64,000 bases of DNA, from contig CM060732.1 of the NCBI GenBank assembly GCA_030704615.1, forward strand, positions 12,338,001-12,402,000, given 5' to 3'. Positions 1 through 64,000 of this stretch are shown here, one piece after another. Every line of letters starts with the position of its first letter. Position 1 is the first letter of the stretch. The position numbers and the translations under genes were made by a program. The stretch comes from Takakia lepidozioides (taxonomy: Eukaryota > Plantae > Bryophyta). The notes below the pieces were generated by a model. The model ran no database searches. It was not told where the DNA came from and worked only from the letters and a program-made list of their open reading frames with translations.

Positions 1-6
1 TTTGTT

Positions 7-1549
7 GTGTCTCTCTCAGCCACTACTAGACAGAAGCATGTGTGGTATGTTGATTCAGGAGCATCTCAACATATGAGTTCAGAGAGAGAGCATTTCTTAT
101 CCTATAGATCTCTTTCACCCACACAATATGTTCTTTTGGGAGATGATAGTAAGCATGTCATTGGTGGGGAAGGAAATGATGGTTTGTAAGCTTCTCAAGT
201 CTTTGTATGGTTTGAAGCAATCCCCTAGGGCATGGAATGCTAAGATTGATGCATATTTCATGGCTGAAGAGTTTGAGAGGAGCTCTGCTAATTATAGTGT
301 TTACTATAAGAGGGCTTATGGAAACTCTTCTGTGATCATAACATTGTATGTTGATGATCTGATCTTGGTCTCTAATGACTTGACTCTGTTGAAACACATA
401 CAGAGTGTCAATATCTCAAATGAGATTGAGATAGTGGTTATGCACATGATCATAACAAATTGACTTTGTTGAAACAAAGACAAAGTGATATCTCAAAGAG
501 GTTTGAGATGGTGGATCTTAAAGAGATCATGTGATCATGTGTTGATCAGGCTTTGTTGAAAAAGACAAAGCGATATATCAATGAAGTTTGAGATGGTGGA
601 TCTGAAAGAGATCCAGTACTGCTTGGGGGTATCGGTAACTCTTGTTCGACAAGACCGAGCAATTTACCTAAACCAGCGTAAGTATTTTGAAGATATCTTA
701 AGGCGCTTTGGTATGGTTGAAATTATGCCGGCAAATACCCCGTTTGTCCCAAATCGCAAACTCTCAAAGGAGATGAGTCCTAAGAGTGCTGCAGACTTGG
801 AGACAATGAGAGATATTCCCTATCAGAGTGTTGTGGGAAGTCTCATGTATGCAATGGTCTGTACTAGGCCAGATATTGCACAAGCAGTGGGGGTTGTAAG
901 CCAATATGTGGCTAACCCTGGGCAACTCCATTGGGTTGCAGTAAAGCGGATTTTCCGTTATCTGAGAGGCACACTGGATTATGGTTTGTGCTTGAGAAAG
1001 AACAATGATAATGTTCAGTTGGATCAAGTGGGTTCATATGGTATCTCAGATAGTGCTTACAAAAGCACAGAGCTATACGGCTATTGTGATGCAGATTGGG
1101 CTGGTAATATTGATGACCGTCACTCTATATCTGGCTATGTTTTTATGCTAGCAAATGGAGCTGTAAGCTGGAGCAGCAAGAAGCAATCTACAATTGTTAT
1201 GTCCTCGACTAAGGCAAAATATATGGCTGCATCTCAAGCTATAAGGCAAGCATTATTGTTATCATCATTTCTATCTAGTATTGGTCATCCACAGAGGGAT
1301 ACCATGGTCATATATGATGACATCCAAGGGTGTATTGCTCTCTCAAAGAATCCAATGTTTCATGCTCGCACAAAGCATATTGAGATTCATCATCATTTGG
1401 TACGAGAGAAGACTGAAGCTGGAGTTGTCAAGCTTGTATATTGCAACACTAACAACATGGTTGCAGACATACTGACAAAAGGGCTTAGTGCTGAAAAGCT
1501 TGAACGCTTTCGAGGCTTGCTGGGAGTAGTTAAGTGCTTAACTTGGTAA
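7..1549 (+). pseudogene. copia pol remnant (protease fragment, RT, RNase H); integrase missing, frame broken by a local tandem triplication at about 375-620
   Basis: ORFs 7..189, 128..463 and 581..1549 carry consecutive copia motifs in different frames. Confidence 0.88.
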
Positions 1550-1564
1550 CTCGTTGAGTGGGGG

Positions 1565-1935
1565 TGTTGGAAATCAACTCCTAACCAAGTTACTACTACC
1601 TAGAGTTACTGTGATCACAAGTCAGGCTTCCATAATAGGAGTTCTGACAAGTCACAGTTAACAATAGAGATAAGCCTCGGTTAACTAAAAGATAACTAAA
1701 GTTAGCTTCAATTATTAGTGACTCAAGTCATTGTACCAGAATAGCAGGTGGAGATAACTTAAGTAAAAGCATGGAGTTATGCTATAGTTATCTCAGCTAT
1801 TTATGGATTAGACTATGAGTATAAATAGGGAAAGCTCGGAGGGTGGACACACAGTTTGTTGTGGTCCTATGGTTGGGTGGAGAGTTCTTAGTAATCAGTT
1901 TATCTTTTATCTCTATTCTCTGTCGAATTCCAACA
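1565..1935 (+). repeat. copia 3' LTR (371 bp)
   Basis: Starts TGTTGGAA right after the PPT and ends TTCCAACA (8-bp terminal inverted repeat). TATAAATA near 1820. Gypsy MTase coding sequence resumes at 1936. Confidence 0.9.
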
Positions 1936-4900
1936 AAGTTGTAAATAACGTAGGACCCTCAACATTTCCCAAAACAGGCGTGACCTTGAGTCGTGTAACC
2001 CATTGCCATGCCCGGCTGATGAATGCCCTTGGCAGGGCCAACCTGCTACTATCAAGTGAATAGGGTCAACCCGCTCCAAACCATGCGCCCCCAGCAAAGA
2101 GATGTCTGCTGGCAATGCTTGTTGGTATCCACGAACTGCAGACACTGACAACAAATCAGGGTACTGCTGCACCAATTGAGCAACATGGCGCAGTGAGATG
2201 CGTCGTGCAGTCTCATCCCTCTCCACATACAGGTAACGTCGAACTCGTACACCTGCCTGTAGCACTGCACCCAATCCAGTGCTGATCCCGCCAAACAAGT
2301 CCAGAAGGCATATGCCTTCATCCGGGCACTGCCGCACAAGAGGTGTGGTGTCCAATGGCGACAACTGAGGTGGTCCTGGTGCAATCACCGCACTCTCCTC
2401 CTCTCTTGACGGTATGAAGGCCTCTACCCAGGCTTGTTGCACCTGTCTATCAGCAGCCTGCTGCAAATCCTTGCTCGTACCCCACAATGGAGTGTGAGCA
2501 ACCATGGCAGGCAACTCCGCCGTACCATGCATGTCATCCTGCTCTGCTAGAGGTGGCACATCCTCTGCATGGGCATTGCCCTCCAGCAACTCTCCAGGCC
2601 AACTAACTGCAGCTGTGAAGGCTGCTAGTGTTGGCATCTTGCCCCGCTGGGCAGCATCAACACCCCCAATGAATGTCACATTGAGTTGTACACGACGACC
2701 ATCCCCTGACTGCCATCCAGGCCTGTAGGATGCTGACTCCTCCCAAAAATCATATCTCCTCTTGTGTTCTTCGGACTCCAAAATGGCCCGTGGCCTTATG
2801 CACTTCAGTGATTATTGCCTCTCTGTCCATTCTTGGTGGAACTACCCTTCCCTCAAAGTCAACGACGCAATGGCGTGAGCGCCCGAGCGTACGCTCACGC
2901 AGGAGTGACGTGGCGTGAGCGTACGCTCACGCAGGAGTGACGTGGCGTGAGCGTACGCTCACGCCAGCTGACGTGGCGTGAGCCTGCACACACGCTGACG
3001 TGGCGTGAGCGTCATGTCAGCATGCTAATGTGGCGGTAAATGATGACATGGCACTGTCCGTCATCAGGGTGAAGCCCATGGAATATAACACTGCCCTACC
3101 AACGAGGACATCGTAAGAGACCGCATCTGTCATAATGGCCTTGGCTCGCATCACTGAGCCATCTATAAGATGATCCGGCTGTAGTCTAATGGCCAACTCA
3201 CACCGTGTCATGCCCCGAGCCTGCTCTGATCCTCCCAGAGATGTCTGTATCTGGAAAAGACAAGGCTCCATATCTGCCTCCATGAGGCCCAAACCTGCAA
3301 TAGCAGCTCTGCCCAACATCAGTGGCTGAGCTCCCGAGTCCAACAAGACCCGCAATGGCCGGTACTTCTTGCCTGCCAGTCCATTCAAAGAGAAAATGCC
3401 ATCCTGGTTGTCTAACAAGACAACTCCAGGTGTCACCATGGCGCGCTCAAAGGCTGGCCTAGCTGGCAGCTCTGTCAACCTGGCAGCTACAGCTTGCCAT
3501 GGCGCAGCCGTGGCAGTCTTGACCCTCAAATTCGAGAATCCTTCTGCCACTATACCTTCCACTAACTCTGCAGAAGATGAAGTGACCTCCACACTCTCGC
3601 AGAGTATTGCTGCTAGTCTGAACACTGCAGCTGGTCTTACCCCTGGCGTCGCAATCATGGTTGCCGAGAACAGTGGGGCCTGACACACAGAGGTGGCCGC
3701 CCCCAACAACACACTGGCTGCACTAGCCTTGGCAGCAGGTGTCAGTGCTGCACGTGTAGCTCTTCCCAATGGCACAATAACCTCCGCCTCAGTATCCATG
3801 GGGCGAGAATTAGGTGCCATGGATGTCGTCGACACTGTCTCCACCAAGATGAATGATTGAGGCAACCTAGCCTGATGGCTTGCCTCCCCACGTTGTGAAT
3901 CCAACTCCACCTCTGCACCTCATGGCTCAGGAATTCGTGCTGCTCCTCGAGTGACGGCTGCAGCAGACTCCACCTGCACTAGTGGTAGTGCTGCCCCACA
4001 CATAAATCTCATGCCTCCCATGTCTCCTCCGTTAGGATGACGCTGCTGAGGAGGAACAGGAGGTGGACCCTCACGTCTTGGAGCTGGTACCACCTGAGCT
4101 GTGGCCATGACAGCAAGCCTTTGTTCTAGTTGCTGAAGTTGGTTGGCCATGCCTTGGTCAACTCCCTGACCTCCACGTCCTTGGCCATACTGTGCTTGCC
4201 CTCGTCCTACACCTCGTGCCTAACCACCTTGTCCTCTCTGAGGTGCTCCAGCTCGCCCTCGGCCACCATTGTTCCCTTGGAACTGGCCTTGCCGCAACTC
4301 AGGGTGCAAGTCATAACACTGGGCATCTCCATGTCTATACTTGCCACAATGCCCACACTGCAACTGTGCAGGCTGTGCTTGTGCCGGCCTTTTGCCACTC
4401 TCTGGGAAATCTTTCTTGACATGGGGTCCTCCACATGTCCAACATATCACCCCTGGTTGCTGTTGGCTTGCAAAAGATGCTACAGGCCTCTGCACCTGAG
4501 GTCCCCTGTAAGCTCCATGGATTTGGGTTGGGAAACCTTGCCCCTCTGACCACACTGTTGGGCAGTCCCTTGTGCCTGTTGGCTGGCAGCTACGCCTCGT
4601 GCAGGCATGTCCTTGCCAAATCCAATTGTAACAACTCGCTCCTCCACCATGTTGAGCTCAATCCGCACAGCAGAAACACATCTGTTAATGTGGGTTGGGC
4701 TGCTTGTAACAGGGTTGCATCCCGCACCCTTCTCCTGAGCTCCTTGTCCAAAATTCCATACCAGAACTGGATTGCCTGAGCTTCAGTAAACCCTGGGTCA
4801 CACTTATCAAGCGCCTCATACGAGTGTAGGCCTCTCGCAAGCTCTCACTGGATTTGCGCTAGAAGTCTTGCAAACTTCGCAGCTTCTCTGTCTGTACACC

Positions 4901-5593
4901 TTGGTAGTTCCTCCGCAACTCCTGGAAGAACTCCACCATCGGGTTGAATCTAGGCACATGTGTTGTAGTCGTGGCAGGAGGAGTAGTAGCACCTTTTGAA
5001 CTGGTACCACCTGCAGAAGTACCGGCACTACTTGTTCCACTACTAGTGCTGGCAGTGGGAGATATTGGTGCTGATGCAGCTACTGGTCGCGTCGTGCCTC
5101 GAGTAATGGAGATGTAGTCAGGTGACCAATACATCCTCCACTCCTCAATCTCTGCTTCATGTCCTCACCTGAACTCGTGGTAATCATCCATATGCGGGAA
5201 TTCCAAATGCTGGAACAGTCCCTTCCATGCCATGAATGGGGTGAACAGCTGTGGATTGCGCATCTGCTGCAAATCACACCAGCTGTCAAACTCCTGGATA
5301 AAGTCATCCAACTCGATTGTGCCCACAGCTCCAGAGTACCTACGAGGCCCCTTGGTAGCTCCATACATCTCCTCCATGTCGTCCCACAACAATGGCGAAT
5401 GAAACTACACACCTGTTGATGAAGCCTCTGAGTCTGTGTCTGACTCTGCACTAGTTGAGGGTGGAGGTGAAGGTGGTCTGAAATAAACACCTCGTCTGGT
5501 GAACCCACTCTCATTGCTACTGCCTGTAATTGTACTCCCCTCAAAACCCTTGGGTAACTCCGTGATGACACTCACAACCCGCACCTCCCCCAC
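1936..5593 (-). pseudogene. disrupted gag - aspartic protease - C5 cytosine methyltransferase polyprotein (copy 1)
   Basis: Zn knuckles CWTCGGPHVKKD and CGHCGKYRHGDAQC; protease LLDSGAQ; MTase LLDLFGGISTG, YLYVERD, IVAGWPCQGHS. Several stops and frameshifts plus two insertions. Confidence 0.9.
2752..3064. repeat. about 313-bp insertion carrying a tandem array of about 32-bp CpG-rich palindromic units
   Basis: Splits MGFTL|DFWEES relative to copy 2. Units GCGTGAGCGTACGCTCACGC-AGGAGTGACGTG at about 2873-3012. Confidence 0.85.
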
Positions 5594-6114
5594 GTGACAC
5601 TATAAGGCTCTAGTACTAATTCTAATAGTGACACGGGTGAGCACCTGTTGCGGATTAAGGGTCATATCCTAGTGGCTAAGGGCACCTGCACCTGCATCCA
5701 CCGCAAGAACTCCTATGGTTGGCTGGTCATCAACCCAGCCTCACCATAGAAGAAACACTGGTGGTCTTGCTGGTCATCACTCCAGCCTCACCACCGACAG
5801 CATACTCTAGGATTGACCGGTGATCAAATCCGGCCTAATCCCTATGAAAGCAAGCGCCCACACAAAACCAACATGGCGCACAGTCAAGCATGCAGGTGTT
5901 GGAGGGGATCCAAACACAAGAAATCAAAACATCAATACCCCCACACCAAAATCCATCTGCAGTGCTGATTCTGCAGATGATCCCAGCCCAAAAACCCCGG
6001 ACTGACTGGCCTCCACCAAGAGAGGCTTTGACAACTACAAGTACAAAGTAATGAAAATAGTAAAGAGAATGAGGGGAAGAATAGAGGCCCGACCAAGCAA
6101 GATCTAATCCTGAT

Positions 6115-6950
6115 CTATGTTATCAACTGCCAGACTTCTCTCAAAGTGCCTCGCTCTGCATGATGGTAAGGTGTAGGAGGTATATCTATGTCCAGAAACC
6201 TGCCACTAACCTTATCCCAAGCTACAGTAGCTCGCTCTAACCAACCCTCCTCCTCTCTCTGCCAGGTAGAGACAAAGCAATACTCCCCTATCTCCCGCTC
6301 ACTGAATACTAAAGAAAATAAAGGTAGGGTCTGACAATCTCTCAACTCGAAAGCTTTGAGACAGTTGCGGCTGTCCTCGTTGCGAATGACTGCATCTCCT
6401 TCAAGCAGAACAAACTTTTCATTGCTAATGAACCCCCGCTCGTGGTTGCCTTGTGCAGAGCGTGTCCGGCTGCAACCATGTCTGATTGCACAAACTTGTG
6501 TAGCTCCTGCTCTTCTGCTCTAGTACACCACGGCCTTGTGGCTGAACACCTTGGTCCCCGGGGCTGTCTTTGGTTGTGTTCCAAGCCTAGCTTCCACCCA
6601 CTTTGGTATTTCACCTACAGTTGTAGAATTGCTTGCTCCAACAGAGTTCTGACTGTCCAAAGCAATATTGAGGCCCTCAACGCCAAATACTGCAGTTTGT
6701 TGTCTATTGCTAATGCCTAACTCCCAGTATGCAGTCAACTCGTCCAACTGCTCTCCATTCACATCAGTCTGAGTTCCTTGAGAAACATAAATCTTGGCCC
6801 CTTGTAGGCTAAGAGAAGATACCTTCCCTTCAATTACATCCTCATTTCCCCCAGCCATACAAGGAGGACATCCACAGATTTGTCTCTCATGTAGACCACA
6901 ACAGGTTCTAGAAACAGAATTGTGGATCTTTCATAGCACACTCACACTCA
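6115..6950 (-). pseudogene. accessory ORF upstream of gag (copy 1, frameshifted)
   Basis: ORFs 6520..6858 and 6115..6345 match the 278-aa ORF at 26371..27207, including the same stop position. Confidence 0.7.
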
Positions 6951-9309
6951 CACTCAAAAAATTCCATAGATTTTTAGCAGAGTCCAAAAAACTAAAACCG
7001 GGTCTAGATAGGTAGATTTCCCCTTTCTATAGCTATCCCCCCAAAAACTGAGTCAAACGGAGTCCATTTGACAAAGATATGACCAATTAGGCTCTAAACC
7101 ATTTAAATTAGATCAAAAGGTTTTTTTTTTTTTTTTTTTTTTTTTCAACACCAGAACAAGTCATCTACAAGTTCCCAACACGTCCATGTAGTTCTCACAG
7201 ATTCCCTGAATTTCACCTACATGTGTTTCAAACATACACCACTGAACTGCTCTGCTCCAGCCAAGATCTGTAGCTATGCCGACTCCGGGGCTTTGATCCT
7301 TCGCATCCACACCAGCTAGCACATCCTTCCATGCCACATTTGACGTGCACATGCCTCAGGGAAGCACAATGAACTCCTTTACGAGCTCTTCTTCGCTACA
7401 GAAGAAGCGTATCAGACTCGCTCCACACAAAGCCCCCCAAAAACGCAAGTCCAAGGCACGCCCAATAATGACGACATTGCACCTCCACCGGCGGCAGCTA
7501 CTCCCACAAAGCGGCGAACCCCCCTGCCCACAACGCTCACATCCCATGTGGACTTGATGACGCTCAACATAAGTTCAAAGCGCCAGTCAGATGCCTTCAA
7601 CAGTGAGACAGACAACAGCCATTCCGAAATCAAGAGGTCTCCACCAGCAAGATCAAACCCGTGAAGTAGCAACATCAAGCATACCAGGTCTCCCCCAACT
7701 CTAGCTGGAATACGAAGCGCTCGAACAACAAGCCATTGAATCACAGCTCCCTATCATTGTAGAAGAACGCTTGGGATTTGAGCTTCAAAGCCTGGGTCTC
7801 AGCACCCCTGAAATCTACGACTTGCAGAATTGTCCAAAGGCGTTCCCACATGTCCCACAGCTCTTGTTTCCTGCAACCAGACCAGACGGACGAGAGTGCC
7901 AATTCTACCCTCTCACCCAGTTACCAAAGGGCACAAAAATTGATCCCGTTTCTGGGATTTCGGCAGTCCCCCCGCACATCCTGATACGTCTTGACATCGA
8001 CTTCGTGATGCCCAAAGAACTAGCTCTACTGAGGGCTCACAAGCAATTCTATGAACATCCCACTCGGAACTAGGATGTACTCACCCATCACGGCATACTC
8101 TAAGCACGAGAGCTCAACGTGGATTGGCCTCCTTAAGGTGGAGTTACTTCACCCGGCCACAGGTGGCCTTGCCCTCTTAAAAGGCAACCGCCCATTTGTA
8201 CTAAACATGGCCTCTGGCATGCCCAAGCAAGGGAAGGTCAAAAAGACATTTGACCTCTCAGCGTCCACTGACTACCTCTCATTGTACCTGGCAAGCGAAG
8301 TCCTCCTAGGAACGATCGGCAGCAAGCTTCCCAGGCACCCTGGTGGTGAAGAATCTCAACCCACTGCATCCACAAGCAGAGGCCGAAGCAGCAATTCGCA
8401 AGCTGATGGGCACCGACAACGTTGAAAGCCTGCGTCACACTTCTCCCCTGCTACTCCTTCCTAATCGTCACCATGTCTCCCTTGAACACCACGATCTGCA
8501 CTGCACACTTGATCACCTTGCTGGCACGGAGAGGAAAATCCTGCGTTCATGCAGGAAGCAACAGCCTGCCCTCATGGCTACCGCTCTCCAGTGCATCGTC
8601 CAGCACTGCTTCCAGCCACCTCAGACTGCCATCAAATCACCAAAGTTGCGCATGAGGAAAACTGCCCATGCAAAAAGCGCCCTTGCTCGCAGCAACGTCA
8701 AGTGCGCAACCAGCTTCTCCTCATCTCCGCTGCCCACTGCTTCTTCAATTTCTGCTTTACGTGGGTGCCCTTCCCCTTCAGCTCCAATCCGGAGCTTGCT
8801 GCAGCCTGCAACTTGCTCCTTTCGTGACACCTATTTGCAATTGATGACTGCTACTGGGTCAGTTTCAACTCATCAAATACAACAGGGCTCGTACATTCCA
8901 GACGTTCGAATGAGCTGCTACGTTCCCATTAAGTGCCTGGTATAAAGGCAAGGTAGGCTGAACCAACATAGAAAGCATGTCTGCTCCGAATCCCTCTATG
9001 TCCTCAAATTTATGCTAAAACCATTCCAGCTCCAGTGTAACCTGCACAACGCCCCGACTTCGTGTTCCTATGCGTTGCTGCTGCGGCTGATGAGTTGGCA
9101 AATCACATGAACAAAAATGCCAGAGCCTGCACAATGAAGAAAGTTGAACAAAGTCTGGAACTCTACTGTTGATGATGCACTTGACATCTTTCTAACTAAA
9201 GATTACCTGAACACAGATAATCATTTCTCTCACTTTCAAAACAAAAACCACAAGTGCTAAAACTAAACTCACCTCTGGCACTCACAGATGCAAGCTCATC
9301 TCTCTCGAG

Positions 9310-9661
9310 TGATTAGAAACTAGATTCACACTGTTGATACAGAAACACTCAATACAACACAATCACTCATTAAAACTAAGAGTCGAGCCAGGGGCACCCC
9401 AAGCTATGGGGACTCCACCCCACAACATCCTATTCTCCCTTCATAAGCACACTCAGATTCTAAGCAGTGAAAGAGCTCGGTCGTGCAGGCTCAACTCGAG
9501 AGGGATGAGCCGCACGACTGACGAGCTTGTGAAGATAAGATGGTTCAGGTGTCAAGCTAAACTTGACACCTGACTTAACACTTGAACTAATTCCAAGTGT
9601 TAAATACAAATAACTAGATTTATTCTAGTTAGTTTCACACTGTGTTTAGTTTAACTTGACA
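9310..9661 (-). repeat. 5' terminal B repeat of Gypsy-DNMT copy 1
   Basis: Diverged homolog of 29855-30203 (GTCGAGCCAGGGGCACCCCAAGCTATGGGGACTCCACCCC, hairpin series, TTGACA end). No A segment adjacent. Confidence 0.88.
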
Positions 9662-9691
9662 GTTGTAGCACGCTATAATTTAGTAGTGAAT

Positions 9692-11190
9692 TCACTTGGT
9701 CTTAGAAGTCGGTGCCCTGTTGCTATGGTAAGTTGGGTGAGGGTAGTAATGTGGCGTTCTTTGAAGTAAGTAAGGATGAAAGTTTTTTGTTTTGGGTGGA
9801 AGAGTTCGAGTCGTGATAGAGAAGGACTTGCGACCCATGCGTGTTCCAGTGGTGAAGAGGTGTTGTGGTAGCATGGTGTCCGTTTGTATCCTTATTTTCA
9901 TGTGGCGGAGGATGAGTAGTGTACGCGCAGTGGGGGAGTGTAGGCAAGCTTGTGGGTGTAAGGATGACAATGAGTGAAGATCGTTGTATTTTTGGGCAAA
10001 GAATATGAGGAGCCCCTGATAGATGATACCGAGGCGCCCAGGGTCATTTAACGCTTCTTTCAACTGTGTACCTAATGTGCGGGCGTACGAAATAATTAAT
10101 GGGCTTGAGCCAATTCCATAGCTATCGGTTGGGAGTTGTGTTAAGGCATTGGGGGTGCTGACTGGTAAACCACATACGCGTTTGGTAAGATAAATGATTT
10201 TTTTGTCGAGTTTTTTGATATCTGGTAGGGGGAAGGGTGCAGCGTGGAATGCATATTGAATTTGGGTTTGTAAAACTGATTGAATAATTTATAGCTTGGG
10301 ACGAATGGCAATTGGGGATTTGAGTAGGGCCAAGCTTTTGTCAGCAAGTTTGGATGTTGTAGATTCTTTCTGTATGTGCCAAGTGAGAGAAGGCACTAAT
10401 TGAATTCCTAGATAAGTGTATGGCTCATCCGACCCTAGGAATGGGAAGGATTTGTTTTGGTAATGGACATATAGTTTATAGTGTGAGGCGATGGAGGTTT
10501 TAGTGAGTCGACTGTGGTGTCTGGCGGCTGTGATAGCACATTTGTGTAAGCTTAGTTCCATGCCTGACCAATGATTGAATCTAAATAATTTGGAGACTTG
10601 TCTGTTTAGATATTGCGGTTTATATTGTGCGAGAATAGCGAGGTCGTCTGCATATACTGCGGTGGATATATCGCTTGAGGAGGTTTTGTACCGATAACCG
10701 AGCTTGCCGCGGGCCAGCCATCTGAGTAGGGGTTCCAAGAATACAATGAAGAGATAAGGGCTTAAGGTGTCTCCTTGGAGAGTGCCTCGTAATATTGGAA
10801 TAGGTGGGGTGGAGCCATAATATGCTCCAGAGTACTCTGTTGTGCTATTTGTGTAGATGTTACCTATGAGTTGGATGGCATCAATGGGGTATCCAAGATC
10901 AGCCATAATAGAGAGTAGTCTTGCGTGATCTAGAGAGCCAAAGGCGTTTTTAAAATCGACATATAGAAGATATATATCTTGCTTAGTGAGTTTGGCGTCT
11001 TCAAGGGCAGATAGTACATATTGTATTTGTCGGGTTGTGTTGCGCGTAGCTTGGAATCCTTCTTGGGGGTCACTTAGAATGCGGTGTTGTTCGCCATAGT
11101 TGGACAATATGGTGGTTAATGTGCTGGTAAATAGTTTGTATATGGTATTGGCTAGAGCTATAGGTCTGTAGTTGCTAAGATCCGTTGGGT
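9692..11190 (-). mobile_element. non-LTR retrotransposon RT fragment (possibly Dualen/RandI-like)
   Basis: NYRPIALANTIYKLF, QEGF, LYVDFKNAF, GTLQGDTLSPYLF, YADDL and YTYLG motifs; main ORF 10289..11107. The clade call is tentative. Confidence 0.85.
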
Positions 11191-11194
11191 CACA

Positions 11195-12030
11195 CTAGCA
11201 CATGTCTGTTTCCTGGTCTCAGTCTTTGTGACTTGTGCAGGGGAGTTCCAGTATAGCAGAAGTCGGTCCCACAGATCCTTTTCACAATTGAAGGGCTTGT
11301 TACTTCTTCCAAATGTTCTTCAAACGTCCATGCTCGGTTTTTATGAATTTGTTAGATGCCTTCAAAAGAAAATCTTTGCTAATAGACATTAGACTGTACT
11401 CATACAAAGAGTCCAAGGCATCTAGAATTGTCGTGATGGCAGATGCATCTTGTCCCTCTATATCTTGGATACTTGGATCCAAATACCGAATACTCAAACC
11501 ACGCAAGTCATGATGCCAATGGTCCTTACCTTTTGCAGAATGCATCAATTTCTCCTTGAGCATTCACTTGCACCTGTAAAACAAATAGCAGCAGTGATGA
11601 AGCAGCCCATACAAAAAACCCTACATGGAGAAACCATACATACAAACAACCCAAATACAAAAAACCCTACATACCTTATGTTGCTTCTTCCCTTCTGCCA
11701 CCCTTGCCACAACAGTAGCTTCCCAATTTCAATTGGAAGCACGTCATTGTCGCTTCAAATGTGTAGCACGAGCACTCGGATCATCTGAAGACTCCACAGG
11801 CTCCTCAATACCTACATTGACTGCACCTTGTCATTGGGGGGGAGGGCCATATAAGCCGCTGGACCCTCCCCATTGTGGATTGCCTTGCTGGTTCGGCTGC
11901 CATTGCCATGACCCTCCCGGAGGTCCCCACTGTGGTGGTGGAGGTCCCCACTGCTGCCCCACACTCTTATGTACTTACACCATATTACTTGCTTCATGTA
12001 TTTTTCCAACAACCAACCAAAATATTTCAC
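11195..12030 (-). pseudogene. spliced, degenerate En/Spm (CACTA) TnpA/Ptta-like fragment
   Basis: After the frameshift at the end of ORF 11300..11563 the sequence reads PFNCEKDLWDRLLLYWNSP (W-x2-L-x2-YW-x-S). Acceptor TTTTACAG at about 11574-11581. Upstream exon is rich in Q/W/G/P. Confidence 0.45.
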
Positions 12031-13387
12031 ATGTGTGGACTATGTTGAAACACATCCTCGGGAAAAAAACATGTTTATTCGAGGTGCACGGGGATAGACC
12101 TGCGGAAACCACCAAACCCTCGAGTCACTTGTGAGTACTCAAGATGAAGAACAGTGCTAGAGAGTTTGAGAGCGGTGTTGTCAACGGAGGATTAAGCATA
12201 GGAAAACATTGTATTTCACGTCTGCTCGACAGAGGATGAGAGCAAGAGACAAGCCACTTTTGAAAGGTTGTCTTCTTCTTCATTGTAAGTTTCACTCACT
12301 ATTTCGTTGAAGAAAACGTGGACAAGCACAGCCTGCACGTTATATTGCTGGCAATATATGAAAATGGGTTGGTTGCAGATTGTATGGCTGAGGAGAACAG
12401 GGGAAAGCTGCTTACTAATGATTCCGTGGTGAAGGGGTTGGAGAAAGCATGTACACTTCAAGACTTGTCGGCCAAGAAGGTCGTCACTGGGCAGGTGGAG
12501 TTTCAACTCTGGAGAGGATTCTCCAGATCAAATAGTGGGATTGTTGTTTTCTTACATAACCCGACAACGTTGGAAATCCATGGTTATGAGCAACTTGACT
12601 TACCTAACACTATATGATTTCCAGTCCAAACCCTTCATTTTCCTAACTCATATGGGATTTGCTTCCAATTGCAGTACAATCTCCGAATTTAGTGGTCGCC
12701 CATTCATAGCATAGTGTCTTGAAAGTAGCTCACAACCATTCATTCAGTGTGCATGAGTCTTGGTGGATGTGGACAAATGAGGAGGATGGCAATAGACCTC
12801 GAACAGATCAAGTGTCTCATTGGGTTTGTTTTTTAGCCTCATGAAAAATGCTTTGAGTTTCTTTTGGTGCAGAAGTGAGCAGTAAAATGTACTGTATTTT
12901 ATCTTGTAATTTTCAGGTCTTGTTTCCTGGAACTTCGTTTCACACGTTGCATGCATGCTCAAAGGTCACAAGCTTCCTACTGCTAGGATTTTTCTACTGC
13001 GCTATTATATTAATCTTGGTCTCATAACAGTTAGTCCCCTACCAAAGGCCAGGTAAGTAGATTGGTCCTTGCACTTCACAATTTGGTTGCCTAAGATGAC
13101 CTTTAGAGTGCTTCATTGTTATTGAAACCGCAGGCTCATATTAGGTGGTGACGAGGGAGCTGAGGAGGGGAGAGAAGTAGCCGAGAAAGAGATTATGGAG
13201 GAGGAAGAGCATCCATCCCTCCATAGAGGAGATGAGGCATTGTTGGCCTCACACACATCATGATCTCCATTGCATCACACAATCAAGTGCCCTACAATGC
13301 CTCACAGAACAAATTTCTTTTACCAGCCCTTGCAATCTTCAACAACCAAATGCAAAATTAATGCTCACTCATCATAGGTGTAAACAC

Positions 13388-13700
13388 TTATCCCTCTCTC
13401 GAGTGACAATATCTCAGAATCCATAAATAGAATTCATCACTCATAAACAAGGGTGAGCCTAGGGGACCCCGAGCCATGGAGAATCCACCTCTTTAGGACC
13501 TACCCTCACTCCATACATACTCACACACATGAGATAAAGAGAGGGCTCAACTAGCCTCACGATCACCTTGCATAAGCAAAATCTCCCAGGTGCCCAAAAA
13601 CTCTTGACCCCTGTGGTACTTGGGCCACATCCCAAGTGTCAATATATAGAAGCTAATTATTTCCTAGCTAGTTTCACACTAATACTTGAATAACTTTACA
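13388..13700 (-). repeat. third, more diverged 5' B terminus of the Gypsy-DNMT family
   Basis: CTCTCTCGAGTGA junction motif, GAGCCTAGGGGACCCCGAGCCATGGAGAATCCACC, and GTTTCACACT...TAACTTTACA end. Confidence 0.7.
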
Positions 13701-15224
13701 GAGTATGTGCCAGACCTAGTCATATCACCTTGAGAGGTCCCACTCATTAGCCCAATTCATGAATCAGTTTCCATTGTACGTGTCATACATCTAGGTTGAT
13801 TTTGTACGTAGGCCTGATTTGTTTTATGTAGGTCTCAAAAGATATTTATGATTGATAAAAATATTCAGTTATAACTCGAGAATTAGAACCGGCGGATTTC
13901 TAACATGTTATCAACTTTTTGAAAATACGTAACTGGTTGTATAACCAAATTATAATAGAAAAGGTAAACGGATTTACAAAATCGGCCCAAAAACATGACA
14001 TTCTTAACCGCAACCGACAGGTTATTAGAAAGTTCATAAATGGAAGTAACAAGCCTAAAATTTTCTTTAAGTATAGATTTCCAATAAAGGTGTAAGTATC
14101 TGTAATGATACTTTTTCTTCCGCTGGAGTGCGATTCTCTCTAAAGGGATAGACAGAGCCATCTCCCCAGAATTTGTTTTTTAAAATTCGAAAAATAGCAC
14201 GAGTGGCTACAGAGTTTTGCAAACATTAGGCATATATTCTGTTCATCCATTCAAATTAGGACAGAATCATCCACATCCATACTTTCATCCATTCATATCA
14301 TCCATATTTGGCAAATTCATCCATAATTTTTATTTTTTTTGGAGAAATTTGGCGATTTCATCCATGAAAAAATATGGAATTTGCTACAGAATATTCTTTT
14401 CTATTTTTTGAGGTCGCCAAAAAAAAAAACTGGTTGCCAAAATTCGCCAAACCCCCCCCCCCACAACAAAAAAGAAGGAAAAAGAAAAAGAAAAAAACCA
14501 CCTGCCCAACACGAGCGTCCACTCAACTTTGGATATTGTTACTTTCTAGTTTTTGTCCATTTGAATTCAAGTTGTATTTTCAGTTTTGGGGTAAGGATGG
14601 GGCACCCAAAATAATAAAATATGCATCTAATCTATTTATTTGATGTCCAGTGTTAGTAGATACATCTCATCGTATTGTTGTGACGAGTTTCCAAAACCCT
14701 CTACATTTTAAAGGCTCGAAGGAAAGCTAAGCTTGACAATCCTCACAAACACAATTATTATTTTTGGTTTTTTTTTTTTTTTTTTGAGAAGAGGGCTTAG
14801 CCTCAGAACTTTATTTGAATCATTTGAAGGGAGTATTCTTTAAGTCAATAATCATTATTTGTCCATCCTCCAAATGTGGGCTTTTGGCTCCTGTTAGTAC
14901 CATGATTTGGTATTCTTCTTGATGTTTACAAGGATTTGGTATTCTTCCTAATGTTTACAAGGTTCTTGGAAGAGTCAGCTTGCAGGTCTTAGCAGGCCGT
15001 GTTTCAATCTCTCCCTGCTCAGCTGCACCTTGGTGGTTCTCACAGACCAATCCGACATTACCTGACTACAGATAAACAACACATACAAGAGGTCATTTTG
15101 GGTTGATGGTCGGTCAAATCCTCCATGGGTCAATGACAATGTGGCGAGGGCACGTTTCAGCCTGTTTTGCCATCTCATCAGACTTGGCCCTGAGATGCAT
15201 GTTGAATTCTGCATGGGTGATAAG

Positions 15225-16060
15225 TAGGGTTGGGTGTTTGCTGGAACAATTGTAGGCTGTCATTGTCAGCCGCTAGCAGCAAGGGAAGGATGTATGCATG
15301 ATTTGTGCAGAGCTTGGATAGCTGCGGGAGCAGGGGTAGAGTCTGGTCGGTCCAGATTCATCCAAGAGGGCGGGACTTCAAGCTCACGATTACCTATAAT
15401 TCCCTGTGGATTAATAGCTGCAAGAAACCTGCATGGGTAGATGGTCAACTGGATGCCGCAGCAACAACGGCACAATTGATAAAATCAGGCACTGCTAATG
15501 AAGGCACCTTCTTCAACACATTTTCACCCTGTTTTTCCCTCTTATCAGAATTGGCCCTAAATTTTCATTATGAATTCTGCAAATTAGCTGGTTGAGTGAA
15601 CCTTTGATAGTTTGGAGTGACTTTGACATGGTACCGCCAATGTGACAACAGGGAAGTATCCAAACATAGGTAACAGCTGAGACGAGAAGATGTGGAATGA
15701 ATACTTTTTTGACCCCAGTCCATGGTGGGACAATCGAGGCAAAAAGATGAATGCCTGTTGGATTACAGAGAGTAGCAGATGCAATTGACCATAGTGATAA
15801 GTTGAGTTGGGTGCTTCCTAGAACAAATCTAGGCTGTCATTGTCAGGTGCTAGCAGTAAGGCAAGGATGTATGCATGATTTGTGCAGCTGAAGGAGCAGG
15901 GATAGAGTCTGGGTCCAGATTCATCCAAGAGGGCTGGACTTCAAGCTCCAGATTACCTATGATTCCATGTGGATCAATAGCTACAAGAAACCTGCTGCAT
16001 GGGTAGATGGTCAACTAAAGGTAGCAGCTGCAGCGGCACAGTTGATAAAATCAGGCACCT
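15225..16060. repeat. imperfect direct duplication of about 270 bp (about 15225-15505 and 15800-16060)
   Basis: Both copies share TAGGCTGTCATTGTCAG, GGATGTATGCATGATTTGTGCAG, CCAGATTCATCCAAGAGGGC and TTGATAAAATCAGGCAC. Confidence 0.8.
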
Positions 16061-16097
16061 CAACCATGACCACAACTTTTGAAAGATGATCAAGAGA

Positions 16098-16360
16098 GGT
16101 GGCTGAACGAGATGTGGTGTTTTGGAGTGCCATGATTGCAAGGTATGTGCCGCATGGGTATGGGATTAAGGCTTTGGAAACCTAGGAGCAAATGATGTGG
16201 GAAGGGATGAAGCAAGACCAGGTCATATTCATTTGTGTTTGTAATATGTAGCAGCCCTGGGAAGGGGCGAAGAGGTTCATGGTGACATTATCAAAGCTGG
16301 AATTGTACCAGATGTCATTCTGAACATTCCCCTGGTGTACATCTACATCAAATGTGAGCG
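16098..16360 (+). pseudogene. PLS-type PPR gene fragment
   Basis: Reads AERDVVFWSAMIARYVPHG...EQMMWEGMKQDQVIF with stops and frameshifts; resembles repeats of the 36.5-43.2 kb genes. Confidence 0.75.
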
Positions 16361-17299
16361 TGGCAGCCCTGGCCAAAGAAGAACATGAAGAGGGCTTACA
16401 ATTTCATTCACCCGGGCGTAGACATTGCTGGCAATGAGAAGAAGGCAGCAAAGCAGTTCAGTGTTCCTAGCATGCATGCAGAGACGCCGTGTAGAAGTTA
16501 GGCTCAGACTTTTATCATGGCTGGATTTTGTTGACAGTGTTCCAGCACTTAACTCTCTGGGATTCTATTTTATTTTGTGGAGCTTGAATCCCCAATGGTA
16601 CTTCTTTCACTACACTAGTGGTATGTGTTCCTCTAGTCATGTTCATAATCACTTGCACATCATTGTAATAGTGGTATAATTTAAAACTGTGGGAGTAGCC
16701 AAATGCACACAATTGCCTACATTACCACTCGTATAGTGGTATAAGTAGTCACATATATATTACTGTATTAGTGGTATGAATTCCTCCAGTGGTATTCCTA
16801 ATCACTTACACACCACTCTGTTAGTAATCACTCCAATCCATAGTTCCCACTCAGAGAGACACCATGGATGACTCAAACAGCTTACACACCACTCTGTGGG
16901 TAATCATTCCAATGACCTGCTGAGAGACATCATCCACTCACATAACCACTCTGTGAGTGATATTGTATATTCTCAGTTTTCATAGAATGACTCTATGAGT
17001 CATTTTGTGATCACTCAACAAGTGGTTTCGGAAGTCATTGAATTTTTCACTCCATCCATTTCGTAGCACTGACACACGACACGTGTCCATGCACGTGCAC
17101 CACTCAGGGATATCTCTAGCGAGATAGACATGCACTGCTCAGGGATATTTTTAGCAGGACCGCCTCATGTATATAGTGTGTTGCTTTATCAATGAAAGTA
17201 CGTGCCTTCGTCTCCAAACCTTTCTACTTGTCTAGCACCCTCTCTAGCCTCTGCTCAAGCTCCTCACCATGGGGGACTCTGAAAGCTCACAGTTTCTTT

Positions 17300-17765
17300 C
17301 TAGCTCACCAAGTACAAACCTTGCCTGGTAATAACACAAGGAAGGCAAAAGCAATGTCTCATCCTCGACGATTTGATCTTCGCCCCCTCTCCCCCCATCC
17401 TTGTCAAGGACTCCTGGACCAGAAGCTGGCTGACTGCTAGCAATTTGAGCGCAACGAAGATTCTCTTATAGCTTTCACAGAGATGGACACAAAGAGGGGG
17501 GTTTAGCAATAGTCCAAGAGGCCATGAACCGTGATTATCCTCTTATTCCAATGGACATTCCAAGCCTTAACAAGAGGGTCTCAAGCATGGAAGAAAGCGG
17601 CATCCTAATCCACTTTCCAGGAAAGAAGGTTGACAGAGGCTACGTCCAAGACTGGGCGATTAGATACCTTGGTGGACCAGGTGAGTTGAGGCAACCTTTT
17701 TGCCATGCCAAAGGGCGAGGTTTCAACTCCATTGTCTTTGAGTCTCCAAAGGCAGCGGCCAAGGC
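17300..17765 (+). mobile_element. L1-type LINE, 5' part of ORF1 (DUF4283-like), interrupted by Gypsy-DNMT copy 2
   Basis: Removing 17766-30207 restores KGRGFNSIVFESPKAAAKA|FKFNPHLNGLNVNIFPWS. The left boundary is approximate. Confidence 0.72.
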
Positions 17766-18289
17766 TGTCGTGCGCATACATATCGCTACACAACTACATC
17801 GCTGTCCAAACCACACCACACATATATGCACAATAAAGTAGTCTACCACAATAGAAAGCTAGGAACACACTGTTCACACAAGAAACATGAAATCCATCGC
17901 TATCACTCTTTATAATAGTAGTCGAGCCAGGGGCACCCCAAGCTATGGGGACTCCACCCCACAACAACCTACACTCCCATCATGAGTACACTCAGATCTA
18001 AACGCATGCAGGAGCTCGGTCGCGCAGGCTCAACTCGAGAGAGATGAGCTGCGCGACTGCCGCTCTCGTGAAGATAAGACGGACCAGGTGTCAAACTAAA
18101 CTTGACACCTGATTTAACACTTGACCTAAATCCCAAGTGTTAAATACAAATAACTAGTTTTATGCTAGCTGTTTTCACACTGTGCTTATTTAACTTGACA
18201 GCTGTCGTGCGCATACATATCGCTACACAACTACATCGCTGTCCAAACCACACCACACATATATGCACAATAAAGTAGTCTACCACAAT
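17766..18289 (-). repeat. 3' composite terminus: A (17766-17850), B (17851-18200), GC, A (18203-18287)
   Basis: The two 85-bp A copies are identical. B equals 29855-30203 except TAAATCCCAAG versus TAAATCCAAG. Confidence 0.95.
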
Positions 18290-18299
18290 CGCCCCCCTA
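18288..18299 (-). promoter_or_regulatory. putative polypurine tract
   Basis: Minus strand reads TAGGGGGGCGAT immediately before TGTGGTAG (start of inner A), about 250 bp after the pol stop. Confidence 0.6.
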
Positions 18300-18546
18300 G
18301 CTGGTGGATAGGTCCCTCTACCTCCAGATAGCTACAAGACGTAATAGCCATAGCCGTACTAAGTCCTGTATCACTGTCCCTATCGTACTCAAACTCTATA
18401 GACCAAGAGGCCGGGTGCAAGAGTAGCCCCATCGTTAGTTGCCGTCTTGCAATATGTGAACTTGAGCCAGGACTTCGTGTATTCAAGGTCTCCTGTAGCT
18501 GGGCCTTGCGTTGCTTGTTAGCCTCCCATGGTTGTATCCACTCCCA

Positions 18547-21522
18547 CTATCTAATGCATTGTGGACATAACCAATCCCCATTTGGAACCATCTCAAGAGG
18601 TGGAGTCAAGCACCCCATATGCCAACCTCTAGAGCATCGATCACACACCACCATGGTGGCTGCCCCTTTAGCAGACCCACACAACATGCACCTCAAACCT
18701 GCAGATACCACTGCCAGGTTTGGGTCAATCCTGCCATCGACATTCGGAAGGTGACATGGCGCACAATTACGCACATGGTCCTTCCAAGTTATGCCATCCC
18801 GACCCTCCAAGACCAAGACGCCTGAGGGCAAGACCTCTCGAACCCTCAAAATAACACGTCCTGCAGTCACATCCAGGGTCGTAGGAGCAGTCTGCTGCAG
18901 ATAGACATAGTCACCAGGGTTGAATCTCCGAACCCCAGGACGATAGCCCCCACCACGTATGGTAGCATACCTCAACGTATCACGGTGTTGTGCAATGGCA
19001 AGGTTCTCGAAAGCCATGGGCATGACTCTCTTGAACAACTCTGCACGCTGCTCACATGCACGTGCCCACACGTCCGGATCATCAAGGTTAAGAACTGTAG
19101 CAGCTTCTCTGCGAATGGATGTAGGCAAATCCGGCTCTCGGCCAAAGAGAAGAAAGTATGGTGAGAAGGAGGCAAGTGATGCTTGCTTGCTGAACCTGTA
19201 GCCCATGGCTAACCAGGGTAACTGAAGGTCCCAATCTCCTAGGTGTCCCTTCTGCAAGCCATACTTGCGCAAACCCCTCTTTACTGTCTGAACAACTCTC
19301 TCTGCCAAGCCATCGGCTTCAGGATAATCCCGAGAAGTGGTGCGGTGGTCTATCAAGGCCTTGTCACACAAAGCCTGAAACTCCCCCAAGAACTCTCTCC
19401 CTTGGTCCGTGAGTACCTCAGCTGGAGCACCGAATCGGCTAAGCACACAATCCAGGAATGCATACGCAGCTCCCTCACTAGCCTTATCAGGCAATGGAAC
19501 CAATTCAATCCACTTGGAGAAGTGCTCCACCATCACCAACATGTACTTGTTGTGGCGCATGGTCAGTGGCAACGGCCCTGCGAAGTCAAGACTCCACCTG
19601 TAGCCCAATCCCATGATCGGAAGAGGGTGCAATTGTGGAGTAGGGGCGTTGAATGAAGCACGCACCCTGTCACACACCATGCACCTAGCCACAAATTGTT
19701 GCACCTCTGTGTGCATACCACGCCACCAATACTGCCCCTGCAGTAGACTATGAGTGCGTCGCACCCCAAAATGCCCCAACTCCTCATGGGCATGCCGCAC
19801 TAACCGTGCCCGCTGTGTTGGGTGAGGCACAATCCTCACTCGACCATCCTCCCACACTCGGAGCAGGTGTGTCCCCTCCCACCTGAACCTCTTGGCTCGT
19901 TGTAGGATCCGATCCCTCTCCTTGGCAGTCATAGTGGCTGCCGTGTCTCCACTGCGGAGGTAGTCCAACACAACTGAATCCTCATGTATATCTTTGGCGC
20001 CACCCTGCTCATTGCTGGCCTCAGGGTCCTCAGACACTTGATCTACAGTCATCCCTGTTGTAGGTCCAACCTGGCCTTCCGCTGCCAAGATACACAGAAA
20101 TGCAGATGCATGCCATCCGGGCACCATCTCCTCGTCCGTCTCACCATGCCACCGAGCTCCAGTGTCATCCTGCTGGCTCGTGCATGGATTGCGACTCAAC
20201 CCATCTGCATTTCGATTGACCAAACCCGGTCGATGCACCACCTGAAAGTCATACTCTTGAAGGATGAGTGCCCACCGTGCAAGCTTCCCCGTAAGCTTGT
20301 CTGACTCCATCAACCACTTGAGTGGTTGGTGATCCGTGACAAGGGTGAAGAGATTGCCGTATAAATAGCACCTGAAGTATGCCACGGCCCACACTGCAGC
20401 TAAGCATTCTCCCTCATATGAGCTATACTTAGACTCTGCAGCATTGTTCGAGCGGCTAGCATAAGCCACTACGAACTCTCTTCCCTCATCATCCACCTGT
20501 GTGAGCACCGCTCCAAGCCCCAGCATGCTCCAATCTGTATGCAGCTGAAAAGGACGCCCCCTGATAGGTCGTCTCAAGATGGGCGCCGAGGTCAACCTCG
20601 CCTTGAGCTCTTGAAAAGCTTGTTCTTGCTCATCTTCCCACTGCCACTCCTGGTCCACCTTGGTCAGCTTGGTTAGAGCATTTGCAATGGCACTAAATCC
20701 CTTAACAAACCGTCTGTAATAGTTTGCTAACCCCATGAAAGCTCGAACTCGGCTCACATCCGTGGGGCGTGGAACCTGTGCAATGGACTCTACCTTAGTC
20801 TGCTGTACCCCCAATCCTCCAGGATATATCATGTGACCCAGATACTCAATCTGGTTGTGGAAAAACTTGCACTTCCCCGGATGTAACTTCAATCCGTGCG
20901 TCCTCAAGCGCTCAAATACCCCCTGAAGGTGTCTCTCATGCTCCTCCACCGTAGCACTAAAGATGATGATGTCATCTATGTAGCACCGAGCAAACTCCAC
21001 CCCTGCTAGAATCCTGTCCATGACTCTTTGAAACTCAGCGGGAGCGTTTTTAAGCCCAAATGGTAAGAACCGCCACTGGTATAGGCAATCCTTCCCGTGC
21101 TCATTGATCCCCCAGAATGCCGTCTTTTGCTTATCCGCCTCCTTGATCGGCAACTGGTGATATCCGGATCGTAAATCCAACGTGCTAAAGACCTTGGAAT
21201 GCCCAATGGCATCAAAGATCTCCTCTGGTGTTGGCATGGCATACCTATCGGACTTGGTCTGACGATTTACAGGCCGGTAATTACCGCACATACGTCTCTC
21301 CGTCCAATTGCCATAGACATCCTTCTTAGCTGGCATCACTGTGGCTGAAGCATACTCTCCACCAGAGAGCTCCACCAAACCTGCCTCCCAGAGATCTTGA
21401 GTCCTCATCTGAATCAAAGACCTCTCCATGTCACTGTATCTATAGGGTCTCCGAAAGATTGGCGTGTTAGTGGCCAACTCAATACGGATCTCTTGACCCT
21501 TCAGTGCTCCCAAGTCCTTCAA
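18547..21522 (-). CDS. gypsy pol: RT - RNase H - DDE integrase - C-terminal PHD finger (frame is open up to the TAG at 21682)
   Basis: LDLRSGYHQ, LPFGLKNAP, YIDDII; TDWS, SSYEGECLA, TDHQPL, NADGLSR; HHCC (HEELGH..CMVC), LDFAGP, TDQGREF, GLAER; CMLC..CDRC..WHMGC..WLCPQC. Confidence 0.96.
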   Translation of the reverse strand: MKDLGALKGQEIRIELATNTPIFRRPYRYSDMERSLIQMRTQDLWEAGLVELSGGEYASATVMPAKKDVYGNWTERRMCGNYRPVNRQTKSDRYAMPTPEEIFDAIGHSKVFSTLDLRSGYHQLPIKEADKQKTAFWGINEHGKDCLYQWRFLPFGLKNAPAEFQRVMDRILAGVEFARCYIDDIIIFSATVEEHERHLQGVFERLRTHGLKLHPGKCKFFHNQIEYLGHMIYPGGLGVQQTKVESIAQVPRPTDVSRVRAFMGLANYYRRFVKGFSAIANALTKLTKVDQEWQWEDEQEQAFQELKARLTSAPILRRPIRGRPFQLHTDWSMLGLGAVLTQVDDEGREFVVAYASRSNNAAESKYSSYEGECLAAVWAVAYFRCYLYGNLFTLVTDHQPLKWLMESDKLTGKLARWALILQEYDFQVVHRPGLVNRNADGLSRNPCTSQQDDTGARWHGETDEEMVPGWHASAFLCILAAEGQVGPTTGMTVDQVSEDPEASNEQGGAKDIHEDSVVLDYLRSGDTAATMTAKERDRILQRAKRFRWEGTHLLRVWEDGRVRIVPHPTQRARLVRHAHEELGHFGVRRTHSLLQGQYWWRGMHTEVQQFVARCMVCDRVRASFNAPTPQLHPLPIMGLGYRWSLDFAGPLPLTMRHNKYMLVMVEHFSKWIELVPLPDKASEGAAYAFLDCVLSRFGAPAEVLTDQGREFLGEFQALCDKALIDHRTTSRDYPEADGLAERVVQTVKRGLRKYGLQKGHLGDWDLQLPWLAMGYRFSKQASLASFSPYFLLFGREPDLPTSIRREAATVLNLDDPDVWARACEQRAELFKRVMPMAFENLAIAQHRDTLRYATIRGGGYRPGVRRFNPGDYVYLQQTAPTTLDVTAGRVILRVREVLPSGVLVLEGRDGITWKDHVRNCAPCHLPNVDGRIDPNLAVVSAGLRCMLCGSAKGAATMVVCDRCSRGWHMGCLTPPLEMVPNGDWLCPQCIR

Positions 21523-21681
21523 ATTGAAGGCAAAGCAATTCCTGTAAGCCCTCAGGAACCGCCGTATACGTCGTCTCTCTCCTCCGGTGACAATGGGTCC
21601 AATGTCAGGCTCCCAATTGTCCTCCGTAACTGCAACCTTAAGTCCAGTGGGCTTAGAGGTAGAGGACGCATCCTGTGGTTG

Positions 21682-24410
21682 CTATGCTGCAACCTCTTGA
21701 GCAGTACCCCCTTCCTGCTCAGTCAATGACAAGGCCTCATCCTGCCCCATCATCTCATCATTGAGAACCTCCTCATCCCGAGAAGAATCCCCAACCTCAT
21801 CCATCACAGCTGCCTTCGCTGCCAACTCCCTCTGAACCTCGAGCACCTCCCACATGTGCCATGGATGTCTACACCTCGTGGTCCTCACCGGCTCGCCCCC
21901 ACTCGCTGCCTGTACCGTCTCGGTAGGCAGAGAGACCGTCAAGGGAAGTGCACTCCGCACTCTACGTTGCTCAGCCATAGCCATGCTGACAATCCAGGTC
22001 AAGCAATTGAGATCCATTGCTTGCCCCAACACCTGACGACGTGATGCCTCAGAAAGAGAAGGCACCGCCGTGGTCCCAGTGGAAAACCCCATAGCCCGCT
22101 CTTGCTCGTCGGCATTAGGCTCCACTAACTGCTGCAAATGAGCATCCCACAGGAGGCCAGGTCCACCATCCCGAAAAGCATGGGATCCTGGGAAGCTGAG
22201 CAGTGTAGGTAATGCTGCTCGTGGTTGACCCACCCTGTTGACCACTGCCAAAGGCGAACGGTCATCGTGTCTCACACGTTGAGACTGCCTTCCTGTGTCC
22301 AAAATGCCATCCCCCCATCAAATGCACGCTTGAGCAGTGCGGGTGGCATCAAGTTAGTCCACCATAGTCGTGGACGATGAGCCTGTGACCCCACTGCAGC
22401 TGCATCCAGCAACACTGCTGACCCAAGCCACGACCGGACTTGATGCACACTGGCCATCACCCTGGCCCGAGAATCACCCATCAGTGGTACATTCTCCAAG
22501 ATGTATGCTGGAGATACAGCTTGATGAAGCTGCAAGCAGCGCAAAATCCACACCATCTCCCAAAACAGACCCGTCCTCGAGTCTCGCAATCCATTGCCAT
22601 GCCCGGCTGATGAATGCCCTTGGCAGGGCCAACCTGCCACTATCAGATCAATGGAGCCAACCTGCTCCAAATCTTGCGCCCCCAACAAGGAAATGTCTGC
22701 TGGCAAGGCTTGTTGGTATCCACGAACTGCAGACACAAGCAACAAGTCAGGGTACTGCTGTACCAACTGAGCCACATGGCGCAGTGAGACGCGTCGTGCA
22801 GTCTCATCCCTCTCCACATACAGGTAACGCCTTACCCGCACACCTGCCTGTAGCACAACAGCCAATCCGGTGCTGATCCCGCCAAACAAGTCCAGAAGGC
22901 AAATGCCTTCATCCGGCCGCTGCCACACAAGAGGTGTGGTGTCCAATGGCGACAACTGAGGTGGCCCTGGTGCAATCACCGCACTCTCCTCCTCTCCTGA
23001 CGGTACAAAAGCTTCTTCCCAAGCTTGTTGCACCCGTCCATCAGCAGCTTGCTGCAAATCCTTGCTCGTACCCCACAACGGAGTGTGAGCAACCATGGCA
23101 GGCAACTCCGCCGTACCATGCATGTCATCCTGCTCTGCTGGAGGTGGCACATCCTCTGCATGGGCATTGCCTTCCAGCAACTCTCCAGGCCAACTAACGG
23201 CAGCTGTGAAGGCGGCTAGTGTTGGCATCTTGCCCCGCTGGGCAGCTGCAATACCCCCAATGAATGTCACAGGGAGCTGTGCACGGCGACCATCCCCTGA
23301 CTGCCATCCAGGCCTGTAGGATGCTGACTCCTCCCAGAAATCCAGGGTGAAGCCCATGGGGTATAACACTGCCCCACCAACGAGGGCATCGTAAGAGACC
23401 GCGTCTGTCACAATGGCCTTGGCTCGCATCACTGAGCCATCTACAGGATGATCCGGCTGCAGTCTAATAGCCAACTGATGCCGTGTCATGCCGCGAGCCT
23501 GCTCTGATCCTCCCAGAGATGTCTGTATCTGGAAAGGACAAGGCTCCATATCCGCCTCCATGAGGCCCAAACCTGCAATAGCAGCTCTGCCCAACATCAG
23601 TGGCTGAGCTCCTGAGTCCAACAAGACCCGCAGTGGCCGGTACTTCTTGCCTGCCGGTCCACTCAAAGTGAAAATGCCTCCCTGGTTGTCTAACAAGACA
23701 ACTCCAGGTGTCACCATGGCGCGCTCAATGGCTGGCCTAGCTGGCAGCTCCGTCAACCTGGCAGCTGCAACTTGCCATGGCGCAGCCGTGGCAGTCTTGA
23801 CCCTCAAATCCGAGGATCCCTCTGCCACTACACCTTCCACTAACTCCGCAGAAGATGAAGTGACCTCCCCACTCTCACAGAGTGTTGCTGCTAGTCTGAA
23901 CACTGCAGCTGGTCTCACCCCCGGCGTCGCAATCATTGTTGCCGAGAACAGTGGGGCCTGACACACAGAGGTGGCTGCCCCCAATAACACACCGGCCGCA
24001 CTAGCCTTGGCAACAGGAGTCAATGCTGCACGTGTAGCTCTCCCCAATGGCATAGTAACCTTCGCCTCGGTAACAGTCGGGCGAGAACTAGGTGACATGG
24101 ATGGCGTCGACACAGTCTCCGCCAATGTGAATGACTGAGGAAGCCTTGCCTGACGGCTTGCCTCCCCACGCTGTGGATCCAATTCCACCTCTGCACCTCG
24201 TGGCTCAGGAACTCGTGCTGCTCCTCGAGTCACGGCTGCAGCAGACTCCACCTGCTCTAGTGGTAGTGCTGCTCCGCACATAAATCCCATGCCTCCCATA
24301 TCTCCTCCCTCAGGAGCAGGAGGTGGACCATCCCGCCTGGGAGCCGGTACCGCCTGAGCTATAGCCATGGCAGCGAGCCTCTGCTCTAGCTGCTGAAGCC
24401 GATTGGCCAT
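21682..24410 (-). pseudogene. aspartic protease plus DNMT3-like C5 cytosine methyltransferase (frameshift near 22300)
   Basis: LLDSGAQ; motif I LDLFGGIS, II YVERD, IV AGWPCQ, VI ILENVP, VIII AHRPRLWWTN, IX EQERAMGF, X RRQVLGQAM. Confidence 0.92.
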
Positions 24411-24557
24411 GCCTTGGTCAACACCCTGACCTCCGCGTCCTTGGCCATGTGGAGCTTACCCTTGGCCTGCACCTCGTGCCCGACCACCTCGTCCTCTTTG
24501 GGCTGGTCCACCTCGCCCCCGGCCACCATTGTCCCTTGGAACTGGCCTGGGCGCAAC

Positions 24558-25850
24558 TCAGTCATAACACTGGGCATCTACATGCCCATACTTGCCACAA
24601 TGCCCACACTGCAACTGTGCAGGCTGTGCTTGTGCCGGCCTTCTGCCATTCTCTGGGCAATCTCTTTTGACATGGGGTCCTCCACATGTCCAACATATCA
24701 CCCCTGGTTGCTGTTGGCCTGCAAAAGATGCCACGGGCCTCTGCACCTGAGGTCCCCTGTGAGCTCCATGGAACTTGGGCTGGGCAACCTTGCCCCCCTG
24801 ACCACGCTGTTGGGCAGTCCCTTGTGCCTGTGGGCTGACAGCTGTGCCCCGTACAGGCATGTCCTTGCCAAATCCAATTGTAACAACTCGCTCCTCCACC
24901 ATGTTGAGCTCAATCCGCTCAGCCAGCAGAAACACATCTGCTAATGTGGGTTGGGCTGCTTGTAACAGGGTTGCATCTCGCACCCTTCTCTTGAGCTCCT
25001 TGTCCAGAATTCCATACCAAAACTGGATTGCCTGAGCTTCAGTAACCCCTTGGGTCACACTTATCAAGCACCTCATACGAGTGTACGCCTCTCGCAGGCT
25101 CTCACTGGGTTTGCGCTGGAAGTCTTGCAAACTTCGCAGCTTCTCTGTCCGTACACTTTGGTAGTTCCTCCGCAACTCCTGGAAGAACTCCACCACCGGG
25201 TTGAATCTAGGCACATGTGTTGTAGTCGTGGCATGAGGAGTAGTAGCACCTTTTGAACTGGTACCACCTACAGAAGTACCAGCACTACTTGCTCCACTAC
25301 TAGTGCTGGCAGTGGGAGCTATTGGTACTGATGCAGCTACTGGTCGCGTCGTGCCTCGAGTAATGGAGACGTAGTCAGGTGACCAATACATCCTCCACTC
25401 CTCAATCTCTGCTTCATGTCCTTGCCTGAACTCGTGGTAATCGTCCATAGGCGGGCCTTCCAAATGCTGGAACAGTCCCTTCCACGCCATGAATGGGGTG
25501 AATAGCTGTGGATTGCGCATCTGCTGCAAATCACACCAGCTGTCGAACTCCTGGATAAAGTCATCCAACTCGATTGTGCCCACAGCTCCAGAGTACCTAC
25601 GAGGCCCCTTGGTAGCTCCATACATCTCCTCCATGTCGTCCCACAACAATGGCGAATGAAAGTGCACACCTGTTGATGAAGCCTCCGAGTCTGTGTCTGA
25701 CTCTATAGTAGTTGAGGGTGGCGGTGAAGGTGGTCTGAACCGAATACCTTGTCTTGTGAACCCACTCTCACTGTTACTGCTTGTAGCCGTACTCCCCTCA
25801 ACACCCTTGGATAACTCCGTAATGACACTCACAATGTGCACCTCCTCCAA
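24558..25850 (-). CDS. gag with two Zn knuckles (premature stop caused by an 8-bp deletion)
   Basis: Retrotrans-gag-like QRKPSESLREAYTRM; CWTCGGPHVKRDC and CGHCGKYGHVDAQC; same frame as 22272..24410. Confidence 0.88.
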   Translation of the reverse strand: MEEVHIVSVITELSKGVEGSTATSSNSESGFTRQGIRFRPPSPPPSTTIESDTDSEASSTGVHFHSPLLWDDMEEMYGATKGPRRYSGAVGTIELDDFIQEFDSWCDLQQMRNPQLFTPFMAWKGLFQHLEGPPMDDYHEFRQGHEAEIEEWRMYWSPDYVSITRGTTRPVAASVPIAPTASTSSGASSAGTSVGGTSSKGATTPHATTTTHVPRFNPVVEFFQELRRNYQSVRTEKLRSLQDFQRKPSESLREAYTRMRCLISVTQGVTEAQAIQFWYGILDKELKRRVRDATLLQAAQPTLADVFLLAERIELNMVEERVVTIGFGKDMPVRGTAVSPQAQGTAQQRGQGGKVAQPKFHGAHRGPQVQRPVASFAGQQQPGVICWTCGGPHVKRDCPENGRRPAQAQPAQLQCGHCGKYGHVDAQCYD

Positions 25851-26370
25851 GTGACACTATAAGGCTCTAGTACTAATCTAATAGTGACACGGGTGGGCAC
25901 CTGTTGCAGTCTAAGGGTCATATCCCAATGGCTCAGGGCACCTGCACCTGCATCCACCGCAAGAACTCCTATGGTTGGCTGGTCATCAACCCAGCCTCAC
26001 CATAGAAGAAACACTGGTGGTCTTGCTGGTCATCACTCCAGCCTCACCACCGACAGCATACTCTAGGATTGACCGGTGATCAAATCCGGCCTAATCCCTA
26101 TGAAAGCAAGCGCCCACACAAAACCAACATGGCGCACAGTCAAGCATGCAGGTGTTGGGGGGGGATCCAAACACAAGAAATCAAAGCATCAACACCCCCA
26201 CACCAAAATCCAGCTGCAATGCGGATCCTGCAGAATAGCCCAGCCCAAAACCCCGGACTGACTGGCCTCCACCAAGAGAGGCTTTGGCAACTACAAGTAC
26301 AAGGTAATGAAAATAGTACAGAGATGGAGGGGAAGAATAGAAGCCCGACCCAGCAAGATCTAATCCTGAT

Positions 26371-27207
26371 CTATGCTATCAACTGCCAGACTTCTCTCAA
26401 AGTGCCTCGCTTTGCATGATGGTAAGGTGTAGGAGGTATATCTATGTCCAGAAACCTGCCACTAACCTTGTCCCAAGCTACAGTAGCTCGCTCTAACCAA
26501 CCCTCCTCCTCTTTTTGCCAAGTAGAGACAAAGCAACACTCTGCTATCCCCCGCTCACTGAACACTAAAGAAAACAAAGGTAGGGTCTGATAGTCTCTCA
26601 ACTCGAAAGCTTTGAGACGGTTGCGGGTGTCCTCATTGCGAATGACTGCATCTCCTTCACGCACAACAAACATGTCATTGCTGATGAACCCCGGCTCGTG
26701 GTTGCCCTGTGCAGAGCGTATCCGGCTGCAACCATGTCTGATTGCACAAACTTGTGTAGCTCCTGCTCCTCTGCTCCAGTACACCACGGCCTTGTGGCTG
26801 AACACCTTGGTCCCCGGGGCTGTCTTTGGCTGTGTTCCAAGCCTAGCTTTCACCCACCTTGGTATTTCACCTACAGCTGCAGAACTGCTGGCTCCAACAG
26901 AGTTCTGACTGTCCAAGGCGATATTGAGGCCCTCAATGCCAACTACAACAGTCTGTTGTCTACTGCTAATGCCTGACTCCCAGTATGCAATCAACTCGTC
27001 CAACTGTTCTCCACTCAAATCAGTCTGAGTTCCTTGGGAAACATAGATCCTGTCCCCTTGTGTGCACAAGCTAAGAGAAGAGACCTGCCCTTCAATTACG
27101 TCCTCATTTCCCCCAGCCATACAGGGAGTACATCCACAGGTTTGTCTCTCATATAGGCCAGCACAGGTTCTAGAAACAGGATTGTGGATATTTCGTGGCA
27201 CACTCAC
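26371..27207 (-). CDS. accessory ORF of unknown function upstream of gag
   Basis: 278-aa open frame, conserved in copy 1; no motif recognised; start codon uncertain. Confidence 0.55.
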   Translation of the reverse strand: MSVPRNIHNPVSRTCAGLYERQTCGCTPCMAGGNEDVIEGQVSSLSLCTQGDRIYVSQGTQTDLSGEQLDELIAYWESGISSRQQTVVVGIEGLNIALDSQNSVGASSSAAVGEIPRWVKARLGTQPKTAPGTKVFSHKAVVYWSRGAGATQVCAIRHGCSRIRSAQGNHEPGFISNDMFVVREGDAVIRNEDTRNRLKAFELRDYQTLPLFSLVFSERGIAECCFVSTWQKEEEGWLERATVAWDKVSGRFLDIDIPPTPYHHAKRGTLREVWQLIA

Positions 27208-29854
27208 ACTCTAAAAATTCCATAGATTTTTAGCAGAGTCCCCAAAACAGAAACCAGGTTTAGATAGGTAGATTTCCCCTTTCTGCAGCTATCCCCCCAA
27301 AAACTGGGTCAACCAGAGTCCATTTGACAAAGATATGATGAATTTGGCTCCAATCATTTAAATTAGATCAAAAGGGCCCCCTTTTTTTTTTAAAGGTTTT
27401 CAAATTAAAAAAAATTTAAAGTTACACCCAAAATATCTAGTAATTGGTTCCCGGTTCCCTAAGTTCTATATGGTTTCCTAGGTTCCCTGGCCACGTGCCC
27501 TATAAGGATTTCAGTTGTGTTTACAAATGCACCCCCCACAGCTCTTGGTTACCAGTGACCTGCTCTCCTCCAGTCGAGATCCGTAGCTATGCCGAGCCTT
27601 AATCCTTTGCACCAATATTCCCAACAAAAGCAGGAGCACTTACAATGCAACCCCGGAAAGCACCAGAGCTAACTAGCTTGATCAAGAACGCTTACAGCCC
27701 TTCAAGCGTGCTGATTTTTCAAGGTGGCAACAACAGATATGCTATCACTGATTGTGTAAGCCTTTACATGGAGTTGGCACAGGCTGCCCTCAAGTTTTGG
27801 ATTGTAAACATAGACCGAGCAGGTCGTGTAGTGAGCTGGGCCCCTTCAGCTCATATCCCGCTCATACACCAAGTGTCACCTGGTGAGTCCACAGTCTCCC
27901 ACTCTCATGCTCTCCAGCCGCTGGCTCTACTTGAACTCCCATTCACTGCTGCCCCATTCGCTGCTCCCATTCAGGTCATGAATTTGTGGAAGGACTCACC
28001 TCAGATTGGAGGTGAATACCAAACATCTTTCATCCATAGCCATTTTCTAGTGTCATGCTCTTACAAACACAATGGCTGCTTACTGTGTAGGACAGACAGT
28101 AGCAATCCCCTCGTCCTCCAGTAAACCGGATCTCATTGCATAAGGCACTGGTATCGTGAACAGAAAACGTAGTCAAGTAGCGGTGAATTCTTAGTTCATG
28201 CAGCTGATTTCCGAGCCCTTTTGTCGATCCACGATTTGGTCATGCCAGTAAGCCCCTACAACATTGGCTTCATATCTCGCAGGGGAAACAATTATGGATG
28301 CCAAACAGGCCATCCAGGGTGGGCACTCAGTCCATCGCAAGTTTTGGTCCAATACCTGATCAAAGGGTTGCACATGAGCAGCTTGCATGCTCGTCAATCT
28401 CCAAAACCATGCAGCAGAGATGCCCGTCAGCTCCTACCAGCTCCTGGTTCTGCTCAGCCCTTCCCAGCCGCTGCCTCTATTTCGCTAGCCCTTGGTTCGG
28501 TGTGGGAGATTGGAACCACCGAATGGAGCTGCAGAGAACCAGGAAGCAAGTGGAAGGAGCAGGGCTGCCCACAGCCTCTTCTTCATCAGTCGACTCAGCA
28601 TCAGGAGGAGCTGGAATGGCTTCATCACCAGCCCTCTTACATCTGGGGATCCAGTCCAAAGGTAAGGGAAACCAGCCGCACTTGCGCATGAAAAGCCTGG
28701 TAATCAGGCCTAAATTTCAGATGCCAGGCTGCATAGCCCTCAATGTGCAGGTCCAGAAGCATCAAAACACCCTGGATTCATTCAATTCCAGCCACATTTC
28801 CAGTGTGAAGACATAGCCGCCAATGCACATGGCAATTAGGCCTGGAATCAGGCTGCAAAATCTTCGTAAGGCCTCACCATAGGCATGAAATGCTTCAGAT
28901 TCCTGCAGTAAAAGCACTTAGCAGCCCCCATTCACACCAGCACTGCTTCCACAAGCAGAGGCCGAAGCAGCAATTCGCAAGCTGATGGGCACCGACAGCG
29001 TTGAAAGCCTGCGTCACACTTCTCCCCTGCTACTCCTCTGCTCTATTCTCCTCTAGATCTAAGTCTGCTTCAACGTCGTCTTCAGCAATACAATGATCTT
29101 GAGACCGCCGCTGCTCCGAGGAGTGAGATTTGGACGAAACCTGCTTGGCCCTCCCTAAGTCCCTCTGCTTTGGTGCAGGGGCTGCCCTGGGTTGAGCAAC
29201 AGCCTTTGTATTCCGAGTCTGCTTTGCGGCACGCCCACTCCCAGTACCCTTACCTCAACTCCCAACCCTAGTCACAACAACCACTGCCTCTTCGCAGCGC
29301 GCGTTCTGACATGATCTCGCATTGGAGCAACCTCCTCTGTTGCACCAACTGTGCGCCACCGGGAAGTGGCTCATCTGGTGGGAGCGGCCTCAGGGTATGC
29401 AGCAGCTACTGCTGGCACCTGTGGTGGAGAGCGGGGTTGGCGCACTCCACTACGCAGCTCTGGCATCCTTCACCCATGCACTCCACCAGCCTGCGTACTG
29501 CCTCACGATGTGCGCTCATATCTTTGCTATCAAATCCTTCACCTTTTTCTCCCCTTCTGAATGTAACCTAATATCACTTCTCCATTTGTGACCTACCCCG
29601 TCGCAATCAAATATCTTAACATATCTCTGATTGAGTTCAGTAAGTTTGCATCTCTGCCGTTTGTGACAGAGAGTCGTCAGACCATAATGACCTCACTTCA
29701 GATCCGCTGTCTCTGAGCCATGCCATGGGTTCTCAAATGTATGGAAGGCGAATTGAGAGATTGGTCTCTCTCTCATTTTCAAAACAAAAACCACAAGTGC
29801 TAACCCTCAACTCCTACCTTGCACTCACAGGTAAGAGGTCATCTCTCTCGAGTG

Positions 29855-30203
29855 ATAGAAAGCTAGGAACACACTGTTCACACAAGAAACATGAAATCCA
29901 TCGCTATCACTCTTTATAATAGTAGTCGAGCCAGGGGCACCCCAAGCTATGGGGACTCCACCCCACAACAACCTACACTCCCATCATGAGTACACTCAGA
30001 TCTAAACGCATGCAGGAGCTCGGTCGCGCAGGCTCAACTCGAGAGAGATGAGCTGCGCGACTGCCGCTCTCGTGAAGATAAGACGGACCAGGTGTCAAAC
30101 TAAACTTGACACCTGATTTAACACTTGACCTAAATCCAAGTGTTAAATACAAATAACTAGTTTTATGCTAGCTGTTTTCACACTGTGCTTATTTAACTTG
30201 ACA
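29855..30203 (-). repeat. 5' terminal B repeat (349 bp) of copy 2
   Basis: Direct repeat of 17851-18200; begins TGTCAAG on the minus strand. Confidence 0.95.
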
Positions 30204-30207
30204 AGGC

Positions 30208-33200
30208 GTTCAAATTTAACCCTCACCTCAATGGGTTGAATGTCAATATATTTCCCTGGTCTTCCAAAATAGGCAATAGGAATGGTAAATTATGGGGCCC
30301 AATGACTCTTTCAGTTGTACTAGACCAATACCCAGTCAACTTGCCAGACATTGCAAATCACTTTGGATTTTATCTTGGGGTGTTTGGCGATTTTTGACCC
30401 CCACATGTGAACAGACACACTTAGACAAGATCCAGCATGGAAATGATCCGTCACTGTAGCCTCTCGGCTCAATGAAACAGGTTGTGCACAAATAGTGATT
30501 ATGATGCCAAAGGAACCACAAGTACCAGAATTCGTTAAGCATTGATAACTATAATTACACTATCCGACTAATTGAAGATACATCTTCTTTAACATGTTTC
30601 AATTGTAGCACGCTGGGCCACATCAAGGCTAAATGCGTCAAGGGGAAGAGGAAAAGGTCAGGATCCAGGAATGCCAAGATGACTCCCCCACTAATCAACA
30701 TCAATTCACCTATGGACTCTGCTCAACCTAATCTCTTGTTCAATTCCATCTCTACCAAATATATATGTCAACATCTAATGAGCTGTTACAGTCCAGCCCC
30801 ATATTGAGAGTTGCTAAAAAAATAAGAATCTCTGCCATGCGAGATCCACTGAATGTCCTACAAAGGGCAGCGGTAGCGAGAGAAGGCCCTGCTCTTATAT
30901 ACTGGAGCGTCCGCAAGATTCCGAAAAAGGTGGCACATGATAAGCCAAATGAAATTACACCCTAAGTAAAATATCCGGCCAATCATTTATGGCTAAACTG
31001 GGTAGCCGAAATGACTTAAATATTAGTGATGAAGGTGCAGTTAAGTTCACGGGAGCTCTATCCTACGGGTAAATCGCACGTAACGATCGGGTGATGTGGC
31101 ACCCCACGTATCTTACGTGGCATGCTTCGTGAACCCTTTCATATTTTAACCTGTATTTGTCCGCCACGTGGGGTAAAGTGGTCTTTCGTCCAGCTACGTG
31201 ACATGGACAAGTCAATTGATTTATTCTGGATTCGACATAGAAAATTAATTATTTCGAGTAAAAGAATATTGAATTGGTTTACTTTACTTTTGTCTTTTAG
31301 AAAAGATTCTTTTCTTAAACGGAGGCCATGGACGCACTTTTTTTGTGATTATTTTGGGGAAAAAAATTTAATGGGTCTGGGAGAGGAGCTAGTAGGTGTT
31401 GCTGGATGAGGGACTTCAACATCGTTGACTCCTCATACGACCCGCAGGGGCTCTGGACTATTCACCCCTTGCACGGAAGAGGTTAACCAATGGCTATCTT
31501 TTAACCCAAAACCACAACCCAGTTGAAGCTGTCAATTCCTCTCAAATCCCACAATCTCCCTCTCACCTTTTCTTCACATGGACAAACAACAGAGATCTGG
31601 AAAGCCTACAAATGGGTCGGCTAGACAAAGTCTACACATCCCTCAACCTCATTCAGTGGATTACCAAGGACCCTCAGGAACCCATCGCCCAAGGATTTGA
31701 TCATGCTTTGGTTTTAGTCTCCTTCTCTATCCCACACCTTCAAACGAATGGCCAGGGTCTCTATAAACTCAACACCTCCCTCTTGAAGCTTCCTTCCTTC
31801 AAATTATGACTAGTCGGTCTGGGCCCAAGTCATGATCCCCGAGCAAGACCCTACAGAGAGATTTCTTTCCACGCTCAAGGTAGTTAATATATAGAAAGCC
31901 AAAAAATGAGCAAAGACCTTGCTTTAGCCAGGAAGAGAAAGATCAAAGCACTCACCAAATGCACCTGATTCGAGCTTGAAGTGAATTGGCGACACACACG
32001 TGAAGAACTTGAAATCCTCAAGGCTCCACTTTCTATGATTATTGTCCTTTGTTCTAGGTTAATATGGCCCATTTCTGGTTCCAATCATATGAAGCTTAAC
32101 TAGACCTTTTAAGGCGATTCAGGGAGTTCATATCTAGGTTGACCTGCTCTCCCTCTTCATTGAGGGGGAGGTTAGTTCTTTCCGGGTGTGTTGACATTGT
32201 TGTTCTTTTCTCTCTCCTTCTACCTAAAGAGGTTTATTCGTTATTTCACTTAGTGTATATATAACTGGGGTTTTAATTTTTTTCCCCAAAATAATCCCAA
32301 AAAAAGTGCGTCCAGGGCCTCCGTCTACCTTAAAAAAGAGTGGAGCTTATCGCTGGTAGGGCAGGTAAAATGGACTCAGATTTGGAAGGAAATCTGGCGC
32401 AAAGATAGAGCTTCCAAGCTCTCTGCCTTTCTATGGAAAATTGCGCATCGTATCCTCCCAGTCAAGGTGTTTATGGGAACTGATAATGTGGATTGTGACA
32501 TGTGCTCAGGAAATCGGGAAACCCTGGAACACTGCCTGGTGGCTTGTCCTTTGGCAAAGAGAGCCTGGTCCCTGGTCATCCGTTTCTATTCGAACTGGGA
32601 ATCTCTTCCTTCTCCTACCCCTCCCCCCCTCTTTCTTCTTAATTATAGGCAGGGAGGGAGTATGCTTAAATGCCCGGTGTGGGGTTGTTTGCGTGCTCAT
32701 TCTTTGTGGGCAATCTAGAAGGCCAGATGTGCCTGGATTTTTCAAGGAAAATCCCCCAGTCTCAGGTCCATTCTGTTTAATGTTTATATACATCTGAGAA
32801 CTGAGGGGAGGAAAGCCTGGCTGGCTTTGTGTGCAGCTCTTCCCCGAGCTTCAGAACGGCGCAGGGCGAAGCTTCTCAAGAGGTTTGATATCTCCTGGTG
32901 CAAGAATGACCTCCTCGGCACCAGACTGTCCGACACAACAATGCGCTGGAAAGACACCTCCCCCCCCCCCAATGGGAAATCTCCGGTTGACGGGGAAGAG
33001 TCTAACTTCAACTGGAGGCACAAGCGCGCTAGGGATTCTAAATCCAGGGCTCACCTTAAGTTTTAGTGTTCATCTTTAGCGCATTGGGCATGCCATTGGG
33101 TTCTGTCGTTTCTAGACTCTGTTGTTTTCAGGCACAACTGTTATCTGGCTCTGCAGTTATGGAGGTAGGAAGATTAGCTTCAGCTTTTAGGCTCGGCTGC

Positions 33201-33489
33201 TCTCTGTCTTAGCAGTTCTGGTTGTTGGTTGGCCTCTTTGCTATCTGCTTTCAGCTTCTGCCCTAGCTTTTGTTTGCAGGCTCGCAGCTCATCTGCTTTC
33301 TCTGGGCTCTGCGATACATTTGGCTCTTTCATGAATTCACTCTCTTTCCTTCTTGTGGTCTCTTGGAATTATGGTTAGGGGGGTACCCCCCACTAAGCCT
33401 TCACGGCCCAGGGTGGTACCTTCATCCATCCTTTAATAAATTTCCATGGGCCTTTGTCCCTGTTCTTCAATATATATATATATATATAT
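30208..33489 (+). mobile_element. remainder of the degenerate, rearranged L1-type LINE (ORF1 Zn knuckle, APE endonuclease, zf-RVT, 3' tail); RT core absent
   Basis: CFNCSTLGHIKAKC at about 30595; GDFNIV, FTWTNN, RLDKVY and DHALV at about 31410-31720; FLWKIAHRILP..CDMC..ETLEHCLVAC at about 32430-32550; AATAAA at about 33435, then (TA)n. Confidence 0.8.
30862..31307 (-). repeat. inverted copy of the F-box gene proximal promoter (partner 33490-33924)
   Basis: Reverse-complement match over about 440 bp including TATATAA, ATTGG and CACGTG. Confidence 0.9.
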
Positions 33490-33924
33490 ATCTTTTCTAA
33501 AAGACAAAAGTAAAAGTAAACCTTTTACTTGAAATAATTAATTTATTATATCGAATCGAGAATAAATCAATTGACTTGTCCATGTCACGTAGCTGGACAA
33601 AAGACCACTTCACTCCACGTGGCGGACAAATACAAGTTAAGAGGATGAAAGGGTTCCCTAAGCATGCCACGCAAGATAAGTGGGAGTGCCACATCACCCG
33701 ATCGTTACGTGCGATGTACCCGCAGGATAGCTCCCGTGAACTTAACTGTACCCTCATCACTAATATTTAAGTCATTTCGGCTACCCAGTTTAGCCATAAA
33801 TGATTGGCCGGATATTTTACTTAGGGTGTAATTTCATTTGGCTTATCGTGCGCCACCTTTTTCGGAATCTTGCGGACGCTCCAGTATATAAGAGCGGGGC
33901 CTTCCCTCGCTGCCGCTGCCCTTT
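33490..33924 (+). promoter_or_regulatory. putative F-box gene promoter (G-box CACGTG about 33616, reverse CCAAT about 33803, TATATAA 33885)
   Basis: Motif order and spacing, followed by a pyrimidine-rich leader; TATA lies about 165 bp before the ATG. Confidence 0.6.
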
Positions 33925-34049
33925 TCGCTCTGCCTTCCTGTCTGGCCGCTCTCTCTGTGCTCGCTCTCGGACATCGCTAGTAACCTGCGTGTAAACACCC
34001 TGATAGGCCGTTCATGCAGAGAGAGCTTGTGTGTGGAGGTGCGTAAGTT

Positions 34050-35387
34050 ATGGCAGCAGATTATTCCTTGGTCTCGTGGTTTAAAGCCTATTCTGCAGCA
34101 ATGAGACTGCAATCGCATGCGCATGAGACGCCTGGGCATGAGACCGGTAGGGAGGATCGACGCTTTCCAGGACCCTCCACTACTCGGCCTGCTGCTGTAT
34201 CGGATGATGGTGTGCATCTTGACGAGGACCAGTGCAGTGGGCTCCCACTTGAGCTAGAGAATCGAGTGTTGGCACATTTACCGTACTCAAGTCTCTTCCG
34301 CTTCCGGTCGGTTTGCAAGAGGTGGAATGCCCTACTGTCTACTCCCAGTTTTCTGGATATGTGTAAGGAAGTCCCTCTGGAGATGGCCAAGCAATACTTT
34401 TGTATCGTGGAGGCTTGTCAGACAGACGTCATGGTGATCTATGATTCGAGAAAGGGTGCGTGGTTCAACATGGATCTCCAATTCATCAAGGAAAATTTGA
34501 TTGATTCTTCGGTCCACCACATTCGTGGTGGAGATGGAGGCTTACTTTGCATTGTGTCTGAAAATGTAGATTCATACACCTACACTGTGTGCAACCCAGT
34601 GTCGAAGTGCATGAGACGGCTGCCTGTCCTTCCCCTTTTGGGACAGCATCGTTTACAAAACTTGGTGGTGGACAAATCCACCAAGAACTACAAGGTTATT
34701 GTCGTAGGTGATACATCCATTGCATCTTCGAATCAGACACAGGTTTATGACTCAGTCACCCACGCTTGGAAAGAAGCTGGAAACATGCATGTGGATTCAG
34801 CAGCCTGGACAACAAGTGCCATTCGTGGAAATGTTATGTATGTCTTAGCTTACCAACCTCAGATCAGAGGGTCACTGTGCATATTGCTAGCTTTTAATAT
34901 ACAGAGTGATCTCTGGAGTGAAGTGGCAAGTGGCATCTGGGGTCAGGTTGGTACTACAGGAATGCCATTATGTCCTCTGCCAATGTGGCTTGTAAAGAGT
35001 GGAGGCCGATACCTTTTGGAGAGCCGCGGACGGCTACTGCTGGTTGGAACTGTTGGAGATGGACACTCCGAGGTGTCAAAGGCAATGTGTGTGTGGGAGT
35101 TCAAGCTGTCTACTCTACAATGGGAAGAGTTTGCAAGAATGCCGGACAAGGTGCTCCATGATTTCTTTTCAACTGTTGTGGGTGCAGACTGGCCGTGGCC
35201 ATCGTGGTATGCGGCAGGGTATGGTGATTGCATATTGTTGCAGCGAGGGACATCAAGAACTGTTCTGTACAACTTGGTGGACGGATCGTGGAAGTGGCTT
35301 CCTCTCATTCGAAACAAGACCTTTGATTGGAATTCTCCACTGATTCATGGCTTTGTTGGCAATCTTACTTTGGGCACGCCAGTTTAG
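34050..35387 (+). CDS. F-box protein with kelch/beta-propeller-like C-terminus, intronless
   Basis: LPLELENRVLAHLPYSSLFRFRSVCKRWNALL; GLLC, VCNPVSK, YKVIV, YDSVTHAW, LLESRGRLLLV, WEEFARMP. Confidence 0.92.
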   Translation: MAADYSLVSWFKAYSAAMRLQSHAHETPGHETGREDRRFPGPSTTRPAAVSDDGVHLDEDQCSGLPLELENRVLAHLPYSSLFRFRSVCKRWNALLSTPSFLDMCKEVPLEMAKQYFCIVEACQTDVMVIYDSRKGAWFNMDLQFIKENLIDSSVHHIRGGDGGLLCIVSENVDSYTYTVCNPVSKCMRRLPVLPLLGQHRLQNLVVDKSTKNYKVIVVGDTSIASSNQTQVYDSVTHAWKEAGNMHVDSAAWTTSAIRGNVMYVLAYQPQIRGSLCILLAFNIQSDLWSEVASGIWGQVGTTGMPLCPLPMWLVKSGGRYLLESRGRLLLVGTVGDGHSEVSKAMCVWEFKLSTLQWEEFARMPDKVLHDFFSTVVGADWPWPSWYAAGYGDCILLQRGTSRTVLYNLVDGSWKWLPLIRNKTFDWNSPLIHGFVGNLTLGTPV

Positions 35388-36520
35388 CCCCCTCAGGACT
35401 GGATTCTCTCTCGTTGGGGTCTTTGAGGGAATTTTCCTGTGTATACTTGACTAATCCAGTCTTTTAGTTTTTTCTTGGTCTTGGCTTTTAAACCACTTCA
35501 ATCCATTACATTTTCTTGGACAATTTTGGTCACTAACAGTAGCTCAGTTCGATATTGCACTGTGTGTCACCCCAGTGGTTTGGGGCTCAAATCCTGCTAC
35601 CTTGTCCTGTGTGATATGGTTTCGTGGCCTAAAGGTCTGGGGACGGTGTCTCCTATATGCTTCATGGATTCTAACAAAGGGGGTTAATTTTTTCCCCTCC
35701 TCCAGCCTGAACTGTAGTTTGGGCTTGACCCCCTTGCGAAGCGAAGTTTTGCCTTACTCAATATGAACTCTTATCACCATCATCATAGATGTTATAACTC
35801 TGGTGTCCATGTAAGAGTGAAAAGTCGTGAAGCACAGTGGCCCATGTTATCATGTGAGAAGTCAGAAATATTTGTTCAATTCTCAGTTAGTGGGCATGTT
35901 TATGAGCCATAGTTTTTAGCTGTGGTGCGACGTACTTAGTAGCAAGTGTATCAATATTTTGTGCATATGACATTGAGTTGGGGGTTAAACATGGAGACAA
36001 GAGAGCACTTTGTCGCAACAAAAAGGTCAGCAACACGGTGGGCTCTAGGAGGGTTGTGTTGCTGACCTTTCACCTGTAGTTGATGCTGACACAGGAGGAC
36101 AGCCCACTTTCAGAAGGATACCCCTATCCATGCAAAGCATATTTCTGAAGGCCTTAGTTGAGTAAGATATCTGTGCTCGGAGATGGCACCCAAAGTCATT
36201 CTGTCGAGGCCAGGGTGGCAGTGTTATGAAGCAAGATGGAAGAGCTGAAAGGTTTGCTGATACTCTACTCTGATACTGTTCTATCCTAATTCAACATGGC
36301 ATGTTCCAGAAATGCTGGCTAAGTTTCTACAATTCCTGCTGTTTTGCAGGTTAAGAGATTATGGCTTGTATGAAGGCGAACTACAATGTGTCAAAACCTC
36401 ATCTTACTAGGTTTTCTGCTCAATAATCATCCCTGACTCGTCCTTCCACAACTAAAACAATGACAAACTACCACCTTTGTGCCCTCAGGTTTGGAGCTCT
36501 GCAATTTGTTTTTGTTTGTT

Positions 36521-38458
36521 TCACCAGTAATCCCCACAAGAACAAGCCCCATCATGGAAGTGGTGAAAGCGGTTCCCATCCCGAACAACAATTTCTCGCC
36601 CAACAATGCTCGAAATGAATTTGGTGGCAGTGTGACAATCACCGCACACTCGAAGGTTCTGGATAACACGGATAGGTGTGCCAGGGGGTGTGCTGATCAG
36701 ACCAAAAGCAATGGCCAGCTTCTCACTATGGTGGCACAAGGAAAACTCCTTTTGCTCATCCTCCACATCATGCAATACAAAGCGTGTATCAGGCATGTAC
36801 CCAGCCTCCGTCATGAGCCCATACAATCGCTTCAGCTCATCATGGATTTTCACAATTTGAGGATGGAAATCATCTTCTACAACAAATGTATGCACCTGGT
36901 TGTTAACCTCAATGCAGCTTCTCCCTGGCTCTTTCCTGACACACCTGTCCTCCATCATTTTCCACACCTTTGCTTTATCATCCCACCTCCCAGCCGCAGC
37001 ATAGATGTTTGACAGCAGCACATAAGCTCCATGGTCCTCTGGATTGCATTTGAGAAGGCATTTTGCCGCATGTTCTGCTAGCTCGAAATTGCCATGAATT
37101 CTACAAGCACCAAGCAAGGCCCCCCACACACCGGCGTCTGGTTCAATTGGCATTCTGTTAATGAAATCTTCTGCCTCATCCAATTGCCCCGCACGACCAA
37201 GAAGGTCCACCATGCAGCCAAAGTGCTTCACTGTAGGGATAACCCCCTGATTTTGAATCATGGAAAAGTAGTGACCGCCTTCCTGCACCAGGCCCACATG
37301 GTTACATGCAGACAGAACAGATATAAAGGTGACATTGTTCGGCTTCAAGCCTTCCTCAAGCATTTGTTCAAACAGTTGCAGGGCCTCCCTACCAAACCCA
37401 TGCTGTGCAAATCCTGCAATCATCGCAGTCCATGAGACCACATCTCGTTTAGCCATATTGTTGAACATTTGATGTGCATCCTTTATGCCTCCACATTTGG
37501 CATACATGTCCACAAGCACATTCCCCAGAATAGTATCTGGTACAATCCCAGCTTTGATAATGTCGGCATGGACCTGCTTGCCTTTTTCCAGGGCTCCTAG
37601 GCTGGCACATGCATTGAGAATGCAAGTAAATGTGATCCTGTCAGGCTTCACTCCTTCCCATAGCATTTGCTCATAAATCTTGAAAGCCTCCCTGTCACAG
37701 CCCTGCTGAGCATATCCTGCGATCATGGCATTCCATGAGACAACATCTCGATCCGACATATTGTCAAACACTTGATGCGCATCCTTCATGCTCCCACATT
37801 TGGCGTACATGTCAGCAAGGGCAGTCTCCAGTATGATATCTGGTGCAATGCCAGCTTTGATGACAGCTGCATAAACCTCCTTGCCCTTTTCCAGAGCTCC
37901 CAGCATGGCACATGCCTTGAGAACACAAATGAACGTAACCTTGTTAGGTGTTACCCCTTCACCTTGCATTTCCTCATAGAGCTTGAAGGCCTCCTCACCA
38001 CATCCATGCTTGGCATATCCTTGTATCATTGTAGTCCACGTAAATGTATCTCGTTCAGGCATTTTGTCAAAAACTTGGCGAGCATCCACGATACTCCTAC
38101 ATTTGGCGTACATGTTGACAAGGGTGTTGAGCACAATGATGTTTGGCTTGAATCCAGTTTGGATAATGTGGGCGTGCACTTGCTTTCCTTCTGCTAAGTC
38201 TTTGCTGTTGATGCACTCCTGCAATAGACAGACATAAGTCCTGGAATCTGCCCAAATGCCTTGTTGATTCAAAATGTGCAGTGCCTCTCTCAATCGACCT
38301 GCCTTACACAATGTTCTCAAGTGCATACAAGTGCCAGAAGAGTTCTTGTTGACTCCCTTTCTTGGTCCTGTTTCGAAAGGAGTGGCGATAGTCGAGGTTC
38401 CACCCCTGCCCTTACTCTGATGTCCAACAGCCAACTGTGCCTGATTCAACACTGCCAT
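36521..38458 (-). CDS. PLS-E1-E2-DYW pentatricopeptide repeat protein (organellar C-to-U editing factor), 645 aa
   Basis: P-L-S repeats, PG box KEPGRSCIEV, HSEKLA, CGDCH and terminal DYW. Confidence 0.96.
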   Translation of the reverse strand: MAVLNQAQLAVGHQSKGRGGTSTIATPFETGPRKGVNKNSSGTCMHLRTLCKAGRLREALHILNQQGIWADSRTYVCLLQECINSKDLAEGKQVHAHIIQTGFKPNIIVLNTLVNMYAKCRSIVDARQVFDKMPERDTFTWTTMIQGYAKHGCGEEAFKLYEEMQGEGVTPNKVTFICVLKACAMLGALEKGKEVYAAVIKAGIAPDIILETALADMYAKCGSMKDAHQVFDNMSDRDVVSWNAMIAGYAQQGCDREAFKIYEQMLWEGVKPDRITFTCILNACASLGALEKGKQVHADIIKAGIVPDTILGNVLVDMYAKCGGIKDAHQMFNNMAKRDVVSWTAMIAGFAQHGFGREALQLFEQMLEEGLKPNNVTFISVLSACNHVGLVQEGGHYFSMIQNQGVIPTVKHFGCMVDLLGRAGQLDEAEDFINRMPIEPDAGVWGALLGACRIHGNFELAEHAAKCLLKCNPEDHGAYVLLSNIYAAAGRWDDKAKVWKMMEDRCVRKEPGRSCIEVNNQVHTFVVEDDFHPQIVKIHDELKRLYGLMTEAGYMPDTRFVLHDVEDEQKEFSLCHHSEKLAIAFGLISTPPGTPIRVIQNLRVCGDCHTATKFISSIVGREIVVRDGNRFHHFHDGACSCGDYW

Positions 38459-40631
38459 CCTGCATGATTCAATAAGAAACTTTTAAGCTCAAATTCAAAC
38501 AACATATAAAGAAATCCCCTAGTTCGAAAGAAGATCTCTCCATGAGCATAGGCTTCTTGCTACATAGTAACAGGACAGTTGCAGAAATACAGTAGCAAGC
38601 TATTTTGAAAATAGGTTACCTGCACCAAATCTATCTGGATGAGTTGCAACTGTTGTACCATCATCGAAAGAATACCCGTCCAATTCTTGGCCGGGAGCAC
38701 CCTGACATTAGAACTATCACCTGAACGTGCTCGCTCTTGTATCATCGCAGCCAGCTCTGCTTTCGGGCTCAATCCAAAGGACATCCTTGGTGCTCTTAAG
38801 CCTAGTGTCTGGTGATTTTGGATTTTTCTGTGAGACACCAAAAGTATGCAGCTGAGCATCCATAACTCGAACCACAGCGTCCAGTACGACAGGCTAGGGA
38901 CACCGAACCTCCAAACAGTCGTGAATGAAGAAGCCTTATCGGCATGAAAGTGGGATGTGAGGAAGCCTCCCAGTGCTAGGCCAAATGTGTCTTCATTTCT
39001 GTTCAAAGCACATGCCAGATCATTTTTCTTCCTTTATATTGCGACTGAACTCTCCCGCTCGTGAATGGATTGATGCTGCCTCCCTTTCTTCTGCACGCAC
39101 CTTCCGTACTCTGAAATGGAAAGACGAGATAAATGGCAGCATGCGAGAGGCCACGAGCCCGCAGCTAGTCCATGCGGGAGCAACCATTTGTATCATATGC
39201 ACCTTCATACCAGAAACCTCAGGGCTCTCTGTGGACAGCTTCTTCCAAGTTTAGCGTTGGACGTGACGGAAAGACAAATTCCATTTGATCTAGTTCCTGG
39301 GCATGGCCTCTTCGTGCGCGCTTAGGAAAGCATCCGAGTGAGAAGAATTGAAGGCATATGGTCACCTATTTCATAATTCGAACATATGCCGAAGAAGTGC
39401 AACTACGATGACTTTCTTGAGCGAGAGATAGATTGGCCTGCTGACTTGGTTAGGACACCGAGGGAGAGATAGAATCTGCTCTGAGATTTGAGGACTCTCT
39501 ACTTGAACGTGACGCAGAGGACACTTTCTGTTTCGAGAATTTGGAGCAAAGACATTACTAAAACTACAAACGAGAGTTGCATGTTGGAAAATTGATGCGC
39601 AGCGTGCAGAAGAAGTCCGTAACTTGATAGAGAAGAACGTGGATCATTGGCTACTGCACAAGCTGCCTCATTACATCACCAAACTGAAGCTTTGAAATTA
39701 TCAGGGCCTCAAGTGGCGAGAGTTGGGTTTAAACGAAGAGCTATCTATCCATGCGCTGGGTCATTCGCTATCTTGTGACCTTGTCCATGCTAGTGGCTCA
39801 CTTGTGGATTGGGGGCCCTACTATTGCTGCTCTAAGATGTCAGAGCCCAGCGGCGTTGAACCCAGTAGCGAACGAATTCCTGGACGGGCTCTCGGGCTCG
39901 AGCTTTATGGGCTGTGCGCGCAGATCTAGTTGTCGTCTCTGCTCGTGAGTTTGAAAACCAAGACTTTGATAGTTGGCCCCGCAATTCCCTACTCTCTTTC
40001 ACTTGGACGGAGGGAGACGAGACTCGTGTAAGCTTTTGGATTCGGACCCAAAACAGTCGGGAGTGGCTGGCAGTGGCTGGATCACGAAGTGCAAAAAGTT
40101 TGGGTAAGGACGTAAGGACCTCTGTAGCTGGTCCTTCTCATTGGTGTTGGTATTTGTGGTCTTGCATAATCCGGAGAGACCATAGCTGTGGCCTCGGAAG
40201 AATAGAAGTATGTTGCCTGTGGTTGGTCCTGAGGTATCTGAGTCCTTAGAAACAGGTCGTGGGGGTTTTCATTCGGAGCTATATTACATGGAGGAGGGAT
40301 ATGCAAGTCCCATTGCAAGAGCTCAACTTATGCGTCCCATGTTTGGTAATGAGAACTTGCCTCCTCATGGGAATGTTGATGTAACTCTTCTGTCTTGCAC
40401 TCTGTTTGCCAGGAGTAGACAATCTGTTTCCTGTGGGAAAGATGTGAGCATGTTAAATGTTACAACCTCACCTACTTCGCGTGATGCCATGGCTGTACAC
40501 CAGGCAATTTGGTGGCTCCGAGTGCTGCATGGGAGGAAGCGTGTGCCAATTCGTTTTACACTAGATCCTTTTTCGATTTATCGAGGAGCTTTATGGTTTA
40601 GGATTTGTAACTAAGAATTGAGTCATGCAGG

Positions 40632-43163
40632 ATGGCAGTGTTGAGTAAGGCACAGTTGTTTGTTGGACATCAGACTGGCACCAGCTCAATCAGCACCTCT
40701 CTCGAAAGAGAAGGAGGAGAAGCCAACAAGAATTCTTCTGGCACTTGCGCAAATGTGAGGACGCTATGTAAGGGAGGTGAATTGAAAGAAGCACTGCACA
40801 TCTTGAACCAACGAGGCTTTCGGTCAAACTACAGTACTTACGTATGTCTCTTACAGGAGTGCATCAACATCAAAGACCAAGCAGGTGGAAAGAACGTACA
40901 TGCCCACATTATCCGAAGTAGATTCAAGCCAAACATCTTTCTACTCAACACTGTTGTCAACATGTATGCCAAGTGTGGGAACATGGTGGATGCACGCCAA
41001 GTGTTTGACAAAATGCCTCGACGAGATATGTTTACTTGGACTATAATGATACAAGGATACGCCAAGAATGGGTGTGGTAGGGAGGCTTTTGAGGTCTATC
41101 AGCAAATGCAACATGAAGGAGTGACGCCAGATAGGGTCACGTTCACTTGCATTCTCAATGCGTGTGCCAGTCTGGGAACCTTGGGAAAGGTCGAAGAGGT
41201 CCATGCTGACATCATGAAAGCTGGAATTGCAGCACATGTTAAACTGGAGACTGCCCTTGTTCATGTGTATGCTAAATGCGGGAGAATGAAGGATGCACGA
41301 CAAGTGTTTGACAATATGGCTGAACGAAACGTAGTCTCATGCAATGTGATGATTACAGGATATGTTCAGCATGGGTGTAGCAAGGAAGCTTTCGAGGTGT
41401 ATGAGCAATTGCAACGTGATGGACTGAAGCCTGACAAAGTTGTGTTCACTTGTGTTCTCGAGACGTGTGCCAGCATAGGAGACCTTAAAAAGGGCAAGAG
41501 TGTCCATGCGGACCTCAATAAAAGTGGCATTGTGCCAGATATCATTTTGGAGAATACCCTTGTTGACATGTATGCAAAGTGCAGGAGCATGAAGGATGCA
41601 CTTGAAGTGTTTGACAATATGTCTCGACAAAACGTGGTCTCCTGGAACACCTTAATCACAGGATATGCTCAGAATGGGTGTGGTAGAGAGGCTTTAAACA
41701 TCTATGACCGAATGCAACGGGATAGGGTACTGCCCAACAAGGTCACGTTCATTTGCATTCTCAATGCATGCGCAAGCCTGGGCACCCTGGAAAAAGGCAA
41801 AGAGGTCCATGCTTGCATCACTACAGCCAAAATTATGCCAGATAACATTCTGGAGACTACCCTTGCAGACATGTATGCCAAATGCGGAAGCATGAGGGAT
41901 GCACGTCTTGTGTTCGACAATATGGCTCGACGAGATGTTGTCTCATGGAATGCCATGATTGCAGGATATGCTCAGCATGGCAAGGGTGAAGAGGCTTTTC
42001 AGATATATGAGCAAATGCAACAGGAAGGGGTGGCACCTGACAGGGTCACATTCACTTGCATGCTGAATGTGTGTGCCAGCCTAGGGGCCCTAGAAAAGGG
42101 TAAGCGTATTCATGCTGACACCAGCAAAAGTGGAGTTGTACCAGATATCATTCTGCAGAGTACCATTGTTGACATGTATGCCAAATGTGGTAGCATGGAA
42201 GATGCACAGACAGTGTTTGACAGTATGGCTAAACACGATGTGGTCTCATGGAGTGCAATGATCGCAGGTTATGCCCAGCATGGGCGTAGTAGGGAGGTGA
42301 TGGAACTATTTGAACAAATGAAACAGGAGGGCTCAAAGCCAAACTGTATCACCTTTGTCTCTCTACTCTCTGCATGTAACCATGTTGGCCTGGTGGATGA
42401 AGGCTGTCACTACTTTGATTCCATGAGACGAGATCATGGCCTCCCTCCCACAGTCGAGCATTTTGGGTGCATGGTGGACCTTCTTGGCCGTGCAGGGCAA
42501 CTGGACGACGCAGAGGACTTCATTAACAAAATGCCAGTCAAGCCAGACGCTAGGGTGTGGGGTGCCTTGCTTGGTGCCTGCAGAATTCATGGTGATGTGG
42601 AGCGTGCAGAATGGGCAGCGAAATGCCTTCTCAAGTGCAATCCATGGGACGTTGGAGCTTATGTGCTCCTATCAAACATCTATGCTGTGGCTGGCAGGTG
42701 GGGGGATAAAGCCAAGGTGAGGAAGATGATGAAGAAAACAGGTATTAGGAAGGAGCCAGGTCACAGCTGCATAGAGGTCGGAAATCAGGTACATACATTC
42801 ATTGCAGAAGACAAAGGGCATCCACAAATTGAGGAAATCCATGCTGAGTTGCATAGATTGTCCAGGCAGATGAAGGAGGCTGGATATGTGCCTGACACAC
42901 GCTTCATATTGAATGATATGGAGGAGGAGCAAAAGGAAAGTTCTCTGTGCTATCACAGTGAGAAGCTAGCTATTGCTTTTGGACTTATCAGCACACCCCC
43001 TGGGACACCTATCCGAGTCATCAAGAACCTTCGGGTGTGTGGTGACTGCCACACTGCCACCAAGTTCATCTCAAAGATTGGTGGGCGTGCGGTAGTTCTG
43101 CGGGATGCCAACCGCTTTCACCACTTCCAAAATGGGGCTTGTTCTTGTGGCGATTACTGGTGA
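40632..43163 (+). CDS. PLS-E1-E2-DYW pentatricopeptide repeat protein, 843 aa
   Basis: Same architecture with about 200 aa more (two extra PLS triplets); KEPGHSCIEV, HSEKLA, CGDCH, DYW. Confidence 0.96.
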   Translation: MAVLSKAQLFVGHQTGTSSISTSLEREGGEANKNSSGTCANVRTLCKGGELKEALHILNQRGFRSNYSTYVCLLQECINIKDQAGGKNVHAHIIRSRFKPNIFLLNTVVNMYAKCGNMVDARQVFDKMPRRDMFTWTIMIQGYAKNGCGREAFEVYQQMQHEGVTPDRVTFTCILNACASLGTLGKVEEVHADIMKAGIAAHVKLETALVHVYAKCGRMKDARQVFDNMAERNVVSCNVMITGYVQHGCSKEAFEVYEQLQRDGLKPDKVVFTCVLETCASIGDLKKGKSVHADLNKSGIVPDIILENTLVDMYAKCRSMKDALEVFDNMSRQNVVSWNTLITGYAQNGCGREALNIYDRMQRDRVLPNKVTFICILNACASLGTLEKGKEVHACITTAKIMPDNILETTLADMYAKCGSMRDARLVFDNMARRDVVSWNAMIAGYAQHGKGEEAFQIYEQMQQEGVAPDRVTFTCMLNVCASLGALEKGKRIHADTSKSGVVPDIILQSTIVDMYAKCGSMEDAQTVFDSMAKHDVVSWSAMIAGYAQHGRSREVMELFEQMKQEGSKPNCITFVSLLSACNHVGLVDEGCHYFDSMRRDHGLPPTVEHFGCMVDLLGRAGQLDDAEDFINKMPVKPDARVWGALLGACRIHGDVERAEWAAKCLLKCNPWDVGAYVLLSNIYAVAGRWGDKAKVRKMMKKTGIRKEPGHSCIEVGNQVHTFIAEDKGHPQIEEIHAELHRLSRQMKEAGYVPDTRFILNDMEEEQKESSLCYHSEKLAIAFGLISTPPGTPIRVIKNLRVCGDCHTATKFISKIGGRAVVLRDANRFHHFQNGACSCGDYW

Positions 43164-43710
43164 AACATGGGCTCCATGATCTCATCAGCACACCCCCTGG
43201 GACACCATCAAGAACCTTTGGGTGTTTGGTGACTGCCACACTGCCACCAAGTTCATCTTGAAGATTGCTGGGGGATGCCAACGGCTTTCACCACTTCCAA
43301 AATGGCCCTTGTTCTTGTGGCGATTACTGGTGAAACAAGGGCTCCATCATCAGCACACCCCCTGGGACACCTATCCGCGTCATCAAGAACCTTCGGGTGC
43401 GTGGTGACTGCCACACTGCCACCAAGTTCATCTCGATGACTGTTGGCAATCGTGGTTCTGCAGGATGCCAACCACTTTCACCACTTCCAAATGGAGCTTG
43501 TTCTTGTGGTACTGGTGAAACATGGGCTCCATGATCTCATCAGCACAATGACGAACCTTTGGGTGTGTGGTGAATGCCACACTGCCACCAAGTTCATCTC
43601 GAAAATTGTTTGGCAAGCAGTGGTTCTGTGGGATGCCAACCACTTTCACCACTTCCAAAATGGGCCTCGTTCTTGGCGATTACTGGTGAAACAAGGGCTC
43701 CATGATCATG
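43164..43710 (+). repeat. three decayed tandem copies of the DYW 3' end plus stop and 3' flank
   Basis: Units at about 43185, 43349 and 43539 each contain ACTGCCACCAAGTTCATC...CACCACTTCCAAA...TACTGGTGAAACA(T/A)GGGCTCCAT. Confidence 0.92.
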
Positions 43711-44860
43711 CAAGGGTCGTTGTCAGTACAATGAGTTGAACCAGTTGTAGATCTCTTCGCTTGGACAATCCTCAAATTGTAAATCAGGCATCAACGGCTG
43801 ATCAAAATTGTATAATAGTAGGTACACCCGTCCCAGTAAAATGGGGTAGTCCAGCCAATGCTCAATCTCCATATCATCCTGATGCCCAGTGTATCCATTC
43901 TTTGGAACAGGGTGCTGCATTGTCACTGGAACACTGCTGTTTCCACTCAATCACAGGTGAAGTCAGTTGCCCCTTATAGAGAGAATTTGCAGAGAGCATC
44001 AGTGTCTGGTATCTTCTAATGAAGACACATTAAGCAACAACCCCAGGGACAGCCCTGTTGGCAGGTTGGGCTTGGAAACAGGGCGAAGGGCATATATGTG
44101 TAGAAATTTATGTCTTAGCCGTGCCACAGACATAGAACTTATTGTAAGTCATTGTTAGCACTATAGTTATTAGTATTACTCCACGTAGTGCACCATTGAC
44201 TATCTCAGTAGTCATAACTATCACTACTATCAGAATGATTCACTTGGAAAAAAACTTGAGTTATTTGGTGTGCTGAAGACATTTGAGTCATTTAAACTAC
44301 TTGAGACATTCAAACGACTCAAATATTTTGAATGCTTATTACTCATGTAAGTCATTGGAATTACACATTTGAGTCATTTACTGATTCATCCAAGTAATCC
44401 AAATGACTGTGTTCTGATATACACAGTGCTCCCAATCACTATAAGAACGACTGCACAACCCAATAATTATTGGTGGAGTCATTACTCTTACTCATCATAT
44501 GAAATTGGAGCACTCTGATAACGACTACACGTGGCACTAACGTAGTCATGCCTACTGAAACTTAATGACTGAATGTGGTGCGGCCACGTGGCATCATCTT
44601 CCGTAGAATGAAGGAATGTGGAGCAACCACGTGGCACAATCTCATCCGCTCAGACTAAATACATGTGGCGGGAGATGACTCCGGCCGGGGCCGGCGTAAC
44701 TAAGAGCCACTTCGTCTTACGGTTACTGCCCCCTTTCAGGGGTGGGCCCTATAAAACTATGGGTGCCCGGAGGGCACCCCGTAACCCATGGGCAAGCGGA
44801 TGGGCACCCCGCGGAGGGGCATCCCAGGGGGGGCCCTGGGGTGCCCGTGGTGAAAAAGGC

Positions 44861-47580
44861 CTATGAGATGTGGTTTTCAAGTTGTCTTTTGTTAGTGATA
44901 ATAGCAGTGAGGGAGCGTAGCACGTTCAGGTGGATATCTTTGAAGCATTTATGGATAGGGTTGATAGGAAGGTTAAAGTTATTGTGGAGGGCAGAGATAC
45001 TGGCGTTGTGAATGCCGCCTCTGGTTCCGGCTGTAATGACCGTGAGAGGGCCTATGGACCAGCCACGGCGGCGAAGGGCTAAAAAGTAGGGCATATTTTT
45101 GGCGTTTTTCCAATGTGGATGGGCGAGGATAGCGGTCGTTACAATATGTAAATTCAATAAAGTGTATGGTAAGGTTGGAGGACAGGGAACTGGGCGGTGG
45201 GACGTCTATGGGTAGCCCGTGTACTAGAAGTATGTTTGGACAGAGTCTGGCTTGGCAAGTGCAGGGGGTAGACGGTCTGCATGTACAGGGTAGGAGCCAG
45301 TGGGGTACCGTATGGTCAAGGGGCCTCCCCTGGCAGGTTCCGGCATTGATGAGTGAAAACCAGCGTGTCTCAGGGCGGCGTAAGAGTAGTTTGTGAATGT
45401 GCCAGACAACTTGATTATGCCGGGTAATACGGAGGCCATGGATGATGGGGTGTGTACATTGACTGAGAAGGTGTGGCCAAGTGTCGCGGGCCGAGTGAGT
45501 GCTAGCACAAAGCGGGCAGTTTGGAGAGGGATAAAGGCGGGGCCAAAAGACGTGTTTGCGCTGGTGACCCATGTATTGGGCGTATCGGAATTTGAGAGTC
45601 TGTCTGATTTGGGCATCGGTGGCGAGGCGAGTGTGCCAGAAGTGATTAGACAGCTTATGGTGGAGCACCTCGGATTGTGTCCATTTCTGGACATGCAGTT
45701 TAGAGTGACTATGGGATGTCCGGGCTTGTTTGTCAACTTCTCGTGTAATGGTGGTTTTTAGGTTGCGGACGGGACGGGGCTCCATGGGGCCAGGGACTGG
45801 GTATATGAACCAGGATGGGTGTGTATGGGCCACATGTATGGGATTTGAGGTGGGATCTACCTCAGGCCGTGTGGCTCCTTGCTGGGCAAAGAAGTCAGCC
45901 ATGTCGTTGCCTGTGATGCCAATGTGTGAACAAACTTTAAGAAAGTAGATGGGTTGGTTTATGGAAATAGCGAGATGAACTATAGCAGCGATGAGGTTTC
46001 GGTCTGAGTGGTGGTGGTGAGAGGAGGGTCGCCGGGAGAGGTGGTTCCGGATGAGGAAGAGTGAGGTCAGACTGTCGGTGAAGATATAGTGAGGTGGGGA
46101 GAATGAGGAGAGCTGGGTGAGGGCATCATGTATTGCCATGAGCTCGGCACGGAAGATGGTGGCCGGGCCAAGAAGGTGTAGAGAGACGCCTTGGTTAGTA
46201 GCGGCGTGGTAGATACCATAGCCTGCCCGGGGGCCGGCTATTAGGGATCCGTTGGTGTAGTGGGAATTGGCAGGTGGGTATTTAAGGGGGAGGTCCATCT
46301 GGGCTGTCGGGGGTTTGGTGCGGACAGTGATGGGGGGGAGGGGGTGGGGGCGGGGGATCATACGAGACCATGTTTTGGAGTAGGGCATTTTAGGGTAGAG
46401 CGAGAGGCAGGAGTTTGGTGAGGGGGGGTAGGGAATGTGGTGGCCTTCATGCCATGTGTATCCGTTAGGAGGTATTTGAGTCGGGTTTGGAAGTCGGCGG
46501 GTATAAGGGAGCCTGTGTTGGAGTGGTGGACAAGGAGTATGAGGGTTAGGGTGGGTTCGCGGTGTTGGAGGTATTTAGGGAGAGGTGGGGTGCGATGGTA
46601 TTGGAGCTGGTCTGGGTCAATTGCGGCTAGGGGGATGACCTCGGGGGGAAGCTGAAGAAGGGGGTGCGGGTTATTAGGGAGTTGTTGGTGTGTTAGTAGC
46701 AGAATGGTGGAAGTAGAGGGGGAGGATTGAGCCGCGAAGCGGGCCCATTGCAAAGCGTCATGCGTGGAAGAGCCTAGGGGCGGGTGTGCATAACCGCGGC
46801 CGGCCCAGGTGTGTTGGGAGTCAGAGCCAATGGCTCCAAATAGGCAGTCGCGGGGGTGCGAGCTGAAGTATGATGAGAGGAGCATGGGGCATGTAAGTGG
46901 GTTCGAGTAGTAAGAGTGCGTGATTTGGAAGGAATCTATAAGGAGTGCAAGAACGTCTGGGGGGAGGGTAGTATGAGACTGGGCTTGTGTGAGCTTGAGG
47001 GGGGAGCGAGGTTTTTTGGGAGGGGTATCAATCAGATAGCAGTCTATGAGCCAACAGACTTTTGTGGCAAAGTTTTGTCTATCTGGCGCGAGCTGGCTGG
47101 ATGGTGGGCTTGAAGTAGAATATATGTGCCAGAGCCAAGTGAGTCGGTCATTCGGGATGAGTCCCATATAGCGACCCTGGGGGGCATATAGCTTGGACAG
47201 ACGTTTGCCAAGACGTAAAATGGGGGAGATGTGTAGGATGTCTTTATCCGGGTTACATTCACCACATGTACCTCAGGAGCATCTACGGGGTTGTGGATGA
47301 AGCGGGCATCTATTGCTTGGGTTTGGGAGGTGTGTTGTAAGTGAGTATGGGCTAGGTAATTGGTGTTAGTGGACTTATGGAATGCAGTGAGTAGGTCAAG
47401 GTTGTGGGCTGGGTCACAATCATCATGGGACCCGAATAAGTCATCCTCGACTTGTCAGGTGTTGTCTTTGGATGAATATCTGGCCCATTTACATAGGTAA
47501 AAAGTGTCTAGACATGTGGCGCCATATTCATCGATAGTGGTTTGAGTTCTGGTTCCTAGAATAGCTTCAATGATGAAGGC
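44861..47580 (-). mobile_element. 5'-truncated Dualen/RandI-like non-LTR retrotransposon: chromodomain, adenine-MTase-like region, RNase H, CCHC and restriction-like endonuclease
   Basis: RNase H: YTNGS, RAELMAI, FTDSL, SHIGITGNDMAD. CPLC..HLLSQC, RHN, PNI..IEFTYC..KRQKY. Chromodomain: YLCKWARYSSKDNT*QVEDDL. Confidence 0.82.
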
Positions 47581-50185
47581 TTATACATGTGGCGCTATGG
47601 AGACCCTTGGATGGCTTCTGCTGACGCTAGTTAACCCTATGACTCTAATGCCACGTCAGTTTAGTCATTCCTGGCATATATTCAATTAATACCTCGTCGG
47701 ATATACTGACGTTGGATTTATCGAGTCATTACTCTTACTTGTCTGTTATGACTCGTGACAACTCATGTCTTTAATGACTCAGATGTCCGTTGAAACTGGT
47801 CTGTAATTACTGTAGTCATTGAATCATACCTGTCTTTTATGACTCAACACGAGTCATTAAAAGAGTGGGAAAGCCATGATTTCTTCATATGCAAATGATC
47901 AGCTGAGTACATTCACCAAGTCACAGTATCCTACACCAAGGTTATTACTCTTCTACAGCGGGATGTGGATAATGGACGTAAAGTGTGAGCATTGCTCGGT
48001 CTCAAGACGAACTTTAAACTCATATTTTTTCCAATGGTGTTCACTGTACAAGTTCAATGTGAGTTTCAATGCATTTTTGGGGATTCAATGTTCTTCTGTA
48101 TTCTCCATGTTGTCCCAGGTTAAACCACGGTAATAGGGTCCATATCTACAAGAATAAGCTCCCTTACTAGTTGATGACATGGAGTGAGCACAAATTTGTG
48201 TCACGTGGGCAAGCGTTAGCGTAGGCTCACGCCACGTCATCAACACGCGAGCCTACGCTCAGAGGCTCACGGTCTTGACTCACGACCTAACGTCGTTCGA
48301 AAGTTTGTGCGGATTTCCCAACATTTGAGCGGGAAATCAGTGCAAACTTTTCATAATGTCTTTCATATCGACTCAATTCATGGTCCATTTCTATCACAGA
48401 CTGGAAAGTCTCTTCAGACTTCCCAATATGCAAGTAGAAAATTTGTGTAGACAATCTGTATCGTCGACCTCCGTGCCAACCGAGTACAGACTCCAGAGTC
48501 TATACAGACATAGATTGGATAGTTTGTGCCGATTTCTTGATATTTGACTGGCAATCGGTGTAGAATTTCCATTTCCATTGCGTAGGCCCACCCCTAACAG
48601 GGGATAATAGCCGAAAGGTGAATTAGCTCTTAGTTACGCCAGCTTCTCTCTCTCTCTCTCTACATTGCGTAGTCGTAGTATGCCCAGTATGCCCATCGAC
48701 CCGGTTTGTCCAATGTGCCCATCGGCAAGTCTGTGCTGATTACCCGAAAGCAAGGCGGCCAATCTAGTATTGTATGGTTCTTGAATTGTCGTGTAGGCCT
48801 AGGAAAGTGTGTGTGGTATGAATCTGGGAAGTCTGCGCCGATTTTCGAGTATAGAATTGTTTTTTTCTTTTGGTTTCCAACTTCCCGCACGATGACAGAG
48901 GAGGGCAAGGTCAAGTCTGACTTAGCCCAGAAGCTATTTTACTTCCCGCTTTGTGAAGTTACAACCCCTCTGGATCAGTAGTACAAGAGTTCATTATTTG
49001 AAGAGGTATATGGGAATTAGTGCCAGAATAAACTGGAGAGTTGGATGACGTTGACAAAGGAGGTGCTTTTGGAGTACATGGGACATGAGGTTTCCGGATG
49101 TTTCTGACAGTGTTTCGATATTTGTCAAACACCCTTGAAATTGGAGACATCATTGACAAGGCACTAGAGGCAAATTTGAAAGCATATCAAACCAAATGGT
49201 ACTTTAAAATTCCCAAGTACAACTCATTATGTGACCCAACCTTTGGCAAAGGGTTACTTTTCAAGATCACAACCCACTACAACAATTTGCTTGGGAAGAA
49301 GAAGACAAAGATGACCCTAGCCATGTGTTCTTTCCACTTCCAAAGAGCCATTAGCAAGGTTTTGAAATGTATCCGTATTACCTACATAGGAAAACTGCAA
49401 CATATATCAGTTAATGATGTTTGATTATGGTAATTATGGTGATTTTCTTGTATTAATGTTAATTGATTCCTTAATTGGTTTAATTGTTGTTTTAGTTACA
49501 TCTTGTTACTTGAGAGTTACATGAGAATTACTATGAGAAATACTATGAGAATTACTTGAAACTTGTGGCTCAATGTGATTCCAAGATTGTGCAAGTATAT
49601 GTATTACTCAATATCATACAAATCCATGAAGTTAAGAAGTAATCCATTCTAGTTTGTCATTTTTTAAGGTAGATTAAAACAAACCACAAATGTCACATTT
49701 GTTACAAAAATTGTCATTTCAATATTGATGTAGATGGTATGAATTGCAATCAAATTTATCAAGGATCTCAATTACCTATTGTATACAATGTATTTGCCAT
49801 TACAGATGTAATGAGCCTCATGGACAATGATCGACTGAATCGTGTGTATGGTCATGTCAAAATTTGTCTAAAATAGAGGTTTATTTATAAAAATCTAGAA
49901 AATTAAAATCAAGCTTGTTCTTCTAGGTTAATCCTAGAGTAGTGTTGATGATATTTTTGTGGTTTTGATGGACATGTTCAATGATTGTAGGGGCTATGCC
50001 TAGCACAAATATCTAAAGCGAAACGTGATACATGCCCTAGATATATGACAAACTGAGAAAATGAGAAAGACAAAAAATAAACTTAAATAAACTAGACATG
50101 ATTGAATTAAATTAATGCCCGAACGATAATATGAATCACTGAAGACCTTTTTCATTCGATAGACATATATTGAAATTAAATTACA

Positions 50186-51310
50186 TTAGCTCACAATTGG
50201 ACTACTAGTGCCAAAAATGGTTTTCTTATTCCAAGAAAGATACGAGGCATCACCAAGAGGCCTAGGATTTTTGTGATAGATAGCAAAGAAGATAGAAGAC
50301 AGAACAAGACATATCATCCCTGTGACCAAATAAGAGATCCCTAGAAAATCATTCCTACCACCCAACCAACTTGTTGTAGAAAGCACCAATTTTTTGTTGC
50401 CTCCAAAACTGTAGGTGTTGTAAACATTTTGAATATAGACAATAATTTTGTCACCAATTGTCAAGTCTTGCTCAACCCGTCCCCACAACTTGCGGAATGT
50501 GGGCAAGGCAGCAGTCCGCATCCATACCATCAAATCCTCATTTCGATTCAATGAGAAATTTGGATCAAGTTGGCCCCCTCCAATCAAGGCAGCACATGTA
50601 GAAAGGTTGTTGTTTGCAAAGTTTGAAGGCTTGAGTGAACCACTAAACCTATTATCGATGTCGCTTTGCCATGCAATACCAGTTTTGTTGACATAAAGAG
50701 GTTTCATTTGTTGGGTCCCAGATTGTATAGTAAAGACATATGAATCATTGAAAAAACTCCATGCAATGAGACCACATGGAACGATTGGCTGATCATTGAC
50801 AAAAGCCTCAGGTGCACAAACTGTAAGATCCACATTTGAAACATAATCCCCACGGATTTGTTTGTCACTTCTGCTTTTCACATAACGACGGTGGTTTTGG
50901 TAATAATGATCCAATTGATAATACACATATACTGGACTTTTCATATTACGTGTGATGTTGAATGATATTGTGCAATTTTTTGGTGTGCTTGGATCTTGAA
51001 TGAAGCTTACGCGTTCAGCTCTGGAGGTCATAGGGCCACCACTAGCCACATCTAAACATACAGTTCCGTACTGATGAGAAATCTCAATGACACTATATGA
51101 AGCATGTAAGGTGATTGCCCCAATGGGAATAAAGATCACGCCTACCACCATGAGAGTTGATATCACCCACGTCGGAGTCAACAAGGGTTTGTACGCTGAC
51201 AATTCTTGTTGTGTGAACTTCGTATATTTTGGTCTCTTTGAATCTTTTCTGACAACTTGTGGCATGTCTTCTCCAATTATATTGCTATTGGATGTGCTGC
51301 CACCATCCAT
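50186..51310 (-). CDS. ALIS: CDC50/LEM3 family ALA-interacting subunit (P4-ATPase flippase beta subunit), intronless
   Basis: KYTKFTQQEL..KPLLTP, VYVYYQLDHYYQNHRRYVKSR, PCGLIAWSFFND, VWMRTAALPTFRKLWG, SWLGGRNDFLG; two TM helices. Confidence 0.95.
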   Translation of the reverse strand: MDGGSTSNSNIIGEDMPQVVRKDSKRPKYTKFTQQELSAYKPLLTPTWVISTLMVVGVIFIPIGAITLHASYSVIEISHQYGTVCLDVASGGPMTSRAERVSFIQDPSTPKNCTISFNITRNMKSPVYVYYQLDHYYQNHRRYVKSRSDKQIRGDYVSNVDLTVCAPEAFVNDQPIVPCGLIAWSFFNDSYVFTIQSGTQQMKPLYVNKTGIAWQSDIDNRFSGSLKPSNFANNNLSTCAALIGGGQLDPNFSLNRNEDLMVWMRTAALPTFRKLWGRVEQDLTIGDKIIVYIQNVYNTYSFGGNKKLVLSTTSWLGGRNDFLGISYLVTGMICLVLSSIFFAIYHKNPRPLGDASYLSWNKKTIFGTSSPIVS

Positions 51311-53852
51311 CTTTATTCTTGTCCATCAACCAACCACTTTATCGCACCACTTCCTCGCATGTGATTTTTCTAATGATTATAACATGCATGGAAAGAGAAT
51401 TGGATTTTTTTTTTTAACATGGGTGAATATTTTTCTCAATAATCAAATAGGGGATTTTAGCTTGTGGTTAAAATAGTTTGTTCTTCATAATGATAATCAT
51501 GCAAGGAAGAAAATGGATAGTGAACACTATGTGGAAAAAAGATGATTTCCTCGCACATGATTTTCTCTCACCCGATTATAAACATCATGCCTTATATAAA
51601 TAAGTTTCATGGCATGTGAAGATTTTTTCTATAATCATGGCCATTAAATTAAAAAAATGCATTTAAAAAAACTCGTATACATAAAGATTTGTTCTCAAAA
51701 TCATAACCATGCAGTCAAATAAGAAAAAAAAAAGTTTTCTTGCACATGAAGATTAATCTTGTTGACCATATTACTCAAGAGATTGTAATGAAGATATTTT
51801 CTAGCTATCATAGTCATGTAGTACGGAAACGATGGGTTCATTCCTACACGGTGACCACAACCATGTCAAAAATGTGGAAACATCTGTCATATATTGCCAT
51901 GCTTCCTACAACAAAGCATCAAGATCAACTTAAACAACCTATGCAACCGTTTGTTCAATAAAAAATAAAATGGTTTTTTCATGATCTACAATTCACTAGA
52001 TTTGTGATATCCGTGAAAAAATCATGCTTTTAATAGGTGTTACGACCCATTCATTTATGATATGTGGATTTCATTGGGTGATTTTCTTAAAAATCAAGAA
52101 AGAGCTATTATGTTATATCAAGAAACCGCTAGTTGATAACTGAATTGTGCACTAGTATGACATGCCACCCACATAATTCAGGGTTCAAATCTTGTTACCT
52201 TGTCATGCATGGTATTGATTTCATCGACCTTTGGTCACAATTTGCCCCGTCTAGTGTCTCCTCTTGACACTTGTCAGGCTATACCTTTTGATTGTCGTGG
52301 CTTGTCTTGGATTGCTAGATGAGGGGGGGGGGGGGGGTCACCGCGGGTTAGGAATTTATTTACTGGAATTTATTTGGTCATTGGATTGTAGAATATGCGG
52401 TTCAGATCACCACCACAATAGCTTTTCAATTTATCTGTTTCAACTTTCTCCTCTAAGCTTGGAAGTGTTCTAAGAGTACAAAATTATGAATGTCATCAAT
52501 CTAATGGAGTAAGTCCATGTTAGAGGAGATTGATGGGAGATTTTATTTTATTTTATTTTTAAAGGTATTGCTAAAGCACTCGTAATTTATGGTGTTACTT
52601 GACCCTGAATGCCTACTGATTTCTCGGGGATGGATAGGTCTTGATAATGACATCCAACATGTGGTTTGGACCTACAACCACTAGTACAAAGCTATTTCTA
52701 TTGGGCTAAATATTGGTTGTTCGAGCTTGATGAACATTAACCTCTTTAAAGCACCAGGGTTTCACATTGCTGACCGCATTACTAGTGATAATTTCAGGGA
52801 ACAATGTACATGAAAATATAATTAAGATCTACAAGAAATTCAATGTTTATTTCATTTTGATTGGAAGTATGTTTTGTGCAATGTCTTTCCTTTTTGCAAT
52901 CATTTTTTTGTTGGGTGTATAACGGTGTTTATAATCATTTCGTGATTAATATGAATTTGTTGAGATTTTATTTCATTTTAATTTTATATAAATTGCACAT
53001 AGTTTTCATAAAGTAATTTCCAACGTTATCTCAATAAATTATGTACCTATGCATCATAGTTGTGTACAGATCAGATTGTTGTATTACGTGTAATGCACTA
53101 TTAGTCTTATATATATATATATATATATACCAAACTTCAAATTTCTCAGTATTTAACTATGGGTTGGGGGGGGGATCTTCTTCCATTTATGAGTCATGAG
53201 GGCTAATCCTCAGACCTACAGATCATGAAATTAGACAATGTAACCATATCTGACAAGATAGTAGGATTTTATTTACTTATTTAATTTTATAATTCGGGCT
53301 GCTTAAAACATTAATGATGATGTGGCGAACAATGATGACATGGCATTTAGGGCCCTTTTTGTGCTAAAACTGGTTTCAGGTTTTTCTAGCACTAAAAAAT
53401 CATCATGCACTAAAAAATCAGAATCGGAGAACAAACTCTTAATGAAGAAGAAAATTTGTATTTCTAGCACAATCAAAAATTTAGGATATAATTGCTACAA
53501 ACCGTTGCCTCACTACATTTTTTTATTTTTTATTTTTTATTTTTCTAAAATGCCTCAAATCTAATATCCTCTTCTAGAAGGTGGTGCTTAAAAAGTAAAT
53601 ACCTCAAAAACTATAGAAGAGAAGGAAGTCGCTATACTTTACGAGCACTAGGGAGAGGAAGAGAGCCAGAGATAGAATGAGGTTGGAAAGAGTAGACGAA
53701 GAGGGAAAGGAGGAAGATGAGGGCAATGAGGAAAGGTTGGCAATGCAAGAGCAGGATTTTGGAGAGGAACAATAGCCCCCCATACTGCCGAGAACGGGTG
53801 AGGAGGAGACCGCATCCGAGGGAGAGACGGACGCCGAAGATGATGTTGATGG

Positions 53853-54293
53853 TGTCGTGCGCATACATATCGCTACACAACTACATCGCTGTCCAAAACC
53901 ACACAACACATGTGCACACCACACACTAGTATACCACTAGTCCACCACTAGTCCAACCATTAGTCCAACCACTAGGCTACAACTAGTCAGTCACTAGGCT
54001 GCCACTATGCTGCCCACTATGGCAGTCACTAGTCCACACAATGATAAAGAAGAAGAATACAAGTACAAGCTCATGCGAGCTCACAAAGCTGAAGCATAAA
54101 CTCATGCATATATAAACTCATCACTCAAATACAAGTCAAGCCAAGTGCACCCCACGCCATGGGGAATCCACACTACGGCGCCATAGCTAGGCGCGGTGAG
54201 GCTCAACTCGAGAAAGATGAGCCTCCCGCGCTTGCCGTGTAAAAGCTAGCTATTTTCTAGCTAATTTCACACTAGTGGTAAAATAACTTGACA
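53853..54293 (-). repeat. solo A+B terminal unit (441 bp) of a related Gypsy-DNMT subfamily
   Basis: First about 45 bp identical to A (TGTCGTGCGCATACATATCGC...); hairpin GGCTCAACTCGAGAAAGATGAGCC; ends TAACTTGACA; no clean TSD. Confidence 0.85.
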
Positions 54294-54554
54294 GAGGTTT
54301 GAAGAACAAAAAAGAGTACCGCCTAAAAAAATTGAGCGGTATTCTCTTGGGCAGCGCCAAGATTGGCAGCCATTGCGCCTTGCCGGCCGCTTGAGTAGTT
54401 GCCACCCTGCTTACTAGGTTATAGCAGCTTCTATTACTTTTTTAAATTTATTATTATTATTTATGAACATGAAACAACTACTAACACTACTTCCTTGATA
54501 TCAAAGTTAGATCGAGTGAACATTATATATCTTCTACCAAGTGAGAGGTACATA

Positions 54555-54885
54555 TCAGTGGGAGGTTCTTTGATAAAGCTACAAACCCCCGGAGGTTATC
54601 AAGAAGGTTATATGGATATATAACCGTGGTTCTCAATAAAACAAAAAACCGCCAAAGGCTCATAACCGCCGGTTACGTCAGCCTGAAAACCGTCCGCCAA
54701 AGACCCGCTGGTTATTTGATGAAAACCACCGGTTCTTTGAGGTTCTTACAATTAACCGGAACCGGTGGTTCTTTCCATAAGAAGTATATGAACAAACCGG
54801 AACTGGAGGTTCTTTGATCCTAAGATTTAAAAAAAAAACTGGAAATGGAGGTTATGAAAGAAATCAAATAACCGCCCAACACTGG
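54555..54885. repeat. probable short interspersed non-autonomous element rich in AACCG/CGGTT motifs
   Basis: About ten AACCG(C/G)/CCGGTT motifs, ending ATAACCGCCCAACACTGG; loosely inverted to CAGTGGGAGGTT at 54556. Confidence 0.4.
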
Positions 54886-57800
54886 TACATATGAGGCTGG
54901 TGGCGATGATCGGGATTTGTGAATAAGGGGATCGGTCATATTAATGCACATATTTTAAGTCGTATGTAGAGTTGATTTTGGTAATTAACAATAGCTTACA
55001 ATAGCTACAATAGCTTACGCTTCTCCACTAACCTGCTCGTTCTCTCGGTTGGCCTAGAAGTGAACGAGTCATGGGTAACACTGTTCCCATGATTTGCTCC
55101 TTGGAGAAGCATGGGTACCGACAATCCAATTCTCTCCAATATCCGCAGGTGAACACAAGTATTTTTGAAATATTTCCTGAATCACCGATCATGTGTGCAA
55201 GGGCCTCAAAACAGAATCATTTGGCTGATTATGCCCTGTTTATGGTCTTCAGCCAATCAGTAGCTGCAAAGGGTTGTTTTTGGAGTGGGTCTCATACCTG
55301 CCATTATGGTGGGTTGGAGGCCGCTCGCTCTCTGGGCACCTAGCCTCCTTACCCACCATAATGTCAGCTGCATATCTGACATTGAGCACATATTATACTG
55401 CTGTTTTATATTCCAGAAAAACCCAATTTGCTATTTTTCATGAATTTCTAGTGACAAAATTATGAAACCACCTCGATGAACCCCTACTCATCAAGGGCTT
55501 TCCAACGGTATTAAGAACCTGGGCAGAGGGCTTGTGGTGTGGGAGTTCTCAACGTGATAAACAAAACAAAACAAAGCAAACTTACAAACTTGCTTAATAT
55601 ATTGATGATAAATTTGGCCATTGACAATGTGGCCGTCAACATTTGCCGACAGCGGCAGCCGCTGAACTGTACACTTACTGACGCCGCCAGCCTCTTGCAA
55701 GAACTGTACACAACAGTATGTTTGACTGTGAGTTGCTCAAAAAAAGCTTGCAATATGGCAACTTGGGTGCACTATATTCTTGCTTTGAAAGTGTTGCCAC
55801 TTGGCAGATTAGCTTGGCACAATGGTGGTATGTTATTTTATTTCACTGCCCGCAAGTATCTATATGCCTTATTTTTTGGTGGGCCCACTAAAAAAATAGT
55901 GCATACCCTCATGGATAAGGGCGCAACTTTTTACGCCCAATCATCCATCCGGATGAACCTTATACTTATGTGCATATCTACTACATCCATATCCTGTGAG
56001 TGTCCATTTGACCATTTTTTTTTTACGATTGCATCTGGAAGATTATAACAAAATAATCTGCCCCAATTTGTAAATATTGCATTTTCAGATTCCATGGGGA
56101 AAATGGTTTGACCGCTAAATTCAAGTATCAAGTTGAATTTTCTGAGGCACATGCCCTCCATAATCTGATTTTATGGCACGTGAGGGACTCCCTCCCCACA
56201 AAAACAGACCGAAATTCCAAAAACTAATATAGGCTGCTTTGAACGTGAAATTCGAGGGGTAAATTGTCATGGTATGGCTTCTTTCCCATGATATTTGTTT
56301 TCTAATTCCTCTGGTAAGTAAGTGCACACTAACATGACATAGCGCCTTGTCCAAATTTTTTGGCATTGTGATAAATTTTGAGCCCGAGATGTTATTTTCA
56401 AGATTGCCCATTTGCCCTGCTGTGTGAGCAACTCAACGGTTCTGGACACTGGATTTCCAGCCCCGGAGGGGCTAAATTGAATACGATTTCTATTTATCCA
56501 GATTCAGCTGGTATCAAAATAATGATAACCCACAACTGGTTTAATTGGCATGATATAATTCAGTGCTCCTCCCTCATGATTCAAAGATCCGATGTCTATC
56601 CGAAAAAGGGGCGGTCTCCAGGTGTTTCTTCCCTTGCAATAAGCCCTTTATGTTGGCAGGTAGTCCTTCCGGGTCAAGAGACACCATAACTCACGCTTCC
56701 TTGGGGACGCGTCATACTTTCTTTTTTTTCACGGCCTTGACCATCCCTTAAAAACCAACCAAAAAAAAGATAAAAAGAGAAAAGGAGGAGGGCGGCGTCA
56801 AGACACACACAATTGAAGGACCATTTAATTGAGGTCATTGCGCCAAATTTGCGGATCAAAGTATCTACAAGTTGGGTGACATGGCGGAGGAAATGGCAAT
56901 CAAGCAAACTTCCAAAAGCTGAAGCATCTTATTACGTTCACATTAGCAATAACAAACTTTTTTTTTTTTTTTTTTCACTAAAGCTAGTTCAGAATTTGAA
57001 ATAGCCCCACCCAAAAAGAAAAAGTTTGAGACACGCGTCTTCCTGTTTCTATCTCTGGAGTTTAAAACATTGTGGTAAAATCGAAGAGGACTCCCGTGCA
57101 GTCGAAGTTGCAGTGCGATGGACAGCGATCCTCTTCGGCAGCGGGCACTCTCCAAAATGGGAGGGAGTCGTCAGCTCAGTTGTCCTGGTCTGGGGAATGC
57201 GACCCCGCTTTTCGAGAGAGAGCCACCCGCTTTGGTACATATACTCTGACAATTAGTCTGGGAGGAACACAGACCCACACTGCAAATGATGATCAGATAG
57301 TGTGGATCTTCTTCATGTTTTAAGGAGCTTGGACAAGTTTAAATGCCTAGTGACGGCGCACTCAGAGCTGAGCTAACTGCTCGCTAGCAATTGGAGGAAG
57401 ACATCAACTCAACTCAGATCGTCGGTTGCTCTAAGTGTGTAAAGAGACAGACTATTTTTCTCTCTCACCATCTACCTTGCTCATGAGTCATGTAGATTGG
57501 AATCCCGTGAGGTAATTTAGAAATGTCCAGCTTGCAACTTTGAACAAATTCTGCACTACACGAACTCAGCCTCCGGCAAAATGACGTTCTGAGCGGTCAG
57601 AGAATCGGAGAATGCAGGAGGACGACGATGGTGACAGAGCTTACCTAAGAACATCCGGAGAGGTTTCAATTTGTGGCTCGAGTTGAACAACTACATCGAC
57701 TAAGTACTGACTCTTTTGGACGGTGCTCGTGTCCTAAGACAGATCATCTACAAGCTTCGGTCAACAGCCTCACTTTTGAGAGGCCTGTCGGCGATCGTCT

Positions 57801-58339
57801 TGGTTTTGGAGAGCGTTCTCCAACCGAAAACATGGCTCCAGTAAACTTCTGCCCAAGAAACTGACCTTTTCCGATTACATCCGTTATATAAAGTACCATT
57901 TCATTTCATTTCCCCTTCACGAGTAGTCTCCTTTTTCTAATCGCTTTGGTCTTGTCATACGGTGCTATGCCTGCAGGTCATTGCAAGAGGATTCCGACAA
58001 CTACTGGGATCTTATCACCTGGGGATGAATAAAGCCTTCTCTAGCTATGGCTCCTTCGTTGCCCGCCGTCCATTGATTCCTCTTGTGTACGCTCTTCACA
58101 CCTGGTCGCTCGCATTCATAGTATATATAGGTCATAGACCGGACAGGTGATCAGTACCAACGTCTGTGTCCAGCATATGTTCCCGGTTCCCGCTGCACAC
58201 TTCTAGATTTTATGTGAATAGCCAAATGCAGGAGCGATCTCCCTTGTTTTCATACTTCAGATTTGTTGGATCAGGTCTGTTACCAGCTGTATAGAGCCCC
58301 TGTAGCTTGGGTCATTTTAATGGGGTCTACTTTCTGGGA

Positions 58340-61300
58340 TCTCATCTATGTTGATGGTGCAGGATTGGACTTTTGCTTCTGGGAGGTCTATCTCTAGGCC
58401 TCATAAAAGGAAAGAAGGAATCGGACTTGGAAAAGCTTTGGGTGGAGCACAATTCAAGGGTTGTGGAGGAGCGTAGATTCTTCAATGACCGGTGGGTGTC
58501 TTACTCAGCATTGCTAAGTCAAAAGCTGGCATTAGTTCATTCTGAATCAGAGGATGGACACACGTCATAGGCAGTCGAGTGGTCAGCAGCCAGCTGAAGA
58601 AATATTGGTCACCTATATCCCACATAGACATTAAGATGCACCATTCCGATTTTGAAATAGCTCTCGAGAATTTCTTTTCCTGCCCTAACCAAGCTTCCAT
58701 GTCCTCGAGGGGCAGAGCCTCACCATGGAAGAAAGCACCAGACATTGACCGGTCTAGTTAGACGTGGGACAGCAGGATGTGGGTTTTTCCCAATCGAGTT
58801 GACTGATACTATCCGACTCTAGATACGCTCTGATTCCATTGGAGAGAGGAAGCATACATCGATCGGTGTGACTGGTTTCGCAGTTCGGGTCATTGGAAGA
58901 CAATAATCCAGGATAAATATCTTTTCAAGACCGCAAGCAAGTGTCTCACACATACACGATAATGCCACAAAATCCCAGGAGTCTCAGAGGAATTGCTTGA
59001 ATTAGTGCGTAAGAAAATGGAGCTTAGAGCCAAACTGAAGTCACCGAGTCTAGGCCACATTGCCAACTTGCCACTTAGAAGTCCATATACGTTTGCCAAT
59101 GCCATCATGCGTGAGACGCTGATGTTTTACTTGTGGCAGATTTGGAGGCATTTCCCGCAAGGAAGTGGTGACTGTATCGTCAGTGGCATCTGCAAATGAT
59201 CAAGTTGATTTGAAGAAATCCATGGAAGCGTTGACACTTGCCATTGCACCCCTCTATGATGCTCTTTCCTTGACGAAAACCGTTGGGAATACCACTCACT
59301 ATCTCACCAATGTAAGATTCGTGTGCATGCCATTGATGTATTATACGCAGAGTGTGGCTGTTAATAGAACTAGAATTAACTTCGCCTAAACCTTCAAATC
59401 GGTAGCTTTGTGTAATGAGTTCTCTAGAATTCAAGTTTTGCGAACTGATAGTATTGCTGATAGTCTTACTTGAATATCATTCTTGTATCCCAGTGAAGCA
59501 TGTTCAATGCTACTATCTCTAGTATGTCGCTCTTATATACCACTGTCAGCTTTCTTGTGACCATCTTTTCTCGCAATGTAGAAGTCGATGAACGTCGGCC
59601 TAACCCGGAATATTCAACATGAAACTCAGTGTCCATGACACTTGACAGAAAAACCTTAGAAAGAAAGAAGAAATGTCCTGGAAAGCTCAATGAGGGTATG
59701 GGACAAAAACAAAGCTTGAAAATCAAAGAAAGCAAGTACACTAGCTAGAATACGTCAGGCCTAAATCTGCACTGTGGAGCGCCTTGTGAGGTAAGCTGCC
59801 TGCAAGACCCTCTGGTCTTTATAACCAAACTTGTGGCTTCGCCAAGAATGAGCAGCCTCTGAAAAAGCTGCAGTAAATTATCTTCCTCTTGTTTGGTAAG
59901 GCACAGGGCATGAGAAAGAGGTAAGAGAGCACTTCAGCTCGTGTGTTATATATTCTTGAGCAATCTCTCCACCATTCGTTTCTCTCCTGTTCTTCCAGCT
60001 ATACATCCTGGAACTAATCCCCAATTTGTTTTCCCATTGGCAGACGGACTTCTGTGAGAGACCATTGGTACCCACTAGTCTAAAGCCAGGGTCGAACCCG
60101 CTGTTGGAGAACAACTGGGTATCATGGGGCCTACAGTATGTGTCCACATGTACAATTGATTCCGTTTATGGTTCGCAGTCCAACCATTCCTTTGCGCTTC
60201 CGCCTGGCTGGGGCATAAAAAAATTCCCTTGCACAAAAGTCACACCCATGGATTGCTTCAAAGAAGGGGGCGATTTCGACTATCCGGAAGAATTGAAACA
60301 GCTCGAGAAACCGGTCCCAGGTTCTAATTTGACGCTCATAGATCTCATAGCTGGCTTTGCTAGGCAAAGCAAACTGGCCTGTTTCTCTCTCCTTCAGAAA
60401 AATATATCAGACATGTTTTCGGCAATCAATTATCCCAATTCGAGTGTACCTCAAGTAAATACCGCTGCCCCTCCCTTTCATGCGCTATTTTTCTTAAGAC
60501 TTCGTAGGATCTTTGTGGTGCACAAGCGACTAGTTACCTCTTCATGATCAGATGGTTAAACTGATTGAGTCTCCCTGCGCATGTCCTCCTTTCCGCTCTT
60601 CCCGCATCTAAGCAAACTGTGCTCTTATAAGAGTCCATAACAGCTTTGTTGCGGGTGTTGCAGAGTCATGATACCGTATTTTACGTTGGATAGGATCCAA
60701 TTGTCTCGAAGCTAGATCGGTTTCAGCCCTTGCCAAGTTACTTTTAGATCCCTGCACATCAGGCCTTCTAACGATGCTAGTGTTATTGACTGGAACAGAT
60801 TGTCGGTGAAGTAGAGGCCTTTATGGGGGTGGCCTATACCTGGGGTTATCGCTGGCGTAAACCTTACACGGCCATGAATTCCAACCAAGAGGTAGGTTTC
60901 GCTTCCATGGGAATACAATCCGGAACTCTGCAACAAGAAACTAACTAACCAATACTCAGTAGTGCACAGCAACTCAAAAATCCCTCCGGGAAGTGTCGCA
61001 AACACTTGAATTCAGACAATTATAAGTTTTTCTAGCCGGACAAACGATCCATGTAGCTCACATTGCTGGTCTTCAACTGCAGTGCGATTTCCACATCACA
61101 GTCGCTCATTCCAATTGCTCATTACAAGATGCATAGTGTGCACGACATTGCCATACTGAAACAATGCCGAGACTAATCTGTTCCTTTGTGCAGATTCTGG
61201 ATCACATCAATGAAGCTATTGGATTTGCACGTCAAATGAGCCCTGATCCTACCAAATCTCAAGTGAGTTTCGTGAACACCCCCCCACCTCAATGATCCGC

Positions 61301-61780
61301 CCGCGACAGAACCCGTGTGTCCATGTCTCCTCTTTCAGCTCTCTGTGTAACAATTCACACCAGATTGCTGACTCTTTCCTTCACTCCCATGTAGAATGTG
61401 AATAACATACATTCATAGAGTAGCCCTTTGAAATATGATAAGACGTATTTGTATGCAGTTGTTTCCCTTCATATACTTTATTTCCTCTCACAAGTACAGG
61501 TTGTGAATTTGACAATACTCCATCTCCTTTGTGTCATCATTCTTTCAATTCATTGGTCTCATTGCGATGAACTTGGATATGCAGACTCTGGCATGTGTGA
61601 CGGAGAAGCTGCCGTGTTGTTTAACTTGGTTTGGGGCACACACTCCTATACTTGCATCGTTTGGTGGAGTTCAACGTGATCCATCTGGCACCAATATCAC
61701 TAAGGTGCGCAAGTCCCACTCTTCAGAGTATCCTCATGCTTTTCGTCTGAGCTCAGCAAATTTGTGGTCGTAGGTGATAC
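58340..61780 (+). pseudogene. possible degenerate multi-exon gene of unknown family
   Basis: Exon-like blocks with splice signals (TTCTTCCAG about 59998 to GTAAAT about 60455; TGTGCAG 61193 to GTGAG 61263) and broken ORFs; no domain recognised. Confidence 0.25.
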
Positions 61781-62314
61781 TACATTACTAAGAAAGGAAA
61801 GAGTATAGCGTCCACAGAAAGCCCAAAGATCAGAAAGGAACTGATCTTAATAGTATTGAGCTACTCCCTGAACTCAGTTGAGCAGAGCTCTGCGTATATC
61901 GTTGTATAATGCACACAGGGAGCCGATTACTCGCCACATGCGACATCTGAGTTATGAGGGCCAAGCCGACGAAGTATTTGGCTTCTCTGACGTCTAGAAG
62001 GAAGTGCATTTTGGTTCATAACCTCATGCTGTTGGGCAAAATTTACCCACAGCAGTAAACAATGCCCTATCCACGTCTCTTCGTTTTGCAATGATTCCTT
62101 CCCTAGGCAGACAGGGATCAGTTCCTGCGCTCCAATTGAAAGGGAATCAGCCTTCCGAAAGAGGGTCCAGTGCGAGAACAGAAATTCATTACGAGAAAGA
62201 AAAAGAAATGAAAAAGAAATGAAATGGTGCTTTATAACGTCCGCGGAAAGCTCGTAGAGCTTATGGGACAAAATGGAAGAAAACATGAGAGAGGAACAAA
62301 TCCAGAAACCACAC

Positions 62315-63450
62315 TTAATGTTCTAGCGATTGTCTAAGGGTGAAGGCCTCGTGTAGGTAGGCTGCCAAGCATTTTTTATCCTCATAGTGAAAGACATCAG
62401 TGAGAGTTTGGGTTCCACTGAATAAACAGTGGAATCTCCCACGGATCTCGTAGTATAGAGGGCAGTAGAAGAAGAAGTGTTCTTCAGTTTCAATTTCCTT
62501 GCTGCGCCCTATGCAAGCTGGACATAGGCGGTCCTCCCGTTGCAGGTTTTCCCATCTGCCAGTCTCTATCCGTAGGTTGTGGGAACCCACCCTGAACCGC
62601 CCCAATGCCCTCAAGAGGGAAGGAGATAAGGGTGCTGAAAGGTAATTTGGTCTCAAGATTCTATCATCGCGGAGCACCAAGAATGTCTCTCGATAGAAGT
62701 GGAGCTTTGTCGTGAGATTGGGTAGCATCCAAGTTCTCTTGACATGTAATTCCATAAGCTCTCTCCGAATGAGTATGTTGCGGTCATGTCTGGATGTGAT
62801 GTCCACCTCATCTGGGTTCATTGGTAATAGGAAAGCAGTAGAAAGTCCTTGAAATAAACTGTCCACTCGAGCATACCAGGAGTTCCTGAAACCTGCAGCT
62901 TTGAGCCTCATAGATGTTGTGAGGGCCCTAGCCACTAGCCCTTTGGGTGGAAGGGCCTGCAATCTATGGAGAAAAATTGTAAGCCTGAAGAGGGCCTCGG
63001 ATTGCAATGGTACACATGCGAACTCTGGACCTAGGATCTGAGATGGAGTTGTGCTCCTGGCGTCAAGCATTGCTTGGAGAAAAGATGACTGTAATGGTTC
63101 CAAATTCTTTTCCCACCAGGAGACAGGGACACCAGGTGCCCAGAACTCACAACCATAGATGGTAGCAGGGCTGACGACGGTGTCAAACAGCCACTTTTTG
63201 GTCGGGGGATGCCGCAGATGTATTTGCTTGCATTTGGCCTGAAGGGGGACGGAGGCCGCCTTACCTTTAGTCAACCTGTCCAAGGCAGTGGCTGCAAAGT
63301 GAAACTTTGGGGAGTGGATAACCAGACCTAAGTACCGGTATGATTTCACAATCTCAATTTCCTGCTGGTTGAAGATGAATCTACGATCAGCCTGGCCATT
63401 GAAGACCATGATCTTGGTCTTGCTAAGATTGACCTGCATCCCATAGTCCC
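62315..63450 (-). mobile_element. 5'-truncated RTEX/RTE-like LINE, RT thumb and C-terminal CCHC region
   Basis: VNLSKTKIMVF, YRYLGL, YGCEFW, RFRVGSHNLRIETGRW, CPAC..ETEEHFFFYC. Confidence 0.85.
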
Positions 63451-64000
63451 ATAGAAAGAAAGAAAATAACGTCCACGGGAAGCTCAAAGAGCGAAAGCAT
63501 CGAGATAATTCTCAGTTTGGAGAGAATGAAGACAGAAAATGTGGATTTTTTTGTCCGCGGGGGACGCATACGGTCCAGTGGCCACTGAACTTAAACAGAG
63601 AGGAGCGATGGCAAATCACACCGTCAAGAAGAGTGTGTCTGAGTGTAGAGTAGGATCTCGCTGGGGCCAAAGGGGAAAATGAGACAACAAAGACCAAATG
63701 AGGCAATTTGATTCACGCCACGGTTTGCAGATTGAAGCAATTCGATGGGGGTCCAACAACTACAATCAAGGTCACCCTCTGTTCTCAGAATACATGAACA
63801 GTAAACTTGGCACTAATTACAACGTGGGAGAGCTGGAAGACCTGGCGAAGGAATGGGAACAGGTGATGATTGATCACCTCGACCCATTGCGCCAACGTCA
63901 ATCCCACACTGCCTTTGGACAAGGAAAGGAAAACGGTGACCTTCAAGTGGAATTTAACATGTGGGTAGGTATCTCTTCCCGATCCTGGAGGTTCTTCTTC

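Follow-up and report, generated by a model that had tools for sequence, protein, structure and literature searches.

Candidate self-priming and a predicted internal opening site in a split-repeat Ty3/gypsy element of Takakia lepidozioides

A 64,000-nucleotide stretch of Takakia lepidozioides contig CM060732.1 (hereafter the window) carries a Ty3/gypsy element whose primer-binding site, as an initial annotation had pointed out, lacks the TGG start of a tRNA-type site; directly inside the 5′ repeat it begins with CTC. The annotation noted that this site is complementary to a hairpin within the element's own repeat and proposed either self-priming or a kissing-loop switch. The locus raises the question of what primes minus-strand synthesis in such an element, and of how its terminal repeats, which prove to be split, pass through replication and integration.

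A Ty3/gypsy element with split terminal repeats

The window consists of eukaryotic plant DNA, in which PPR-DYW, F-box, and CDC50 genes are present. Copy 2 of the element is 12.4 kb long, lies on the minus strand from 30203 to 17766, and bears the primer feature at its left end; because the coding strand is the minus strand, the repeat at 29853–30203 is the 5′ repeat (Table 1). Its frames comprise gag-like, protease-like, C5 cytosine methyltransferase, RT, RNase H, DDE integrase, and PHD finger segments, and pol is disrupted by one frameshift and one stop, the break lying downstream of the methyltransferase segment. The Pfam order RVT_1, RNase H, H2C2, and rve is the gag-PR-RT-RH-IN order with a DDE integrase by which Ty3/gypsy elements are recognized, and the best solved relative is Ty3 Gag-Pol (E 2e-92). 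A PHD finger (PF00628, E 1e-10) closes the pol frame, while Pfam gives no chromodomain match in the copy 2 integrase frame. No tyrosine recombinase match was obtained in the 13 scanned of the 25 element frames of at least 100 aa.

Self-comparison of copy 2 gives the order A1, primer-binding site, internal region, purine tract, B1, GC, A2, and B2, where A is about 350 nt and B is 87 nt long. The element starts with TGTC, finishes with GACA, and has GCCT on both sides. Instead of a plain direct LTR pair flanking the internal region, copy 2 shows an A-internal-B-A-B arrangement, and a B+A LTR is defined, by the primer site and the purine tract, for the inferred cDNA only. The repeats recognized in the initial annotation are real but show this A/B split in place of a plain LTR pair, and the repeat it called solo is an A+B unit rather than A alone. 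Copy 1 spans 9661 to about 1957, where it is cut off, and is ~91% identical to copy 2 in the shared coding part; no matching target duplication flanks the solo A+B unit at 53853–54293. The split layout, the 4-bp target duplication, and a GACA-NN-TGTC junction between B and A, all missed previously, make the element more than a Tf1 look-alike.

Table 1 Features of the element copies, in window coordinates
Feature	Position	Strand	Description
Repeat A1, copy 2	29853..30203	-	351 nt; left end of copy 2; TGTC start, CA end
Hairpin around primer	30023..30061	-	5′ arm 30061-30049, loop 30048-30037, 3′ arm 30036-30023
Predicted self-primer	30038..30051	-	14 nt; adjoining base 30037 pairs with terminal A of repeat
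Downstream partner of bases 3′ of primer	29926..29932	-	Second helix; 7 pairs, one G-U
Non-tRNA primer-binding site	29839..29852	-	Directly after CA end of A1
Extra open frame	26371..27210	-	279 aa; upstream of gag; no Pfam match
gag-like frame	24558..25856	-	Weak Retrotrans_gag match, E 0.0055; CCHC motifs by eye
Protease-like segment and C5 cytosine methyltransferase	22272..24455	-	Protease motif by eye; PF00145, E 1e-11, upstream of RT
RT, RNase H, DDE integrase (H2C2 and rve), C-terminal PHD finger	18547..21681	-	Pfam matches
Polypurine tract	18290..18298	-	Abuts B1
Repeat B1	18203..18289	-	87 nt; GACA end
B1/A2 junction palindrome	18197..18206	no strand	GACA-GC-TGTC; predicted integrase opening site
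Repeat A2	17851..18200	-	99.7% identity to A1; second hairpin and primer copy; no terminal CA
Repeat B2	17766..17852	-	Identical to B1; right end of copy 2; GACA end; 2 nt common with A2 end
Target-site duplication GCCT, right copy	17762..17765	-	Left copy 30204-30207
Repeat A1, copy 1	9310..9661	-	Hairpin 9480-9518; primer-binding site 9309-9294
Solo A+B unit	53853..54293	-	Diverged subfamily; TGTC...GACA; hairpin 54191-54231

Complementarity between the primer-binding site and the element's own repeat

The 15-nt inverted repeat described in the initial annotation is perfect, 29839–29853 being the exact reverse complement of 30037–30051. Base 29853 is the A of the terminal CA, which leaves 14 nt (29852–29839) as the primer-binding site proper, and the complement sits 185 nt upstream inside the 5′ repeat. 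When the match is anchored 0–5 nt past the repeat end, the longest complement is 14 nt, a length reached by none of 300 dinucleotide shuffles of the repeat (maximum 9, mean 5.2). The 17-nt pairing with one mismatch noted for copy 1 holds as well, with 16/17 positions paired, and its unbroken run is only 8 nt, which 11/300 shuffles equalled. The 3′ base of the primer is always a G, opposite site position +1, followed by a T opposite the terminal A. In diverged contigs of Takakia lepidozioides (records 1, 2, 17, and 18), a data type that cannot reveal an RNA start, the alignment stops at 29834–29841, where the site has its far edge.

Metagenome and genome scans yielded 56 related loci, which include two further families with the same plan and unrelated repeat sequences: family 2 (L016 and L027 among its members), at ~70% protein identity, and family 3 (L050 and L051), at 68%. 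The sequence that follows the CA end is CTCAAAGAAC in family 2 and CTTGACAAAGAT in family 3, with complements in their own repeats 160 nt and 165 nt upstream, respectively. The complements are 14 nt long in copy 2, 11 nt in L016, 10 nt in L027, and 12 nt in L050, and all four therefore have a site at least 10 nt complementary to the repeat, the rule applied to Tf1/sushi and plant Tcn1 elements and taken here from the methods of PMC6317226. Shuffles equalled the observed length in 1/300 cases for L016, 2/300 for L027, and 0/300 for L050. Complementarity is kept across the families even though the site itself changes: 6 of its first 10 positions vary among the three families, and 10/10 form Watson-Crick pairs in copy 2, L016, L027, and L050. 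Ten left-repeat/site pairs were examined, of which four contain a perfect run of at least 10 nt; the others are copy 1, L037, where a fold-back is present, and four decayed or primerless pairs, namely L002 and L013, which are decayed, and L007 and L033, in which the hairpin and primer are deleted from A1 and the site is retained.

Other loci could not be used in the same way. L052 was considered as a fourth family on account of a 12-nt inverted repeat between its B/A junction and a gag-like frame, and was left out because 4/200 shuffles reach 12 nt and its A end is not independently defined. Two sets were excluded from the pairing tables: L040 (38% identity), which looks like an unrelated plain-LTR element, and L044–L046 (52–55%), too decayed for a primer site to be read. 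L053–L055 lack ends. A single-protein query against viral contigs gave no match, and an alignment query gave one distant locus, L056, in which no GACA-NN-TGTC junction was found.

The hairpin reported around the primer is recovered in all three window copies, with fold z-scores of −3.4, −3.6, and −4.7 (0/200 shuffles each). Its stem does vary while staying paired, as had been claimed: 34/36 cells pair and 3/12 pairs change on both sides, in a three-row alignment of related window copies with correspondingly weak statistics. The 2 unpaired cells are due to a bulge that is displaced in the solo copy. A six-row alignment has 61% of cells paired, three of its rows having a different hairpin geometry. 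In families 2 and 3 the primer is base-paired within the stem rather than placed in the loop, and the 6-nt palindrome of the window family's loop is absent, so that, of the initial interpretation, the kissing-loop switch lacks support as a general feature while the self-priming part is supported.

Folding, with a model that excludes pseudoknots, gives primer-site pairing of ~0.9 in L016 and L050 if the RNA starts in the loop, and 0.00 with at least 22 nt 5′ of the primer end, the upstream arm included. In copy 2 the switch is unclean (0.65, going down only to 0.19 at 60 nt); in copy 1 added upstream sequence leaves the pairing unchanged, and L027 also lacks a clean switch. The spacing between a TATA box and the start is usually about 30 nt. 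In L016, TATAAA begins 31 nt before the primer, and in L050 a TATA-like word lies 29 nt before it; the window's family lacks a canonical TATA box at 29–31 nt distance. In 13/13 copies examined, families 2 and 3 included, the bases that follow the primer find a 6–9-pair partner downstream in the repeat, in a best-match search that has no chance control. As for the two extra duplexes of the Tf1 "pretzel", short helices are present in the 7 copies searched, at no conserved position.

Together, the location of the site at +1 after the CA end and the pairing with the element's own repeat in three families support the self-priming proposed initially, because this pairing survives two-sided changes, which a tRNA primer would not produce. 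Judged from these sequence comparisons, the element very probably primes with the first 10–14 nt of its own RNA, in a Tf1-like manner, and not with a host tRNA.

Junctions, element ends, and a proposed replication route

The B/A junction reads GACA-NN-TGTC, with GC, AC, or AT as the spacer, in each of the three families and also in L052 (42% protein identity). At the A/B junction the CA end is joined to the first bases past the purine tract, with variation: copy 2 has lost 3 nt, and L006/L007 carry filler of ~19 nt. The spacer is missing from the outer ends, and the 4-bp duplication is exact in 3/4 complete elements, with one mismatch in L016. An A-internal-B-A-B form with a 4-bp duplication is found in copy 2 and L007, and an A-internal-B form with a 4-bp duplication in L013. 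Once duplicates had been merged by flank and the reverse-strand B of L036 excluded, 19 distinct family-2 right ends remained: 13 B only, 4 B-A-B, 1 fold-back, and 1 deleted. The B-only ends fit opening at both junctions, and could also result from B1-B2 recombination or assembly collapse. The mirror form A-B-A-internal-B, predicted by a symmetric circle, was seen at 0/7 left ends; the B-A-PBS order of L050, a circularly permuted contig, may reflect assembly collapse. L037 ends in B-GC-A-CA-PBS and then carries the first 180 nt of A in reverse-complemented form, reaching an inverted TGTC, a structure which suggests that its cDNA end bore a primer copy, folded back, and was inserted at the inverted TGTC. 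Tf1 likewise keeps the primer on its cDNA.

These features are consistent with the following route. Transcription would start in the A1 hairpin loop near 30051, and the RNA would in that case be without the hairpin 5′ arm. Its first 10–14 nt could pair with the site after the CA end, a complementarity present in the sequence and presumed to serve priming. By analogy with Tf1/Tf2, the element's RT would then cut the RNA after the primer, and the new 3′ end would prime minus-strand DNA; the short second helix, which starts at the cut, may position the primer. The A2 hairpin would be transcribed whole, masking the second primer copy. In standard LTR reverse transcription the right end of the cDNA lies at the primer site and the left end at the purine tract; with the primer site and purine tract where they are here, the cDNA would thus be B-A-PBS-internal-PPT-B-A, an ordinary LTR element with B+A as its LTR. 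Its ends would be joined, either by ligation to a 2-LTR circle or by an RT template jump, giving the A2/B2 junction. The DDE integrase would open the internal GACA-NN-TGTC, lose the 2-nt spacer, and insert the DNA with a 4-bp duplication. Opening one junction would give A-internal-B-A-B, whereas opening both would give A-internal-B and a free A-B unit.

The integrated form is accordingly predicted to be a circular permutation of the B-A...B-A cDNA, opened at the conserved GACA-NN-TGTC. From the junction sequences, we lean toward the view that the ends of the finished cDNA are joined and reopened at the internal palindrome before insertion. Taken as a whole, self-priming combined with an end-joined cDNA opened at an internal junction is likely to be the best explanation of the element.

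Three other accounts of the pairing were weighed against self-priming by the RNA 5′ end. In the first, a host RNA, be it a tRNA, a tRNA half, or some other species, primes the site, and the repeat match is incidental. Half-tRNA priming exists in plant copia elements (PMC6317226), and ARAGORN predicts 0 tRNAs in the window and in the 56 loci, so that this DNA supplies no host tRNA for comparison. The chance of such priming seems slim: none of the three families' sites begins with TGG, which rules out pairing of a mature tRNA 3′ end at +1; the site differs from family to family and in each case is complementary to the family's own repeat; and Rfam returns no tRNA match in 29700–30300, its only hit being weak (E 0.26), a microRNA precursor aligned to hairpins in the initial portion of A. 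It is improbable, if less strongly so, that the pairing reflects a genuine RNA structure serving a different function, such as a dimer or packaging signal or a kissing-loop or translation switch, and that priming occurs elsewhere. In all three families the duplex terminates precisely at the CA boundary, the point from which minus-strand synthesis has to start; families 2 and 3 have neither the palindrome nor an open loop; and in L037 a cDNA end carries a copy of the site. These points outweigh the competing helices seen in folding and the position of the window family's primer, mostly in a 12-nt loop holding a 6-nt palindrome of the kind found in retroviral dimer signals. A long self-primer, with transcription starting at or near the A start and the cut primer carrying ~150–180 nt of upstream repeat, is held in equal doubt. 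It would suit the inverted tail of L037, which spans exactly A start to primer, but plus-strand DNA snap-back explains that tail equally; and while the site in the window copies still pairs with the upstream arm present, the arm blocks the primer completely in L016 and L050, and TATA-like words stand 29–31 nt before the primer.

Priming may also proceed as proposed while the split layout arises without an end-joined intermediate, through a DIRS/PAT-like single-stranded route, concatemers, or double-cut linear cDNA with later recombination. We regard this as unlikely, while granting it appreciably more weight than the alternatives to self-priming. Double cutting of linear cDNA would give right ends with B only, as seen in 13/19 family-2 cases, the mirror form is found in 0/7, and DIRS-1 cDNA is described as mostly linear and single-stranded (PMC7192593). 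However, an A-internal-B element has no 3′ A for first-strand transfer and so would not be expected to propagate by standard reverse transcription, and the B-A-B end of copy 2 looks primary, given 99.7% identity for A, 100% for B, and an intact duplication. A tyrosine recombinase match is also absent from the scanned frames. Joining of the cDNA ends followed by internal opening therefore remains our preferred reading.

Relationship to known retroelements

An RT tree was built from 109 RT-RNase H sequences, comprising the window and 108 of the 120 hits listed, 12 being too short. The window falls inside a 91-row clade (support 99) that includes Klebsormidium, Marchantia, Calypogeia, Closterium, and Tetraselmis proteins, and apart from 6 chromodomain-bearing rows, in a midpoint-rooted tree whose rows include no named Tf1 or Tcn1 sequence. 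The nearest RT among the matches listed is from Marchantia, at 81%. The RT-RH-IN-PHD region of the window is 43% identical to a PHD-bearing retrotransposon protein of K. nitens, and the K. nitens rows carry no KnitGypsy label. Named protein relatives come from Calypogeia, Riccia, Marchantia, Sphagnum, Klebsormidium, Closterium, and Tetraselmis; methyltransferase-domain relatives are found in Marchantia, Calypogeia, and Sphagnum. We tentatively suggest, as a possibility somewhat short of probable, that these elements form a widespread green-plant Ty3/gypsy clade in which self-priming evolved apart from Tf1/sushi, an upstream hairpin guards the 3′ primer, the attachment sites lie in mid-LTR, and end-joined (2-LTR-type) cDNA is the obligatory substrate.

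In retroviruses, cleavage of a 2-LTR-type junction is a debated side route, and end-joined cDNA is a dead end for most retroelements. If the proposed route is correct, the clade would provide a natural system in which 2-LTR-type junction cleavage is the main path, as well as a clue to the origin of split direct repeats. Because the cDNA ends are set by the primer site and the purine tract, the layout yields a testable prediction, namely integration from a cDNA that has been joined end to end and then opened at the internal palindrome. Marchantia polymorpha, in which close relatives are annotated, makes such tests practical. Self-priming by itself is not rare: a survey of plant LTR elements predicted it in 12%, in Tcn1 and TAR (PMC6317226). 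The novelty lies in its connection with an element that combines a DDE integrase and split repeats of the DIRS type, and the replication of which has so far been unexplained. A literature search, with subscription papers and Repbase reports mostly outside its coverage, found among the papers listed no account of priming or integration for the KnitGypsy-Dnmt3-like clade, and found "KnitGypsy" in PMC5890265 only.

Among known systems, Tf1, Tf2, and Tj1 and the wider Tf1/sushi group, including plant Tcn1, are described as self-priming from their own 5′ repeat (PMC4600332, 10.1101/2022.12.06.519325, PMC5341516, PMC6317226). The window element shares with them a site directly after the CA end, complementary to its own 5′ repeat, and the Ty3/gypsy domain order. 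Unlike them, it has a PHD finger in place of a chromodomain, an added DNMT domain, split rather than plain LTRs, and a hairpin 5′ arm upstream of the primer; the target duplication is 4 bp in copy 2, L007, and L013, in contrast to 5 bp in 100% of cases reported for Tcn1 (PMC6317226), and the short helices seen in 7 copies hold no conserved position that would match the three-duplex "pretzel" described for Tf1 (10.1101/2022.12.06.519325). On sequence grounds, the element thus appears to work like Tf1/Tf2 in priming and falls outside Tf1/sushi/Tcn1 in chromodomain, duplication length, and LTR form. The Phygy and Selgy non-chromovirus clades are likewise non-seed-plant Ty3/gypsy elements with no chromodomain and a 4-bp duplication, a likeness judged by description only; the supplement of PMC6317226 lists them with tRNA-Trp/Thr or tRNA-Ala priming and without extra domains.

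The split repeats find their parallel in PAT-like and Ngaro tyrosine-recombinase retrotransposons, described with the order A1...B1-A2-B2 (PMC7192593). The window element has this terminal repeat order, which suggests a circular-type intermediate, yet it differs in having a DDE integrase, a protease, a primer-binding site, a purine tract, and a 4-bp duplication, with no recombinase detected. For foamy virus and HIV-1, integrase is reported to cleave palindromic 2-LTR circle junctions (PMC1180852, PMC4372172), and a DDE integrase opening a palindromic junction of abutted ends is also what is predicted here. There the palindrome is made by cDNA end joining and its cleavage is a side route, whereas in the window element it is encoded inside the LTR and its opening would be the main route.

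The closest match in overall plan is KnitGypsy-Dnmt3 of Klebsormidium nitens, for which a figure legend describes DIRS-type repeats (A-coding-B-A-B) with gypsy domains (de Mendoza et al. 2018, PMC5890265), and the split-repeat layout itself is therefore already known. The available text of that paper gives no priming or integration mechanism ("primer" occurs once, for PCR, and "target site" 0 times), and its supplements, searched as text, contain no "KnitGypsy", "PBS", or "TSD"; the supplementary figures may bear on novelty. Both elements combine a gypsy pol carrying a Dnmt3-type C5 methyltransferase with A-coding-B-A-B repeats, the window element differing in that it resides in a land plant with PPR-DYW genes. 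We conclude that the window element is best filed as KnitGypsy-Dnmt3-like.

Variation in repeat A and at element ends

Three relatives carry copies of A, the terminal repeat that starts with TGTC and ends with CA, in which the hairpin holding the predicted self-primer is wholly or partly deleted and the remainder of A is intact. Early in the repeat A of the window lie two further hairpins, one of which contains an inner copy of the terminal word, TGTCAAG, together with its inverse; these hairpins are possibly additional integrase or promoter sites.

At the right end of another relative (L037), the order is B-GC-A-CA-primer site, where B is the second of the split terminal repeats and the primer site directly follows the CA end of A. 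Beyond it, the first 180 nt of A recur as a reverse complement, up to an inverted TGTC. This order of parts would reflect either a cDNA end that folded back or a long-primer copy.

Distant relatives and bin placement

The distant relative L052 (42%) keeps GACA-GC-TGTC at the junction of B and A, and contains a 12-nt inverted repeat ahead of a gag-like frame (15/16 if one mismatch is allowed), which may be a fourth self-primer. Bacterial genome bins contain this and four other eukaryotic retrotransposon contigs (L050, L051, L053, and L054), likely through contamination.

Coordinates of features in the window and in related loci
Feature	Location	Remark
A, hairpin wholly or partly deleted	L007:1766-2075	
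A, hairpin wholly or partly deleted	L033:4722-5031	
A, hairpin wholly or partly deleted	L008:2268-2595	
Two further hairpins	window 30088-30145	
Fold-back right end	L037:3244-3878	
Distant relative	L052:4611-5072	
Copy 2, 5' region	window 27482-29651	~2.2 kb
Segment common to copy 1	window 28941-29037	98%
Inverted duplication	window 30862-31307 and 33490-33924	449 nt, 91%
Apparent Ty1/copia element with LTR	window 1-1932	
Frame in the above	window 560-1549	
RVT_1 frames	window 9692-11194	Pfam
PPR-DYW gene pair	window 36521-43709	divergent
Tandem partial repeats	window 42987-43709	
Inverted match and enclosed frames	window 44690-48643	59 nt, 80%
RNase H frame	window 44979-46574	domain match
PCIF1_WW frame	window 46358-47272	weak domain match

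Surroundings of the two copies

Family-contig coverage of the 5' region of copy 2, the 12.4-kb Ty3/gypsy element, is far below that of the rest, and only one segment of this region is common to its relative, copy 1. An inverted duplication adjoins copy 2, with a zf-RVT frame nearby. Copy 1 breaks off at an apparent LTR of what we take, from its motifs, to be a Ty1/copia element, whose frame had no match in a Pfam scan; LINE-like RT frames end beside the left end of copy 1.

Elsewhere in the window, the second gene of the PPR-DYW pair is followed by several tandem partial repeats of its 3' end. The RNase H and PCIF1_WW frames are flanked on both sides by the inverted match, possibly as a DIRS-type element carrying a methyltransferase.
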